Assembly: GCA_973895155.1 (NCBI GenBank)
Contig: OZ316894.1
Coordinates: 7,650,234 to 7,714,233 of the forward strand
DNA: 64,000 nt
DNA from: Marsupella aquatica
Lineage: Eukaryota > Plantae > Marchantiophyta
Reading direction: 5' to 3'
In this document: piece after piece, positions 1-64,000 of the stretch
Position numbering within the stretch: the stretch's first letter is position 1
How the letters are laid out: every line of letters begins with the position of its first letter
Translations under genes and position numbers: made by a program
Notes under the pieces: generated by a model
Seen by the model: only the letters and a program-made list of their open reading frames with translations
Database searches by the model: none
What the model was told of the DNA's origin: nothing

Positions 1-124
1 TTTCGTCTACGCTGCCAGGAACGCACCAAAACGAACGACGTGCACTAACTGAACGAATTCTCATCAGCTGCTGCATGCAGGAGCTAGGTTTTTCTATTGA
101 AATTTATATGTCAAATGCGCGCAG

Positions 125-3100
125 GTAATTTTCGAGATACAAATTGCCACTGGGCCGGACCGAAAAGTGGTGATGGCAAAGCAGGCGGTGGAACTCCAAG
201 GTTCATGGGTTATTCTCGACAAGTACGTCCCCTAGCCTGGGCCTGTGTTTGGTCGAACGTTACCTCTCTTATCATAGTCAAATGCACATATAGCCTGGCT
301 AAAATGAAATTATTGAACAGATGAGAGAATAGGCCCATTAAGTACCTGGGATGGATCACAATTCAAGTTGCTCTGATCATGCTTTTGGCCAACACAAATT
401 ATCACTTTGGAGGGACCAGCTAGATCCATACTGCGTTGTGGTGTCACCTAATTCTCAAACATCAGTATGAGCCTGGAACGCTCTTCATCGGACTGTTTAA
501 CCGTATCAATTTTAATCAACGAGAAACAATTATTCTGAAAACTTTCGAAGTAATTGGTGTTGGTTCACAGTTGGTCCTCATTTTCTTGTTGCCACAAACG
601 AACGGTCCCCTATGCAAATCTTGCTGAATTAAAGAACAGCTCAAAATAATGTGTGGCATTGTATATTCAGAAATCCTCCAGTGAGCGCTAATCTTGTCTG
701 TGAAAATTAGGTGTTCCTGGAACTAAATCTGTGCATAGTGATTTGGGGTCGTAGTAAGGAAACTCTCTTTTGGTCGCTGGGATGTAAGATGGGCGGTGGG
801 GGGTCAGAATCTTATTCGCTTACACTTCTGCGCTCAGTGCACATATATCTCCTCCGCTTATTTAAACGCGTGCTGACCAACTTGTGCTCGATCAATCAGT
901 AACCTCGAACAGTTTTAATGAACAGATTGCTAATTATGAAGTTTCGATTTTTGCTGCTGGGTCTGGTGCTTCACAGGGATCTGAGAAGGGACAAGGCATA
1001 TCTCATGAAGCAACTGAACTGCAACGTTGTACTGATGAAGTCGAGAAGTGAAGCTACAATCATTAAGCTTGAGCTTCCTGAACAAGGTAATTCATCGAGT
1101 AATTACCACGTAGAATCGCTCCAGGGAAAATTTGTGACGCCGCTACGAATAGTTGATTCAATTCTCAGAAGACCACGTGAAACATCCGTTTTCGATGAAG
1201 CGCGATGCGCGATGTAAGAGCTCAACTGTACTATGATTGTACAAAGCTCAGATCCGGAGAATCTGATGCAACATGATCTCTAAGATCTGGATTGAACACA
1301 AAGTAGTATGACGGGATTCATTAGCGAGGCAACGCTTGTTGTGAACAACTGTGAACTTGCTTCTGTGCAGAAAATCCCAATGTGCTCGAGTGGAAGAAAA
1401 GATGGAGGACTGCTGTTGGAACAGCTCGAGCGTTGCGAGATTTACACGAAGAGTATGGTGTCGGTTGCACTGTACATCGCGATGCGGACAATACTGCGGT
1501 CTCGTGTGAAGTTCTCCCACTGGTACGCACTACTGTTGTTTTCTTCCATAGTCTTTGTCCATCCAGCTTCGTTTCTACGTTGCCGGACTTCAAATTGCTT
1601 GTCGAGGGTGGCTGTGTGACGGGAAAACCAAACAAGGACTTCAATCGGGAATCGTCCACTCTTGTCAATGGCCATGTTTGTTGTTTCCGGGGTTGTTTGT
1701 TTTGGTTTTAAAGTTGGTGCGGGCCCAATAAATCTCATTTACAAGGAGACCTCTTGAAGTGAATCTTCCATCGTTGAATAGTTCTCCTCCAATTCTCTCA
1801 ATGCCTCTTACAAGGGGTTTGTCACTAGTTTTCTCACCAATATCCTTTATTGGGTTTCCTTCCCTTGGGATTCTGTCTCATTTAGAACTTTTGGTTCTTT
1901 GACAATTTGGTACATATCTTAGGACGCCACCGTGTTGAATATTTCTTCTCAAACCTCTGATAATGAATCTTAAATATAGTAATTAGTTTCGTGGACCCCT
2001 TGGCTAATAAAATCAGGGGGAAGAGTTGATCTGAGCCGTCTCCATTTTTTATCTCCGGAAATCTTGTCCGTCCAGCATAATGGCCAATCTATGGCTCAAA
2101 AGAAAGATCTCAAATAGATCTATGGATGGGTTCTGTCAGTTTTGAAAATGGGTTAATATTTTTCAAATGAAAAATTAAACAAATCCAAGCCTTCCTAGTC
2201 GTCGATTTTGTTGATTTTACGATCTTTGCCGTCCATTTTGTAATGCCTCTAGAAATCTTATTCATCCATGTTAGAAGGCGATCTAGGGTGCAAAAGAAAA
2301 ATCTCAATGAGATCTATGATTGGGTATTTTTTGTTTTGAGAATGAGTAAATAGTTTTGAGTATAAAATTCGATGAACTTTCAAGATTCCAGCCATTCCTC
2401 CTCCTTGATCCTAGGTTTCTATGTGCTCTTCCCAACATTAATGGCCGTACACTACGAGAGGTCCTTACATACCGGGAGTTGCGGTTTAACAAGGAAGTTA
2501 TCAAGTTAGTTATTAGTCATTATTTATTATATGAAAAATACTTTTTATAAATCTTTGTATTTAAGTTTTAAAATTGGAAATGTAACTAAAACGGTTACAT
2601 AGTGACAGTTTTAACCGTCTTGCTCTTTGCATTTCCAATGTTTTTACTTTTCTTTTTATGGCACGGTGTCCCAAAATTTACACCCAAATTGACACAAACA
2701 CGAATGAAAACTATAAGTTTGATTCAGAAAACTGACGAGTCTTGTTTGTTGCGGTTGTTGTTGACGTGGCACGCTGTGGTGCCAAGAATTTTGGAAGGGA
2801 CCTCTAGTGGGGTCCGTAAATAACCTGACTACCTATTACTTTGCTACACATGACTTTGATACACATCTTACGCGACCGGGTTGAATATTTCTTGTTAAAC
2901 CTCTCAATGTGAATCTTACAGAGAGAAAATAACCAGACTACCTGTTACTTAAATAGAGGTGAAGAAAAAAACTGCTTAGTACTATTCCCGAGCTATTCCC
3001 CTTTATCTTTGCCCTCATCCATGTTTCTGCGTCCACCCTCACCTCCATGCCTCCATCTGTGTTTTCTGCCCCTACCCTCAGTTTTCAAGTATGATCCCAA

Positions 3101-6100
3101 AGTAGAGTCACCTTCTAGAGACCTCACTCTAGACACTAGACTCTAGAGACTTCACTCTCTAAAGTAGGCTTAGGGAGTAGCTTTTAATTGTAATTATATA
3201 TTTAATTATTGATTGATTTATGCCTGATATCTGGGTTCTGTAGACACTCCTAGAGCTTCAACGAGGCTTTTTTGTTTGTTGCTTGCTAGGGCTTTTATCC
3301 TTTTTACATTATTGGGGACTCTTGGGCTTCTTGGGTCGTTGATTTTCTTGCTTTCTCCCCTTTCTTGAGTCTCTTGGTTTTGGGATCCTCTGCTGAAAGG
3401 CTTTTTGTTCATTGACAATGACTCATATATTGGTTCATTGACAATGTGATATGCATAATTCTTTACTTAGAACCATTTACACCAGACGTCCTGATGCTTG
3501 TGCTGTTGCACAGAATAAGAATAGACTGTATCAGGAAATGCCCCCATTTACAGTAGTTAATTAAGGCTAACCTCGCCTAACTAGAGTTAACTCAAGTACA
3601 TGTACGTTGCAGTAGTTGGGACATATTACGTGTATGGTTTCATAGGACTCCCCTTGACAAATTTATGGCAAATACTATGCCCGATACTATGCAAAATTTC
3701 TGGAGCGTTTTGCGTTTTTTTATACTCATTTAATTATATATGATGAATCTGTGAATAGAAAACCCACAGTATTCTCCCAACCTTATTCAAAACACTATCA
3801 ATCCATGATTAGTGTTACTATAAAATTAGTGTTGCTGACACTAATTTTGGCTTAACTTGATTCCAGAGTAACACTTATTTTTGAATATGTCAAAATAATT
3901 GTTTCAAACGTTTGCGTAAAAGTACTAGTAATAATTGGATATCATGAGTCCAAAGTGACAATAACTCTTGTTTATTTTTTAAATGAATTTTCTCCACTGA
4001 GTTTTCCCCTGTTGAGCCCAGAGTGTATATACTCACCTGAAATAATGTGAATGTGAGTAACACTAACAGCTGTAGTCGAGGCTGTAGTACCTTCGACTGG
4101 TCATTTTGCTCTGAGCTAGCGTGGACGGAAATGAGTTGTAGTAGTTAGGAGTTTACTGTAATGGAACCTGCAATTCATGCGGTAGGTCGGATTGGATTGG
4201 ATGCAGGTGGGAGCATTTGCACAGGCTACGTCAAGCCAGTCAAGCCAGTCAAGCCAGCCAAGCAGCGACGAATCTAGAGAAACACGGTGTATCGGCATGC
4301 GTGGGTGAGCATCCAATGTTCCTAGCCTGGAATTTTGTTTCCTGGAAACAATGTCCAGAATGAGATCACTTTGACAGGAGCTTTGGGGTTTGTTGGCCTC
4401 TTGTACCAATTTGGACCTTTCCCGCGCCCTCCTGTATTCACAAATAGCTTTTCCCAACTCGATGATTGTACGAAGTGATGTGCAGCCTTCATTTGTGCTG
4501 AGCACTGATCTGTTGGCTGCTTATAGTCTTGAATGGTCGAGTAGTACTGTAACTCAAAGGTTTTCTAGTTCAACTGGGACTGTGCTCGAGTTCCAGCTTA
4601 AACGAAACAGCTTGTGACCCTCCGTTTGCAAAAACGAGAAGACATAAATGATTCTATGTATCAAATACTTGCATGTATCGGAGTGTCACTTCGTTAACAA
4701 GGTTTTCCGATATGCAGCTATTTGGCTCCAGAATATGCAGAGTATGGCAGGATTACGGACAAAGCAGATGTCTACTCGTTCGGTGTCCTCCTACTGCAGC
4801 TGGTCAGTGGGAGGAAAGCTATTGACGTCGCGAGAGCCGATGGAGAGAAAAGTGTCATCGAATGGGTAAGCTTTCATACACTGATCCATAAGATCGCATA
4901 TGAGAATATACTAACCTTCAATACATTAGCTAACAGCCGCACTGACTGCTCCTCTCAGAATGAGAATGGGCAGGCGAGTACCATTTGTTCAGGGAGCAAG
5001 CTATGGAAAGCTGCCTAGCTGTCCTGCTCACGTAATTATTCTTTACGTACCTTCCCCGGCGAGCTAGGATTCTGTCAATTTATAACAACTACAGTCTGTA
5101 ATGAAATCGCCCATAAATTGTCCAACTCTCTCTAGCTAGTTAGGTTAAGTGATGTTGTTGGGTTACTCACTGTGCTGTTCCTAGCCTGAAGGCATTAAGG
5201 CATCAGCATTGGATCGAGTAATCTAGTCCTCCCATCTATGACAATTGACCGATCTGTGAATCAGCCAATATGCTGCTGACTGGCTGATGAGTGGTCATAT
5301 AATCACTCTAATACGAAGAGGAACCACACATGGCCTGATAGCAAGCTGTATGTTTCAAAGTTCAGCCCTCTTCGAACTTGCGAGGAAAGTATGTGCATGC
5401 CGAGCCCATGTGATCTAGCAACTTTAATTGGCACTGACCGTGTGTTGACTGTGATATAACGAACCACAGGTACGGACGCTGATTCAAGCTGGCGAGAAGC
5501 AGCTGGACATCGTGGATCCCCATCTGAGGAGATTCTGTGATGTAGCCCAGGTTAAGAAAATGGTCGATGTAGCTGCACGTTGCATCAGCATAGACCCATC
5601 TGAACGCCCAAACATCAGCGAGGTATCTCTATAAAACGGACACCTCCTCCTGTACGCTATAAGTACAGTATATTAAACTACGGATCTACAACCTAGCTTA
5701 CTTATTCAATCCCAGGGTCAAATTCTCATCTTTCGTAGTCTTTCTTGGTTATGTTCGTTTCTGCAGAAGAACTTTGATTCGTAGAATATCTCAGTGTCAT
5801 CTTCATAAGGTTCTTTTGTTTGCATGTTTCTAAATGCTCTGAAACTCACAATTATTAACAAACACAACATAACATAACGTCGGCTATGCTCTAGGACATA
5901 CGCTCTGGTCGTTAGAGCGGCCAATACTTGCAGTTATTTACCTACTTAGTGTAGCCTCGAGAAGTAATCTAACTTTAGACAGAAACTTGTCCACGTATTT
6001 CTAAGCTCAGCGCCGAAACCAGAGCTCCTTTCCTTGACAGCACCGAGTATTTTTACTTACTTAGGAAAGTCTCGTATTACAGTCAATCCCACGTTTTCTA

Positions 6101-6716
6101 GTACTAATCCACTGTAGCCTCATCAGTTGGTGCTGAGTGCCTTTCTATTATTTACTTTATGGAAATCAGAACAGTGTCTTGACTCACTTGAGTAATAGCG
6201 CGCGGGGTGATAGCTTGAAAATGATTAGATTTCGACGTTTCAATCACTCACTTTTCGCCAAGTGGCTGTCTACTATGGCAGGCTTAATTCCACTAATTCT
6301 GAGTCGTCTAATGTTCATTTTGTGCACTGCAGGTGTTGAGTATGCTGGAACGTGACAACAATCTCTCTATGTCAATAGGCGACATTCTTCACGACCCTTC
6401 CACTACTTCCACTAAATGTCTTCTTCAAACCAGCCTCATTACCTTCCAAACCAACTTTCTAACTTTGCAGCCCGGGGGTCTCGACAGCGTTTCCTCCAAG
6501 GACAAAGGGGTTGCTTCTAGTAATGTATCTGCTTCTAGTAATGTATCTGCTTCTAGTAATGTGACGGATTCTAGTAATGTGACCACACACCCGGGCTCTC
6601 AAAGCCATAGTCCCCGTCTCCGTGATCTACCGGTACTGAGGAGGATGATTTTGTCCATGCGGAATTCAAAGAAACCAAAGAGGAAGAGGCTTTCTTACCG
6701 CGAAATGCTCGACTAA
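125..6716 (+). CDS. USP-like domain plus degenerate receptor-like cytoplasmic kinase (likely pseudokinase), 5' partial. Exons 125-222, 977-1086, 1371-1522, 4207-4304, 4718-4865, 5470-5622, 6333-6716
   Basis: Phase-compatible GT-AG exons give ...AVELQGSWVILDKDLRRDKAYLMKQLNCNVVLMK (USP-like region of plant USP-kinases), then [72 protein letters not shown] and DVAARCISIDPSERPNISEVLSMLE (kinase subdomains VI-XI). Confidence 0.82.
6513..6582 (+). repeat. Coding 18-bp tandem repeat (ASSNVS, about 4 copies) in the kinase C-terminal tail
   Basis: gcttctagtaatgtatct repeated with variants. Confidence 0.85.
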
Positions 6717-7651
6717 CAAACGGAGTCTCCCAGATTGATCGGGTTCAATCATTCGACGATAACAAGCAAGAATGCTGTCAATCTTAACTCTTGTATGTGT
6801 TAAGAATGTCAACCGGGCGGGACCTGTAATTGCTACATTTGATGTTCCTGAATCATTGCTCTCGTTCCCTACGCTTGAAGAGTTAGTTTCCAAGATGGGC
6901 TTAAAGAGGTGGACGACTTCTTATGTTACACACGCTACCAAAACATGTCAAGTCATGGACTCAAGATCCGTCCCTCTCGTTTCCGTTGGTGACACATTAG
7001 TCGAAATTTTTGTAAGACTAGTGTGCCTAGCTCCTCGACTCCCTTCCACTTTTTTTTATCTCGGGCGTCCGAGAACGCAATCATACGACTGCAAATATGA
7101 TAGCTGGAACTACACAAGTTCCTCAAAATACGTAGGGAACATATATAAACAAATTGACCTTGGCTATCACCTGGCCACTCTCTGAGTACGTAAGCCATTG
7201 TCTTGATGTCTCGGTGTACTGTACTGGCCGGAATTTAGCTCTACATCTTTCATCACTATAAGCATTTCTACAATATTTTCAGTCATGAGTATCTTCTGAG
7301 CTGCAGTTATTCAGGGACGTGTTCTTCCGAAGGTTTGTTGTTCAGTAATTACTCTCAAACACTTTCAGTTCAATGTTTCATTAGAAAGCAGATTATTATC
7401 AGTGTCATTCACTAAACCTCCGCTGGACACTTAGAAGATGCAGAAACCCATTGAGAGCAAATTTATCATATTATTCTTTCAAACGTCTGGACTGCGGCGT
7501 ACTGCGGCGCACTTCAGTTATCAATGTCTTGAATGAACGCAGCAACTTACGACAGTCTTCTGAATATGAATTCATCACTGCAACCTTTGCAATGTCTACT
7601 CCATACTGCAGTCCAGCTCGTACTTTCCAGCTCAGTCTACCTTGTTTTGCA

Positions 7652-10158
7652 TTAGAAACATAGAGTCACGGCTTTGAGAATCTCGTCCGCGCTAGACACC
7701 TCAAAGTTTCCACCCTCCTCCACCAATGCTCTCTTTACCTTGAGATTATCCACATACAGTGCATAGCGACGGGAGCGCACCCCCATACCCTTTTCTGTCA
7801 GGTCGAACTCCATACCCAATGCCTTGGTGTAAACAGCTGAGCCGTCCGCCAAGAAATTGACAATGTCTTTGTTTGGAAAGTCCTTGTTCGTGTCAAAAGT
7901 ATTTGCCCATTCCTTCATGACAAACGGGTCATTCACTGCAAAGTTGATTTCAACATAAACACTTGTAAAACTAGGAAGCCTGACAGGTCACCGGCTTGTT
8001 GAATCTCGAGAAATGTAATGTAGCTCAATATCACTCGCAATTTGTTAAATAGGTGCCTGCTTCATACTATCCATCAAAATCAATTCTACTCTCTCAAATT
8101 GTCAAGGCAAAGATATGGTACAAATTTGCCACGAGGATTTTCAGTCTCGAAAAAGTAATTAGCGACAACCAGTGTATGCTCCAGATCGTTGATATCATAC
8201 GGAAGCAACACTGTCCACATGATGGACATCCTTTGAGTTAAGTTTCAGGGTTCAGGAGCTAGACGAGTATCTCTGCAGACCATATTAATCAAAGAGTCTT
8301 GAACCTATATGACGGAATGTGCTTAGTCAGTCAGAAAAATATTTTCTTCTTGAACTCAATCTTTGAAAGGCTTGATAAAGTACCTGATACGCATAAGATG
8401 TGAGCCACACCCTTCTCTTTAAGTTCAGGTCCCTTCTCGATAAAGCCTGGGACGTGCTTCAAACTGCAGTTGTAAATTGGGTTGTGTAAATCTATCACGT
8501 ACGTGATCTGTGTTCGTCATGATTTTTCACAGATTATGAAATCCCTTGAAATTAATTCCACAAGAATCGCTCTACTATATGTGCTGGGTGACTGTTCAAT
8601 TTATGTCGGTCGTCGTGTTTCCTAGAAATCTCTTGTAGCTCCAACAGCAATGCATTTATTGACTGGAGTGTCAGAATGCTATGATGCTGACTGATTTCAA
8701 ATGTTACAAACATAGTTGTATGATTGTCTAGGACTGGATCATCAGCACTGCTACATTGTTTTGAAATCCGAAAATTCTGGCACATCCATGCTCTACTAAT
8801 CCGGTGAGCATGGTCACCATAAGCCCATTGTCCAGGTTCATTGTCTCGAAAGTGAACCGAGCTGAAGACAAAATTTTGGCACATCCATGCTCTACTAATC
8901 CGGTGAGCATGGTCACCATAAGCCCATTGTCCAGGTTCATTGTCTCGAAAGTGAACCGAGCTGAAGACAAAATTTTGGCACATCCATGCTCTACTAATCC
9001 GGTGAGCATGGTCACCATAAGCCCATTGGCCAGGTTCATTGTCTCGAAAGTGAACCGAGCTGAAGACAAATAGCAGGGGATCTTGAAGCTCACTTGGCTC
9101 CAGCAAGTACTAACAGAAGCTATGAGTACCTCGGTTACCGAGGTAGCCATTGATTTCAAGGAATTCCTAGTAAAAAAAAAGGAAAACAATTTTTTTCAAA
9201 GGGGGAGAATAAACCAGAGCCTGGCTTGGCTAGAGATGTTCATATTAAATATCTAGATTCATCTCATTCAATGCGAGACTGGTCCATAAAGAAAGGGCAC
9301 CAGATCTTTCATTTAGCCCCCGATTGACTGCATGGCCACAATCACAGATTTGCCTTGACGATCGGATCTAATCTCTGAACCGCATAAGTGACTAGAAATC
9401 TATGTGAAAAGGAAGCTCAACCCTGTGATCTGGAGATCTTTACTGTAGAGTTTTGTGACAGGAACGAGAAATTGGCAACAACATGCCAAGGCTAGAGCTC
9501 AACCGTCGACATAGACTGGGAGGGACATTCAACAACGAATTTAACCTGAAGAGCAAAAGGGCGTGACCCAAAAACAAAATGTAGCGGGACTCCTGAACAA
9601 CTAAGCAATTCTGGACGAGAATATGCACTGCAGGAGAGACAATGGACTTTTGCAGAATATGACAATCATACTCTGTAGGATAAAAACAACAGTGTGTTAA
9701 AGAAGGCATCCCAACAGTGTCTGACCTTGCAGTTGTACCGGTAGAACCGAGTGAACTCGCACTTAATCTGTCCATCTTAGACAGACGGCCTTGCATACAA
9801 TACGAGAGATCGCAAGTAGCGCGATCGATGTTCTTTTATTACGTACAACACGAATAACGGAGAGAGATTATGACGGAGAGTTGATGCATGATCATTGTCC
9901 TTTAGACTCCGTTTGCCCTACACCTCGACGAGTGAGGCCTGGTCAGAGAGATATTTCATTGCCTCCATACGGAATCCCGTCGCACAACTGTATACACAAT
10001 TACCTGCATGTTGGAGTGAATGCCCCGGGGACTCCGAAGATGACGATCTTCTTGCACTCTCCTAGCGAATGCATAGTTACCTTCTGCAGCGTGCCCGTGT
10101 CATCTATGTAAAGCAGCGTCCCGTCCGGAATCTTATCAAGCTCGCAGATTGGAGGCAT
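7652..10158 (-). CDS. PRXII: Type II peroxiredoxin (cytosolic PrxII-like). Exons 10158-10004, 8463-8384, 7935-7652
   Basis: MPPICELDKIPDGTL...[26 protein letters not shown]...ILCVSVNDPFVMKEWA...FLADGSAVYTKALG...GVRSRRYAL; peroxidatic Cys motif PGAFTPTC; intron phases match. Confidence 0.95.
8771..9070. repeat. Three near-identical 99-bp tandem repeats in PrxII intron 1
   Basis: Unit aaaattttggcacatccatgctctactaatccggtgagc...gctgaagac starts at 8771, 8870 and 8969. Confidence 0.95.
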
Positions 10159-11052
10159 GATCTAAGACGAAAGATACTTGGATTTGAAAATGACAAGCCA
10201 GGAAAGAGTGACCTCGTTCTTCTTGTTACAATATCATTCAAAACGCGCAGTCACACGGTTTCGACGGAATGAATCAAAGAAGAGCGCTCTAAACGTAATT
10301 TCTTGTGATGTCGGGGAGTTAAAGATTGCGTCCACCGATTCCAACAGCAGCAGAATGCCCACGAACAGCACCAAGCTCTTCACTCCGGGCTTCAAAATGC
10401 GACGAGACGTAATTCCGCGTCTTCGTCACGATGTCCTTCGCATCGTCCGCCGCCACCTCGATTGCTCGCTCGTAGAAACGAAAACAACACAGCACTGAAC
10501 TTTGTACCACCGCATCAAGATACCTGCTCCAAGATTGCCAACTGGCCCGGTTAAATGTCCAACATTCGAGCTAAAATGTGGCGTGATTCAATTCTCGTCC
10601 CAAATCGTCACAAGAAAGGAAATCACAAACCCGCAAAATCTAGCTTCATTCATTTCCGTAGCCAGAGAAGTTTCTCTCGTTGTAACCCAGAAATCAGCAC
10701 AGTCTTGTAGGAGTCATCTTGAACATCGAAACTCTGATATACGGTGAAGCTCTGCTTGCTTCAAAGGAAAAGTGTGGTGCACAAGTGCTCCAAGATATCG
10801 AACAGTTCCATACGAATTGGTGAGAAAAGCTCGTGACAGTAAACAATGGAAGTGAGCCGTTTGCAACGGTGATTCCGGGTCTTGTTCGAGGGAACAAATA
10901 TCTGGTTCCATGGGTCTCAATGGAGCTTCGGTTGTTAGGCTCCTCCGAAAATCTGTTACGACCAGAAAACGTTGACGATGGCTCGATCTGGACAGTCCGT
11001 TTTGCAGATGACGGTGCAGAGTTCGTTTCCATAGAGTGTTAATTTTGACTAC

Positions 11053-11348
11053 ACTGTACACCCGTATCCCCTTACATCTCACATAAAATAGTGTGACTCA
11101 CATTATTTCAGGTGTCATTTTAATTACAAGTCACATGAAATCACACTTTTGGTCTCACTAATTGAGGGGTTTTGCCTTGAATACTGCAAACTGAGAATAG
11201 AGACACAAAAGTGAGACTCAAGTGGACTCTCAATACAAAATAAAGTGTGTGACTTAACATACTTAATTAGTGTGATTGGGGTTAGAAAAAATGTTCACAC
11301 AATTTAGTGTGAGTCACTCTAATTTTGGTGTATTTACAATGGACAGTG
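11053..11348. mobile_element. MITE-like AT-rich foldback element
   Basis: Ends cactgt...acagtg; internal inverted pairs aaaatagtgtgactcaca / tgtgagtcactctaatttt and cacttttggtctc / gagacacaaaagtg. Confidence 0.5.
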
Positions 11349-11882
11349 AAATTAAGTTGGCAATGAGGACGATGCTTCTCTTGTCTGTAGTAGACAATTG
11401 TGTATGGAGGTAGTACTATCTCCGGATAGTCTCTCATAGGATTACTGTAGACATTTGGCAAGACTCAGTCTCATCTTCCACCCTTTTATGTTCTTTTCTC
11501 CTCTGTAAAGGGGTCTCCTCTTGGGATCCTGTCTTCTTGTTTTCTCCAATTCATTGAGTCTCCTGTCTTTGGAGAGTGTCTCCAGATTTTGCAGTCTTTT
11601 GTCTTTTGGCAGTGATATATTTCTCGTGGAAATGTAGTCTCATGTGAAAAGGAGCAGATGCCATGCATATTCTTTGTGTAGATCTTGTCCATGAGATCTG
11701 TCTAGAACTAAAAATAAACTGAGATCTTCCTGGATTTAAAGATAACCATTAGATTATTTTTCAGAGTCTTTGCTAGGTGGGAAACTAGGTAATGGTAGAC
11801 AGAAAACCTACAATGAAAGTTTTCCAGAAAGGACCAATCAGAGTACTACAAACAACAAACAAAAGAGATTAAAATCATATAC

Positions 11883-12033
11883 AAAACCAAACACAATAGA
11901 AATGAGCAATCATGGGAAACGTCTAAATACCAAGAAAGAGGAACCAAAAGAGGTCCAAAATGAACAAAAACCAAACACAAAAGAAATGAGCAATCATGGG
12001 AAACTTCTAAATACCAAGAAAGAGGAACCAAAA
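11883..12033. repeat. 84-bp tandem duplication
   Basis: aaaaccaaacacaa..gaaatgagcaatcatgggaaac..ctaaataccaagaaagaggaaccaaaa present twice. Confidence 0.85.
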
Positions 12034-12867
12034 CTAACGCAAATGGACCGAGGTCTTCATCAAACCTAGTAAATGTGGTTAAAGCTAATGGTCCACATCA
12101 AGTGTCAAAACTAAATCTATAAATGGGACAAGAAGGTCCTCTAAAGGGGCCAGTCACTGAAAAGTATTGGCAAAAGTGTGTGGTCAAATGAGATAGCGGG
12201 GTCTGGTGTGACAGGGTGAATTGATCTTTGAGAATGGAGCACTGTGCTTGAATGCACCCGCATCTATTTTATATTCAAATAACAGACACTCACTCTAGTT
12301 TTTATAGATGCAGGATTTCATTACCATGGAAAACGCATTCAACATGAATGAATTGAGGAAAGTAAGTCATCTCCCTACTTGTGGAGGTCTATTATTACAA
12401 TGGGACCATGTGCACCCCCGCGTGCACCCTTCTTATAAAGATGGAGCTTTCCTTGAGGGCTCTTTCAGAGAGTATAATCCAGCCAAGCCTTCCAAAAATC
12501 TCAAGAAATGTGTGATAAGTAGGTGTTATAACATGACAAAGACTGTTGAGCTATGTGGTCTTCTTAGGTTTTCCCTTCATAACTCTAGCATTATGTGAAT
12601 ATTATGGGAGCCGATCTTCAGCTACCATAAGGAAAGCCTGCGGGCTCAATGTCACTTAACCCGCAACTCTAGGGGAAAATCTGGAAATCCAGAAATTTGG
12701 GACCCCAGAACTCTAGAAAGCCGCAACTGAAGATACATGGGCTTTGCCCCTAACATGGTGATGGCTGGTGCATTTGAGATGATGACTAATATAGAATAGA
12801 GGGAAAATAATATAGGTTATTAGACAGGTGAGACTGTAACTCCTGTCTTATGGAGCAGGTCAATGCT

Positions 12868-13380
12868 ATCTACTCTCATTTTAAAAATTCCATAATTGGT
12901 TTCTATAACTGGAATTATGAGATACGAGCCCTATGCCAGTGCTTTGCACTGTGCAAGGAGGGCAGGCCCATAGGGATTGTCCGGGGGCATTAGGGGGCAG
13001 CGGGAAGCAAATACGTGATAGGGGTGTACATTTTTCTTATCAATGGTGAGCAAAAATAGCTAATCAAATCCAACGGCTGTGGATCTTTCCCGCCCAGAAG
13101 CTTTTTTGTATGGGGACGAAGGACGAAAAAAGGCGGGATCCCTTATTATAGTTGTAGATATGACAAATCCTTAACTTTCACTAATGAAGGCTACCTCCTC
13201 TCATTTTTAAAATTCTATAATTGGGTTCATAACTAAAATTATGAAATATATCACAAATTCTTAAGTTTCACTAATGACTCCCCTAGCTTTCAAATTCTTA
13301 AGTTTCACTAATGACTCCCCTAGCTTTGAGACACCCTATTGAGTCTCTAGTCTCCTGGTAGTGCCCCGGGTTGGGGCCTC
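12868..13380. mobile_element. Cluster of Helitron-like terminal fragments
   Basis: TCTAC-starting AT-rich motifs at ~12870 (+, duplicated at ~13191) and ~13158 (-); duplicated ttaagtttcactaatgactcccctagcttt; on the minus strand a short GC hairpin (13363-13377) 12 nt before CTAG (13347-13350). Confidence 0.35.
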
Positions 13381-14904
13381 GTGTTTTTTTGCAATGCGTG
13401 ATATAATTTATGTCGATGGTCCTTCATTGAGCCGTCGAGATTTGTTACTTTTGACAAAGAGGTCAAAAGTAAGCGGAGTACGTCTGCATTCGGTGTTCTA
13501 CAGTAGAAAGCAATTGGAATACAGTAAAAAGCAATCGGAATAAAAAAAAAACAGGCAGAGTGGCCGCCCAGGCTGGATGCCGCTCCTGTTCGTCGATTAC
13601 AGATCTCGCGACCCCTACGTCGCGCCTCAGAATATCGAAAAGCAAAAGCTACAACGCTATATTCCAACTAAACAATTTATTACTCGCGGTCAACTCTCCT
13701 AATCCAAGTTGGTCGAAGGCTTAGATGAAACCGTCGTCGAGTTCTCTGTGACGTTACCCCTTGGATGACGTTTCGAGTATTTCTGATGGCTAGTCTAATA
13801 CCTGGTAGTTGTGACGGCGATTTGTCGGACATAAACGGCAGCAACGGGGACCGTGTGTCCAGGTAGATTCACAGTTTCCTACGACGCAAGGTGCCACTTG
13901 CTATCCGCTCTCCGACCACTTTACCTCCAGTTTGGCCATTGATCGGCCAAGATCGGATCTCGTAGGGCTGTATAAATTATTATTAGTATGATGAGGTACA
14001 GTAGGACATATTGACGTATTGACGGTGCCCCCCACAGGCGTCATCAGAAAAAATTCCGAACCAGTTGAGTTACATTGACACGATTTTTACCGTGCTGTAA
14101 AGCGACTCCTTTGAGCACCACATACGCGCTGACCTCAATATACAGTATTCTATAGTAATCTGGGCAATTTACTTATGTGCAATATTCATTTCTTTTTATA
14201 AATCACGAGATTCATATTAAATGGTGTAGTGTTGCGCATGCTCCATTTTTCCTTCTACAAATCACCGGATTCATATTAAATGGTGTTGTGTTGCGCATGC
14301 TCCATTGGTCTGTGACTGCCAGTAGCAGGTACTGTAGTTGCAGGTTTAGTGCCCCCAAAATCAAAATAAATACCTATAAAGAATTATCGTGGTCATCCTG
14401 CAGTCCATGGGCTAGTGGTAAAATGCGAGAGTGGGACTACTCAGGTGTCGAGTTCACTGGAGCTTATCAACAGACATTCCCCCCAAAAGTAGGGTTCCAA
14501 AACCTTTACTTACACTCAGTTCTTTTTTATATTCCAATAGAGTTTTAAAACTTAATCTCCCAAAAGTGGGGTTCAGAACTATTTTTGATTTGACAGGAAC
14601 CGGCTGTGGCAGTTTCCTGTTAGTAATCACTAAAATTAAAAAGAGCTACAGTACATTACTCTATTAAATGGTGAACACTTACTAGCAAAAGAGAGTCAAT
14701 ATTCATTTCACCACGTTCAGTCGACAGGAACTTAAGGTTGAGTTAGCCATTGGCAAAATAACGGGAGGGTGACAGGACGTGATTGTCCATGATTATGTCT
14801 CACAACCGGGGTTTTCTCGTCAAGCTGTATGAAAGACAGCGTGTCTTTCGGCCGACTGGATCGGACCTCTGAAGTCAGGTACAGTTATTACTCCTACAGC
14901 ACTG

Positions 14905-15072
14905 TACTGTAAAATCCGTTTAGCACGTCCAACGACGGTAACTGGATATCGCAGTCAGGGCATAAAAGTACTGTAGTTTATTCCCTCTAAAATCCGTCTA
15001 GGATGTCCAACGACGACGGTAACTGGATATCGCAGTCAGGACATAAAACTACCTGTAGTTTATTGTCTCTAA
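14905..15072. repeat. ~78-bp direct tandem duplication
   Basis: aaaatccgt..tag..gtccaacgacggtaactggatatcgcagtcagg.cataaaa present twice. Confidence 0.8.
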
Positions 15073-16768
15073 AGTGCACACTCTTGGGAAGAAAGATCCA
15101 ATGTACACTAACGAGGGGTTTACACTAAGCGATAAGTATAAATCCATAGAATTGTGCATTTTATAGATAAGAGTGTTAGTGAGCAGTCTCGTTCCTAGCA
15201 ATTCAAGTTGTGGGGTAAATCTCTGCCCTAAAATTCAGCACCCTACTCGGTAAGTGACTCGTTTCATCTACCGCGTGCATTTATGAATAAATGCAATCTG
15301 ATGAGGGAGTTCGCATTTACAAACTGGTCATTCAGCTATTTTTCCAGGCCTTTTTGCCCTTAAATAGATGCCCAAAAAAGTGCAAACTCGACGACAAAAA
15401 GGGAGGAACAAGAATCCTTGCAGTTAGCCCGACATTGCACTTATGGAGGTTTTGCTAAGATAGAGTCCCGAAGTCCCAACGAAAAGCTCTTCCGTTATAA
15501 AGATTACGGGACACCGATCCCGTTGTGCACGGCAGAACGGCCGTTGCGACGGCAGTCAACAGGTGCCGTCTGTTGGTTCCCGTCGGGTTGGGTGCCGCCC
15601 GCCCCTGCCTATCCATGAATGGGGAAAATAATAAATCCTGAGGAGAATGGTAACGGTTGTCTGCCACGTGTATGTCTATGACGCAGACATAGCGTGATAG
15701 CGCGGCGTGACTGCGGTTTGAAAGATTCTGGATGGAGGAGTAGTACCGTAGAGACGTAGAGTTGAAGAGCTGGAAGACGAAGCTCACTTTGTGGAGACGA
15801 CGAATAAAGCACCCGAGGAAGGAAGGCCCGGGCGAAGGAGGGGTGTGGGCTGGAGCCAGCCCCTTTCACTCTGTCTGCGCAGTGGTTTGCAGGTCGATGT
15901 GATGAAAGCTGCTGCACACTCGCCATCGTTCCGCTTTAATTAATTGGATTGCTTGCGTATCGGGTGTCTTCGAAGTCCGAAGTGACGAAGTCTGCAATAC
16001 TGCGTGGTGTGGAGAGGTAAGAGTCTCGGGGAAATGGCAAGAGTGAATCGCGATTACTGCTGTCCTAGGAGGAGAGTGATGCATTGCTGATTATGGCCAC
16101 GGGTATAGAATTGCTTGCTTCTTTATTAGGGGAGGCTTATTCGTTTGGAGTGGACTTGTTGCTTTCCAGGAACGCGGAAACGGAGTTGAATTTTGAGTTC
16201 GTGATTTGTAATCGATTTTGAAGGGGGCAAGCTACGTGATTGTGCTTCAGTTCGGTTGACGAAGAACCTGCTGGGTGGGGATGGATGAAAGAAGAGAGCA
16301 AGAAAACGAGGTTTAGTTTCTTGGTTTACTAAGAGGGATTTCGATTGTCCCCAGAGGGCGATCAGACGACGTGAAGACTGATGGCACACAGGGGCTTTTG
16401 TTGAAACGAACAGACGCGGCCAGTCCAGACCAGGCCAGGCAGCTAGACGGACACAGAGAGAGCCAGACAGCAGAAAAGACGGACAGACTGCACACCATCG
16501 GTTGACACTGCAGCGGTGAGCTCTGACACGGATGTTCGGACATGGAGCGGCGAGCAATGTTGGAGGGCGAGGCCAAAGCACGCTGTGGTGCACCAACAAG
16601 ACGAGAATAGTGTAGAACGAATTCCTTTTTATGTCTTCCCTCGATCGCATTCTCAGCGAGGGGCAGGGTGATAAGGAGATAGGACGAGGGAGACGATACA
16701 TTAGAGTGTTCACAGTTTAGGTAGAGGTTATGCAAGGAAGATAGGAAAGATTCAATAGGACGGGGAAG

Positions 16769-18898
16769 ATGACAGTCCAGGATGAAAAGGAGGAATCAGG
16801 GAGCAAGGACCGGCAGCCTAACCTGGGCAGCCAATCGACCAAAGGACTATTCGCAAGCCTCAGGGAGCAAGATGAGGATGTTGCAAGCACACCGGAAGGT
16901 GCGTCACCGCCGAGGACACCAGCGAGGGGCAGAGGGCTAGTCGGAGGAATGTTCTCTCCCAGATCGGCTTCGCCTGTCGCAACGGACCTGAACCCGCTGA
17001 GGACCAATCTCAACAAGTTCCTCACTCCGTCCAGGACTTTTTCTCGATTGAGAGAGGAGAAAGAGGAGCTGTCTAGATTGACTCCATCCCCTCCTTCACA
17101 TGGATTCACGGAGTCATTCAACTTGCCTTTGATCGGGGCAGTGAAGCCGAGGTATTTAGTAGGTCTGGGCAAGGAATGGCTTCGCAGCCCGAAGAATTGG
17201 GCCCTTCTGATCTGGGGTATTGCCGTAGGAATATCTGGAGCCATACTCTTCATGGTCATGGTTGGAATGCTTAATGCAGTTCTTCCCGATAAGAGTACCA
17301 GAAATACCTGGTTCGAAGTTAGTAACCAAATCATCAATGCTCTGTTCACGCTCATGGTTTTATACCTGCACCCCCAACGGTGCCTCCATCTCTACATGCT
17401 GTGGAGATGGAAGGCCTCAGACATAGTCAAGCTGAGGAACGTCTACTGCAAAAACGGGAGTAGGAAGCCGCACGAGTGGGGGCACATTATGGTGGTCGTG
17501 TTGTTGCTCCAGCTCAATTGCATAGCTCAGTATGCCCTCTGCGGCCTCAATTGGGGTTACAGGAGGGCGCAGAGGCCACCTATCGGGGTAGCAATTTGTC
17601 TCTGCCTATCTCTCGGTGGAGCAGCTTCGGCGGGGATTTACAACATCGTTTCTCCTCTCGGCAAAGACTTCGACGATCCTCGTGGTGATCCAGAGGATCC
17701 GGAGAAGGTGATTCTTGACAAGCGAGAGCACGAGTTCGCGCCGCGGACGAGAATTTACAGGATGCTGGAGAGGAGGGTGTCCTTCGCCTGTAGAGAGGAG
17801 GGTGCGGTTGTGGAGAATCCGGAGTGGAAAGGAAAGCTATTCGACATAACAAACGAGCCCCCTATTTCGATCCTCTCCTCTTTGTGTTGTGTCTGCGTCT
17901 TCGGATGGAATATGGAGCGCCTTGGTTTCGGCAATCGGTTCGTCCACATAATCACGTTCGCACTCATCTGCACTGCACCCTTCTGGATTTTTGACTTGGC
18001 TGCTCTGAATATAACGAACAGAGCGGTGAGGAATGCGATTGGGTACACCGGAATAGCTCTCTGTATATTCGGGCTATGTTACGGGGGTTACTGGAGAATT
18101 CGAATGCGGGACACGTTCAAGCTGCCTGGGAACAAATTCTGCTGCGGTAAGCCGGCTATTACAGATTGCTTCCAGTGGCTCTTCTTTCCTCTATGCTCGC
18201 TCTGCCAGGAAGTGCGCACTGCAGAGTCCTATGACATTAAAGATGATAGATTTTACTCCAGGAATCATTATCTTCCAACCTCTCCTCCTCAAGGAATTGC
18301 CTCTCCTCACACCCCGGGGGCCACTCTCCCCGCTGTCAAAGAAATGGGTGAGATGAATCTTGTAGATGTGGAGTTGAGGGGACACGACAGTCCGTACCGA
18401 GACTTCCAGCATCAGAAGAGTCCATTGGCTCCCCCAACGCCTGTAACTGCCACTCGGGGCACGAATGGCGTTCCTGGTGGCAGCCCATTAAGTGTGAGCC
18501 CTCTACGGTCTTCTCCTCCTTCTCCAAGAGCCAAGAATCCCTTTATCAATCCAGCAGCCGGAGCTTCACCGAGTAGGAATCCTTTTGTTCCTCTTCCCAG
18601 CGAAAGTCCTTCACGTACCTCCACCACTACCAATCCATTCCTTCAGCCCGAGTTGTACTCTACAGGAACTAGTCCTGTACGTTCGCCCTACAATCCTACC
18701 CCCCCTACCCAGGCAGAATTGACATCGCAAGCTAGCGAAGCTCTCATGCGGTCTCCTTTGCGGTCACCCCATCGTGTCAGCTCGCCAATTAATCCTTTCA
18801 GTGCTCCTGAGACATCATCCCCGGCTACCGAGTTACGTACTCCTCCTCTGCATCGCCCGAGCCCTTCGCGCAACCCATTTTATCCGCCGGAGATGTGA
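16769..18898 (+). CDS. DUF2985 / PLAC8 family multi-pass membrane protein with Pro/Ser-rich NPF-repeat C-terminus (709 aa, intronless)
   Basis: WLRSPKNWALLIW...WFEVSNQIINALFTLMVLYLHPQR...YCKNGSRKPHEWGH; PLAC8-type SLCCVCVFGWNMERLGFGN and DCFQWLFFPLCSLCQEVRT. Confidence 0.92.
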   Translation: MTVQDEKEESGSKDRQPNLGSQSTKGLFASLREQDEDVASTPEGASPPRTPARGRGLVGGMFSPRSASPVATDLNPLRTNLNKFLTPSRTFSRLREEKEELSRLTPSPPSHGFTESFNLPLIGAVKPRYLVGLGKEWLRSPKNWALLIWGIAVGISGAILFMVMVGMLNAVLPDKSTRNTWFEVSNQIINALFTLMVLYLHPQRCLHLYMLWRWKASDIVKLRNVYCKNGSRKPHEWGHIMVVVLLLQLNCIAQYALCGLNWGYRRAQRPPIGVAICLCLSLGGAASAGIYNIVSPLGKDFDDPRGDPEDPEKVILDKREHEFAPRTRIYRMLERRVSFACREEGAVVENPEWKGKLFDITNEPPISILSSLCCVCVFGWNMERLGFGNRFVHIITFALICTAPFWIFDLAALNITNRAVRNAIGYTGIALCIFGLCYGGYWRIRMRDTFKLPGNKFCCGKPAITDCFQWLFFPLCSLCQEVRTAESYDIKDDRFYSRNHYLPTSPPQGIASPHTPGATLPAVKEMGEMNLVDVELRGHDSPYRDFQHQKSPLAPPTPVTATRGTNGVPGGSPLSVSPLRSSPPSPRAKNPFINPAAGASPSRNPFVPLPSESPSRTSTTTNPFLQPELYSTGTSPVRSPYNPTPPTQAELTSQASEALMRSPLRSPHRVSSPINPFSAPETSSPATELRTPPLHRPSPSRNPFYPPEM

Positions 18899-20500
18899 AA
18901 TCTTGCTGCTACTGACCAGAATTCACCTTCCCGTCCTACGGCCCCTATGTCGGGATCCAGTAATCCTTTTCTTCAGCCAGGGCCGCTTCAGACTGGAGTC
19001 TATCCATTCGTCAAATGACGGCTCCTCCAAGGGCCGTGCATAAATCAATGTTGGGGAAAAGGATGGTGAATTCCGACTGTAATCCATATGGAGCCCTGAG
19101 ATCACCAACTCTAGTGAAGTCCGACGTTCAACGCTTCGTCGGGCAAAAGCAGGCAGGTTTCGAACTTGGGAACCTGGTAAATACATTTAACGAATGAAGG
19201 CTGCAGAAGATCGCTCGCTGATGCTTGAGAAGGATTCTGGTGAAGGGGAGTCAAGTTGGGACAGGTAGATCGATTGATGTCAGTGAACTAGCAACGGAGA
19301 GCAGGAATCAGAGCGCGGACAAAACCAGCTGAAGACGTAGCAGCATTCACCGTACCATTACAAGCTCTCGAATTTCGATTTTTTCGACTACAGAGATTGA
19401 GCTCATAGGTTTTTCAGGTACAGTAGCTACTCATCTCGAGAGGGACGGGAGTCAACTGTAAACCGCCGAACTGAGTGTCGTAAATTTCTGGTACAATCAC
19501 GACATATTTTTGACATTTCATTTTCGCCATTTGCCCAAGAAGCTCAGAGTGCACAATCTTGCAGGAATTCTTCTGTGCAAGGCATCGTAAGATCGCGCGG
19601 ATTGACTTTCTTACTCCTGCCGAAGATCCTGTCATAATAGATCCTTCGATTGAAAGCCCAACTCTCGTTGGATCACTGTGTAGCTGAAATTCAGCAGGAG
19701 ATACTACAGTGGGAGCACCAGTGCAATGAGATGGACCTTTCTCTTCAATGCTATAAATTTTCTGTCGAATATCCGAGGGCCGCAGTTAAGTGTATTCTAT
19801 TTAGTCTAAGAATTTACATGTAAAGAAGCTTACGTCTTACTTTCTAAGAAATTATCTGTCCTCTTGTTCTTCACGAGTGAGTTGAAATTGTTATTTACGT
19901 TGAGCACATCAGTCAAACTCGAACGTATCTGATGTCGGTTGTTTTCCTTTGCACAAGATTTTACTGTTGTCTTCAGACATCCTTGTTACCTGTTACTGCT
20001 AGTTCTGACCTAGCTGGGTCCGATGTACTTGTATTATGATCACTCCATAAGTGCAATCATATCTCATGCCGATCGTTGGGAACTATCTCTGTTCCAGACT
20101 AGGTAGTGTATGGAAGAGGCATTTATAACTCCGGGAGACTTTAGAGTTTCGAACTGCTGAGGTAGAGGATATTTTACTCGCTGTTGATCTTTGGACCAGT
20201 TAAACAATCCTTGGTTGTGCTCTCAACCATAACACTGCTACGTCAATGCGAAGATTATGTTATCTCGCCGTAGCTTTCTCGATCGTGTCAAGAACTGCCG
20301 ATTGTGTGTCTAGACCGTTTGACGTTCGTGTGTGTACATGCATCGAGACCGAACCGGCCAGTTTTAAACGACAAACATCGACGCAATTGTCGTGAATCGT
20401 TTTCTATCAAGACCTCTACTCGCCAATTGCTTGGTTAGTCGAGCTCGTGGGTTGCTCTAGAACTCGCAGTGTCCAGTTTATGTGCCTAAGAGGGCCGAGC

Positions 20501-20940
20501 TCCACTTATTCTCTCTTCTAAACATCCTTTCTTAACGGATGCCAGATGTTTTGAATAACATAGCCCAGCATATCCGGCATAGCGTTGAACTGTTTCAATA
20601 CACGACATTCTTTCTGGCTGTGAAATTTGCAAATATTCTGAACAGTGTTGACCAAGTTATGTGGACAGAATGGGAGTGGACCTTTCCAAGGTGTCATGCT
20701 TATAAACCTTACGTGGACAGGAGTGTCCAGATATGTGTCCACTTATTCTCTCTTGTAAACATCTTTTCTTGACAGATGCCAGATGTTTTGAGTAAGGCAG
20801 TCTAGCATATCCTGCACACCGTTGGACTGTTTCAATGATCCTTTCTGGCCGTGAAATTTGCAAATACTCTGAACTGTTGCGCCCTAGTGATGTGGACAGA
20901 GTGGGAGAGGACCTTTAAAGGTGTCATGCTTATGAACCTA
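20501..20940. repeat. ~238-bp diverged direct duplication
   Basis: tccacttattctctctt.taaacatc.tttctt.ac.gatgccagatgttttga ... gtgaaatttgcaaata.tctgaac ... ggtgtcatgcttat.aacct at ~20501 and ~20738. Confidence 0.85.
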
Positions 20941-21096
20941 ACCTACGCAACTTTCCATTCCAGGGTTACTACTGCAGGAAGGATATTGTCATTTGGTACA
21001 AAGCTAGAGACGGCCTTGGAAATTGCCATCGTCAGATACCCTATCAGAGCATTAAAGGTCTTTCGCTTGTGAGGATTCTGTCCAATACTCCTAGGT

Positions 21097-21174
21097 CTGC
21101 TTCATTGTTGTTCTGCTCGGATATGGATCAACGAACTGCTTCATTGTTGTTCTGCTCGGATATGGATCAACGAA
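21097..21174. repeat. Perfect 39-bp tandem duplication
   Basis: ctgcttcattgttgttctgctcggatatggatcaacgaa x2. Confidence 0.9.
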
Positions 21175-21305
21175 GTTCTGTTTTGCAACCTGCCACTATA
21201 AAAGCCTCATTCCATGTCTCACTATTCACCATGAAAGGTGGAACACTAGCACTTTTGGTGGAGTACTTACCAAAAAAAGTTTTGCAATCAGCACCTTTTG
21301 TGAAG

Positions 21306-21478
21306 CTCAAAGTACATTTCTGAACTTCTACTCCTTAGAATGAGAACTACGGGTTACCCGTAGCCCTTTATAGGGGCAGGTGTGGAGTATGGAACTCAAA
21401 ACACATTTCTGAACTTCTACTCCTTAGAATGAGAGTTACGGGTTACCTGTAGCCCTTTATAGGGGCAGGTGTGGAGTC
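21306..21478. repeat. ~89-bp tandem duplication containing the palindrome ctacgggttacccgtag
   Basis: acatttctgaacttctactccttagaatgaga..tacgggttacc.gtagccctttataggggcaggtgtggagt x2. Confidence 0.88.
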
Positions 21479-22943
21479 TGGACGTCCCATGACCTGTTCT
21501 GCTGGTGATTGTTTTTCGTTTGCTTGTATCAAATAAATATGAAGTGGACCTTGCCTCGGCTAAATTGGCAATAGCAAGCTAGTGTCACAAAATTTCTCAC
21601 CGCCTTGGCTGTTTCCATGGCCAGTGCATATGCTCTTAACAGGCACAGTAGTAGTACTGTCTGTAGGTTTGTAGAGGTCCTCTATTGTGGTTTTGATGTA
21701 CTGCTATCCTACGTTCGATTACTGCTATGCATTAGTGTGGTGGAACTCACAAGAGAACAAATTTATGGTCGATCATTAGGGAAACCTTGGATTAGCTTGA
21801 AATTTTGACTTGAGTTTCTCTAAGCAAGAATCTGTGTTTGCTGCAATTGGGTTTGTTTTGGGGAAAGCAAAGGGACACCGAACCCCAACATTCACGGCAA
21901 GCGGCAAAGATTGGTGCAACTTGTTGCAACTTCCTCTCGAGATGAAGTGGCTGAACAACAATGGCACACATATAGAGCTGTAGGAGGGGTATTTTTGTAA
22001 GTAGGTGAAGTTTGAGGATCCTTTCATAATTCTGACACTTGAACTTTTTGTAAAGTTTATGAGCCTTTTGGTCCAAGTTTTCTGAAATTATGGAAATATT
22101 TTACCTAACTGACTGTAAATGCACATCGGCAGTGCATTTTGCACCCTGGGTGCCTGGGTGACAGTCCAAAAGCTGCATAAGACAAATTTTAAATCCAACA
22201 AAAGTACTAACGTTTTTGCTCACCGGAATTAAACTGCTGCACTACTCATCCATTTGAACAAGAAATTCATTTCTTAGTGTTATTTTTTATTAATCTATAG
22301 GAGATTAACAAGGGACTTACTTTTATATTATTTTGAAATGTGTAGTCACACTCTTATTAGTTGTCTTTGAGACTATTTAAACATGATGATATTTGTAATC
22401 ACACCCTTATTAGTGTATGTGAGACTATTTAAGCATGATGATACTAATTACCTGTAGAGTATGCTTCACTCTGTAGAGTATACTTTTGAGTTTTGATCTC
22501 GTTTGGTTGATTAGATATGGAGGATTTGCTTGATCAGACCCCAGAAATGAAATGTTTTATTTGGCAGGACCCTGAGTGATCCAGACCATTGATTGACATT
22601 GAATCAATGTACACAAAATTTCAGGGTCCTGTGAAGTAATTTGTTTTGGGGTATGATCAAGCAAATCCTTCGTTAGATATGCACCCGCGTGACTTGTGTG
22701 GGCTGACAGTATGTAAATGTCCTCCCGCGTGACATGGACTGTTAGACTGTCAGCCATCCCCGCGTCCTACCCCCGCTGTTACAACGACACGCGTGTCTTG
22801 CGTCGACTGCGGAGAGACTAAAGCCATCGCCAAATGCTGCCCCGCCGTTTCTCGCCACGATAGAGCAGAGCAGCGAGGAGAGAACAGAAGCGCGGTGAGC
22901 AGAAATCGATTCGATTCGATCGACGAAAGCTCGAGGAGAAACT

Positions 22944-23156
22944 ATGAAGAAAGGTTTCCACCCGGCTTTACAGTGGATCAGCATCATCACTCCCCACGGA
23001 CGTCTGGTGAGAGTTCTGGCAGGCAAGGCCTTCAAGTTGGACCGCCCCTACTTCGTTCGAGACCCCGGTAAAGAGTCCGAGACCGTGGGCCAGGTTGCCA
23101 AGTTCCGTCGCCGCTTCGACGTTCCGTCTCCGAAAGAGGCCGGCGACAAGAATTAG
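22944..23156 (+). CDS. Mitochondrial-type ribosomal protein L31 (bL31m-like), 70 aa, single exon
   Basis: MKKGFHPALQWISIITPHGRL...VGQVAKFRRRF matches the bL31 pattern MKKGIHP...G(Q/R)(V/I)xKFxRRF, in the short plant-mitochondrial form. Confidence 0.85.
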   Translation: MKKGFHPALQWISIITPHGRLVRVLAGKAFKLDRPYFVRDPGKESETVGQVAKFRRRFDVPSPKEAGDKN

Positions 23157-24112
23157 GAAGCAGAATCGATTCAGACCGAGCCGTTCAAGGTGCAGTAACT
23201 CCTAGGGTCCTTGACATTGTGTTGGTTTGATTTCTGGTTTTGAGTAAAAAAGGTTTTAGGTTTTGTAAAACTTTTAATCGGCCGCGCGCTACTTTCTGTC
23301 CGCTTAACCCAACGGAAGGCTGTAGAAGGACTTGGTGAGTGATTCGAATGAGTTCGCTATTGGGTTTTGTTCGAATCTCGATTTCTCCTTAGAAAAGACT
23401 TGCCCTTGGACTCCAGTATAGGGTCTGTCTGTTACTTCTTCGAAAACATCAAGTCGGCATATCATTCTATTGCCTTCTATGCTCGACGGTCAAGACCGTG
23501 GATTGGACAGTGGGCACAGAAGGCGAGGATGTTGACCTCTGTGAAAATATTACCGGCCGGGAGTTAGTCACGATTGAATCTATCCTCCCAGATTTTATTG
23601 AATTGACTTGTCCTTGGCGTCCTACGAATCCAGGGATAAATAATGTTCAGAGCCGTTACTTAGATGGCCTACACCGAAGACGATTGTGGAAATTGGGATT
23701 ATGGAGAGGACTCACAGGATGTGTGAAGCATAAGAGCAGTAGAGGGTAACGAGTTGTTAGAACTTGATGTGAGAGATTAATTTCAATTAAGGGAGTGATT
23801 GGACTGATTTTAGGTATAAGCTAGTTTGACTGCATCCTTTAATGATGCGTTAGATTGTCGCATGCAGTTTTCAGAATTGGCATGTGCATCTGGTTTCCAA
23901 TCCCAGTGATTTGCATGTAATCAAGGTCGTCAGCTTCAAGTGTTCCTCTAGTCTATTGCCGTCTATTCTGTCCCTCTCCAGTTCGCCTTTAAGCAACTTT
24001 TCTTCCTCAAGGTTTTTGTGCGACCTTTGATCACAAGATTGCGTTACGTCTAATGGAGAGGTAGTCGGTGGTCTCTCTGCAGTAGCAAACCCTTCTTTTG
24101 TTGCAATTCACC

Positions 24113-24719
24113 ATGGCACTCAACAACAACTTCGGATTATTCAACGTCCTTCCGCCATCGCTAGACGACGCAGGCCTTGAGGACCCGGCGCTCCCCGCTC
24201 ATGCTATTCAGGTGAGGAGTCTCTTACCTACCACCTGGTTATTTTGAGCTCCTTGACGCGGGAAACCTACCAATGCATTGCCTTAGAAGCTAATGTTACC
24301 ATGGTTCGTTATTTCAGGAGGCTTTCAAACGTGCTGCAGATGTGCTGCAGACCGCTCCATGGCATGTGCAGACAACAGCAGTAAGCTATCTTGGAGGTGT
24401 TCGGACTGACGAAGAGGAGCGCCCTAAGTGTCCGGGCCGAGTTGAGGATTCCTATTTCGCAAAGCGGAATGGATCAGCAGCGTTAGGAGAGCAGGAGAGC
24501 TGTGTCGATACCAAGGCTGGAGGACTAGTGGAGGAAGGGCACGATCTACATGTCGGGCCAGATGTTGGCCTTTACGAGAGTGATAAAGTGGAGTTTGGGA
24601 AGGAGGGAGGGCCGAAGTTGGGCGACAAGGGTTGCGTTGAAGGACTAGCTGGTGACAGAGGAGAAGACAAGGACATAGCAGATGAGGTGGAGGATGGTCC
24701 GATTCTCGTTCTAGCTTGA
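24113..24719 (+). CDS. Conserved plant protein of unknown function, 166 aa. Exons 24113-24211, 24318-24719
   Basis: Spliced product MALNNNFGLFNVLPPSLDDAGLEDPALPAHAIQEAFKRAA...; the LPPxLxDAGLEDxALP..IxEAFxxAA motif is one I recall from an uncharacterised land-plant family; strong start context accATGG; phase-0 intron. Confidence 0.78.
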
Positions 24720-24941
24720 GTTTCAAAGAGCAGTTCGGAATGAAGCTTAGTTTTGTAGTTTACTTCGGAAGTGTACATACCTCTCAACTGGAAGCAGAAC
24801 ATGGCAAATAAATCCGTAGTTATTGTGATCTAGTAGTCGCTCTAGATGGGATGCTCTTGACTAATGGTGTAGATGCTCTCATTGTCGATTTTACCGGAGA
24901 CACATAAACCAACTAATTTGGATCCTCAAGAAGCTCTTCAT

Positions 24942-25172
24942 TGAATGTTTCCACGGATGGTCCGCTCTTTCTCGAGAGCCCGTAATCAAAAGACCATAAG
25001 TTCAGGCTACTTTCAGCTCTTTGTCGAGAGATGGGAAAAAACCATAAGTTCAGGCTATTTTCAGCTCTTTGTCGAGAGATCGTAAGGAAAGAAACCATAA
25101 GTTCAGGCTATTGTCAGCTTTTTGTCGAGAGCTAGTAAGGAAAAAACCATAAGTTGAGGTTATTGTCAGCTC
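24942..25172 (+). repeat. Left long inverted repeat with four ~45-57-bp subrepeats (accataagttcaggctattttcagctctttgtcgagag)
   Basis: Direct reading; pairs with 36089-36320. Confidence 0.9.
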
Positions 25173-26911
25173 TCAGCTTTATCAGAAACTCCAACCACAT
25201 AACAAGTGTCACACTGGTTCCCAGAGAGAAGTGTCGCTGGAGCGGGGAGATTCAATTCTGCTCGACATCGAGGAAGCAGCAGAGACGGGAGATGCATCTG
25301 GAAAGAGGCAAGCGACTTGGTGGTAACCGAGTATGATTGCCTCGCCTTTCAGGTCTGCTGTCGTCTCCAACCTTGGCTCCGCAGTGAGCACTGGCAGGAG
25401 CAGAGCACGTAGTGCCGTGGTTGGCTCGTCTTTAACCTCGTACATTCGTGGCGTTCCCGCATTGGAGAAGCCGTTTGATCTTAGGGAAATGCCCAGCGCT
25501 CCAACAATATATGAAATGCGATGAAGCCCGTAACTATTCGTCGACACTCTCTCTGAACACCAATCATTGACGGAACCAAAGCATCATTTGCCAATGGCTC
25601 CTTCTCTATTAAAGTATATGTGAGGTTTCTTGTGAATGCACCATGAAGGACTAAGCTCAAGCATCTCTACGAGCGGATTCGCCGAATAAATAACCCCTTG
25701 CCATTTATGCAATTTCCTGTAATAATTCTGATAACAAATTCTGAAGCGTTACTAAGCAGTTGCTCTAAATGAAGGCCCTAGGAAACTCCAATCACAGAAC
25801 AAACGTGACTTTCGTCGGCAAACCAAACACCGGAAGTGCTCTGAAAGAAGGCCCGTTTGTCGAGGAAGAGTGCGGACGGGGTTCATCCTGTTTAGATTTT
25901 GGTCGGTTACTTCTAGTGCTCATACATTGCAATGGTAGCGCTGATGAGCTCATTTTGGTGCTCGTTCCTTTACTAGGTTTGATGAAGTTTTTAGCGTTAA
26001 TGCTATTTTCCTTTACAAGGTTCGATGAAGTTTAGGGTTAATGCTGTTTAGATTAAATTGGCCACCTCTTGAGGGAAGTGGGGACCACTTGTGGGCCACC
26101 TGTGGGGACCACTTGTGGGGAGCACCTGTAGGGTGCCCTCTGCCTTACAGCAAGGCAACCCCAAGGTGTCACATACGGAGCCGGAGTAGCAGCTACTCCG
26201 TTGGCCCCGCACCCTGGAGAAGATTAGACTGTGTCAATGTTGATCGTCCCCTAACCAGAAGAACTGATTAGAGCGGGGATTACATATGATCTCAGCCAAA
26301 TGGGAGAAGGGGGCACTCTCTATTTAAACCACAGCTGCCAGTATAAGAGGCTACGGGTTACCCGTAGCCTCTCATTATACACAGAGGCAAGTCGCATTTC
26401 GCTAGGATCCGGAAAAAACGGAGGCACGCGGGCAGGATTGCCTTGGGGCAGCCCGGCTAGACAGCCGGGCTTCGCAGGCCTTCTTACCGGGTTGATACAT
26501 GTTTAGATACAGATGGGTCCGCAAATACAGGCATGACGTTTAGATAGCACATTGGTTGCATCGTCCCCTGCGAATCGAGACGTCGTGAGTTCAAAACTCT
26601 GCTTATTTTGGCTCTACGCTTGTGCGAAGGCCTTTGGCCAGGACGGGGTGGATGGGCAAGGAGATTCCCTGAGCAGGAGGGGGTCGGTGAAGTCTCCGAA
26701 CTCACCAAACACCTGGTGACCTTGGCAGGATCAACGACACTTGGCGAGGGGAGGGCTGGCGCTTATGTGAGAGGGTGAGAGTTGATGGCCGCGCCGCAAG
26801 GAATGCCCAGGAAAGGAAAGCAAGCACTGGCATGACGGACACCAGGTGGAGAGAGCTTTTCTAAACTAAATAAATGGTCATATACTACTGGATTCCGATT
26901 TCAGTCGAACA

Positions 26912-26983
26912 GCCCGCATGGCTCTACTGGTTGTGGCCCTCTTTGGAGCGCAGGAGATCCTGGGATCGAGCCTCAGCGGCGCC
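26912..26983 (+). other. Degenerate tRNA-like / SINE-head-like segment
   Basis: A-box-like tggctctactgg and B-box-like ggatcgagcc at tRNA-like spacing; no convincing cloverleaf. Confidence 0.3.
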
Positions 26984-27302
26984 GATGGTTGCGCGGCCCT
27001 TTCTTTTTGAATCTTGTCACTTACGGGAGAGCGGAGGTAGGTGGAAGGACCAGGGTGCCTCCTGCACTACCCTTGGCTGAAGCTGGCGCTGCGCTTCAGT
27101 ATGAATACAAGTACTTACTCACAATTTCCGAACAGTCCGGACGACTTCTTGGTAGTGCGTTTCCTTTGCGGGTGAGAGGTGCCGAGTTCAACGTCGGCAG
27201 GCGTTGTTGCATACGCGTTACATTTTGTGGCGCACAAGGTGCAAAGGATTGTGCACTACACAGCCGAAAGGAATGTGCCTAGTAGTATTGAAAGGAACGT
27301 GT

Positions 27303-27390
27303 GTCGAAAGGTCCAACGTGTGCTACAGTCGAAAGGTCCAACGTGCGCTACAGTCGAAAGGTCCAACGTGCGCTACAGTCGAAAGGAACG
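27303..27390. repeat. 25-bp minisatellite (about 3.5 copies)
   Basis: gtcgaaaggtccaacgtgygctaca repeated. Confidence 0.9.
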
Positions 27391-27540
27391 TGAGTTACAT
27401 TTTACCGTCATTTCAATTGTAAGTGCATGGTCGGAAGTGGGGGAGGCTTTCAACATTTCAATTGTAAGTGCATGGTCGGAAGAGTGGAGGCTTTCGACAA
27501 TCTCCGTGTTTTTTAAATCATTTTTTTTTAAACTGACCGA

Positions 27541-28366
27541 CACTCATGAGTAGGGGGCTAGCTACATTAGTGTTTTGACAATTATCTGCTTTTTCTAAAT
27601 TGTGCAGAGTCACACTCATGAGTAGGGGGCAAGCTAGTATTTTGACAATTATCTGCTTTTTCTAAATTGTGCAGACTTGTAGAAGAAGGAGAGTCCTCTC
27701 GGCTCTCAACAATGTGACTGTGTTTTTAGAGAGAATTTGCGCTTGGTATGTGAGGAAGAGCTAAGATAAAGTATAATGGGGAGACCATGAGATAAAACCT
27801 ATATCAATTGGCCACAACATAAAAGGGGAATGAAGAGCGAATGATTGAATCCTTTACATTATTTATGCACTGGTCACTACATAGTTTTTGTTGCATGTTA
27901 TTATTTTTATATTCACATACTTTGCACACTTCTATGTTTGACATCTGTTTAGAGTCACACTCATGAGTAGGGGGCTAGCTACAGTAGTGTTTTGACAATT
28001 ATCTGCTTTTTCTAAATTGTGCAGAGTCACACTCATGAGTAGGGGGCTAGCTAGTGTTTTGACAATTATCTGCTTTTTCTAAATTGTGCAGACTTGTAGA
28101 AGAAGGAGAGTCCTCTCGGCTCTCAACAATGTGGCTGTGTTTTTAGAGAGAATTTGCGCTTGGTATGTGAGGAAGAGCTAAGATAAAGTATAATGGGGAG
28201 ACTATGAGATAAAACCTATATCAATTGGCCACAACATAAAAGGGGAATAAAGAGCGAATGATTGAATCCTTTACATTATTTATGCACTGGTCACTCTACA
28301 TAGTTTTTGTTGCATGTTATTATTTTTATATTCACATACTTTGCACACTTCTATGTTTGACATCTG
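27541..28366. repeat. ~418-bp near-identical tandem duplication directly upstream of the transposase ATG; each unit has an internal ~70-bp duplication
   Basis: cactcatgagtagggggctagctac...ctatgtttgacatctg at 27541-27947 and 27958-28366. Confidence 0.93.
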
Positions 28367-28425
28367 ACCTTTTTTCCAGCTCATGAGATTTTAGGCAAAT
28401 GCGGTAAAGACTATATTTGTGCACC

Positions 28426-31400
28426 ATGTCTACAAAGGATGACCCACGTCATCGTGTCTCAGACCAGCGGAAGCGGCCCCCTCAACGTGGTGGCCTTCCT
28501 CGGAAAAAATACCCTAGTGATGATATAGACTATAAGAGGCTTCGGAGACCGGATGCAAGGCCTGCAATCCGAGTCCCGCTTCACTTGTGGAGTGAATGGG
28601 AGGAATTGAGAGTTTTACTTGGTGATGAACATACTACACACTCAGCTGTCATTGAGTGGTTGTTTCATGAAGTGCGAGATAGGGTTGAGCATTTGAGGAC
28701 ATGGCAAGCAGCGCCCGCTAGAATGCTACAAGATGAACTTGCATTAGCGACAGACATTGGAGCATCGTCAACCTTTATGAATCCTAGGAGCAGTCAATGT
28801 TCAGAGGATCATTACCAGGATACAAATTTACATGATGTATGTTTAAATAGATAATTTTGTTATGTCTTTATATGTTTGTTTTTCATCTAGAACAGGCATA
28901 CAAGATTTTAATCTTTCTTGCAAATAAAATTTCCTTTTTTGAAACTTGTGCTGTCTTCGGGGCTGTCTTGGGATAAGTTTCTCTTGGGGTTTGTAGATGT
29001 GGACTTTTTCAAGCCCTATTTTCCAAAACAATAACCAGTCCATAATGCTATTACATGTGTGGCTACTTTTGACAGAGTCAACAATCTGTAACAAGTGATG
29101 CACAAGTGGAAGAGGAAGAGGAATTGCAAGAGCATATTGTTGAACAATATTCATCAGATGCAGAGGATGAAGCCATGTATCGAGATGAAGATACAACCGT
29201 TCATTATGCTTTAGGAGCTCCCATACATGAGGATGTTGTGGAGGAGGTGCAACAACTTACATTCCCTACACATTTCTTTTTTCAAAGCATACTCTATTTT
29301 CACATATCACACTTTGTGTGTTTATTTCAATTCTTCTAACTATGTAAATATTTGTATTGAACTAGGAGGATGTAGTCTTGGATTCTCAATCACCAGAACG
29401 ACCTGCCTTGCAACCATCAATAGTTACAAACTCACAATCAATACCACCTAGTACCTCTGACCCACCAGTTTCACGTAGGTCTCTACCTCGTCGACCAGCT
29501 ACAATAGCATTTTTTGAGCGACACTTAATTCATAATTTTGTTCAAAGACTACTTCCTAGGTGTCATATACCTGCATGTTCATTGACTCCTATTGTGGAGC
29601 GTATTGGAGAGTTGCAACAAGTGTGGTCTATTAGGATTAGTTGTGGGCAAGCTGGACATGGGTGGACGTTTGTGACTGGTGAGAATGAGTCGGGAAGGAA
29701 TTCACCATTGATTACTCCTATGCTATATCATTCCACTTTATGTGCTGGTCTTACATTTACAGCTCTAGCCGCATTGACATCACATTTAGGTTTGCATGTC
29801 CCTTCTGCAACCCATTGGCATGATTTTCAAAGTGGAAGACGACGACCTCAAGCAGGATGGATAGATGCTGTAAAGCAGCAATGGGAGGTAAACAAAAGTG
29901 AGGTGTGGGAAGATGTAAAAACTCGACTCCAGCAGCAATGTGCACCTCATGAAGGTTTGTAAATGAAACTATTATACAAGAAAATTAAGCTTATATATAA
30001 CTTAGTTAACTTGTTTCAATGAGGTTTGTACAACAAAAGCATGTTTTATTGTTATTTCGTAGTTTTGCTCTAACATGAACAACCTTTACACATTGGACTT
30101 TGATTGAATAAATTTTAGGTTTTTTGTGAATAATTTTATACCCAACATCATATATTCTTGGTTTTCTTGCAGATCCTGGACTAGTTGTGTTTCTAGATTG
30201 TCGTTGGGATTCTTCTCGGAGTGGGTATCATGGTACTTCTTCTATCATTGATAGCTACGATAATAGGGTCCTTCAGATGACCACTGTAAGTAGAAGAGAG
30301 GAGAGAAACTCTTGGTACATGGAAGAAATTGGGGCAAAGAGGGTACTAGATAGTCTCACGGATGCGGGAGTTGTTATAAAAGAGGTTATCCATGATGACA
30401 AAAGTACCATTGATAAAATCATTGAGGACATGGGATTTATAAACCAGAAGGACTTATGGCACAAGGCTAAAAATTTGGTGAGGAAATTTGTGGACAAGTT
30501 GGCAAGTGCCACATTTACCCTAACTGTTGACATAGACACTGTGACATCTCGCTCTGATTTGCAAGCAGTTACAAATAAAAAGTTGAAAGACTGGTTGAAG
30601 GATAGGGGTATTAGAGGTTACTCTAACTTGAGAAAGGAAGCGTTAATTCATCGAGTTGCGGATTTGCGTGGGCTTCCTGAGGAGGAGCTTGTACACATTG
30701 CCACCCGTGGTCTCAAGTTTCCAGAGTTAGCGGAGCATAATTTGGCAAGCAAATTTAAGACCTGGTTCTATGTGTGTTCAAGAACATGTAAAAACAGGTG
30801 TGCCATATTACAAAAGTATTGCACATTGCTTGAAATGCTACCTTGATTTATATAATCTTTGGAATACCTTGATAGATATTTTATAGATGAAAATTAATTT
30901 ATAGCTTGTTTATAAAAAAATTTCTCACTACTTTGCAATGCAGGAGTGGAGACAGTGAATCCTTGGCTTTTGAGTTAGGGAATTGTGCAGATCATTGGGC
31001 TGGTGACCATGAAAAGTGCATGACACTATCTGATCGGCCTTGTCAGCATCTTGGAGAATCTAATGCCTTACAATTGGACTTGTACTATGAGAGAGGTAAA
31101 ACAAATACTGTGCCACAAATATTCAATGATTTTGCATTGAGACAAATTCATATTATGTTTTGGATGTTGCATGACATAGTAATTATAAGATAAATAACCA
31201 GTTTTTCTTTTGGATGCAGATGGGGAAACTCACAAGGCCATGAAAGCTTTCATGACCAAGTACATAAAGCCAGAAAAAATGCGATTTTATACCATGGCTC
31301 GTGAGAACTTTATGTCTGAAACATTCCATTCTGTAATGGGCAAGTATGCCATAAAGCGTATTCATTTTCCAGCTACTCACGATGCGCGTTTATGTTGTAC

Positions 31401-31566
31401 TGCTATGGACTGGAATGAAAATATTAGGAGACATGTTTGGAAGGTTCGTGATCGTCGAGCAGTAAACACAGTTGTTCGTGATAGACCCTCTCGTTCACGA
31501 GTATTAGTGGATCGTACCACAAGTTGGAAGGAGCAAACAAGTCTACGTATCTATGGAGTACCTTAG
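28426..31566 (+). CDS. DDE transposase, Kolobok-like, 764 aa. Exons 28426-28836, 29076-29246, 29366-29954, 30173-30797, 30944-31095, 31220-31566
   Basis: Five GT-AG introns, all phase-compatible, no internal stops (2295 nt). Motifs: RCHIPAC...SCGQAGHGW (Zn-binding), VFLDCRWDSSRSGYHG (D1), EVIHDDKS (D2), QKDLWHKAK (DxxH), ADHWAGDHEKC, MSETFHSVMGKYAIKRIHF...ARLCCTAMDWNEN (E). Confidence 0.85.
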
Positions 31567-32491
31567 ACCTAAACCAACATATATGAGGTAATTATATTTT
31601 GCCTATACAATAACATTTGTTTTTGTTTAGAGACATTGGATTGAGGGTGGGTTAAATGACTAGATACCTCAGTTTTTATGTATGTTGACAAGTGGTCTAA
31701 TTGTTTCATGAATTGATTGTATGTTATAATTGCAGAGGGTTGTTTCTTTGAAGACATGCAAGTAAGACCTGGGGATGTTTTACTTCCATTATGTTGTAGG
31801 GGGCACTTGGATTTTTTAGTATTTAGCATGTAGAGCATTGTAACACACTGATGCAACTTTTGTCTCATAATATGAAAAGGTTTTACCTTTCCCACTATTT
31901 GTTTGTTATTGATTCCAAATTTGTTGAAGATATAAATTTTGTCCAATATAACAAAAATATGGTACATAAAACCCTAATTTGTACACACAATTGTTTGGTA
32001 AGTAACACAAATCTTCTATAGAGAAATAAAACACAAAATGTTATTATGATAAAACAGACTATGCTTTGAATGTGTGTATCCAAGGTTGGAGAACCAACCA
32101 TTCCCTAGACAAGCTTTTTCTTTTGGTATATGGGGTGTACTGCCAAACTAAAATGGATGAGAAAAGTTCATATGTGAAAAGTTTCCCAACAGAATACTCA
32201 CAACATAGGTACAATTGAGTTGACAATTACTCCCAAGGGGGTTTGAACCCCTTTTTGTTGCCATCCAACAGGAGTTCCAACCCTAAGGATAAGGAAGGAG
32301 GCACAGGCCAAAAAAATATTAAATATGCTATAACAAATAACCCAGATAAATCCTATACTTGACAGAGTTAAGAAACGCTGAAGAAAGAGATAAAGTAAAA
32401 GAGAAGAAAAGAGAAGCAAAAAGTTAAAAACACATAAAACAACCAAGTACAAACCCAACTCCAAAATATGAAGAACAAAGTATCAACCATG

Positions 32492-32864
32492 CTACTCGCC
32501 AAGTGTCTTCCAGGTGGCATGTATGGCAGATGTAAGATTCCCTGGAAGGGCTGTCGGTTCCAAGAATTTGGCAACTGATGCCAATTTCTCAGAAACAACA
32601 TGACGCTGACGAGAAGGAATGGCCTCAACATAAGACCAAGCCGCACACATGTGGAAGACTTCAGCATGCAATGGAGAATGAAGAGCAGCGTTGAGTTCAA
32701 CAAGGTTGTTGTCAATGGCCTCACAAAATGCTAAGAACTTTGCAACAATATCATCATGCCTCAAAAGAAGAGCCCTCCTTTTCTGAGGTGGAGTGACCGG
32801 CCATGTTAAACGATACAATCCCCCACCGTAGGATACCATCTCTGCAGGTCTATTTGGATCCTCC
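32492..32864 (-). CDS. KolX-like accessory protein, paralog 2 (main exon; N-terminal exon structure uncertain)
   Basis: Aligns by eye with paralog 1: DDIVAKFLAFC / DEIRSDFPEFC, MCAAWSYVEAIPSRQRHVVSEKLA / ICAAYSYVDSVMKRKRYQVYTHLA, LPGNLTSAIHATW / FPDAVEAVIKATW; T-rich tract plus TAG acceptor precedes 32864. Confidence 0.65.
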
Positions 32865-33463
32865 CTACACATGGTATGCCACAAAAAATAGCTGCAATTG
32901 GTAACAAATAATGAAAACAATGGATAGGTAATGCAGCAAAATATCATGAATAAGAATTGACAAAGCAAAGATGAAATGAACCTTAGATAATTCATGTTGC
33001 CCGAAACGAAGAAGGTTAGGTTGGAAACCAAGCTAAGTACAAGGAAGACTAAAACATATGCATACATATGCATACATAGAATGAAAAAACTTTGGAGTGA
33101 GAATGAGTAGAAATAATTTCATTACCACTTTGGGGTAAGATTGAGGACATGCTATGTTTAGAAGCAATAGCGACCAATCCTGCATTTACACAGGCCTTGG
33201 TTCTCACTTGACCCATACTTGGGGCTTACACAACCCTTGGCTCATACTTGGCCCATACTCAGCCCATACTCGGCCCATACTTTTGGCATGGAATAACTTA
33301 TTACACCTAGGGACCAAAAGAGGTGGATTTTATTATCACGTGTGTGAGCAAAATACTCCCAAGGGGATTTGAACCCCTTGTGCTGCCGACCAGCGAGAGT
33401 TCAATCCCAAAGAAGGGATTTATTTATATTATAAGTAAGCAAAGGACATTACAATATGATAGA

Positions 33464-34101
33464 CTAATATGGACGAAATCCTACAAATTCCTCATGTGGG
33501 TCATGCCATGTTGCTTTGATGACTGCTTCCACTGCATCTGGGAACTTTGTTCGCTCTGCATAACCACATACCCAAGCCAAGTGCGTGTACACTTGGTAGC
33601 GTTTCCGCTTCATCACACTATCCACATAACTATATGCAGCACAAATCAATATTTGTTCCAAAGGTACAACAGGATTGAGTGCATTGTGATATTGTGTGAC
33701 GACACGACAAAACTCAGGGAAATCAGATCGGATCTCGTCTAAGTTTGTCCTACGTTGGATGGGAGGAGCCTCGTGTTCAGCTTGGGCATTGTGCCAAAGC
33801 AATACAAAGGACCCATCATCGCATTGATTCAATGTGACCTTGGTCCTGTGCTTGTTGGCCATTGTTCGCGGACTGCCATAAAGAAAGTAGATGTTAGTCA
33901 AAGTCAAGGAGTGGAATGACATAACAACAATTTGAGGTAAAACAATTACCTCAAAGTATCACAACTCCTATGTTTGTTGCCAACTATCATCAATTGTTGT
34001 GAAGGTTTCATAAAAGGAACTGTCCAATAACGCCAATCTTTTTTGACATGTTGATTGCAAGCCATGACCAACGTGACGATCCTGGTTCCATCTTCTTCCA
34101 T
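33464..34101 (-). CDS. KolX-like / P2X7-ballast-like accessory protein, paralog 1, ~186 aa. Exons 34101-33950, 33872-33464
   Basis: Phase-2 GT-AG intron joins MEEDGTRIVTL...CDTL to SPRTMANKHR...; the C-terminus RYQVYTHLAWVCGYAERTKFPDAVEAVIKATWHDPHEEFVGFRPY fits the R..AY.....W..G...R..LP.C....IR..FP.P...Y.GF pattern. Confidence 0.65.
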
Positions 34102-36088
34102 TTGCAAGCACAAAACTCTGAAAAAGTAAACATTTCAACCAGAAGGTCACGATGATACTCTCTATAGTGGAACTCAAGCTATAGTAGTACAATAAAGGGG
34201 GACCAGTTGATGTGGAGTAAGAATGGAATCACCCAACCCTTGGGTGAGAACCTGAAATGGTCGTGAGGGTAAGCACCGAGTAGCCTTCCTCCTCCTCTCC
34301 CTCGGCACGCAAACTATCCCGGCACGCAAACTATCCTTCCTCTTCCTGAAATAGTTGTGAGGGTAGGACCAACTATCCTCCCTCCTCCTCTTCCCTCGGC
34401 CTCGGCGTCACGAATTGAGTTTGTACCTTTGAAAAAATATTTGGAGACAAGGTACAGTCAGAATTTTATCCAACAACGAGGGCTCGATGTCCCAACAAAT
34501 TTTGCTGTCGGTAGACACGATGATGTTGTCGACACTGCAGTTCAGCAGGCGCCGCAAGGAATCAAAAAGAAATTGAATTCACATGTAGCTGATGACAGTC
34601 CCTGGTGACAACACCATGAGTGGAACTAGTTCCAATTCAACTAAAACGCAGCCGAATGTAGTGAACGATGCCAATCCGAGTAGCAAGATTGATTGATCCA
34701 AAGAAATTTGGAAGAAAAAGGTGGCGACAACTTTCGGGAAGCAACTGTGTATGAGTGGAAAAGCTCAAGGGAGGGCTGGGCAACGGCAACAACTTTCGAG
34801 AAGCACTGTGTATGAGTGCAAAAGCTCAGGGAAGGTCTGGTCAGCGACGCGCTACGTAATCACTCAAAAATGAGGGGAGAGATGGGCGTAAGCACTGGCT
34901 TCGTCAAGTGCTGTCGTCTGGACTACATTTTCACTCACACAGTTTCATGTGTCGGCCGAGCTCCCTGCTCTACATCCAGGTCCACCTCCTACTCCTTCAT
35001 ACGTTCATAAGGACAGACACTTGTGAGAGCAAGAGACATTGCCCAAAATTCCCACGAAGGAGCTCCCTGCTCAGTGAAAATTTCCGCGCCGATGATTCTG
35101 TCCGTGCAGCCTCGTCTTGTTTTCAAGCAGTTGTAGAGGATCGGCAGAATTGGAAAGATTCAAGTCGGCATGAAATTCTCAGTCGAGCAGAGTTATCGAG
35201 AGGCTGGAGGTCGCCGGAGGAGAGCAAAGAATCCTGTCAAAGGGCGTCATTATGGAGAGGGCTCGAACTTAGAAGCGAATGCGCAGCCCGAAGGTTGTGA
35301 GATGACAAACGAGCTGTTTGACGTCATACCAAACTGGATGAATTGACGCACAGGCAGCAATTGATGCACTTGGATTACAACATTAGGTATTAATTTATGA
35401 CGCGGTGCTCAGTGAAGCTCAACAAAAAGCTCTGGGAACGAACAATAGTCTAAATCTTGGTTTTAAACCCTTGGGAGGCTCTTGACCGGACTTGAACGTA
35501 TCTTATGAGTGAATCATAAGATCATAGAAGCTGTTCCAAATACATCAACCAGGCAGGATGGGGTCTCGGAATCCTAGAGTGATACGCCTATCCGAATCAG
35601 CTGGATGGCCAAGAGTCAAAGGAGGAGAAGAAGATGCAGTGTCGGTACTCGTGGTGCCAAATTGGAGTAGCTCATGTAGCTCATGGTCGATCGACTCACC
35701 TACTAATCGAAGGAAGGCAACATCTTCTCTAGGATCGAGTAGCTCATCGTCGACTGCTTATGGAATTGTGTAGAAACGAAGGTCCCAGATTTTCTGGGTG
35801 ACAGGCAACGCGAGGAATGATGACTGAACTTTTGATTGTAAGTTGCAGCTATGGAGATTCTACAGTACTGATGTGCAACGAAGAACACCACAGCCCAGCG
35901 TGAGCGTTGGAGGCAGCGTTGGAGAGGAATGAGGATCACTTGCCGGGTTGGAGAGGATTGCGGATCACTTGCCGGGCCGCGGAGCTATTCACCCGGGATC
36001 ACTATACATCCGGGCAGCAAACAATGATGAGCCGGGCAGACCACGGGCCCTTTTATACTGGCAGCTGTGGTTAGTACCTTAGGGAAGT

Positions 36089-36320
36089 GAGCTGACCACA
36101 GCCTCAACTTATGGTTTTTTCCTTACTAGCGCACTCGACAAAATGCTGACAATAGGCTTAACTTATAGTTTTTTCACTACCGTCTCTCGACAAAATGCTG
36201 AAAATAACCTGAACTTATGGTTTTTTCCAATCTCTCGACAAAAAGCTGAAAATACCCTGAACTTATGATCTTTTGATTACCAGCTCTAGAGAAAGAGCGG
36301 ACCATTAGTGAGAAAATTCA
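36089..36320 (-). repeat. Right long inverted repeat; contains TAGTG (CACTA on the minus strand) at 36306-36310
   Basis: Reverse complement of 24942-25172 with scattered mismatches. Confidence 0.9.
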
Positions 36321-37075
36321 GGTCTGGATCTGGAGCCGTCGTCGTCAATTTTGTCTCAAACAAATAAAGCAAACGAATAAACCGACTACTTGAGATCGCT
36401 GATAAGCTCGATGACATTCCCATTGTCAGATTTGTGTTGGGCAAAATAAGCCATCGTTACTTCCAAGATAAATCGTTGCCGGACTGGTGTCTCGTTCCCT
36501 TCAAATTCAGACGAAGAGCTCAGTTTCGGTTTCGTCTACAAACAAGTAAACCACCTACTTTAGATCCATGAAAAGTTCTTGGTCAATTCATCACAATTCT
36601 GTGTTGAAAATAACTCCAAGGAGAGTGGATCGAGGAAGAGCCAAGGGGAATATCGACCAAAGAACAAAATCAAATTTACAACAGACTTGCACGAGACTGT
36701 CACGTCGTTCCAAAGCGCATTTCATGATGATACAGGTTCGAACAGGGATGCCAATAAATTCTTCGCATCTAATCTTCTGTCGCATCACAGTCATGCGGTA
36801 CAGGTGACAAACCACATTAAAACCCAACTCAATTTCCCGCACCAGCTACATTTACTCGAGCTTCAGCTCGCACCACACTCTCGAGAGTTTAGCTTTGAGA
36901 AGGACCTCAAAAGGTACACTAAAGATGAAATGACGACCGCAATTCTAATCAACCTTGCATCTTCGCGATAATGACACCGCGATTCCGAAGGGAGACACTT
37001 AAAGCGGAGTCAATTGGTGCACGTTAGAAAGTACTACGTATTACTCGGAAGAGCTTAGCGGTAAGTGTGCTAGAG

Positions 37076-40000
37076 ATGCCTGCCTCGTCAGTACAACGTC
37101 GAGATGTAGCTGTAGCAGTGGTGGCTGCAGCGGTTGGTGGGAGTGTTGTTGCCGGTGCTTTTGCGGCAGCCTCTGTTCTCAGACACTCTCAATCAAATGG
37201 TTGTTCCAGCGATCCAATTACCCGTGACAATGCTGAAAGTAACGTCATTGTTGCGTGGGTCAGACAGCTTTTTGGACGGGTCTCGACAGTGCAGGTTAGT
37301 CCCGTTCTGGTTTCGCCTTCAAGTTTTGCAAAAACGATTAGACTGTGAATCACTTCATGTGTAAGGCAATTTGATCCCCAATCTCTAGTGTTGAAACTCG
37401 TCCATTGAGTTTCCTTGGCAAATTCATGCTGGAGTTTAATGCTATGCGGTTGCTATTTCTTGATTTAAAACCTGCAAGGTTTTGTGATATGGTATCCAAT
37501 TTCTTTGACTGGGTGTGGGTCTGGACCCTTGAAGGTTCTCGAACTTCTCTTTTTAATTTTGTTGTTATTTTCCCATCTTCTGAGCATGGAACAAACCAAC
37601 CTGGGTTTTCATTTAAGTTTGAACTATTCTCCCTCCCCCATCAAAACGGCTTTTGACAGAGATTAATTTGAGGTTTAGGGTTTAAGGTTTGGCGCGCTAG
37701 ACCCTACACTTTAAAACCCTGAACTATCCAATGGGTGCTAAGACTGAAAGAATCCTTGTGATTGTGATGAAGTTTTCCAATCTGAATTCACGTTCTATCC
37801 TTGAAGAGTGAGGAAAGCCATACATCAGGATTGTGGAGCCCTCACTGACTTCTCAGGAACAGAGCTACACAGCAGCAAGCATTGAGAAAATTGGCGGCAC
37901 ACCCAATGGTAGGCATTGCAATGGGTCGGGCAAGGCTGATCCCTTCAATCCGTCCAAGCGGAAAGGGTGGGTTTCTCTCTTCTGAGCCGACGACAACTGT
38001 TTTTTCTTCGGTGTGTTTGGAACGCTTGCTTAGGCAAAGATGTAGTGTGTAGGCAAGCTGTTAAACTTCTTTCTAACCTTGTGACTTGAAGATTCATGGC
38101 GGGTTCTCGGCTACTCATCTTGATAAACAAAACTGCCAGGCTTCAGTGATATAGGAAACTGTCAGGCTTCTATTTCCTACACCATCCTTGGGTTTACTAA
38201 AGAGGGAGACGATTGCAGTGAGTCACAGTTACTTTCTTTCTATACTTCTCTCATGATTACAGATTTTTGGAGCTGCTGATCACCAGAGATCCATCCGTCT
38301 GAAAGCATTCGTTGCAGATAATGAGGCGATGCTACTTGTGGATTTCGCAGGTACTTGTCATGGAATGATTATTTTATGGCAATTGCATTCCTCTCAGCAC
38401 AACGTTCCAAGGATCCCAACCGCCAGGTACGCAATTTCCGTAGTCTTTCCGGCTGCGGTCGTTCCAGCTGCTAGGATAAGGAAGAACAATCAGTTGAAGT
38501 TTTCTGCGAGCTCCGAGTCCTGTCATCTCGGGTTTTGGTGCTGATACATATCGCAAAAAATAACACAGTGAGCTGAATTGTTTCGGTGGCATCATCATTC
38601 TTTGAGATACGATATGGCTTTCGTTTCGGCTAGTCATATAGTAGCAGGTGGCTCTTTTTCCAGGTTGGAGCATGTTTAGTCAGCCAAGATCAAGTTATTC
38701 TCGGTAAGTATCCACTTTATCTTCATATATGAGTATTACCTACCAATGGTCATATCAGCTGCCATCAAAGAATATGGTGTTGCATATGGTTGTATGATCT
38801 GGAGTGATTTAAGTGGGTACATTTAAGAAACTGCTAAGTTGTCCTTACACGGAAGTTTCCACCGTTTGGCAGGAATTGGATATAATGGCTTCCCAAGAGG
38901 ATGCTCTGATGATGAACTCCCATGGGCTAAGGTTGGCTTTCTGTAGATTACATTATATCTGCAATAGTGAGGGATATGTCGAGCCGTCTCGGGGATGAAA
39001 TGCAATCAGTCTAACCTGAGTTCAGTAAATCTCAGGGGGTCTGGATAATGAGAGGCATTTATTACGGTTGATTTCTCTTTGCTGGTTCTGATAGCTTTGA
39101 AAATTACTCCGGTGCAGATGTCAGTGGATGGAGACCCTTTGAAGACAAAATATCCGTGTGTACAACAATACTTGAATCCTTTGTTGCATTTTCTCCGTGT
39201 ATTCAGGATTTTGTCTTTGTATTTAGGGACGTTGGCATCATATGAGAATTACTTTAGCATAACTTTCATTTAACCTCAATTCTTATCAATGGTTTAGGGT
39301 TCTGGCCCCAAGTCTGTGATTTCTGCTGTTATGCATGTGGTGCTAACCAAAATATTTGATTCCTTAATATGGCTCTTAAAATGAGCAGTCCTCAAAGATT
39401 CCAGTTTCGTCAATATTGAACTCGTCTCTGCAAATCTTGGTCTTATTTGTGATTCTTTTGCACTTCTCATTCATAAATTTGGTAGCAAGGTAATATCTGT
39501 GCACAGCCTGGTCCTGTTTGTTAATTAGTTTTGTTCGCAGATATGTTTGCCACGCAGAGGTCAATGCCATCATGAACAAGAACCATGCTTCAGCGGCTGG
39601 TCAGGTGCATGAATCGACTATTTCAACGCATATATTTTCCTATCTCATGTACATACACCATTTCGTGTTATCAGACAATTCCCTCATCGTCGAGAAGGAA
39701 TTAAGCTACAAAATCCTAATGTATCGAACTCCTCTGTGCTCTGCAGCGCCTCTATGTCACAATGTTTCCCTGCAATGAATGTGCAAAAGTAATCATTCAG
39801 GTGAGGAAACGTCTGGACTGAGTTCTACAGGAATACTATTTTTTTGAAAAGTATCAGTTTCTACTTTTCTAGTGAATACATTTCACCCTATAGAACTGAA
39901 ATTGAAGTCCATTTTCTGCAGGCTCGAATTGCAGAAGTAATCTATTTTACTGAGAAAGGCCAAACCCAAAGCAAAACTGGGCAAGAGTCCTCCTTCGTTG

Positions 40001-40240
40001 CATCTCGAAGACTGCTTGCAATGGCTGGTGTGAAGGTAGAGTTCATCTTCTTTCAAGTTTATACTAACAAAGAAGGCCAGTGAAGTTACACTATAACTCT
40101 CCTCAATCCATATATCAACTTTTCCGCTCCTTCAATTTTCCATATGTCGACTTGATTATCTATCTCATTATTTTATCCTCTACTCGCAGGTATGGCAATA
40201 CAAGCCACTACAGGACGGCTTGGTGCTTCAGTACAGATGA
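37076..40240 (+). CDS. DCD: Deoxycytidylate (dCMP) deaminase. Approximate exons 37076-37293, 37857-37966, 38351-38426, 38664-38703, 38873-38931, 39118-39155, 39541-39604, 39747-39800, 39922-40035, 40190-40240
   Basis: [88 protein letters not shown] (HAE and PCxxC zinc motifs); hydrophobic N-terminal extension. Confidence 0.95.
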
Positions 40241-40949
40241 CCTTAGAGATCCTCTAGGCAGATGTAGGTATCGTCCAGATCAAATGTGCATATATCAGAC
40301 AGAGAAACTTAGTGAAGAACACTAGAATTGTGTTCAATCATCACAAACCTAGTCAGTAGGAATTTTTGATATGGACATTACCCCAAATTTTCGAAGTCGC
40401 ATTGCTGACAAGTAGGAAGGTTCTATGAACAGCCAAAAGTTGTCATGCACTCATCACAAAGTCAATACACACTATTTGCAACGATTTACGTATTTCGTCC
40501 TGGCACTCTCAATCCACAGCCTATTTTTCTAATGGCAATGTCTCCAAGTATCACTGTTTTTGCGGAAGAGACCATTGGAAGCTGCATGTGGTGAGTAAGC
40601 CTAATGTACCTCCCTGGGATATCTGCCTTATCAGGGAAGGAGAAGAGTTGTGTTGCCAATGTCTTACAATCATATAGCCAGCTCAGGCATGGTGCTCTGA
40701 GGGATATAAGATCCTGAAAATGTCGCTTGTGTACACTGTTGCCCAGGTTCTCATTGATTTCCTCTGGACTTGTTTTCTTAGGTGTTTGTGGTACTTTGTG
40801 GTACTTGTTGACCCCCTTTCAGTAAGTTTGTCCTAGTTTATCCAGAGTTGCATTAAAATCATCGCCGTGTCGTGAGTGAATAGACGATTATCTTTGTCCT
40901 GGCAATCCAAAAAATCCAAGCTGCTCTGCTCAAGAGTATGGTACGGCTC

Positions 40950-41300
40950 TCACCATCAATCTTCAACCCTTGACCATGGGTAAGTTAAACTCTCAACTGT
41001 TCCGCAACCTTCAACCCCCTTGACCACTGTGAGTCAAACTCTCAACCGTCAACCCCTTCAAGCCTTGACCATGGCAACATTCAACCCTTGACCTTGGGTG
41101 AGTCAAATTCTCAACTGTCTGGCAACCGTTAACCCTTGACCACGGGTGAATCAAACTCTCAACCCTCCACCGACTCTCAACCGTGCCGTGTCAACCTTCA
41201 ACCCTTGACCATGAGCGATTCAAACTCTAAACCCCAGACTAAACCCTCAACTCTGCACCATCAACGGTCAACCCCCACACCTTAAACCCTTTACCACATG
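40950..41300. repeat. Degenerate minisatellite built on caacccttgaccatgggtgagtcaaactctcaac
   Basis: About six diverged copies, C/A-rich. Confidence 0.8.
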
Positions 41301-43399
41301 GGACAAACACTCCTGGATCCCCACTAAAATGTCTGAAAACCCTGAGATTCCATGGAAAATATTAGAAGTGAAGAGAATACACATGATGAAATCTTAATTC
41401 ATTTTGATTAAGTACAGAAGTTAGTACTTGTGCAAGTGGAGTAATTAGCTAGAAATAATATATTTATCTTTGTAAGACATGATGCCATTGAAAAAATGTA
41501 CAATTATCCATGACTAAAACTGACTATCCATCTCATTTTGTGGCATACCAAATAATTAATATTTTGCCAAGGTCCTCCACAGACCGGGATTTCAATATGG
41601 TACATAAATTCGGAAATACGATACTCTATAGTATGGAATAGAGGCATGTTTGAGCACTTACTTCTGAATGCCCTGCAGAGGAGAATCGGCCCCATAGTCT
41701 TTTGGGTCTACCCAAGAGCGAAAAGTGAGGCAAGGAGAGGTCCGGGCAGAGGTCTTTAATTTTCCGGTCTCAGGGCAAGAGGTGTGTGCAAGAAGAAAGA
41801 GCAAAAGACATGCACATGTCTCTGGTTTTCACTCTAGGGGGCATGAGGTGCCTGTCCAGGAAAGAGCAACAGATGGGCAGAGGCAGGGGCATGCATGAAT
41901 TTGCTTTGTGAGGTAATAGATTTGACATAAAAAAACATGCTGGCAAATCTTGAGATTCAACAAAGATGCAAAAGTTTTCCAAATAAATGCACAAGTTTGC
42001 CTAAAAGCAACACTTTGCACTTGATAAGGGTGTCTGGAAAAACTACCTAAGGTGTTTTCAGCAAAAGTGAAACGTCCTTCCAAAACCAGTCAATTATGTT
42101 TTGGGGGGTAAATTGGCTGATGACATTACCCCTCGTCCATCCTAACTTAATATTCACATGTGAGTTACTCCCTAAAATATGTGGTAAACTAAAATATATA
42201 TATACTCCATCCATATAAATATATTTCAAAAGAACTATTTCAACAGAACTAGAAAGCAAAGTCCAGATGGACCGTGAGGTTGTCCAACACAACCCCCATG
42301 GACTGAGGGAGTTGACAGTGTAAAGGGAATGCAAGAAAACTCTAGTACAGTCCCAGCCAGGATGCGATTGATTTGATGTGGATGGAAACACCAGATTTAT
42401 TAGGTTGTCAATCAACAAGAAATTCATCAAAACGTTTGCATGGAAATGAAAATCAAAAACTTTGAAAACTTGCAGCTGTTGACGTCTGCATTGGTTCTGG
42501 TTCATAACCTCCTGGCCTGTTATCAAAATCAAATGATTATTGTTGTTGGAAAGCTGACTCGATTCCACTTTCAACAAGCTCAGGCAGGTTGCCTAAAGTT
42601 GAGTATTCAAAGAGAAATGTCAATAGCAATTTGATGACAAGAGACTGGATATGTAAATTCTTGATGTTAAGCCGTCAACGTCCCTTTTGATCAAGAGATT
42701 TGATTCAATTCCTTTACCTGAGTTCCATTCTTTCTGATTTCAATGCATAAGGATAGTGGCTACCTAAGGTTGCGCAACAGAGTTCCTTTAGGAGACATTG
42801 CTGAATTGTTTTCTCAACATAATTCAGAGAGTGACACCCAATTTCTGCCAGGAGAAGAGATCTAGATGGAGCCAGAAGCTTCACCTTTAGCCAAAAGCAT
42901 TTGACCTTCAATTCCAACCAAAAAGCATTCAGTTTACAATTCCAAGCAAAGTTGATGCATTCTGTCATTTCTGAGTATTTCTTGAAGAGAAAGGATGGTT
43001 AATGATCAGCAATGGCAGCAAAAAAACCTAGCAAACCATGGAGCAGTTTCAGTCAACTATGGAAACTAAAATGAACATCCCAGCACCTTACTGTTGTGGA
43101 TATACTACTGTTGTGGATATACTACGGGCTATTCTGAACGTGAAACTAGCTGTGGCCGGTGCAGGCAGTTGTACAGGTCACTTGTGGACAGAAATGTAAT
43201 GGGTGTTATCAGAGAAAGGTAGCAGGTTTCAGTGCAGTCCATGGGGTTGTGCTTGACCAGGGGAGCATTTTGTTGAATGTCCGGGTCTATCCCAAGTTTA
43301 CTTTTGCAGAACTACAATATGCAGCAGAGTTCTACCAGGCTCTTCAGTTTGCCATAGGGCAGGGTTTTAGGTTTACTTTTGTCTCTTCCTTGTCGGTGT

Positions 43400-43570
43400 T
43401 GCTTTTTGGGCCTTCGCCTTGGTTGTTGTCCCTTGATTGGGTTTTTGGGGTGGCTTTTTGGGCCTTCAGCTTGGTTGTTGTCCCTTGATTGAGTTTTTGG
43501 GGTTGCTTTGGGGTTGCTTTTTGGGCCTTCAGCTTGGTTGTTGTCCCTTGCTTGGGTCTTTGGCCTTTGG
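43400..43570. repeat. ~52-60-bp tandem repeat (3 copies)
   Basis: gctttttgggccttcagcttggttgttgtcccttg repeated. Confidence 0.85.
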
Positions 43571-44815
43571 GAAGTTTGCTATATACATATTATTTTATTT
43601 TGGCACTCTAGAACAGTCTCCTTCCACGTAGGGCCATCGATCCGTGCCATACGATGGACGCCCTATGCTCACTCGCTCTGCCTAGCCACAGTTTGCCACG
43701 TTGTTAAATAGCAGTCAGAAGTTTGTGTGTCGCTCTGGATAGTTCGAACAGGAGCCTCAAGCTTTTTCCATCACCGATCCACAACGGATCGCATCCCGTC
43801 CGTCGGGACCCGGCCGGCCAACTGCGACGGTCCATTGCTTCAGTGTCGAGGCTCTGTGGGCTTCAACCGTCATCAGCTCGTAGGTGACCCTGTTTCCGAC
43901 GGGAAGCTACCGGTAAACAGACACGAACGCCGTCGATAGGACTGGATCGTAAGGCCGGACGGTACAGTTCGTCCCCTTCACAATTCCGGAGCCGGAATCT
44001 TACGAAGCGATAAGCCTACAGAAACTAATCGTGGCCGTACGTCTTTTATTAAACGGCGGAACTTCCCTTCCCAGAACACCTTCGCAGTTTTCTTATATTG
44101 TGGGGACCCAATGAGCATTTTTTATTGGCAAAAAGTAGCCGAAGCGTTATTGTCGCCCATACCTATGATTTTATTATACAAAGGTATATTTTTACGGGGA
44201 CAGTATTGCCTAATTAATGCGACTAGGCTGATGCATTCCCAACATCCCTGCTCACTCCCTGGCACTCCTGAGCTCCGTGTCCTTGGATGGAAGAAGATCA
44301 CCATCACTCTTGAGGGATGGTTTCATGAGATTGGCACCTCTCCTAGCTCATCCAATGGGCCTACCTCAATCACCCAAGTGACCGGATCCGACCCTGATGC
44401 AAGAGAGATCACTAGCACTTCCAATGGTTATTCATCTGAGTGACTGGCTCTGTTCCCGGATGCAAGAGGACCACCACAATTCTCAGAGACGATAGGGTTG
44501 GTTCCATAGGTTGTAATCCTTTCCTGTGATTTCTTCTTTGTATCTCTCCGGATGGTTATTTTGATCCCCTAGCTAGCTAGTCTAGAGAGTTATCCAAATC
44601 TTGATAAAACTTTAAGATCAAAAATAAAGAAAAACTACACTCAATGAATAGGCTTGTTTATTCTTGGGCCTTGGCTACAATCCCCTCAGGCTCATAGTCC
44701 TTGATTACTTAAAAGGTAATGTTTGTTTGGGTACAAAGTTTAGGCTGAGGCCAGAAGCTATTCTCAGCATTCTTGGAACAAAAATCAGACTATAACCCTA
44801 GTCCAGATCATGGTT

Positions 44816-44972
44816 ATAGTATGGAAAATAGTTGACAACCATATGTTTTGGGCAAGAGAGTATGAAAATAGCAGGGACCTCCAAGTGCATCCAGTGCTTA
44901 CATACAGTATGGAAAAAACATTGACAATCATATGTTTTGGGGCACAAGATGATGGAAATAATAGGGACCTCC
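44816..44972. repeat. ~88-bp diverged tandem duplication
   Basis: agtatggaaaa...ttgacaa.catatgttttggg...agggacctcca twice. Confidence 0.7.
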
Positions 44973-45710
44973 ACAAATGATTACACTCGGTAACCTCAGT
45001 ACCCAATTTACATCCCATAATCCAATATGACAAAACATTCAGTAAGACAAAACAGGCATGTACTAGGATGAACATACTATTCCCCTACACCACACACCTC
45101 CTAATAAGCTCATCCAAGGCTAACCTCTCCCGCCCCCCTCAATTCACCGGGATGACGGGACCCGTGCGCCACTCTGCCCGGTCATGCAGGTGGCCGTCGC
45201 AGTCCGCGCAGGCACCGTCACCGGTACGCCGTCGATTGCCCGTCCACGCGGGAGGAGAGGATCAATCCAAAGAGAGGGCCGAGTGGCGTGAGGTGTGGAT
45301 TTGTGGCACACACGAGGAGAGAGTGGGGGGAGATATTACCTTTTCCGAAGTTGGCGTTTCTGAGTCGTTTGTGTGGATTTGCTTCGGGAGAAAGGTGTGG
45401 AGCGAATCGTGCGTGGTTCAATTGGCATCGATCGCTCATCGCTGAGTACTCATCACCATTGGTCGAGATTATCTCTTTCGGGGCATGCTTGCTGCTTCAT
45501 GACGGCAAGCGCTTGAGGAGTTTTGGTACGATTACTGCCGCGGAGTGGCGAATTGAGGCTTCGAACTCTCGTTTATCTTGAAGGCAGGTAGAGGAATACG
45601 AAGGCGACGAGGAGTGGCTTCGCAACACGCGCGTCACTTGCTAGGAGGGACGCTCACTGAAGGGCGTTTGCTTGGAGAACGAGCTCGATTCGTGAGAGCA
45701 GCTGTCCGTT

Positions 45711-48700
45711 ATGGATCCGTATCAGGTTTTCCACTCAGTTCATCCCGTTGGCGTCTGCTCTCCTCTGCTTTCCTTGTTTCTGATCATGTTCTGGTTCGGA
45801 ATTGCTGTCCGAACTGGCCATGCCGAGTTGAGGCGCCGTCCTTTGCAATTGATAGTAGATGTGGTTCGTGGTCGGCGGGGTGTTGAATGAGAAATTTCGG
45901 GCTCGGGCCGGCATCATGTATGGTCCCGGTGGCGGGTTCATCAATTAGGAGTTGCTTTCGGCATTTAGTCAAGTTCTTCCTTGATTCTTAATGTTAGGTG
46001 TTGATTGTGTGGATTGAAGTGAATGGTAACCGATAAGGGAGATCAGTCAACCTGCTGTAGGTCCTTCGTAGCTGCTGTTTGTCGTGCAAGGATGATTGAT
46101 GGTGGACAGTAGGAATGTGACCGAAACAAATCTTCGGCAGCTCAATTTCCCATTGCTTATGTCTGTCTATCCGTTTGTCTGTCTGATTGGAAATTTAGTC
46201 GCCTAGGGTTATAGACGATGTAGCGACTCGAGTTTGAGGTTAGAGCTCGAAGGAGGTTCTAACTCGGTTATGCCCAGTCCAGTTTCCGTAATCTGAGTCT
46301 CCCTATTGGTCTTTCCCCCGCATGTGCTGTCTTCCGTAGGCCACATGGTACGAAGAGCTTCTTCTTCGCTTAGAAATCCATGTGGAGTGACATCGTTCTT
46401 CCTAGTATGCTAGCCTTTGGGATCGATCTTGTCGAGAATTTCTTTGTGGAGACTCGTGGCTGTGAGCGCGATGGTTTCTGGTTGGAATGAGAGATAGCGG
46501 TGTATGCTGAGCCCCGGAAAGCTTATTCCTCATTTTTTCCTAATTGTCCCAAACTTGGTAAAATTATAGCAATAGATAATTTCCTGCCTTGGCTGTGGAC
46601 AAGGCTGGATACGATCCATTTCTGACAGAAGATTTCGATTTAAAGTGCCCTATGTCTGTGTAATGGAGTGTCGGATTTGGATTCTGTATCCTGTCAGTTG
46701 GCCTGAAACAACATTTGGTCTGGCAGCTTGTGGGGTAAATGTCTTTTTCTCGGGTATGATTTAATTGCTACCGAAGGACTAACATCATATGTTGGCTGCC
46801 TGTCGGAGCAGTTCTTGCCGTCCAGCAAGCACAACTCGTCGCACTGGACAACCAATTCGGGCGCACCAGTTTTCAACAACAATTCTTCGCTGACCATCGG
46901 CAACCGTGGTACGTTTGTGCATCCACCACAGCGCAGAGGTTGCTAGAAAGCGATGTCCCACCCAAAGCTAATCTGCAGCCAGATGTTGAAACTTGTTAGA
47001 TACAGTCAGACCCGTCGTTTCTCAGGAGACTGTAATCGGCACAGAAATTTAAGACAGCTGATTGGAGACCTTGATTGGAAATGGGCACGTCTAAGCTCTC
47101 TAAAGTAATCTTACATTTTGGTCCAGTCTGGTGTCATCCAAGGTTTTCTACGGAAAGTTTGCGCGCAGTTGTTTCCAGCTTGCTCTTAATTGTTGCAGTC
47201 TGCAGAAGTTGCACCAAGAAATTAAAAATCTAACGGCATCCGAATTCCACGCTAGAGGAGACCTGAGCTTGCCCCCCCTTAACGTTGATCTCTCTCTTCA
47301 AATAGCACCATTCCAACTAAACACAAGACATTTTGTATTCGAAGAATAAATGAGCGACACTGCTGATCAAGTATTACTTAAATTGAGAGTTCTGATAAAG
47401 TAGTTCAAATAGAATTAAACGACACATGGCCAGCATAATTAATGTTGTAACACTTACTAAGGATCTTCCCTTGGCACAGGTCCCGTGTTGCTGGAGGACT
47501 ACCACTTGTTGGAAAAGCTTGCCCAGTTCGATCGCGAGCGCATCCCCGAGCGTGTCGTGCACGCCCGCGGATTCAGCGCCAAAGGCTACTTCGAAGTTAC
47601 CCATGACATTTCACACCTCACTTGCGCTGATTTCCTCCGAGCACCGTCCGTGAGAACGCCCTTGATTGTGCGATTTTCCACCGTCATCCATGAGAGGGGC
47701 AGTCCGGAGACGCTGAGGGACCCTCGCGGTTTTGCAGTCAAGTTCTACACTCGGGAGGGTAACTTCGACATGGTGGGCAACAACATCCCGATCTTCTTTA
47801 TCCGCGATGGAATGCAGGTCCGCTCTTTTCCTCCCACCCACTTCTAATGAATGTCTACCTTCTCGGTTCTTCGCTTGCTAAAAACTATTGAAAGAACTTC
47901 TGATGGTTCTTCATCTTACCGAGCTTTTATTCCATTTCCGAAAATTTTATCTAAGAATATGTGAATTGTATGCACCAGAAAAGCACTAGTGCGTGAATTA
48001 CTGGGTAGCTACTTCTTAGTTTCCCTGCGTTGTAGCTGTAATTTGACTTTGCGGTCATGGTGTTGTTGGTGGTGGCAGTTCCCGGAAATGGTCCATGCTC
48101 TCAAGCCAAACCCCAAGACTCACCAGCAGGAACCTTGGCGGATATTGGACTTCTTTTCGCATGTGCCGGAGGCTACTCATATGTTCACATGGTTATTCGA
48201 TGACCACGGCATTCCGCAAGACTACAGGCACATGGAAGGGTTTGGGGTCCATACTTTTAAGGTGCGTATTGAAGGTCATTCATCAGTCGAGCCGTTTCTG
48301 GAAAAGTCTACCTGGAAATGATACTTCATGGCACTGTGTCACATTATAGCAAGAAAAAACCTTGTCTTTGTGAACCGTAAAGTTACGTGCTAAAACCTAA
48401 GTGGACAGAGTAAAGCCTAAATGACGGTCGAGGTCGAATTCTGACATTGATTTCTATTCCTGGGATGGTGCAGCTTATCAACAAGGCAGGCAAGGAAACT
48501 TATGTGAAATTTCACTGGGTTCCCACCTGTGGAGTCAAGTATCTGCTCGATGATGAAGCGGTACTTGTCGGTGGTGCAAATCACAGCCACGCCACCAAAG
48601 ACTTGGTGGATGCCATAGCAGCAGGCAACTTCCCTACCTGGATTCTGAAAATACAGACCATGGATCCGGCGGATGAGGAGAAGTACGACTTTGATCCTCT

Positions 48701-50618
48701 GGATGACACCAAACTTTGGCCAGAGGACCTGTTCCCTCTGCAAGTATGTGTTCATATCATAATCTATCAGCTAGAGTTTATCTCAAAATTTGTCAATGTT
48801 TTGCACAGGATAACAGAGTAGCTCAATTGACTTCAATGGAAAGGCTTCTTTTCGAAGCTGAGCCGTAGAACGTGTGTTATAGCAACACTGTCAGGCATCC
48901 TGTCTTCACTCTGTCACAATATAGCATGCTTGTTAACTCTTTCCTTCTGTGGTTTTAACAACTTCCTTTGAATGTGTTCAGCCTATTGGTCAAATGGTGC
49001 TGAACAAGAACATTGACAACGTCTTTGCCGAGAATGAGATGTTGGCATTCGGCCCTGGTGTTATAGTTCCTGGAATCTACTATTCAGAAGACAAGATGAT
49101 GCAGACCAGGATCTTTTCATATTCCGACACACAGAGGCATCGATTGGGACCGAACTATCTGTTGCTCCCGGTTAATGCACCCAAGTGCTCCCATCATAAT
49201 AACCATCATGAGGGATTCATGAACTTCCTGCACCGAGATGAAGAGGTATAGACATGAAGGTGTTGAGGCTGTAGAATACGATTATAGCTGGATCTCGTTT
49301 TCTCTTTTTCTTCTATCCAGTCAATGAAGGAGGGACCATTTTAAACGAATGTCCCTGGATTGTGACAGGTGAATTACTTCCCATCTCGCTTTGATACTGT
49401 TCGACATGCTGCGAAGTACCCCATTGCAAGCAACGTTGTCTCTGGTTCTCGGCAAAAGGTTAATCCATCACGCACTTGTTTTCTACTGTTGTCACTAGTG
49501 ATAATAATGGCAGATTTATTACCGGACCGTAATGCTGAGAAAGAGATCCCTCTCTGAGTAGAATGTAACATGGACAAAGAGTGTTTAGTTGTGGCGCTTG
49601 TTCTCATGTCTGCTTACGGGGTTTGCTACGGCAGCCAAGTCTCTAGCTGGATATCGTGTATGTATTCATTTTTTACTCCATAGCATAGGATGCTTCAAGT
49701 TATAGTGTGATGTAGACAAATGTTTTCTCGTTTCCTGCTTAGCGATATGTTCAATTTTGCAGGCAATGATAACCAAGGAGAACAACTTCAAACAGCCTGG
49801 CGAAAGATTCCGATCATTTGATCCAGCAAGGTAGAGAACTTTCCGGAAGGGAATCGTATCTCAGTTGTGATGGTCAAGACACCCGGAAGTCTTCTTGTTT
49901 TATCCTTTTCTCTTTTGCGTCCAATCCTACTCTCGTTGGAGTGTACTGAGCATGAATTTGTGATGCAGGCAAGAGAGGTTTGTGGGACGCATCGCTGAGA
50001 TGCTGGCTGACCCAAGGGTGACTGATCAAGTCCGAGCAACATGGCTGTCTTACTGGGTTCAGGTATATTAAGTCCCCTATTGTTCCGATCAAGAAAATTT
50101 TCCTCGCTCTTGTTTCTGGTTGTTATTAAACGTTTACACATGCGAAGAATTTGATTTAGCACAGATGACTACCAAGAGCAGAGTCAGACGTAGTCTATCG
50201 TTCCTGTGGTATTCACGAGGTAGAAGCTTACTGAGGGAGATACCAATATTTCAAGTGGAACAACCCAAGAGGGAACGTTAAGGGCTGACAGTTTGCTCTC
50301 CTACATATGAGACACGTTGAGAACATATGACCAAAATCCCTCATGGCCCTGTTATTTAGAAGACGCCCTCAATTGGGATATTGGGTGGTTGGGATCTTCG
50401 GATGGATTAGTAAACGCGCTGGAGAACGAGAGTCAAATGTTTTTTTTAACCAGATTAGCTGGAGATATCCCTGAATTTAAGTGATATCGAGGGTGTAATA
50501 TGGACTGTTCACTAATAACCTCCGGCACTTTGGTTCTCAGGTTGATGCAGGGCTGGCACAACGACTTGCAACAAAGCTGAACATGTCAGGAGTCCCAAAG
50601 CTCAAGTCCGAGTTGTAG
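45711..50618 (+). CDS. CAT: Catalase. Exons 45711-45725, 46812-46908, 47480-47817, 48079-48261, 48474-48743, 48982-49245, 49369-49458, 49763-49830, 49969-50062, 50541-50618
   Basis: MDPYQ mini first exon; [15 protein letters not shown] (active-site His), [41 protein letters not shown] (heme-ligand Tyr); all phases consistent. Confidence 0.97.
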
Positions 50619-53600
50619 AGTCGAGAACAGCTCGCTGAAGTAGAGGGAGATCTGTAGATACACGGAGAGTTGAAGGATGGAAGCATTTGAAACCACACGA
50701 CAAAGGAGAAATCGACTTATTCGCAAAGGAACTCTGTTGTTTGCGTATTGGAAGTAAACTAGTGTGTATGTGACTGGAGCAAATTGTATAAATTGTCACC
50801 TGAAGAATATCTTCCCAGTTGACGACCGGCCACCGAGTAAGACTAAATAGAACTGATGACAATTAAAGTACCAGAGTTCTAGGTTTGGGGACGTCCTTGT
50901 CTGAGTTTGGATGTACCCAAGTACCAGGGCCCGATTAGCTCTGACTTGGGTTGAGCCAGGCCATGTTGCCTGTGGCCAGCTTGTCTGGTGTATATTCTGG
51001 GATTGGAAAGTCTTATAAAGATGTAATCTATGGATATTGGAGATCTCGTCTTTCACAGCTCCTTTGATGTTGATTCCTTTCCTGCTTGAACCTCGGTTTA
51101 AACGACCAAACCTGGCCTAGGTCTGAATTTACGCAAAGCTCTGGTGAACCATGGGTGTTTTGTTTGTTCGTTTCGACAGGAAAGACGAGCCGCCCGCAGC
51201 TGTATTCCACGCAAACGCAAGACGAACATAATTGCTCCTAAACAAAACAATAGTTTGAGGCACGACGAACACAATTGCCCCTAAACACAAGCATTAGTTT
51301 TTACAGGTTTAAGGAATTAATATGCTTTGTTCCTTCCACTTCTGGGTAATCCTAGTTGATTTCCCTTCTGAGTTCAAGTGCCCTAGCTACCGTGTAGGGT
51401 TTTTGTATCCTACTCCTTTAAGGTCCCCTGGTCAATATTATGGTTTGGGGAGTCTTAAGCTCTGCCATGTAGACAGTTTGTGGCTTAATTATAGCCCCAT
51501 GCTCCTACACTGAAAAGATATTAAGGCATCTTATGTGTCCATGCGAGAAGGTTGCCTCGACTATATGCATGTTACAATTATGTTATTGAGTGTGCAAGTT
51601 TAGTGTACGTAAATGAGTTTGAATAATATGATGCATAAGATGTTTCATACAAATGTAATGTTCCTGTGTTTAATGCCTGTGCATCGCACCACATCCATGT
51701 AGTCATGTTGTCATTGGTGTGGCAGAACCTCTGCATGGCATAGAAATGTGAAAGTGCGGCAAATATCTGCAGGTGGGGATTGTTGATATAATCATGCAAT
51801 CATTTCAGCCATATAGTCATTGGTCCAAGAGTGCCCAACCATGCATTGCACAGAAATATTAAGGGGAAGCAAAGAATTGCAAGTGAGACACAAAAGTGTT
51901 GTCATTGCAGTTGCATTACCTATACAGTGGTGGGTGCAAATATCTCATAGTTTTGATGAAGTGGTTGTTGTTACGGAGATGTCATCATTTTGGTCAAAGT
52001 TGTTGTAAGTTGTGACAGTGTTGTTGTTATGGAGAGCAAGAGCAAGGGCAAGGGGCCGGTGATGTGAGACAGGTGACAATAGCTGGGGTGCTACAAACTC
52101 CAAGCATGGTTGTGCTATAGGAGTAAAAACCAATTATCTGTTTATTTTGTTTTCTCTCTTCCCCCTTTCGTTTTATTCTTCATTAATCACAGGCAGGCAC
52201 GAGGCAGCTTGGGCAAGCAAGTCAGGCAATGGTGTATGGGTGGATTTGACAATGCATAAAACAAAATCAAAAATCTGGCGGAAGGCCAGGATTTATCCCA
52301 CTTTGTTTCATTTTTCTAAACAAACAATCTCCCATTTTTGGCAGGATTGCTTCTTATAATCTTTCATTGATAGCCCAATGCCCAAGCATTGCATAATTGT
52401 CATTCCTGCCATGTTGTCATTCCGGCAATCCCCAAACATTGCACAGAAACTTTCAAGGTGAGGCAAAGAACTGTTCGTGAGGTAGGGAAAAGTTATTGTT
52501 CCAGCCGTATCCTCTCCACTCATGTTGTGGTTGTGAAAGTGCTGTCATTTTGGTTGGGTGTTTGTTGTTGCAAAAGTGATGTTGTTAGGAAGGGGAGGGT
52601 GAGACAGGGATGCTGCAAGGTCCAGGTGCGGTCATGCCGCACTAGTGGAGGGAGAAGTTTTCCCTTTGTTTGCTTCCTTTTCCTATGTTTTCCCTTTCCA
52701 CGCACTCCTCTCCTCTTACGGCAGCCAGGTAGGCAGATGAGGAGAGGAGGGCAGGCAGGGCAAACAAGCGGGCAGATGTACTGCAATGGTACGCATACTG
52801 TGTGAGGCATATCATAGTGTCAAGGGTATCTGGCATCAGGTGTACTGCATGAGGTGTACTGAGGCATCAGCATCAGGCATACCGCATCGGTTGTGAAGGA
52901 CTACCTCAAACAGGTCAATACAACTTGCTTTTGTGCAAAGTTTTCTTGGAATGCTCTTTGCGTGAAACTGTGGCCCATGTCCTCCTTGTCACGCACAATC
53001 TGCTCCTGGCTAAGTTGAAAGAGATAGGCACTGACTCTGGTATTCGGTCATGATGCCGCCCTTCATCTGCAAAGTCTCCAAGCCTGTATTTTGTTCACAA
53101 ATTATGAGGTGTGCTACTCTCGACAGAATCTGTGAATAAATTTTACAAATCATCAGAAATTTGTTCTGCAACAAGACTTCCCGGGTAACACCTCAAAATA
53201 TGACATATACGACATCCCTCCATACCATGGTAAACCTTGTTATCTTCCTTAAATCAATGAGTGAAGTGCACACAGTATATTACCACTTTTTGATGTGTGA
53301 TGACCAGCAGGGAAGACTTTCTGTAGATAATGAGCTGTTTCATAATTAGTATGAGCTATGCTGTCTATCAGTAGTTTGATGATTACTCTAAGCAGATCCA
53401 GCTTCAAAGGCAGTTTTTCTGTCAGTCTACAAAACAGAATTACTCTCTGTTGAATGGACATTCTGTCATCAGTCTAGACCAAGGTCAGAAATTAAGTCTT
53501 GAAGACCTGTCCATTGTGATCGTTGAGGACTACCCTGGCGTCTATCAGACTGAAGCTGATGGAAAGCATCACCAGCCAAGCCATGGTACTTCGTCATTGA

Positions 53601-53678
53601 CAAACCATGTTGAAAGGACAGCAATGCGTTTGGAGTGACACCTAACAAAGTACATTGTTTGGGGAATAGTTCTTCTTG

Positions 53679-53732
53679 GAGTCCGGTAGCTGAGAACAGG
53701 AGTCCGGTAGCTGGGAGTCCGGTAGCTGAGAA
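53679..53732. repeat. Short tandem repeat gagtccggtagctg (3 copies)
   Basis: Direct reading. Confidence 0.8.
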
Positions 53733-54632
53733 CGCAGAGCGATAAAACAACTGACGCTTTCCTTGGATGGAAGAGAGAGAGTACTTTCCTTGGAGAAAGG
53801 GGAAGGACCGGAACTCAAAAATAGAAAGAGCACTCCATTGCCAAAATAGCACGCAGTTGCCCCAAAACTTCTCAAACTAAATTCCACCTGAGACAAAGTT
53901 AGACAAGATTCTGGGGGCCTAAATTACTCCCACTTTTCAGTGCCAGCATAGCAGCTCTTCTGCATTAGGTCAGTTAGCAGTCCATCACCATTCTTGTGTC
54001 GATCACTTTTCTTGCAGTTATAAAACACTTAAAGTGGCAACGAGATAGGCAATAACTTAGGCGCTTTCATGACACACTCACAGCCTTTCTCCTGATTATC
54101 TGTATGTAATGTCAGGGTCATTTAACTCGAGGATTTCCTATTGTCCTTTATGTCCCTTCTTCCTTGTTTGTTTTGACTGTTTGACCTTTGTTTTATGAGC
54201 CTGAATGCCCAAGCTCGTCACGAGTAATTGATGAAATCTCAGTTGACCATGTTTTCACACTGCCTCATTGCCCCATATATGATTTACGGTCCTTTCGTGA
54301 TTACATCACCTAAACGTTTATCCCCCATGAATTTTTTCTCATGTAATTTAAAGTGTTTCAGTCAAGTTTTAATAAATAGATATCATGTTATAAATAAGGC
54401 CAGTTATGGGTGCATAAATTGCTCACGTTCAAATGGCTCCTTCGAGGCCTCTAGAACTCTCATAAACCCAAACAACTCCACAAGTACAAGTATTAAAGAC
54501 AACTTACCTCGTGGATTACTCGCCTGACCGGCTGCGCAACTTACAAAGGGTTTTACAGCGTTTCAGTTAATGTGGAGATTTGTATCCGTCAGAATACCCT
54601 CCTCAATTCTCAACATGGATTTGCTGGAAAGA

Positions 54633-54755
54633 AGAATCGCATGTTCCAGCCAGATTACACATGACCGACCAATTGGCGTATTTCGTGAGAACCCGAATCG
54701 CATGTTCCAGCCAGATTACACGTAACCGACCAATTGGAGTCTTTCGTGAAGAACC
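54633..54755. repeat. ~62-bp tandem duplication
   Basis: gaatcgcatgttccagc.cagattacac...accgaccaattgg...tttcgtga twice. Confidence 0.8.
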
Positions 54756-55976
54756 CGCTACCGATTATCATGTACTAGAAGACTTTTCTATGGAGATGAA
54801 TTGCTCAATGTACTCGTCTACATCCCCAACATGTCCACAACGTGAGGCGTTCCAATTGAAGACACTCTGGCACTATCCACCTCTTTTGAACAACTTATGA
54901 GGAGACAATCTGGCTTGGTGAAGAGTTGACATTTTACGGTAATTACGAACTCCACCACGCTCCAGCTCCGTCATCAAACACTACTTTCCCAAATAAGTAT
55001 GTCATCTACTGGCAGCCCTGTCATTTCCATCCACTGTTGCTGACAGGCTTCAAAGCAATTGATATACAAAAAACTCAATTCGATCGAATAGTTAGGAAAG
55101 GCAACCGTATAAGTTTACCATCTTATACGTCTACCAACTCCAGCATCCGAGATTTTCACCAATATTACCATTCAGCGTACCTAACTCAACTCCTCGGATG
55201 TCACAAACAACAAGAGCAAACTTCAGTGTACGAACAAATCTGGTAGACTATCCCCTCCTAATACGCCAAGCTAAGATACATAGAACAAAAAGAAGTCCAC
55301 TTCAAGACTATCATTCTTGTTTGCGTCAATGTAACGTGACAGGAGGTCGTAAGACAGACCGAAGCCTTTGCAAGACGGGAACAATGGTGTAAAGCCCTTA
55401 AGGCTGCTGTAGAAGGGTTACTACATGAGGATTTCACAAGCAACCTCAATTGAGTCCACAATAGTGTCCAAGGTGACACATCTGCACGATTGCAAAACTA
55501 CTTGCAATCCACTAAGTCCTACTCTTCACATATGGTACATCTGGTGGCATCTAACTAAGGTTCTGGCATTATAAAGAAGAACAAGACAGGTTTGTCTAGC
55601 TGCAATAGACTAAGCTTCGCGTCCCAGCATCTTTAACATAAGGAGGAGTAACAGCTGCGGAAAGCTCTCAACAAGTCTACCGCATGTTGAATAGCTTCAG
55701 GGTTTCAAAACCAGACGCATTAGGCAGCGTAAGTACCTGAACCCTTGACCATGCCAGACACTTTTGCTTCCTGGTCCCGGGTGACTAATACAAAAAAACA
55801 CTGATACGGTTGAGCATGAAGTCAATAATTTCGTTACTTATTACATATGGTACACGTTTGAGAGAACCCCCGGTGTGAAGATGTGTTCCCTGCTGATGTG
55901 CCTTAACCAAGGGCTTGACGCCTAACAGCCAGATAACAGCTGTATCTGTTTGGCAAGATCTCTCAACCGAATTCAA

Positions 55977-58900
55977 CTAGTCCTTTGGAGTATCTTTTCC
56001 TCCGGTCTGTATAAGCAGATCATAGTTGATTGATGCAAGCTGTGATAAATTCTGCACATTACATTCAAATACAATCACATATCAGAAAGAAAGAGATCAG
56101 TGGCAAGCCCGCCCTGATATTTCAAAAGATGTTTAGGAGAAATGCGAAATGCACAGCAATAGCATGATTGATCAAATATATAATCAGGAGAGATCACCTC
56201 ATGCAAAAGTACTACTCTTTCTGTTCCAGAAACTAACTAGTCAATGGATAAAATCCTCACCTTAAACGAAAAATTGCTAAATGTATACTTTCCCACAGGC
56301 GTTGACTCAAATTCGGTCATTTCACGATATTCATCCCCCTGCACAAGAGATACGATACGCTTTCAATTGCTATGACTACAGAAAAAATATGTAGCAACCA
56401 GATATCTACTGTAGGTACTGGATGCTAAAATTCTGATTAGGTGTTTCTATCCAACTTGGATATATAGCGGTTCTTACTATAACTATCATGAATCAAAAGA
56501 ATAGCAAGAGGGACTTCACCCCTTCTTCTGGCCTGGTCTCCAGAGAACCACTGCTCCCCCCATTACTGCTGCTTTCATAATCTGAGGAGTCCCCAAACTC
56601 TTCTTCCGGAAAAACACGCCCATCTGTCGAGCTCCACATGTGGCGTGATGTGAAGTAACTGGTGTCATGAGCAGTATCGGGGCTTGGAACAAAAGCGGCC
56701 TGGAGTCATCACAAGCCAAGGAACCAAGAATTAATCGAGGAAATAGTGCCAGTGCCAGTCATTGACCACAATGATAGTTTTCAGATGCACACATGCCGTG
56801 ACCCTTCAAGGAACTACCACACACACTGCTCGAACTAGAACGTTCACTCATGGACTCCTGAGCAAACTCCTAGAACAAGAGGTGGTGGCATGACTGGTAC
56901 AATAAGGCCCATTTGGCTATCAGGGATTGGACAATAGACTTTGCCGGAATATGTTACGAAAAAAACCAGCTGAAGCACGCTTACGACCAGGAACCATGAC
57001 ATTCACCACACCAGTATGAGACAAGGGTAGCTCTGCCCTGTGCTTTCCTGGGACAATACCAATCTTTTTCTTTGCAACGCATGAATCGATGCGTTTAATG
57101 TAGACCCCTCTCTGACATCAACGACGACTAGGGAAGTCACAAACCTTCTGCCGCGCAAGAGTATCCCAATTTATATCCTTAAAAAAGGGATGCGCTTTCA
57201 CCTGCAGAGAAATGAGTAAGTCAGTACATGGCGAATCGTCACTCCATTACAACAATAATCAAGGATAGGACAAGAGGCCTGACAGGTGTGTTTGCCCACA
57301 TAACTTACCTCTTTAGCTCCCTTTGCACCAAGTCGCTCATTGGGGTCCTCTCTAAGAAGCCTACACAAATCAGAGCATGTTTTAATTCTCAAATTTATGT
57401 CACCTCACTCTGCTTGCATCATTCTTCCCCTTGACGCTTGTCGAGTAACGCATGTAGTGAAAGCACACACAAGATACTGAAAATTTTTCAGAATAACTGA
57501 ATAATCTCCCACTTCAACTCCTACATAGGAGTCTGGTTACATTGCAGTTATTGGACTTCAAGAGAGAGATCGACGAAACAAATTATGCTTTTAAGTTAAG
57601 GCCTGAAAAGTGTCCAACGCTACTCTAATTTTTACAATATTTCAAGGCGGCCGCGCCCGCGTAGAAATCTCTACTTGACTCATTCTTTCGACTCTGCCTA
57701 ATTGGCAAAATCCCTGATAGAGGTGATGTCATATGAATAATCCTCGATCTACAAACATATCATGTCAGTTGTCGAGTTTCTCGCCATGGGACATCAACAA
57801 CTGCAGGAGATCCTACCACTAATCATTGATCTGAAGTGAGTCGTAATAAGGGCTTACTTATCAATGAGATCCTGTGCCTCATAAGACATATCTTCGGGAA
57901 CCTCGGGCCATGGTATGTTGCGATTCAGGATATTGTCAAATATGATCTGCACGAATGAAATACACAACTTCAACATCGTACTAAAAAAAACCCAGATATA
58001 ATCGGTATCTTTCTGTCAAGAGAAGCTGCCAGGACCAACCGTTAACTCCGAAGCATTTACTCAAATTTGATTTCCAAACCGCCAATATATGTAAACAACG
58101 CCTCCTATACTCACGATAAGGTAACCTTGTTCAGTTCACGTCTTAAGACGACACCAAAATCTATTGGGATCCACTCTGGAATCTGTGCTAGCCAACGACA
58201 ACACATGGAAACAAAATCCGGACTAATCTAACTGACGATGCTGTCTGACCATGTCATACATCCAGCTCCATATATGTCGTCTTAGTGTCCATTTGAATCC
58301 CAAAGAATCAAATAAACAATTAATAACTAGGACAGGAACTAGGTTACATCCCACTCGATGGGCTCGAAAACATAAATTAAAAAGACCCAAACCTATTGAC
58401 GACTGTAATGTACAGAAAGAGGTCCAGTTGGTCTCACATGGAGTCAATGGTAGTAAAACAACAAACCCCAGGTAGATACCACGAGGCTGAAACGTACAAA
58501 TCTATAGCAAAGGGGCACAGTACGCATGATATTGGTCAAACCTGAGGATGCTCAGCATTGAACGGTGGAATGCGAGTGAGGAACTCGAACAGGATTACTC
58601 CAGTGGACCACCAATCAGCAGGTGTACCTGTCGATGTCTTACATTAGTTGAAGCAGAAAAGCCATCTACAAAATGAAGAGTTCTCAGATAGCTACATATC
58701 CCTAGCACTGACATGTTACAAAGATTACACTTGCCATTTCTGCGATCCAGAAATCAAACTCACCGTGTCCAGTTCCAAGTAAAATTTCAGGGGCCAGATA
58801 ATCTGGAGTCCCCACGGCAGACTGCTGCTGACGCCTCTCTCGCTGCTTGGCGTACTCTGCTGGAGGAAAAGATTCTTCTACTTGCATTGCAGTTTTTGCA

Positions 58901-61900
58901 GCTGGTCCAGATAAATCATCTGTGCTGTTGATGAGACCAACTCTTGAAAGCCCGAAGTCTGTAAGCTGCAGCAGGGTTGCCAAAAACAGAATTGAAAAGT
59001 TGTCTTCCGACACAAAATAACTGCTGATAGAGACGGGGTTCATTAATGATTTCAAACTCTAAACCAAAACACAGGGTTGTGTGACTAGCATGGAATCACT
59101 GACATCTCTGCAAATTCAAGAGCAGCAGTAAAAGAAAAACATCTCACTTTAATGTGGCCATCGTGGGCTATGAGAAGATTATCTGGTTTCAAGTCCCTGT
59201 GTACTACTCCCAGAGAATGTAAGTACTCGAGCGCAAGCACCTGCAAAGGACGCAACCAAATCCAGCACTTCAATCGCATCACATTCTTCTGAGCAGTGGT
59301 TACATCATGATTTGGGTTGCGGTTAACGCCCGCACAAGGTGGACAATCTATAACCCAGTAAAACACCGTCTCACCCACGCCTTCGAAAATTTTAGTCTTG
59401 CGCCCCGTACCTACATACGCTCGTCTTGAAATCTTACCAATTCAGCTATGTAGACACGTGCCATTTCCTCCTCCAGGCATCCTAGAGATCTGAGCATTGA
59501 GTAGAGGTCTCCTCCATTTAAATACTCCATTACGAGATAGAGATTATCTCGGCAGGTGAAAGAGTAGAAAAACCGCACCTGCAGCAGTCAGCCAAAGCCA
59601 CTCTTGAAAACATCCTAAAACCTAACATTCCTAGAAATTAGGCAATATCACAGTATGCAACGAGAAAGCGACTGTTAAAAAAATAAATGTAAGTAGTACA
59701 TATATTTTTGGAACGATGAGGGGAGGCTCACCACAAATGGGTTGCGGGCATGTATGAGAATATTCCGTTCTGCTTGGACGCTTTCCACCGCATTCTTCCT
59801 TATCATGTCTACTTTCCTGAGAACCTGCAACCGGACGTATTCATCAAATGTAGAACATGATGCCTGATCTAGAATGCCCAATCGAGGATAGCTCTTACAC
59901 ATGCACAATTAAATGCACAACGCCTTCCCTCCTCAGTAAAATATTTCAACAATTCCCCGTCAATTCCGATTTTGCCATGGCACACCGACAAGCTTCTGGA
60001 TAGTCACCACTAACCTTAATAGCAAAAAGGTCACCTGTAATCCTTTTCCTGGCTAAAAACACCCTCCCAAAAGCACCACGGCTGATAGGCTTTATAATCT
60101 CAAAGTCATCAATGGTTGTTCGATCCTTGTAAGCAGCTGATGGGTGCACTGGGGTGGACTTCGAACTCGTAAACCGATCCTCTTCAATGTCGTCATCAAG
60201 CATACTACTTGCAGCATCGAGGCTATTTTGCTCTGCTGCCTCAGCTACCACCTGGTACTTCTCCCTGCCAACAAACGAAACATTACACTATGCCCGATCA
60301 AAACGCTGCGACAAGCATCAATGGAGAACGTAGTACCTACTCAAATGACGAGTTTTCTGGTGACGACCTGGATTGCTAAGGCCAGAGGATGTGACTTTGA
60401 AAGGTAAATTAATGCCTAACTACGGAGGTCAAAATTGACATACCAAATTCTAGGCTTTAGTAAATATCCTTATAAGCCGCTCACGTGCTCATGTGCACAT
60501 CTTAAAAAGTATCACCCCAAGACAGAAGAAGTAGGATTCTCCACAAGGCGGAGTAAAAACCTTTCCATGGGCAAATCCTTGTAGTGAATAAAGAAGTGAA
60601 TAAGTTTTCCCTGATGAATGTACCTTAGTAATTTTGCAATGCGCTTTCCAAAAGTATCCACTGTACGCGCCTCAACTTTATTGTGCTGCATTACTTCAGT
60701 GAGGTCTTGCATGCAGGAAACTATATACTGCACAGAGCCGAAATCACCTGGATTTGTGTTCGCTACACAGTGAGCTATGTCTGCCAACTCATTCATCTGC
60801 AATTACAATAATGCCAACCAGTTCTCCAATCATTTATCGAGGTAAGAGGACAAGAACATGAAGGTAAGGAAGTATAGACCAGATGGCCCAACGAGCTTCA
60901 CATCCAGAACGAACAAAAATGATAAAAGTGTGCATGGGAGAGAGCCCGAGTGCGAAAGCATAAAATTTTGTCGTCCTTTTCTATGCAACCAAAAAGTGTG
61001 AGCGTAAGGTTAACAGGCAGAGAGCCCCAACCTGCATGGGATCTCCTGGCTCAACGAGACTGCTTCGATCAGGTGCAAGCACTTGGTCAAGACTATTAGT
61101 CCTTGAAGCAATTAGAGGAGAGCGAGGAGTCAAACTGCCTCCTGACGATGAAGCCATACCCGAATCAGACTTTGGGCCGAAGCGAGTTTTAGGATTGAAA
61201 TTTCCGTCGATACTGGCAGCATCGATCTCATGTAGATCTTCCAGCATATCTTGAGAATTCCTACGGTTCAGACTGCTTGACCCGTCAAACATTAATAAAC
61301 TTCCATCCCCTGCAGTCCCTCCTGGAGCAGGACCTTGATCCGGACTTCCGCTGGCACCTATTTGGGGGATCTTCGGAGGACAACTTTCCAACATCTTCTC
61401 CAGTGTTTCTGCTAGTCTCTTTAATCGGTCGTCTATACCTAGAGATTTGAGATCACACCTGTCGGCACATGCACAGACACGCGAATGCTCTTCTAGAACT
61501 GCAGTCGGCACTTCCTCTTCACAGATTCTGCAGATGACCATATAAGGGTCATCGACCAGTCCTGGTTGATCCCCCCAGTAACCCCATGAGAGTCTGTGTT
61601 GTATTGAAGGTGTATGTAATGAAGGCGTACTACTCTGGCCACTATTATTTCTAGTAAGCGATGAAGCTCCATCGTCTCTGTCAACTTGAACCTGTAAGTC
61701 CCGCTTCGATATGCCACGACTGGCTGCCTTGCTTTCACTATCAGCTCGTGCAGAATCCGGAGTAGATGGCATCACTGGCGAAGGACGAGAACCATCTGAT
61801 TGGTTTGTGAATTTTCTCCATGATGCCAGACGATCTGCTATGAGGGAATCAACTTCAGTTTTGACCTTCTCTTGTCTCAAGGTAGAACTCTTTAACCCAA

Positions 61901-64000
61901 TAACAGATGGCTTGCTCTTCTCGACAGATGATGAAGTCCCTTCATCTTTCCTTTTGTCCACACGCTTCGCTTTGTCCAGAATGGGGAGAGGTGGAGAGGG
62001 TCCCAGAGTCTTGGATTTTAGGTTTTCCTTCGATGCCGGTGCCTCGGCTACAATGCCCTTTCCCTTTGAAAGATTATTCCTCTTGCTCGTTATTGTTTGA
62101 ATTGTGGTTGTGGTTGTGGTCCATGCCGTATCCAAGGTTGGACTTACTTTGTTCAGTTGCTGTGACTTATGAGTGAGAGTTTTCTCTTCCTCGAGACCGT
62201 TTACCTTTTGAAATTGTAATAGACGGGTACACCGAGTAAGAATAAAGAGCATGCGTGTGTGCAGCTGCTTCAGAATTCCCATAGGCAAAACTTGACGCTT
62301 ATCGTCAAGATCCTGCACAAATCTTTCACAGTGCTTCCGGAATTCTGTGGGCTTCATTAATGTACAGTGTCTAGCCAGAACCAGAATGTCCTCAGCTTTC
62401 TCTTGCCATTCGGCAGGTTGATTTGCATTCTTTTCAAGAATCTCGACCAAGTCCCCCGCAAAGACCTCAAGTTCGTTATTTACTTCCTCTTTTGCCGAGT
62501 TGAATCTCGCCCGTAGGGCCTCTAAAATCTTCTGCAGTAGAAAAGCATAGCAAAATAGTTTCAATAAAGGCCGGAACGCTCAGAAGGTCAACCTAGAAAA
62601 AGGAGTCAACTTCATAGGAAACATTTCTGCGAGTCAAAAAACCTTGACAGGGTAAAACAACAAAATGGAACTGCGGATACCAAACCTCCAAATCATTGAA
62701 GCTATGAGACTTCCAGAAATCATGTGACCTAACGCCCTTTGGATCCAACTCGTGGGAGTAACTCTTGATATCATTATACTTCTTCTTCCGGGGGCCTGTT
62801 GTCATCCGCAGCAATGCTTGAAATCTTGGCGACTCTGTCTCCTTCGGTGTGTCTGTAGGACTGACAGTCTGGCTTGTTGGACTCTGCTATCGACAAAAAA
62901 GGATAATTAGGGCCAAGCATCAAAGAATTAAACCCAACCATGAGAAGTTCCAAACAGAGATAAAGCACTCCGTTCCAGTCGGTCGACAACTGTTTACCAA
63001 TTCACTTCTGCATCGTGTTCACTTTCATCGCAGAAATAAGCAGTAAACGAAGGACAATTATTACTGAAATCCCACCGAACCTAGTAGGATTAAGAATTGC
63101 TTATGCCCTTACCTCGCCTTCTTGAAGGCTTGCATCCGAACTTTTGATGCTCTCCATGTCAGCATCGATGGCAGACTCGCGAGGAATCGGCTTATCTGCA
63201 AGACCTGCTCCATCGCACACAAGTACTTAGCGTTCATCGCTTCGCAAGGGATAATGGGTATGATAGAAGTCCTCCATTCTGAAGGCCAGCTACATACTGG
63301 TATCAACGTCTAGAACAGGCCTACATATCGGTCTAATTTGCTGGACGGTAAAACTCGACAAGCAGTAAGATCATCTGGTTAACTGTAGCTATGGAACAGT
63401 GCGGCATGGTAAATCCCGACGACAACTTTTCTTGCACTTCGGCGAGTGAGACTCAACATCTTGAAGGATCGAGAAGTCGAGCGATTATCTTGAAAGGACG
63501 AGAGTAGCCAACACTCGTCACCAATCAATTACAGTGCTACCAAGAATTCGAGTAGGGAAATGCATCCATGAAATCCAATCAGACTAGTCCGCTCTTTAAG
63601 GGGATATGCATCCACGACATTCCATAAAAATGGTCCACGTGCAAATTTCAGCTCGCTGTTTCTGTGACCGGTACGACACGACCAGTGGAAGATACGAATA
63701 CCCGCAAAACAGACTAAAAATAGGATGCACGGCGCCGGAGCGTTCCGGATGGGATCTTGCGGAGAAATATTGCGCTATTAAGCAAATTAGAGATTCACGA
63801 AACTCCAAATGCTAAAAAATGCAAACAGGCAAGACAAAGGACGAAAACCATCTAAACCACAAAAAAATCAGGATCTTATGTATCTTTTCCCGTACACTGT
63901 GCAGCTGAGTAAGGTGTCCGGCTGCTCCATTTCTTCAGTTTGTGCAAGCCTGGTGACTCCATAGCAATTGTCAGGCCCACCTGGCCTCCCCTATCCTACT
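55977..64000 (-). CDS. IRE/IREH1-type (MAST-like) AGC Ser/Thr kinase, 5' partial. Multi-exon; largest exon ~62531-61033; last exon 56051-55977
   Basis: [141 protein letters not shown]. Confidence 0.95.

Follow-up and report, generated by a model that had tools for sequence, protein, structure and literature searches.

The forward strand of a 64,000-nucleotide stretch of contig OZ316894.1 of Marsupella aquatica, referred to here as the window, shows two open reading frames in the same orientation, ORF1 encoding a ribosomal protein L31 and ORF2 encoding an acidic protein of streptophytes, and raises the question of whether they are two neighbouring genes or the two cistrons of one messenger RNA. 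The first-pass annotation had placed the frames about 950 bp apart on a single spliced RNA; the measured distance is 956 nt, and one spliced mRNA giving two proteins, with ORF2 reached by leaky scanning, is the reading that we consider fairly probable.

ORF1 (22944..23156, plus strand) is a complete frame of 70 residues, with the length and the end at 23156 that had been assigned to it, and encodes the mitochondrial-type ribosomal protein bL31m. Its product shows 94% identity to a protein of Calypogeia fissa and 89% to a protein of Marchantia, begins with MKKG and has no presequence. The match to the Pfam L31 family (PF01197) has an E value of 0.0019, under the curated cut-off. Among solved structures, ORF1 aligns to chain 6xyw_AA (E 2.5e-12, residues 1-67), from what we take to be the Arabidopsis mitoribosome, and to chain 9evs_1c, named bL31m (E 6.4e-11, residues 1-61), while bacterial L31 chains match it poorly (E 0.04 and above), which places it nearer to plant mitoribosomal than to bacterial L31. 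No chain named as chloroplast L31 was found among the solved chains matching ORF1 at E up to 1; the automatic UniRef name of the Marchantia protein is chloroplastic, and L31 is not mentioned in the main text of the Marchantia plastid proteome (PMC13419835). By alignment, the ORF1 product would take the place of bL31m in the bryophyte mitoribosome. A table in the accessible part of PMC6953067 gives AT5G55125 and AT1G27435 as the Arabidopsis bL31m genes; ORF1 aligns to the plant bL31m chains, and the bryophyte form differs in having no internal methionine. This residue is absent from ORF1 and from all 31 retrieved L31 homologues, which are related, non-independent sequences and include unlinked Sphagnum-type copies, whereas the two plant mitoribosome chains (6xyw_AA and 9evs_1c) show four methionines within the first 26 aligned residues. 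An L31 scan of prokaryote genomes returned two bacterial L31 only and was uninformative, and a scan of viral contigs gave zero matches.

ORF2 contains two coding exons on the plus strand, 24113..24211 (33 codons, including the conserved EDAGLED motif) and 24318..24719 (133 codons and the stop), separated by intron 2 (24212..24317, 106 nt), whose position is common to moss and other bryophyte homologues. The accATGG described earlier at its start is indeed present, with the ATG at 24113 in an ACC-ATG-G context, that is, A at -3 and G at +4. The product has 166 residues, is acidic and mostly disordered, and its homologues align to both exon pieces; the genomic gene calls P0043, P0048, P0195 and P0201 run into intron 2 at the same residue and the spliced records do not. 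Another haplotype shows an in-frame 9-nt deletion at 24418. The family contains 173 representatives at E up to 0.001, and homologues were seen only in streptophytes, with named members from Coleochaete, Selaginella, Diphasiastrum and Psilotum through flowering plants; the Arabidopsis member is presumably At1g15230. The family shows a conserved N-terminal motif and a helix, and the remainder is acidic and disordered. No Pfam family was found in the two ORF2 exon pieces of the window, nor in 16 aligned homologues apart from a MULE piece in one member. The search for a solved relative gave none (one match at E 1), and the ESM Atlas search with ORF2 returned only unnamed streptophyte clusters. The AlphaFold model of the protein has a mean pLDDT of 56 and a pTM of 0.20, with one confident helix at residues 29-45, and is too poor for a fold search. 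The acidic N-terminus would be unlike a mitochondrial presequence. One homologue (P0205) is a 575-residue protein with a BSD domain (PF03909) and the ORF2 motif internal; it may be a natural fusion or a merged gene model, and is a possible lead on ORF2 function. A Psilotum transcript record (P0140) contains ORF2 at 210-704, preceded by a 209-nt leader. Downstream of ORF2 there is a weak candidate poly(A) signal, AATAAA, at 24807..24812 on the plus strand, plant signals being degenerate; between the two ORFs there is no AATAAA, and the single AATAAT, at 23639, is within the predicted intron described below.

The region between the ORFs is predicted to consist of an exon 1 tail (23157..23189, 33 nt) running from the L31 stop to the donor, an intercistronic intron (23190..24082, 893 nt) and the non-coding start of exon 2 (24083..24112, 30 nt, without ATG), all on the plus strand. 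The splice sites proposed in the first-pass annotation are both found: the donor-like AAG/GTGCAG, with its GT at 23190, and the acceptor CAG ending at 24082, 30 nt upstream of the ORF2 ATG. The intron had also been described as T-rich: T makes up 40% of the 111 nt next to the donor and 32% of the whole 893 nt (44% GC). A branch-point-like CTAAT is located at 24050, 32 nt upstream of the acceptor, which is a tandem CAG-TAG ending at 24082 or 24085; if the former is used, the exon 2 leader opens with a stop in the ORF1 frame. In run X5, another haplotype shows a 10-nt insertion at the acceptor (24078), in which a CAG still follows the pyrimidine run and no ATG is added. Donors were scored with a crude consensus matrix, by which the predicted donor is weak (0.06, third of the 16 GT sites in 23157-23347) and the intron 2 donor scores 3.41. 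The exact donor position comes from a single RNA-library record whose alignment stops at 23189; the first intronic ATG is at 23348, and any donor before it would also yield an ATG-free leader. Splicing of 23190-24082 removes all 14 ATGs of the intron, so that translation of ORF2 would require it, and would leave a spacer of 63 nt between the ORFs.

Further from the locus, the window shows several other features. Dispersed repeats found in many contigs at 88-95% likeness are located just upstream (22387-22670), and short tandem repeat copies downstream of ORF2 (24957-25172). The plus strand contains a single open frame of 717 codons with DUF2985 and PLAC8 domains (16745-18898) and catalase exons (47461-48821), and the minus strand a redoxin-family fragment (7652-7987) and exons resembling a kinase (58702-62579), presumably of AGC type, of which the tested one gave no Pfam match. 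The fragment 28426-33958 contains several unrelated-looking ORFs of 142-238 residues on both strands, two of which were tested without a Pfam match, and is possibly a mobile element.

Five runs contain the stretch. The RNA run X1, a seawater metatranscriptome, has only two records over 15 kb: one covers 23043-23189 on the plus strand (147 of 151 letters, no mismatch) and ends on the predicted donor, and the other covers 24392-24542 on the minus strand (151 nt, no mismatch). The two records face each other, one in each ORF, over a span of 1500 nt in genomic coordinates and 501 nt in the predicted mRNA; if they are mates, they fit one paired-end cDNA fragment bridging both ORFs, which is a hint and no more, X1 having been retrieved with this very stretch. 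Runs X2, X4 and X5 give even coverage of the intron and behave as DNA. No splice joint across the intercistronic intron of the window was found in X1, X2, X4 or X5. For M. aquatica, the spanning transcript is only suggested, and the splicing of 23190-24082 is a prediction.

A spanning RNA was seen directly in a moss-like relative. When metagenome contigs were scanned with an L31 alignment, 143 pattern matches yielded 10 loci: one contains both ORFs (L007), five are of Sphagnum type without ORF2, and four are too short. The L007 record, of 1018 nt, contains L31 at 10-234, a spacer of 40 nt and a complete ORF2 of 177 residues at 275-808, and both introns are absent. A second contig, the genomic twin L008, matches it at 100% over 239 nt, beyond which it reads AAG/GTAAGA, 5 nt after the L31 stop, a donor that is strong and near-consensus by the same crude matrix. 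Since L008 leaves L007 at a canonical donor, the RNA behind L007 was spliced immediately downstream of the L31 stop, and the layout of L007, with an exon 1 tail of 5 nt and an exon 2 leader of 35 nt before ORF2, is the one predicted for the window. L008 ends inside the intron and so does not show the moss acceptor in DNA; L007 is an assembled record and formally could be a chimera. In a quick tree, its ORF2 groups with the moss-type P0082 (support 99), whose partner by length clusters with Ceratodon L31. The claim of the first-pass annotation that one spliced RNA carries both ORFs is supported by this pair of records.

The same annotation had named synteny across bryophytes as a check, and the order L31-ORF2 recurs in Calypogeia, Marchantia and the moss-like L007. 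In Calypogeia fissa the two proteins have consecutive accessions (CAM6088985.1/CAM6088984.1 and CAM6095460.1/CAM6095461.1), and both L31 copies adjoin ORF2, on a same-length chromosome. The Marchantia pair is MARPO_0141s0007 / MARPO_0141s0006 (Mp5g03980), and is consecutive in two accession series (PTQ29424.1/PTQ29423.1 and BBN10494.1/BBN10493.1). An older Marchantia gene model, OAE35437.1 (P0057), shows the L31 N-terminus fused to ORF2, from which it follows that both are on the same strand with L31 first.

Additional pairs were sought by the exact length in nt of the longest contig of each record, comparing 16 ORF2 with 24 L31 records and excluding chromosome-scale and length-less ones. Six of the 16 ORF2 records match an L31 record, against a mean of 0.17 and a maximum of 4 in 100,000 trials with jittered lengths; agreement in length does not prove that two records come from the same contig. 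In five of the six matches both partners are of the same type: those of 995 and 1966 nt are of liverwort type, those of 964 and 1250 nt of moss type, and that of 6449 nt is divergent; the sixth (P0148, 964 nt) is probably due to chance. ORF2 reads across intron 2 in the 964, 995 and 1250-nt records, which are therefore spliced sequences. The 13 seed-plant-like ORF2 records gave no length match, a result that serves as a chance control only, the L31 list having no seed-plant proteins. Of seven short records with a complete spliced ORF2 of bryophyte type, L31 is carried or length-matched in four (L007, P0019, P0082 and P0216) and not in P0018, P0020 and P0217. The colinear orthologous pair was thus found in Calypogeia, Marchantia, L007 and the five length-matched pairs, and the recurrence of order, strand and intron placement in other bryophytes suggests that the layout of the locus is more than chance.

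The five Sphagnum-type loci do not contain the pair: neither tblastn nor a profile search found ORF2 within 5943 nt downstream of the L31 stop. Either the linkage is not universal or the Sphagnum-type intron exceeds 5.9 kb. These loci (L001:6235-6250, L003-L005 and L009) still have a donor-like GT 8 nt past the L31 stop, which could be either a relic or the start of a very long intron. The layout around Sphagnum-type L31 also differs from that of the linked copies: a spliced GT-AG intron ends 13 nt before its ATG (L004:5753-5987 compared with L010), and a head-to-head neighbour on the minus strand gives a spliced RNA that overlaps the region (L002 compared with L001:4566-5096).

These loci bear on the best surviving alternative, by which L31 and ORF2 would be separate genes with their own main transcripts, and the joined RNA a minor read-through product of intergenic splicing removed by nonsense-mediated decay. 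Besides the Sphagnum-type L31 without a nearby ORF2, it agrees with the annotations of Marchantia and Calypogeia, which give two separate genes, with the weak donor of the window and with the situation in Arabidopsis, where the available portion of PMC9768141 describes 271 such loci, 158 of them with intergenic splicing, with organelle-targeted first genes enriched and a start site for the second gene in most. However, the pair, its order and the intron that follows the L31 stop recur across leafy liverworts, thalloid liverworts and mosses, L31 in four of the seven short spliced ORF2 records is a high proportion for a minor decayed species, and by the crude matrix the donor of the moss record, 5 nt past the L31 stop, is near-consensus. 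We consider the separate-gene explanation unlikely.

In the favoured reading, a single promoter upstream of 22944 would drive one spliced mRNA carrying L31 and ORF2, ORF2 would have no dominant promoter of its own, and ribosomes would make bL31m at the first AUG and the second protein by scanning past the ORF1 start. Both ORFs are conserved full-length coding frames, and both proteins would be translated from the joined RNA. Leaky scanning is suggested because G is missing at +4 of the ORF1 start (A at -3, A at +4) and present at +4 of the ORF2 start, which also has A at -3, and because reinitiation tends to be inefficient once 70 codons have been translated. The contexts are alike in L007, whose ORF1 again has no G at +4 and whose ORF2 start shows the same A-3/G+4; in both L007 and the window, ORF1 keeps a purine at -3, so that its start context is not plainly weak. 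After splicing, the 276 nt between the two starts in the window contain no ATG, against 2.46 expected when codons are recoded synonymously and the spacer is shuffled (P 0.043). In L007 a single additional ATG, an ATG-stop, precedes ORF2; with 2.06 expected (P 0.34) there is no depletion, and the unlinked L001 and L004 also have no internal ATG in the coding part; since unlinked Sphagnum-type L31 is also free of internal ATG, the lack of methionine is not specific to linked copies. In the predicted mRNA the first exon junction would follow the L31 stop by 33 nt (by 5 nt in the moss) and intron 2 by 162 nt, and because of this last distance the bicistronic mRNA would probably be a target of nonsense-mediated decay.

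The same mRNA could instead give ORF2 mainly by reinitiation after the L31 stop, which we regard as quite unlikely. The spliced spacers are short (63 nt in the window, 40 nt in L007), the purine at -3 of ORF1 in both would suit this mechanism, an ATG-stop inside ORF1 is tolerated in L007, and selection under reinitiation can also deplete ATGs, according to the accessible text of PMC11892635. Reinitiation nevertheless declines with the length of the upstream ORF and is best after a few codons, as stated in the same part of that source, whereas ORF1 has 70 codons, and the whole 276-nt leader of the window is free of ATG.

A single fusion protein, arising when the L31 stop is read through or when a splice joins the interior of L31 to ORF2, is extremely improbable and was rejected: the Marchantia model P0057 has this form, the spliced spacer of the window is a multiple of three and a donor-like site exists inside L31 at 23068, but the spacer frame varies by species (the 40 nt of L007 are out of frame), a splice from 23068 would be out of frame with ORF2 and its GT is absent in L007 and L008, a second in-frame stop follows with the 24082 acceptor, and P0057, which later Marchantia models split, is the only retrieved protein matched by both families and the only match to the L31 region among the N-terminal extensions of 12 ORF2 homologues.

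One mRNA translated into bL31m and, by leaky scanning, the ORF2 protein would resemble several known systems. Such two-protein RNAs are rare in land plants. Conserved nuclear bicistrons are common in green algae, and CDC26-TTM3 is the well-described case of land plants, according to the available parts of PMC7896298, PMC11892635 and PMC7943633. As far as the accessible portions of PMC7943633 and PMC11892635 describe it, CDC26-TTM3 of plants and green algae likewise combines on one nuclear mRNA a short first ORF, which encodes a subunit of a large complex, with an unrelated second ORF, and shows a conserved linkage and an architecture prone to nonsense-mediated decay, to which its mRNA is reported to be sensitive. 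The genes differ here, being a mitoribosomal subunit and an uncharacterised protein, and the linkage is found here only in liverworts and mosses and is apparently broken in the Sphagnum-type copy. The green algal TOM22-SDHAF3 and REX1S-REX1B, in the available text of PMC7896298 and PMC11892635, share the short ORF1 (213 nt here, algal medians of 291-357 nt), the short spacer, the absence of ATG before ORF2 and a mitochondrial product, whereas ORF2 homologues are found here only in streptophytes and the ORF1 context is not clearly weak. In green algae, a short ORF1, ATG depletion and a weak ORF1 context accompany leaky scanning shown by mutation, as described in the accessible sections of PMC11892635 and its preprint PMC11291117. 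The algal bicistron lists, in the parts available of PMC7896298 and PMC11892635, include the ribosomal-protein entries L3 and uL23-like, and L31 is absent from the seven supplementary files of each of the two papers. The read-through transcripts of Arabidopsis also show two same-strand ORFs joined by an intron, the first of them organelle-targeted; in the portion of PMC9768141 that was accessible most of them are minor RNAs, sensitive to decay, that accompany monocistronic ones, and the second ORF is hardly translated in seven of eight tested, whereas the L31-ORF2 pair is kept across bryophyte lineages. AT5G55125 and AT1G27435 are absent from the five readable supplementary files of that paper, the table of 271 loci included.

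Existing annotations already contain the two ORFs, as genes of their own, and overlapping L31 and ORF2 models may be on display in genome browsers. No report of an L31-ORF2 bicistron was found in the openly accessible full-text literature, searched also with the Marchantia gene identifiers, and no survey of bicistrons in bryophytes was found there either. The locus is probably a new conserved land-plant bicistron of the kind represented by CDC26-TTM3 and the green algal cases. Of the defining features of conserved nuclear bicistrons (PMC7896298, Table 1, and PMC11892635), it shows a spanning transcript, in a moss-like relative, and a conserved colinear pair, and no feature came out against it. 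A bolder extension, which we regard as quite unlikely, is that it would be an ancestral land-plant bicistron tying the supply of bL31m to the ORF2 protein as a functional partner, for example a cytosolic escort (bL31m has 15 K+R and the ORF2 protein 31-39 D+E), the link being lost in some lineages, with bL31m then regaining internal methionines as in flowering plants.

If the bicistron is real, it would be the second deep one of land plants, and it would be present in the tractable Marchantia (Mp5g03980 and its neighbour), so that leaky scanning versus reinitiation, escape from decay and the dissolution of a bicistron would become testable in a land plant. Knockouts, promoter fusions and insertion lines of either gene would then hit both, and the linkage, if true, would give the first lead on the ORF2 protein found plant-wide.

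Follow-up and report, generated by a model that had tools for sequence, protein, structure and literature searches.

A multi-copy Kolobok-type DNA transposon with a predicted spliced, SAP-bearing transposase in the liverwort Marsupella aquatica, likely of an algae-derived green-plant lineage

Most Kolobok transposons known so far come from animals, fungi, and protists. The distribution list of Kojima and Bao 2022 (PMC9587614) contains no land plant, and when 1007 plant genomes were screened in 2025, with Kolobok among the superfamilies sought, the active elements reported all belonged to seven other superfamilies. The superfamily is already known in green and red algae, namely as Kolobok_1_KlNi, Kolobok_1_MicRcc299, and Kolobok_1_CCri (Data S5, PMC9587614). 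The Kol0 lineage (Kolobok-1_XT, -2_DR, and -1_NV) and the element described here have in common a D-D-DxxH-E core lacking a CCHC finger after the first D, a zinc finger between DxxH and E, short terminal inverted repeats (TIRs), a TTAA target, and a second small gene. The present element differs from Kol0 in a SAP insert after DxxH, where the Kol0-like profile has a gap, in an N-terminus that resembles TCP and ribbon-helix-helix (RHH) domains instead of the THAP domain of Kol0, in AC..GT termini under the TTAA reading, in small proteins that lack the seven cysteines and have two paralogous exons, and in its host, a land plant.

The element occupies 26327-36072 (9.75 kb) of the window, i.e., the whole 64-kb stretch of Marsupella aquatica contig OZ316894.1 that was analysed, and it looks intact (Table 1). 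It is very probably a multi-copy DNA transposon with a predicted spliced Kolobok-type transposase, likely of an undescribed, algae-derived lineage of green plants that moves by cut-and-paste into TTAA. This extends the Kolobok superfamily into land plants. The TIRs are complementary at 23 of 24 positions, and a 19-base piece of them has two matches in the window, against 0 expected (100 shuffles).

Table 1. Features of the element and its surroundings (positions within the window).
Feature	Position	Strand	Remark
Left arm of older host repeat	24942-25172	+	Hit by the insertion; outside the Kolobok element
Left TTAA target copy	26324-26327	+	From the sequence and the empty site
Left TIR	26327-26350	+	24 bp; first base is the last A of the TTAA duplicate or the first base of the element
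Subterminal palindrome	26343-26375	.	Within left end
Tandem duplication	27540-28366	+	417 bp, 98%; immediately upstream of transposase start codon
Transposase exon 1	28426-28836	+	Predicted beta-alpha-alpha TCP/RHH-like DNA-binding domain at about 28483-28710
Transposase exon 2	29076-29246	+	Acidic linker; least certain borders
Transposase exon 3	29366-29954	+	Zinc-finger-like motif C-x4-C...C-x3-H at 29561-29656
Transposase exon 4	30173-30797	+	First D 30196, second D 30394, DxxH 30451, SAP insert about 30559-30670
Transposase exon 5	30944-31095	+	Zinc-finger motif H-W-x2-D-H-x2-C...C between DxxH and E
Transposase exon 6	31220-31566	+	Catalytic E 31318; KR-x-x-F...AR...DWNEN
Last exon B of small gene(s)	32492-32891	-	Paralogous to A, with 34% over 94 aa; ends before final G-F motif
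Last exon A of small gene(s)	33464-33872	-	Predicted 186-aa product, its C-terminus weakly resembling KolX/ballast motif 3; zinc-cysteine clusters absent
First coding exon of small gene(s)	33950-34101	-	
Right TIR	36049-36072	-	Followed by AG in the window copy, TAAG in other copies
Right arm of older host repeat	36089-36320	-	87% to left arm

The predicted six-exon GT-AG model of the transposase is stop-free and encodes 764 aa, which reproduces the frame proposed in an earlier note on this DNA together with its D, D, DxxH, and E motifs (D399, D465, DxxH 484-487, and E683, all conserved across the family). With introns 3-5 fixed, introns 1 and 2 allow 110 stop-free choices with products of 717-787 aa, so that 764 aa is one plausible length and not a unique one. 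The GC content is 26-28% in introns 3-5 and 42-45% in the exons, annotated Calypogeia proteins span introns 4 and 5 in register, and the model aligns with the homologue P0008 across aa 26-753 (32%). The introns by themselves are no sign of plant adaptation. A SAP domain, which goes unmentioned in the earlier note, is inserted within the catalytic core, after DxxH, and the H616, H, C624, and C columns of the zinc finger between DxxH and E are conserved. In the predicted model of P0008 (pLDDT 78), the P-element, Hermes, and ISCth4 transposases are the first structural matches, the best being ISCth4 of the IS256 family (Z 13.0, rmsd 5.4, 261 aligned); the modelled transposase thus matches RNase H folds and is predicted to fold like the P/hAT/IS256 enzymes, and piggyBac ranks 30th in the fold search (Z 6.6). 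The piggyBac transposase is a DDD enzyme. piggyBac has the TTAA target and a transposase without C/DxxH (PMC9587614), whereas the present family has DxxH and E, which places it outside piggyBac.

The assignment of the transposase to the Kolobok type, made in the earlier note from its motifs, is borne out by profile comparison. The family profile matches four Kol0-like matches in hhalign at 99.6% (E 3e-24, 313 columns), the D, D, DxxH, and E motifs falling in the same columns, and the match runs continuously through the entire core and on through the C-terminal KR-F..AR..D-N motif. These four matches were equated by eye with Kolobok-2_DR/1_NV/1_PiPr (Data S5, PMC9587614), and the comparison covers these look-alikes in place of the Repbase sequences themselves. 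Among the Kolobok-like groups compared, the Kol0-like group is the best match; look-alikes of the Kolobok-16_CGi group reach 97%, over the first 165 columns only. By eye, the Kolobok-16_CGi/-1_OwFu/-1_MyEd group (Data S5, PMC9587614) resembles the present family in D-x-R-[HW], H-D, [NK]-D-L-W-H, and D-H-[YW]..[ND]-H..C but is without the SAP insert. Of the algal Koloboks, KlNi and MicRcc299 represent another lineage, because a CCHC finger follows their first D and their DxxH is not followed by a long insert, and Kolobok_1_CCri carries a RecQ helicase, unlike the present family. We take KlNi to stand for Klebsormidium nitens.

MULE/MuDR elements have long TIRs and 9-11-bp duplications. That the gene is a plant MULE, or an immobile domesticated transposase, is extremely improbable, although it would fit the weak PF20700 'Mutator-like' matches of distant homologues and the ESM Atlas (scores 0.80-0.90), the IS256-family enzyme as best structural match, and the annotation of the Riccia copies as host 'SAP domain-containing' proteins. 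The PF20700 match was found in only 5 of the 37 homologues scanned, one of them above the cut-off, and the PF20700-positive P0105 and P0109 read as Kolobok-like. The 24-bp ends with TTAA are also unlike the MULE rule, and the several near-identical copies, further insertion sites, and the empty site described below speak against an immobile gene; domestication is refuted because the copies have multiple flanks. A Pfam scan of all exons gave no match to a transposase family. Since the exons match no Pfam transposase model and the proteins are labelled 'SAP domain-containing', the lineage is easily overlooked, and misannotation is likely in the repeat and gene catalogues of liverworts and charophytes.

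The window copy is without an intact target-site duplication, its right junction being short of two bases (TA). At the family level, the TTAA target is indicated by one TTAA in the empty site, TTAA at the left junction, and TTAA to the right of other copies (at least two sites); TAAG follows the position equivalent to 36072 at other copies in three of the four runs (2, 1, and 1 contigs, from no fewer than two independent sites). The window copy lies in an older 1.6-kb repeat, into which it inserted, and TA has been lost at its right junction. The description of the locus as an apparently intact transposon therefore stands as regards the inverted ends, the multiple copies, the stop-free frame, and TTAA at other copies, except for the two bases missing from the right duplicate here. 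A TTAA duplication (4 bp) leaves the termini AC..GT, not RR..YY, and termini AA..TT leave a 2-bp TA duplication, so that the Kolobok rule of 5'-RR..YY-3' termini plus a 4-bp TTAA duplication is not satisfied jointly. Because of this conflict, the element is classed by its transposase as a deviant Kolobok lineage and not as a canonical member. The misfit of the end rules could instead point to an additional superfamily in the DxxH group, with Kolobok, MULE, hAT, and P as its sisters and a T-TA-A target of which 2 bp (TA) are duplicated; the unique domain set (TCP-like and SAP), the lack of a Pfam match, and the position of the window copy between TTA and AG with no net duplication are also in keeping with this. 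It is nevertheless a very unlikely solution, given the continuous Kolobok-like profile match over the core and the C-terminal motif and given that KolobokP sits within Kolobok despite its 3-5-bp duplications. A further point against it is the zinc finger between C/DxxH and E, a feature ascribed to every Kolobok lineage but Kolobok1, whereas MuDR, P, and hAT are not credited with it (PMC9587614).

Copies and empty sites, which the earlier note had named as points to be checked, were both found. Near-identical copies of the element are present in runs bearing two organism labels, and a related empty site, in which left-flank-like sequence is joined directly to 36073, occurs in all four runs (1, 3, 1, and 3 contigs). 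With 5-7 letters different from the window, the empty-site contigs represent host-repeat paralogues. Depth, a rough guide only, is about 3.5-fold higher for contigs that match the right end exactly than for the junction contig (X3, 58 versus 16; X4, 103 versus 28). A larger unit, 24942-36320, was considered as the true element and rejected, because the host repeat has empty copies and depth drops sharply at 36073.

For the Kolobok-type element, a mechanism can be proposed in which the transposase would dimerise and bind the element ends via its N-terminal, TCP-resembling domain of ribbon-helix-helix type. The RNase H core (D399, D465, and E683 with the DxxH histidine) would then excise the element, which would be joined to a staggered cut at TTAA, and repair would duplicate TTAA. 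The SAP domain after DxxH likely helps to hold target DNA or chromatin irrespective of sequence. An intact liverwort element that targets TTAA might be usable for gene tagging in bryophytes.

The 186-aa minus-strand gene, in which the first coding exon is joined to last exon A, and its C-terminus are as described in the earlier note. Exon B is in the same phase as A, and its splicing would give 183 aa; exon B likely serves as an alternative last exon or else represents a second gene, and the small convergent gene is probably spliced to either of the duplicated last exons. The proposal that the small genes correspond to KolX/ballast is weakly supported. The C-terminus of gene A and the KolX/P2X7 cytoplasmic ballast (ZCD; PMC7016195) are alike in the motif-3 spacing hydrophobic-P-x6-I-R/K-x2-aromatic-x6-aromatic-x-G, but gene A is without motifs 1 and 2 and without the motif-3 cysteine. 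The motif-3 match is weak: its score of 21 is exceeded at 16 of 46,847 window positions and tied at 16 others, and 995 of 20,000 shuffles reach 21 (p about 0.05). The zinc cysteines are absent; the four scattered cysteines of exon A and the three of exon B all lie outside the published KolX clusters. Cysteine-poor KolX-like proteins (piggyBac-2_GrCh and -14_PI) were used for comparison, and the last 27 residues of gene A align gap-free with the KolX of piggyBac-2_GrCh (Data S6, PMC9587614) with 7 identities by eye. P2X7 was unlisted in PDB sequence searches, Pfam, and three fold searches, the low-confidence single-sequence model used (pLDDT 58) matching no fold clearly and being uninformative either way, and a word-index protein search with gene A gave 0 of 1 candidates. 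The small accessory proteins might tentatively be seen as remnants of a KolX C-terminus, devoid of its cysteines, whose target is the transposase or the complex it forms.

The search for relatives gave 116 homologue matches at E<=0.001 among 1.84 billion proteins. The 764-aa model can be aligned end to end with relatives named from Calypogeia, Riccia, Chara, Closterium, and a Pyramimonas-labelled cluster. Ten of the matches were looked up (four Riccia sorocarpa, one Calypogeia fissa, two Chara braunii, one Closterium, one Pyramimonas/Prorocentrum-labelled cluster, and one without a name), and the host range drawn from them is a lower bound, as non-plant members may sit among the other 106. The SAP insert is shared with relatives named from two liverwort classes, Chara, and Closterium. 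In a tree of Kolobok-like rows only, without MULE, hAT, or P outgroups, so that the family is placed relative to those rows alone, the SAP-bearing relatives form one group against the animal-like rows (support 96/87). Deep branching among the green hosts is weakly ordered, Closterium splitting first, unlike the host order; liverwort monophyly is not rejected by the AU test (p 0.51), nor is it thereby demonstrated. A word-index protein search with exon 4 among longer proteins gave 0 of 1,398 candidates, none of six window ORFs was present in the protein collection by exact look-up, and metagenome and viral scans found no element, one viral locus matching just a 28-residue stretch where the SAP region begins.

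These relationships bear on the origin of the element, for which the earlier note had allowed both retention and horizontal acquisition. Since the relatives closest to the family are named from liverworts, Chara, Closterium, and the Pyramimonas-labelled cluster, inheritance from green-algal ancestors is a better fit than a transfer from animals; judged from sequence comparison, the lineage was probably inherited from algae. An ordinary Kol0-type Kolobok, with a THAP-DDE transposase and a zinc-binding KolX, acquired horizontally from an animal, fungus, or protist, is an unlikely source. The Kol0-like group as best profile match, the convergent two-gene layout, and the alignment of gene A with the piggyBac-2_GrCh KolX would agree with such an acquisition. 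The grouping of the SAP-insert relatives and the animal-like matches, which reach only E 5e-5 to 8e-4, are against it, as are the lack of THAP in exon 1 and of the cysteine clusters in the small proteins. No THAP match was found in exon 1 or in 12 homologues, a different conserved domain being present at the place of the N-terminal THAP domain that is listed for Xenopus Koloboks (PMC6004289). Recent transfer is thus largely refuted, and ancient transfer into the green lineage is possible.

The N-terminal domain, whose secondary structure is predicted to be beta-alpha-alpha, resembles the TCP domain, a likeness that the earlier note does not mention. Searches with three family N-terminal profiles returned TCP15 as the first PDB match each time (E 3.2e-4, 8.7e-6, and 2.3e-4; 177,635 sequences), the TCP structures being AtTCP15 (7vp6/7vp3), OsPCF6 (5zkt), and AtTCP10 (7vp1/7vp2). 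The match is a single stretch of about 52 residues comprising the D-R-H loop, the I-R-M-P strand, and both helices, and these profile searches indicate homology over the whole TCP domain. Class II matches (PCF6, 0.033; TCP10, 0.28-0.88) were obtained only with the profile containing the homologue P0025, whose N-terminus weakly matches both bacterial RHH proteins and TCP. Single members reach E 0.012-0.022 at best against Pfam TCP (2 of 15 scanned). The RIR saddle and the DRH loop of TCP are partly kept: the window copy has A-I-R-V-P and D-Y-K, most rows retain the second R and the hydrophobic residue of the RIR/RVR saddle with the first R replaced, and DRH is found in P0023 alone. Because of these departures the domain is TCP-like and not a TCP. 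The N-terminal profile has no match in the Kol0-like and CGi16-like alignments (0.3% and 0.9%), and no class I TCP site lies within the element. A CRE-like word is absent from the right end and occurs 208 bp inside the left end.

The TCP domain is called RHH-like, and its fold resembles bacterial RHH proteins, the source of the domain not being given in the structural paper (PMC9841405). The transposase domain offers a candidate origin for this major plant developmental regulator: the plant-specific TCP transcription-factor family could have been domesticated from the N-terminal DNA-binding domain of a green-lineage Kolobok transposase, a tentative idea with the odds somewhat against it. Under such a domestication the transposon domain may, from its sequence matches, be an RHH-type module bridging bacterial RHH proteins and TCP. 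If the direction were reversed and the transposon had captured a TCP domain, a transposase binding its ends with a TCP-like module would be a new architecture. The domain occurs outside streptophytes in the Pyramimonas-labelled cluster and is still found in intact liverwort elements.

The element is multi-copy and has been mobile. A 19-base portion of its terminal inverted repeat occurs twice in the window and in none of 100 shuffles, and 83-88% of the element's words are found in each of four sequencing runs (two organism labels, two studies), one of which may derive from the same source as the window. Read depth summed over the four runs is higher across the element, with a maximum at the coding exons, where diverged subfamilies align. 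In each of the four runs there are contigs in which left-flank-like sequence runs straight into 36073; these are related sites that are empty and carry one TTAA. In three of the four runs, diverged copies carry TAAG directly after 36072, at two or more independent sites. Because of these empty sites and the TAAG after the right end of other copies, the family junction is read as TTAA-ACCAC..GTGGT-TTAA; a second reading, T-TA-AACCAC..GTGGTT-TA-A, fits equally. In the window's copy, TA is missing from the right junction, and this absence is real, since contigs of two runs (X3 and X4) match that junction without difference. Right ends identical to the window's have about 3.5 times the depth of the window's junction. 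Among the 15 listed of 59 joints, five lie in predicted introns, five in non-coding intergenic sequence and one across the intron of the small gene, and four touch exons. Ten of the indel rows listed (156 in all) lie inside the element: five are non-coding, one removes or adds a triplet in transposase exon 1 and so keeps the frame, two in exon B of the small gene together restore it, and two shift the frame of exon A in diverged copies. Near the right end, a contig with seven differences has a depth of 543 in run X1 and of 60 in X3, both labelled organism A, perhaps reflecting a non-autonomous subfamily of differing abundance, or else a library effect.

Features of the element and its surroundings (window coordinates)
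Feature	Position	Remark
Terminal inverted repeats, 24 bp	26327-26350 and 36049-36072	element borders
Contig with seven differences	35988-36063	
Tandem duplication, 417 bp	27540-28366	directly upstream of transposase start
Coding exon of small gene	34101-33950	minus strand
Exon A	33872-33464	minus strand, alternative last exon
Exon B	32891-32492	minus strand, alternative last exon
Older host repeat	24942-36320 (with the inserted element)	
Host repeat inverted arms	24942-25172 and 36089-36320	built from tandem subunits of roughly 50 bp
GTGGG-like tandem repeats	26078-26132	200-250 bp left of insertion
Tandem array, 89-bp unit	21301-21478	
Short element, 26-bp inverted arms	22521-22669	
Short tandem arrays	8552-9195 and 40957-41252	unrelated to element

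The element looks intact and appears to belong to a green-plant Kolobok lineage not described before, one that carries a SAP and a TCP-like domain. Six plus-strand exons are predicted to encode a stop-free transposase of 764 aa with catalytic motifs at aa 399, 465, 484-487 and 683. Introns 3-5 are rich in AT and have sound GT-AG borders; introns 1-2 allow 110 stop-free choices of border, yielding 717-787 aa. The 417-bp duplication (98%) could change the promoter or 5' UTR of this gene. A Pfam scan of the element's exons matched no transposase family. A word search turned up a single relative, from Calypogeia, whose cluster mate spans intron 4 in register; a profile of these three rows retrieved 116 proteins (E<=0.001) from 1.84 billion. 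The spliced model aligns with three of them, P0008 (aa 26-753, 32%), P0006 (aa 296-750, 40%) and P0005 (aa 436-761, 45%), and is 57-67% identical to a Calypogeia fissa protein. The hosts of 10 of the 116 were looked up and include Riccia sorocarpa (4), Chara braunii (2), Calypogeia fissa (1) and Closterium (1); another is a cluster of uncertain host (P0025) labelled Pyramimonas and Prorocentrum, one of which labels may be cross-contamination. Seven weak matches resemble animal Koloboks (by eye, against Data S5 of PMC9587614), and roughly seven more are repeat proteins of no relation. Four Riccia sorocarpa matches (P0006, P0009, P0011, P0045) bear the UniRef name 'SAP domain-containing protein', that is, transposases are counted as host genes.

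The family profile aligned with four Kol0-like proteins across 313 columns (99.6%), keeping D, D, DxxH and E in register, and with three Kolobok-16_CGi-like proteins (97%). The first matches of a structure model of P0008 (56 rows, pLDDT 78) were the P-element, Hermes and ISCth4 transposases. A tree was built from Kolobok-like rows only, with SAP columns removed; of 38 rows it used 36, two having been left out on coverage. It split a green group from the animal-like rows (support 96/87) without settling the order inside that group. The window's transposase was sister to the Calypogeia fissa protein (100/99), and this placement of the element makes a liverwort host likely; liverwort monophyly was not rejected. 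One member of the green group, P0096, has a long branch and carries neither the SAP insert nor the zinc finger. The part of PMC9587614 available gives the range of Koloboks as animals, fungi, chlorophytes, rhodophytes and protists, with no embryophyte, and the algal members in its alignment belong to other lineages. A screen that covered 1007 plant genomes and 17 superfamilies, Kolobok among them, reported seven other superfamilies, as far as its accessible text goes, and its supplements name Marchantia, not Riccia or Calypogeia (PMC12973397). The accessible portion of a spinach repeat survey includes Kolobok in a group of 67 minor elements and adds no description of it. The word Kolobok is absent from the main text of the Riccia genome paper and from the searchable supplements of the Blasia and Apopellia papers. 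Listings of the literature on Kolobok with KolX, land plants, liverworts, ferns and Chara show no account of the lineage; Repbase and Dfam, outside this scope, may hold such families.

Two domains distinguish the family from known Koloboks. The first is a conserved 70-residue TCP-like domain in exon 1, predicted to be beta-alpha-alpha. The whole-protein profile gave a weak TCP15 match (E 0.45), a hint that prompted profiles built from family N-termini alone, without TCP input. TCP15 came first with all three, in a single stretch covering nearly the whole domain: E 3.2e-4 with 11 rows, 8.7e-6 with six diverse rows including P0025, which was added after its likeness was noticed, and 2.3e-4 with that set minus P0025. 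With P0025 included, all five listed TCP sequences, class II among them, were within 11 rows. The P0025 N-terminus matched the 11-row profile at only E 0.02-0.05 among 122 proteins, and its N-terminal piece also matches an RHH antitoxin family (E 0.004). Single members reached Pfam TCP at only E 0.012-0.022 (2 of 15); the Chara N-terminus was borderline, and no N-terminus was seen in Closterium. Judging from these profiles, the domain is likely homologous to the TCP domain, and either direction of descent is compatible. TCPs are said, by the title of a 2007 work of Navaud, to be older than land plants. The portion of PMC5737466 available counts bHLH_TCP among land-plant gains. A structural paper characterises the TCP fold as RHH-like, with an RIR saddle and DRH loops making the contact for binding; its accessible text contains no word beginning 'transpos' (PMC9841405).

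The second is an insert of about 70 residues after DxxH, carrying a SAP domain. PF02037 (SAP) matched 11 of 37 homologues scanned, the family profile matches solved SAP domains (best E 7e-4), the long DxxH spacing occurs in 10 of 12 matches having both flanking motifs, and the Kol0-like profile has a gap where the insert lies. The ends, target, open frame, catalytic residues and several insertion sites are observed directly; by analogy with DxxH transposases, a dimer would bind the element ends via the RHH/TCP-like domain, excise the element and integrate it into TTAA cut with a stagger. The SAP domain would likely hold target DNA or chromatin with no sequence preference, and the small proteins would likely be accessory factors.

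Two acceptors lie in phase with the coding exon of the small convergent gene, and the predicted product has 186 aa with exon A or 183 aa with exon B. The last exon was duplicated, since A and B share 34% identity across 94 aa and the 3' segments of 63 bp behind them are alike. In the available text of Rump et al. (PMC7016195), the ballast is defined by three motifs and is found in no plant. The C-terminus of gene A shares the spacing of ballast motif 3 and can be aligned gap-free to the KolX of piggyBac-2_GrCh, a protein poor in cysteine (7/27 identical, by eye). Its motif-3 score is unexceptional, 16 of 46,847 window positions scoring higher and 995 of 20,000 shuffles reaching it. The small proteins differ from KolX/ballast in having no cysteine clusters, and P2X7 was absent from the results of all searches with the small genes. 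Because these genes lie inside a Kolobok-type element the odds of KolX ancestry rise, and we lean towards such an ancestry.

The neighbouring genes (redoxin, DUF2985-PLAC8 protein, catalase, protein kinase) are those expected for a land-plant nuclear contig. The insertion target is an older repeat with inverted arms of 230 bp, 87% alike, and about 1.6 kb long when empty; it may be a MULE- or foldback-like element that is not autonomous. This repeat is multi-copy, no target duplication was recognised around it, and one run holds a copy without 25210-25814. Its GTGGG-like repeats contain two of the window's four class II TCP consensus sites, which may be chance. Each 89-bp unit of the tandem array contains the left end of the element in inverted, decayed form (80-82%, 51 bp), a remnant of a related element. 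The short element with 26-bp arms has many loose contig ends across runs and is likely a high-copy MITE. The units of the two short tandem arrays are present in three copies of roughly 30 codons and in four to five copies of 48-69 bp.
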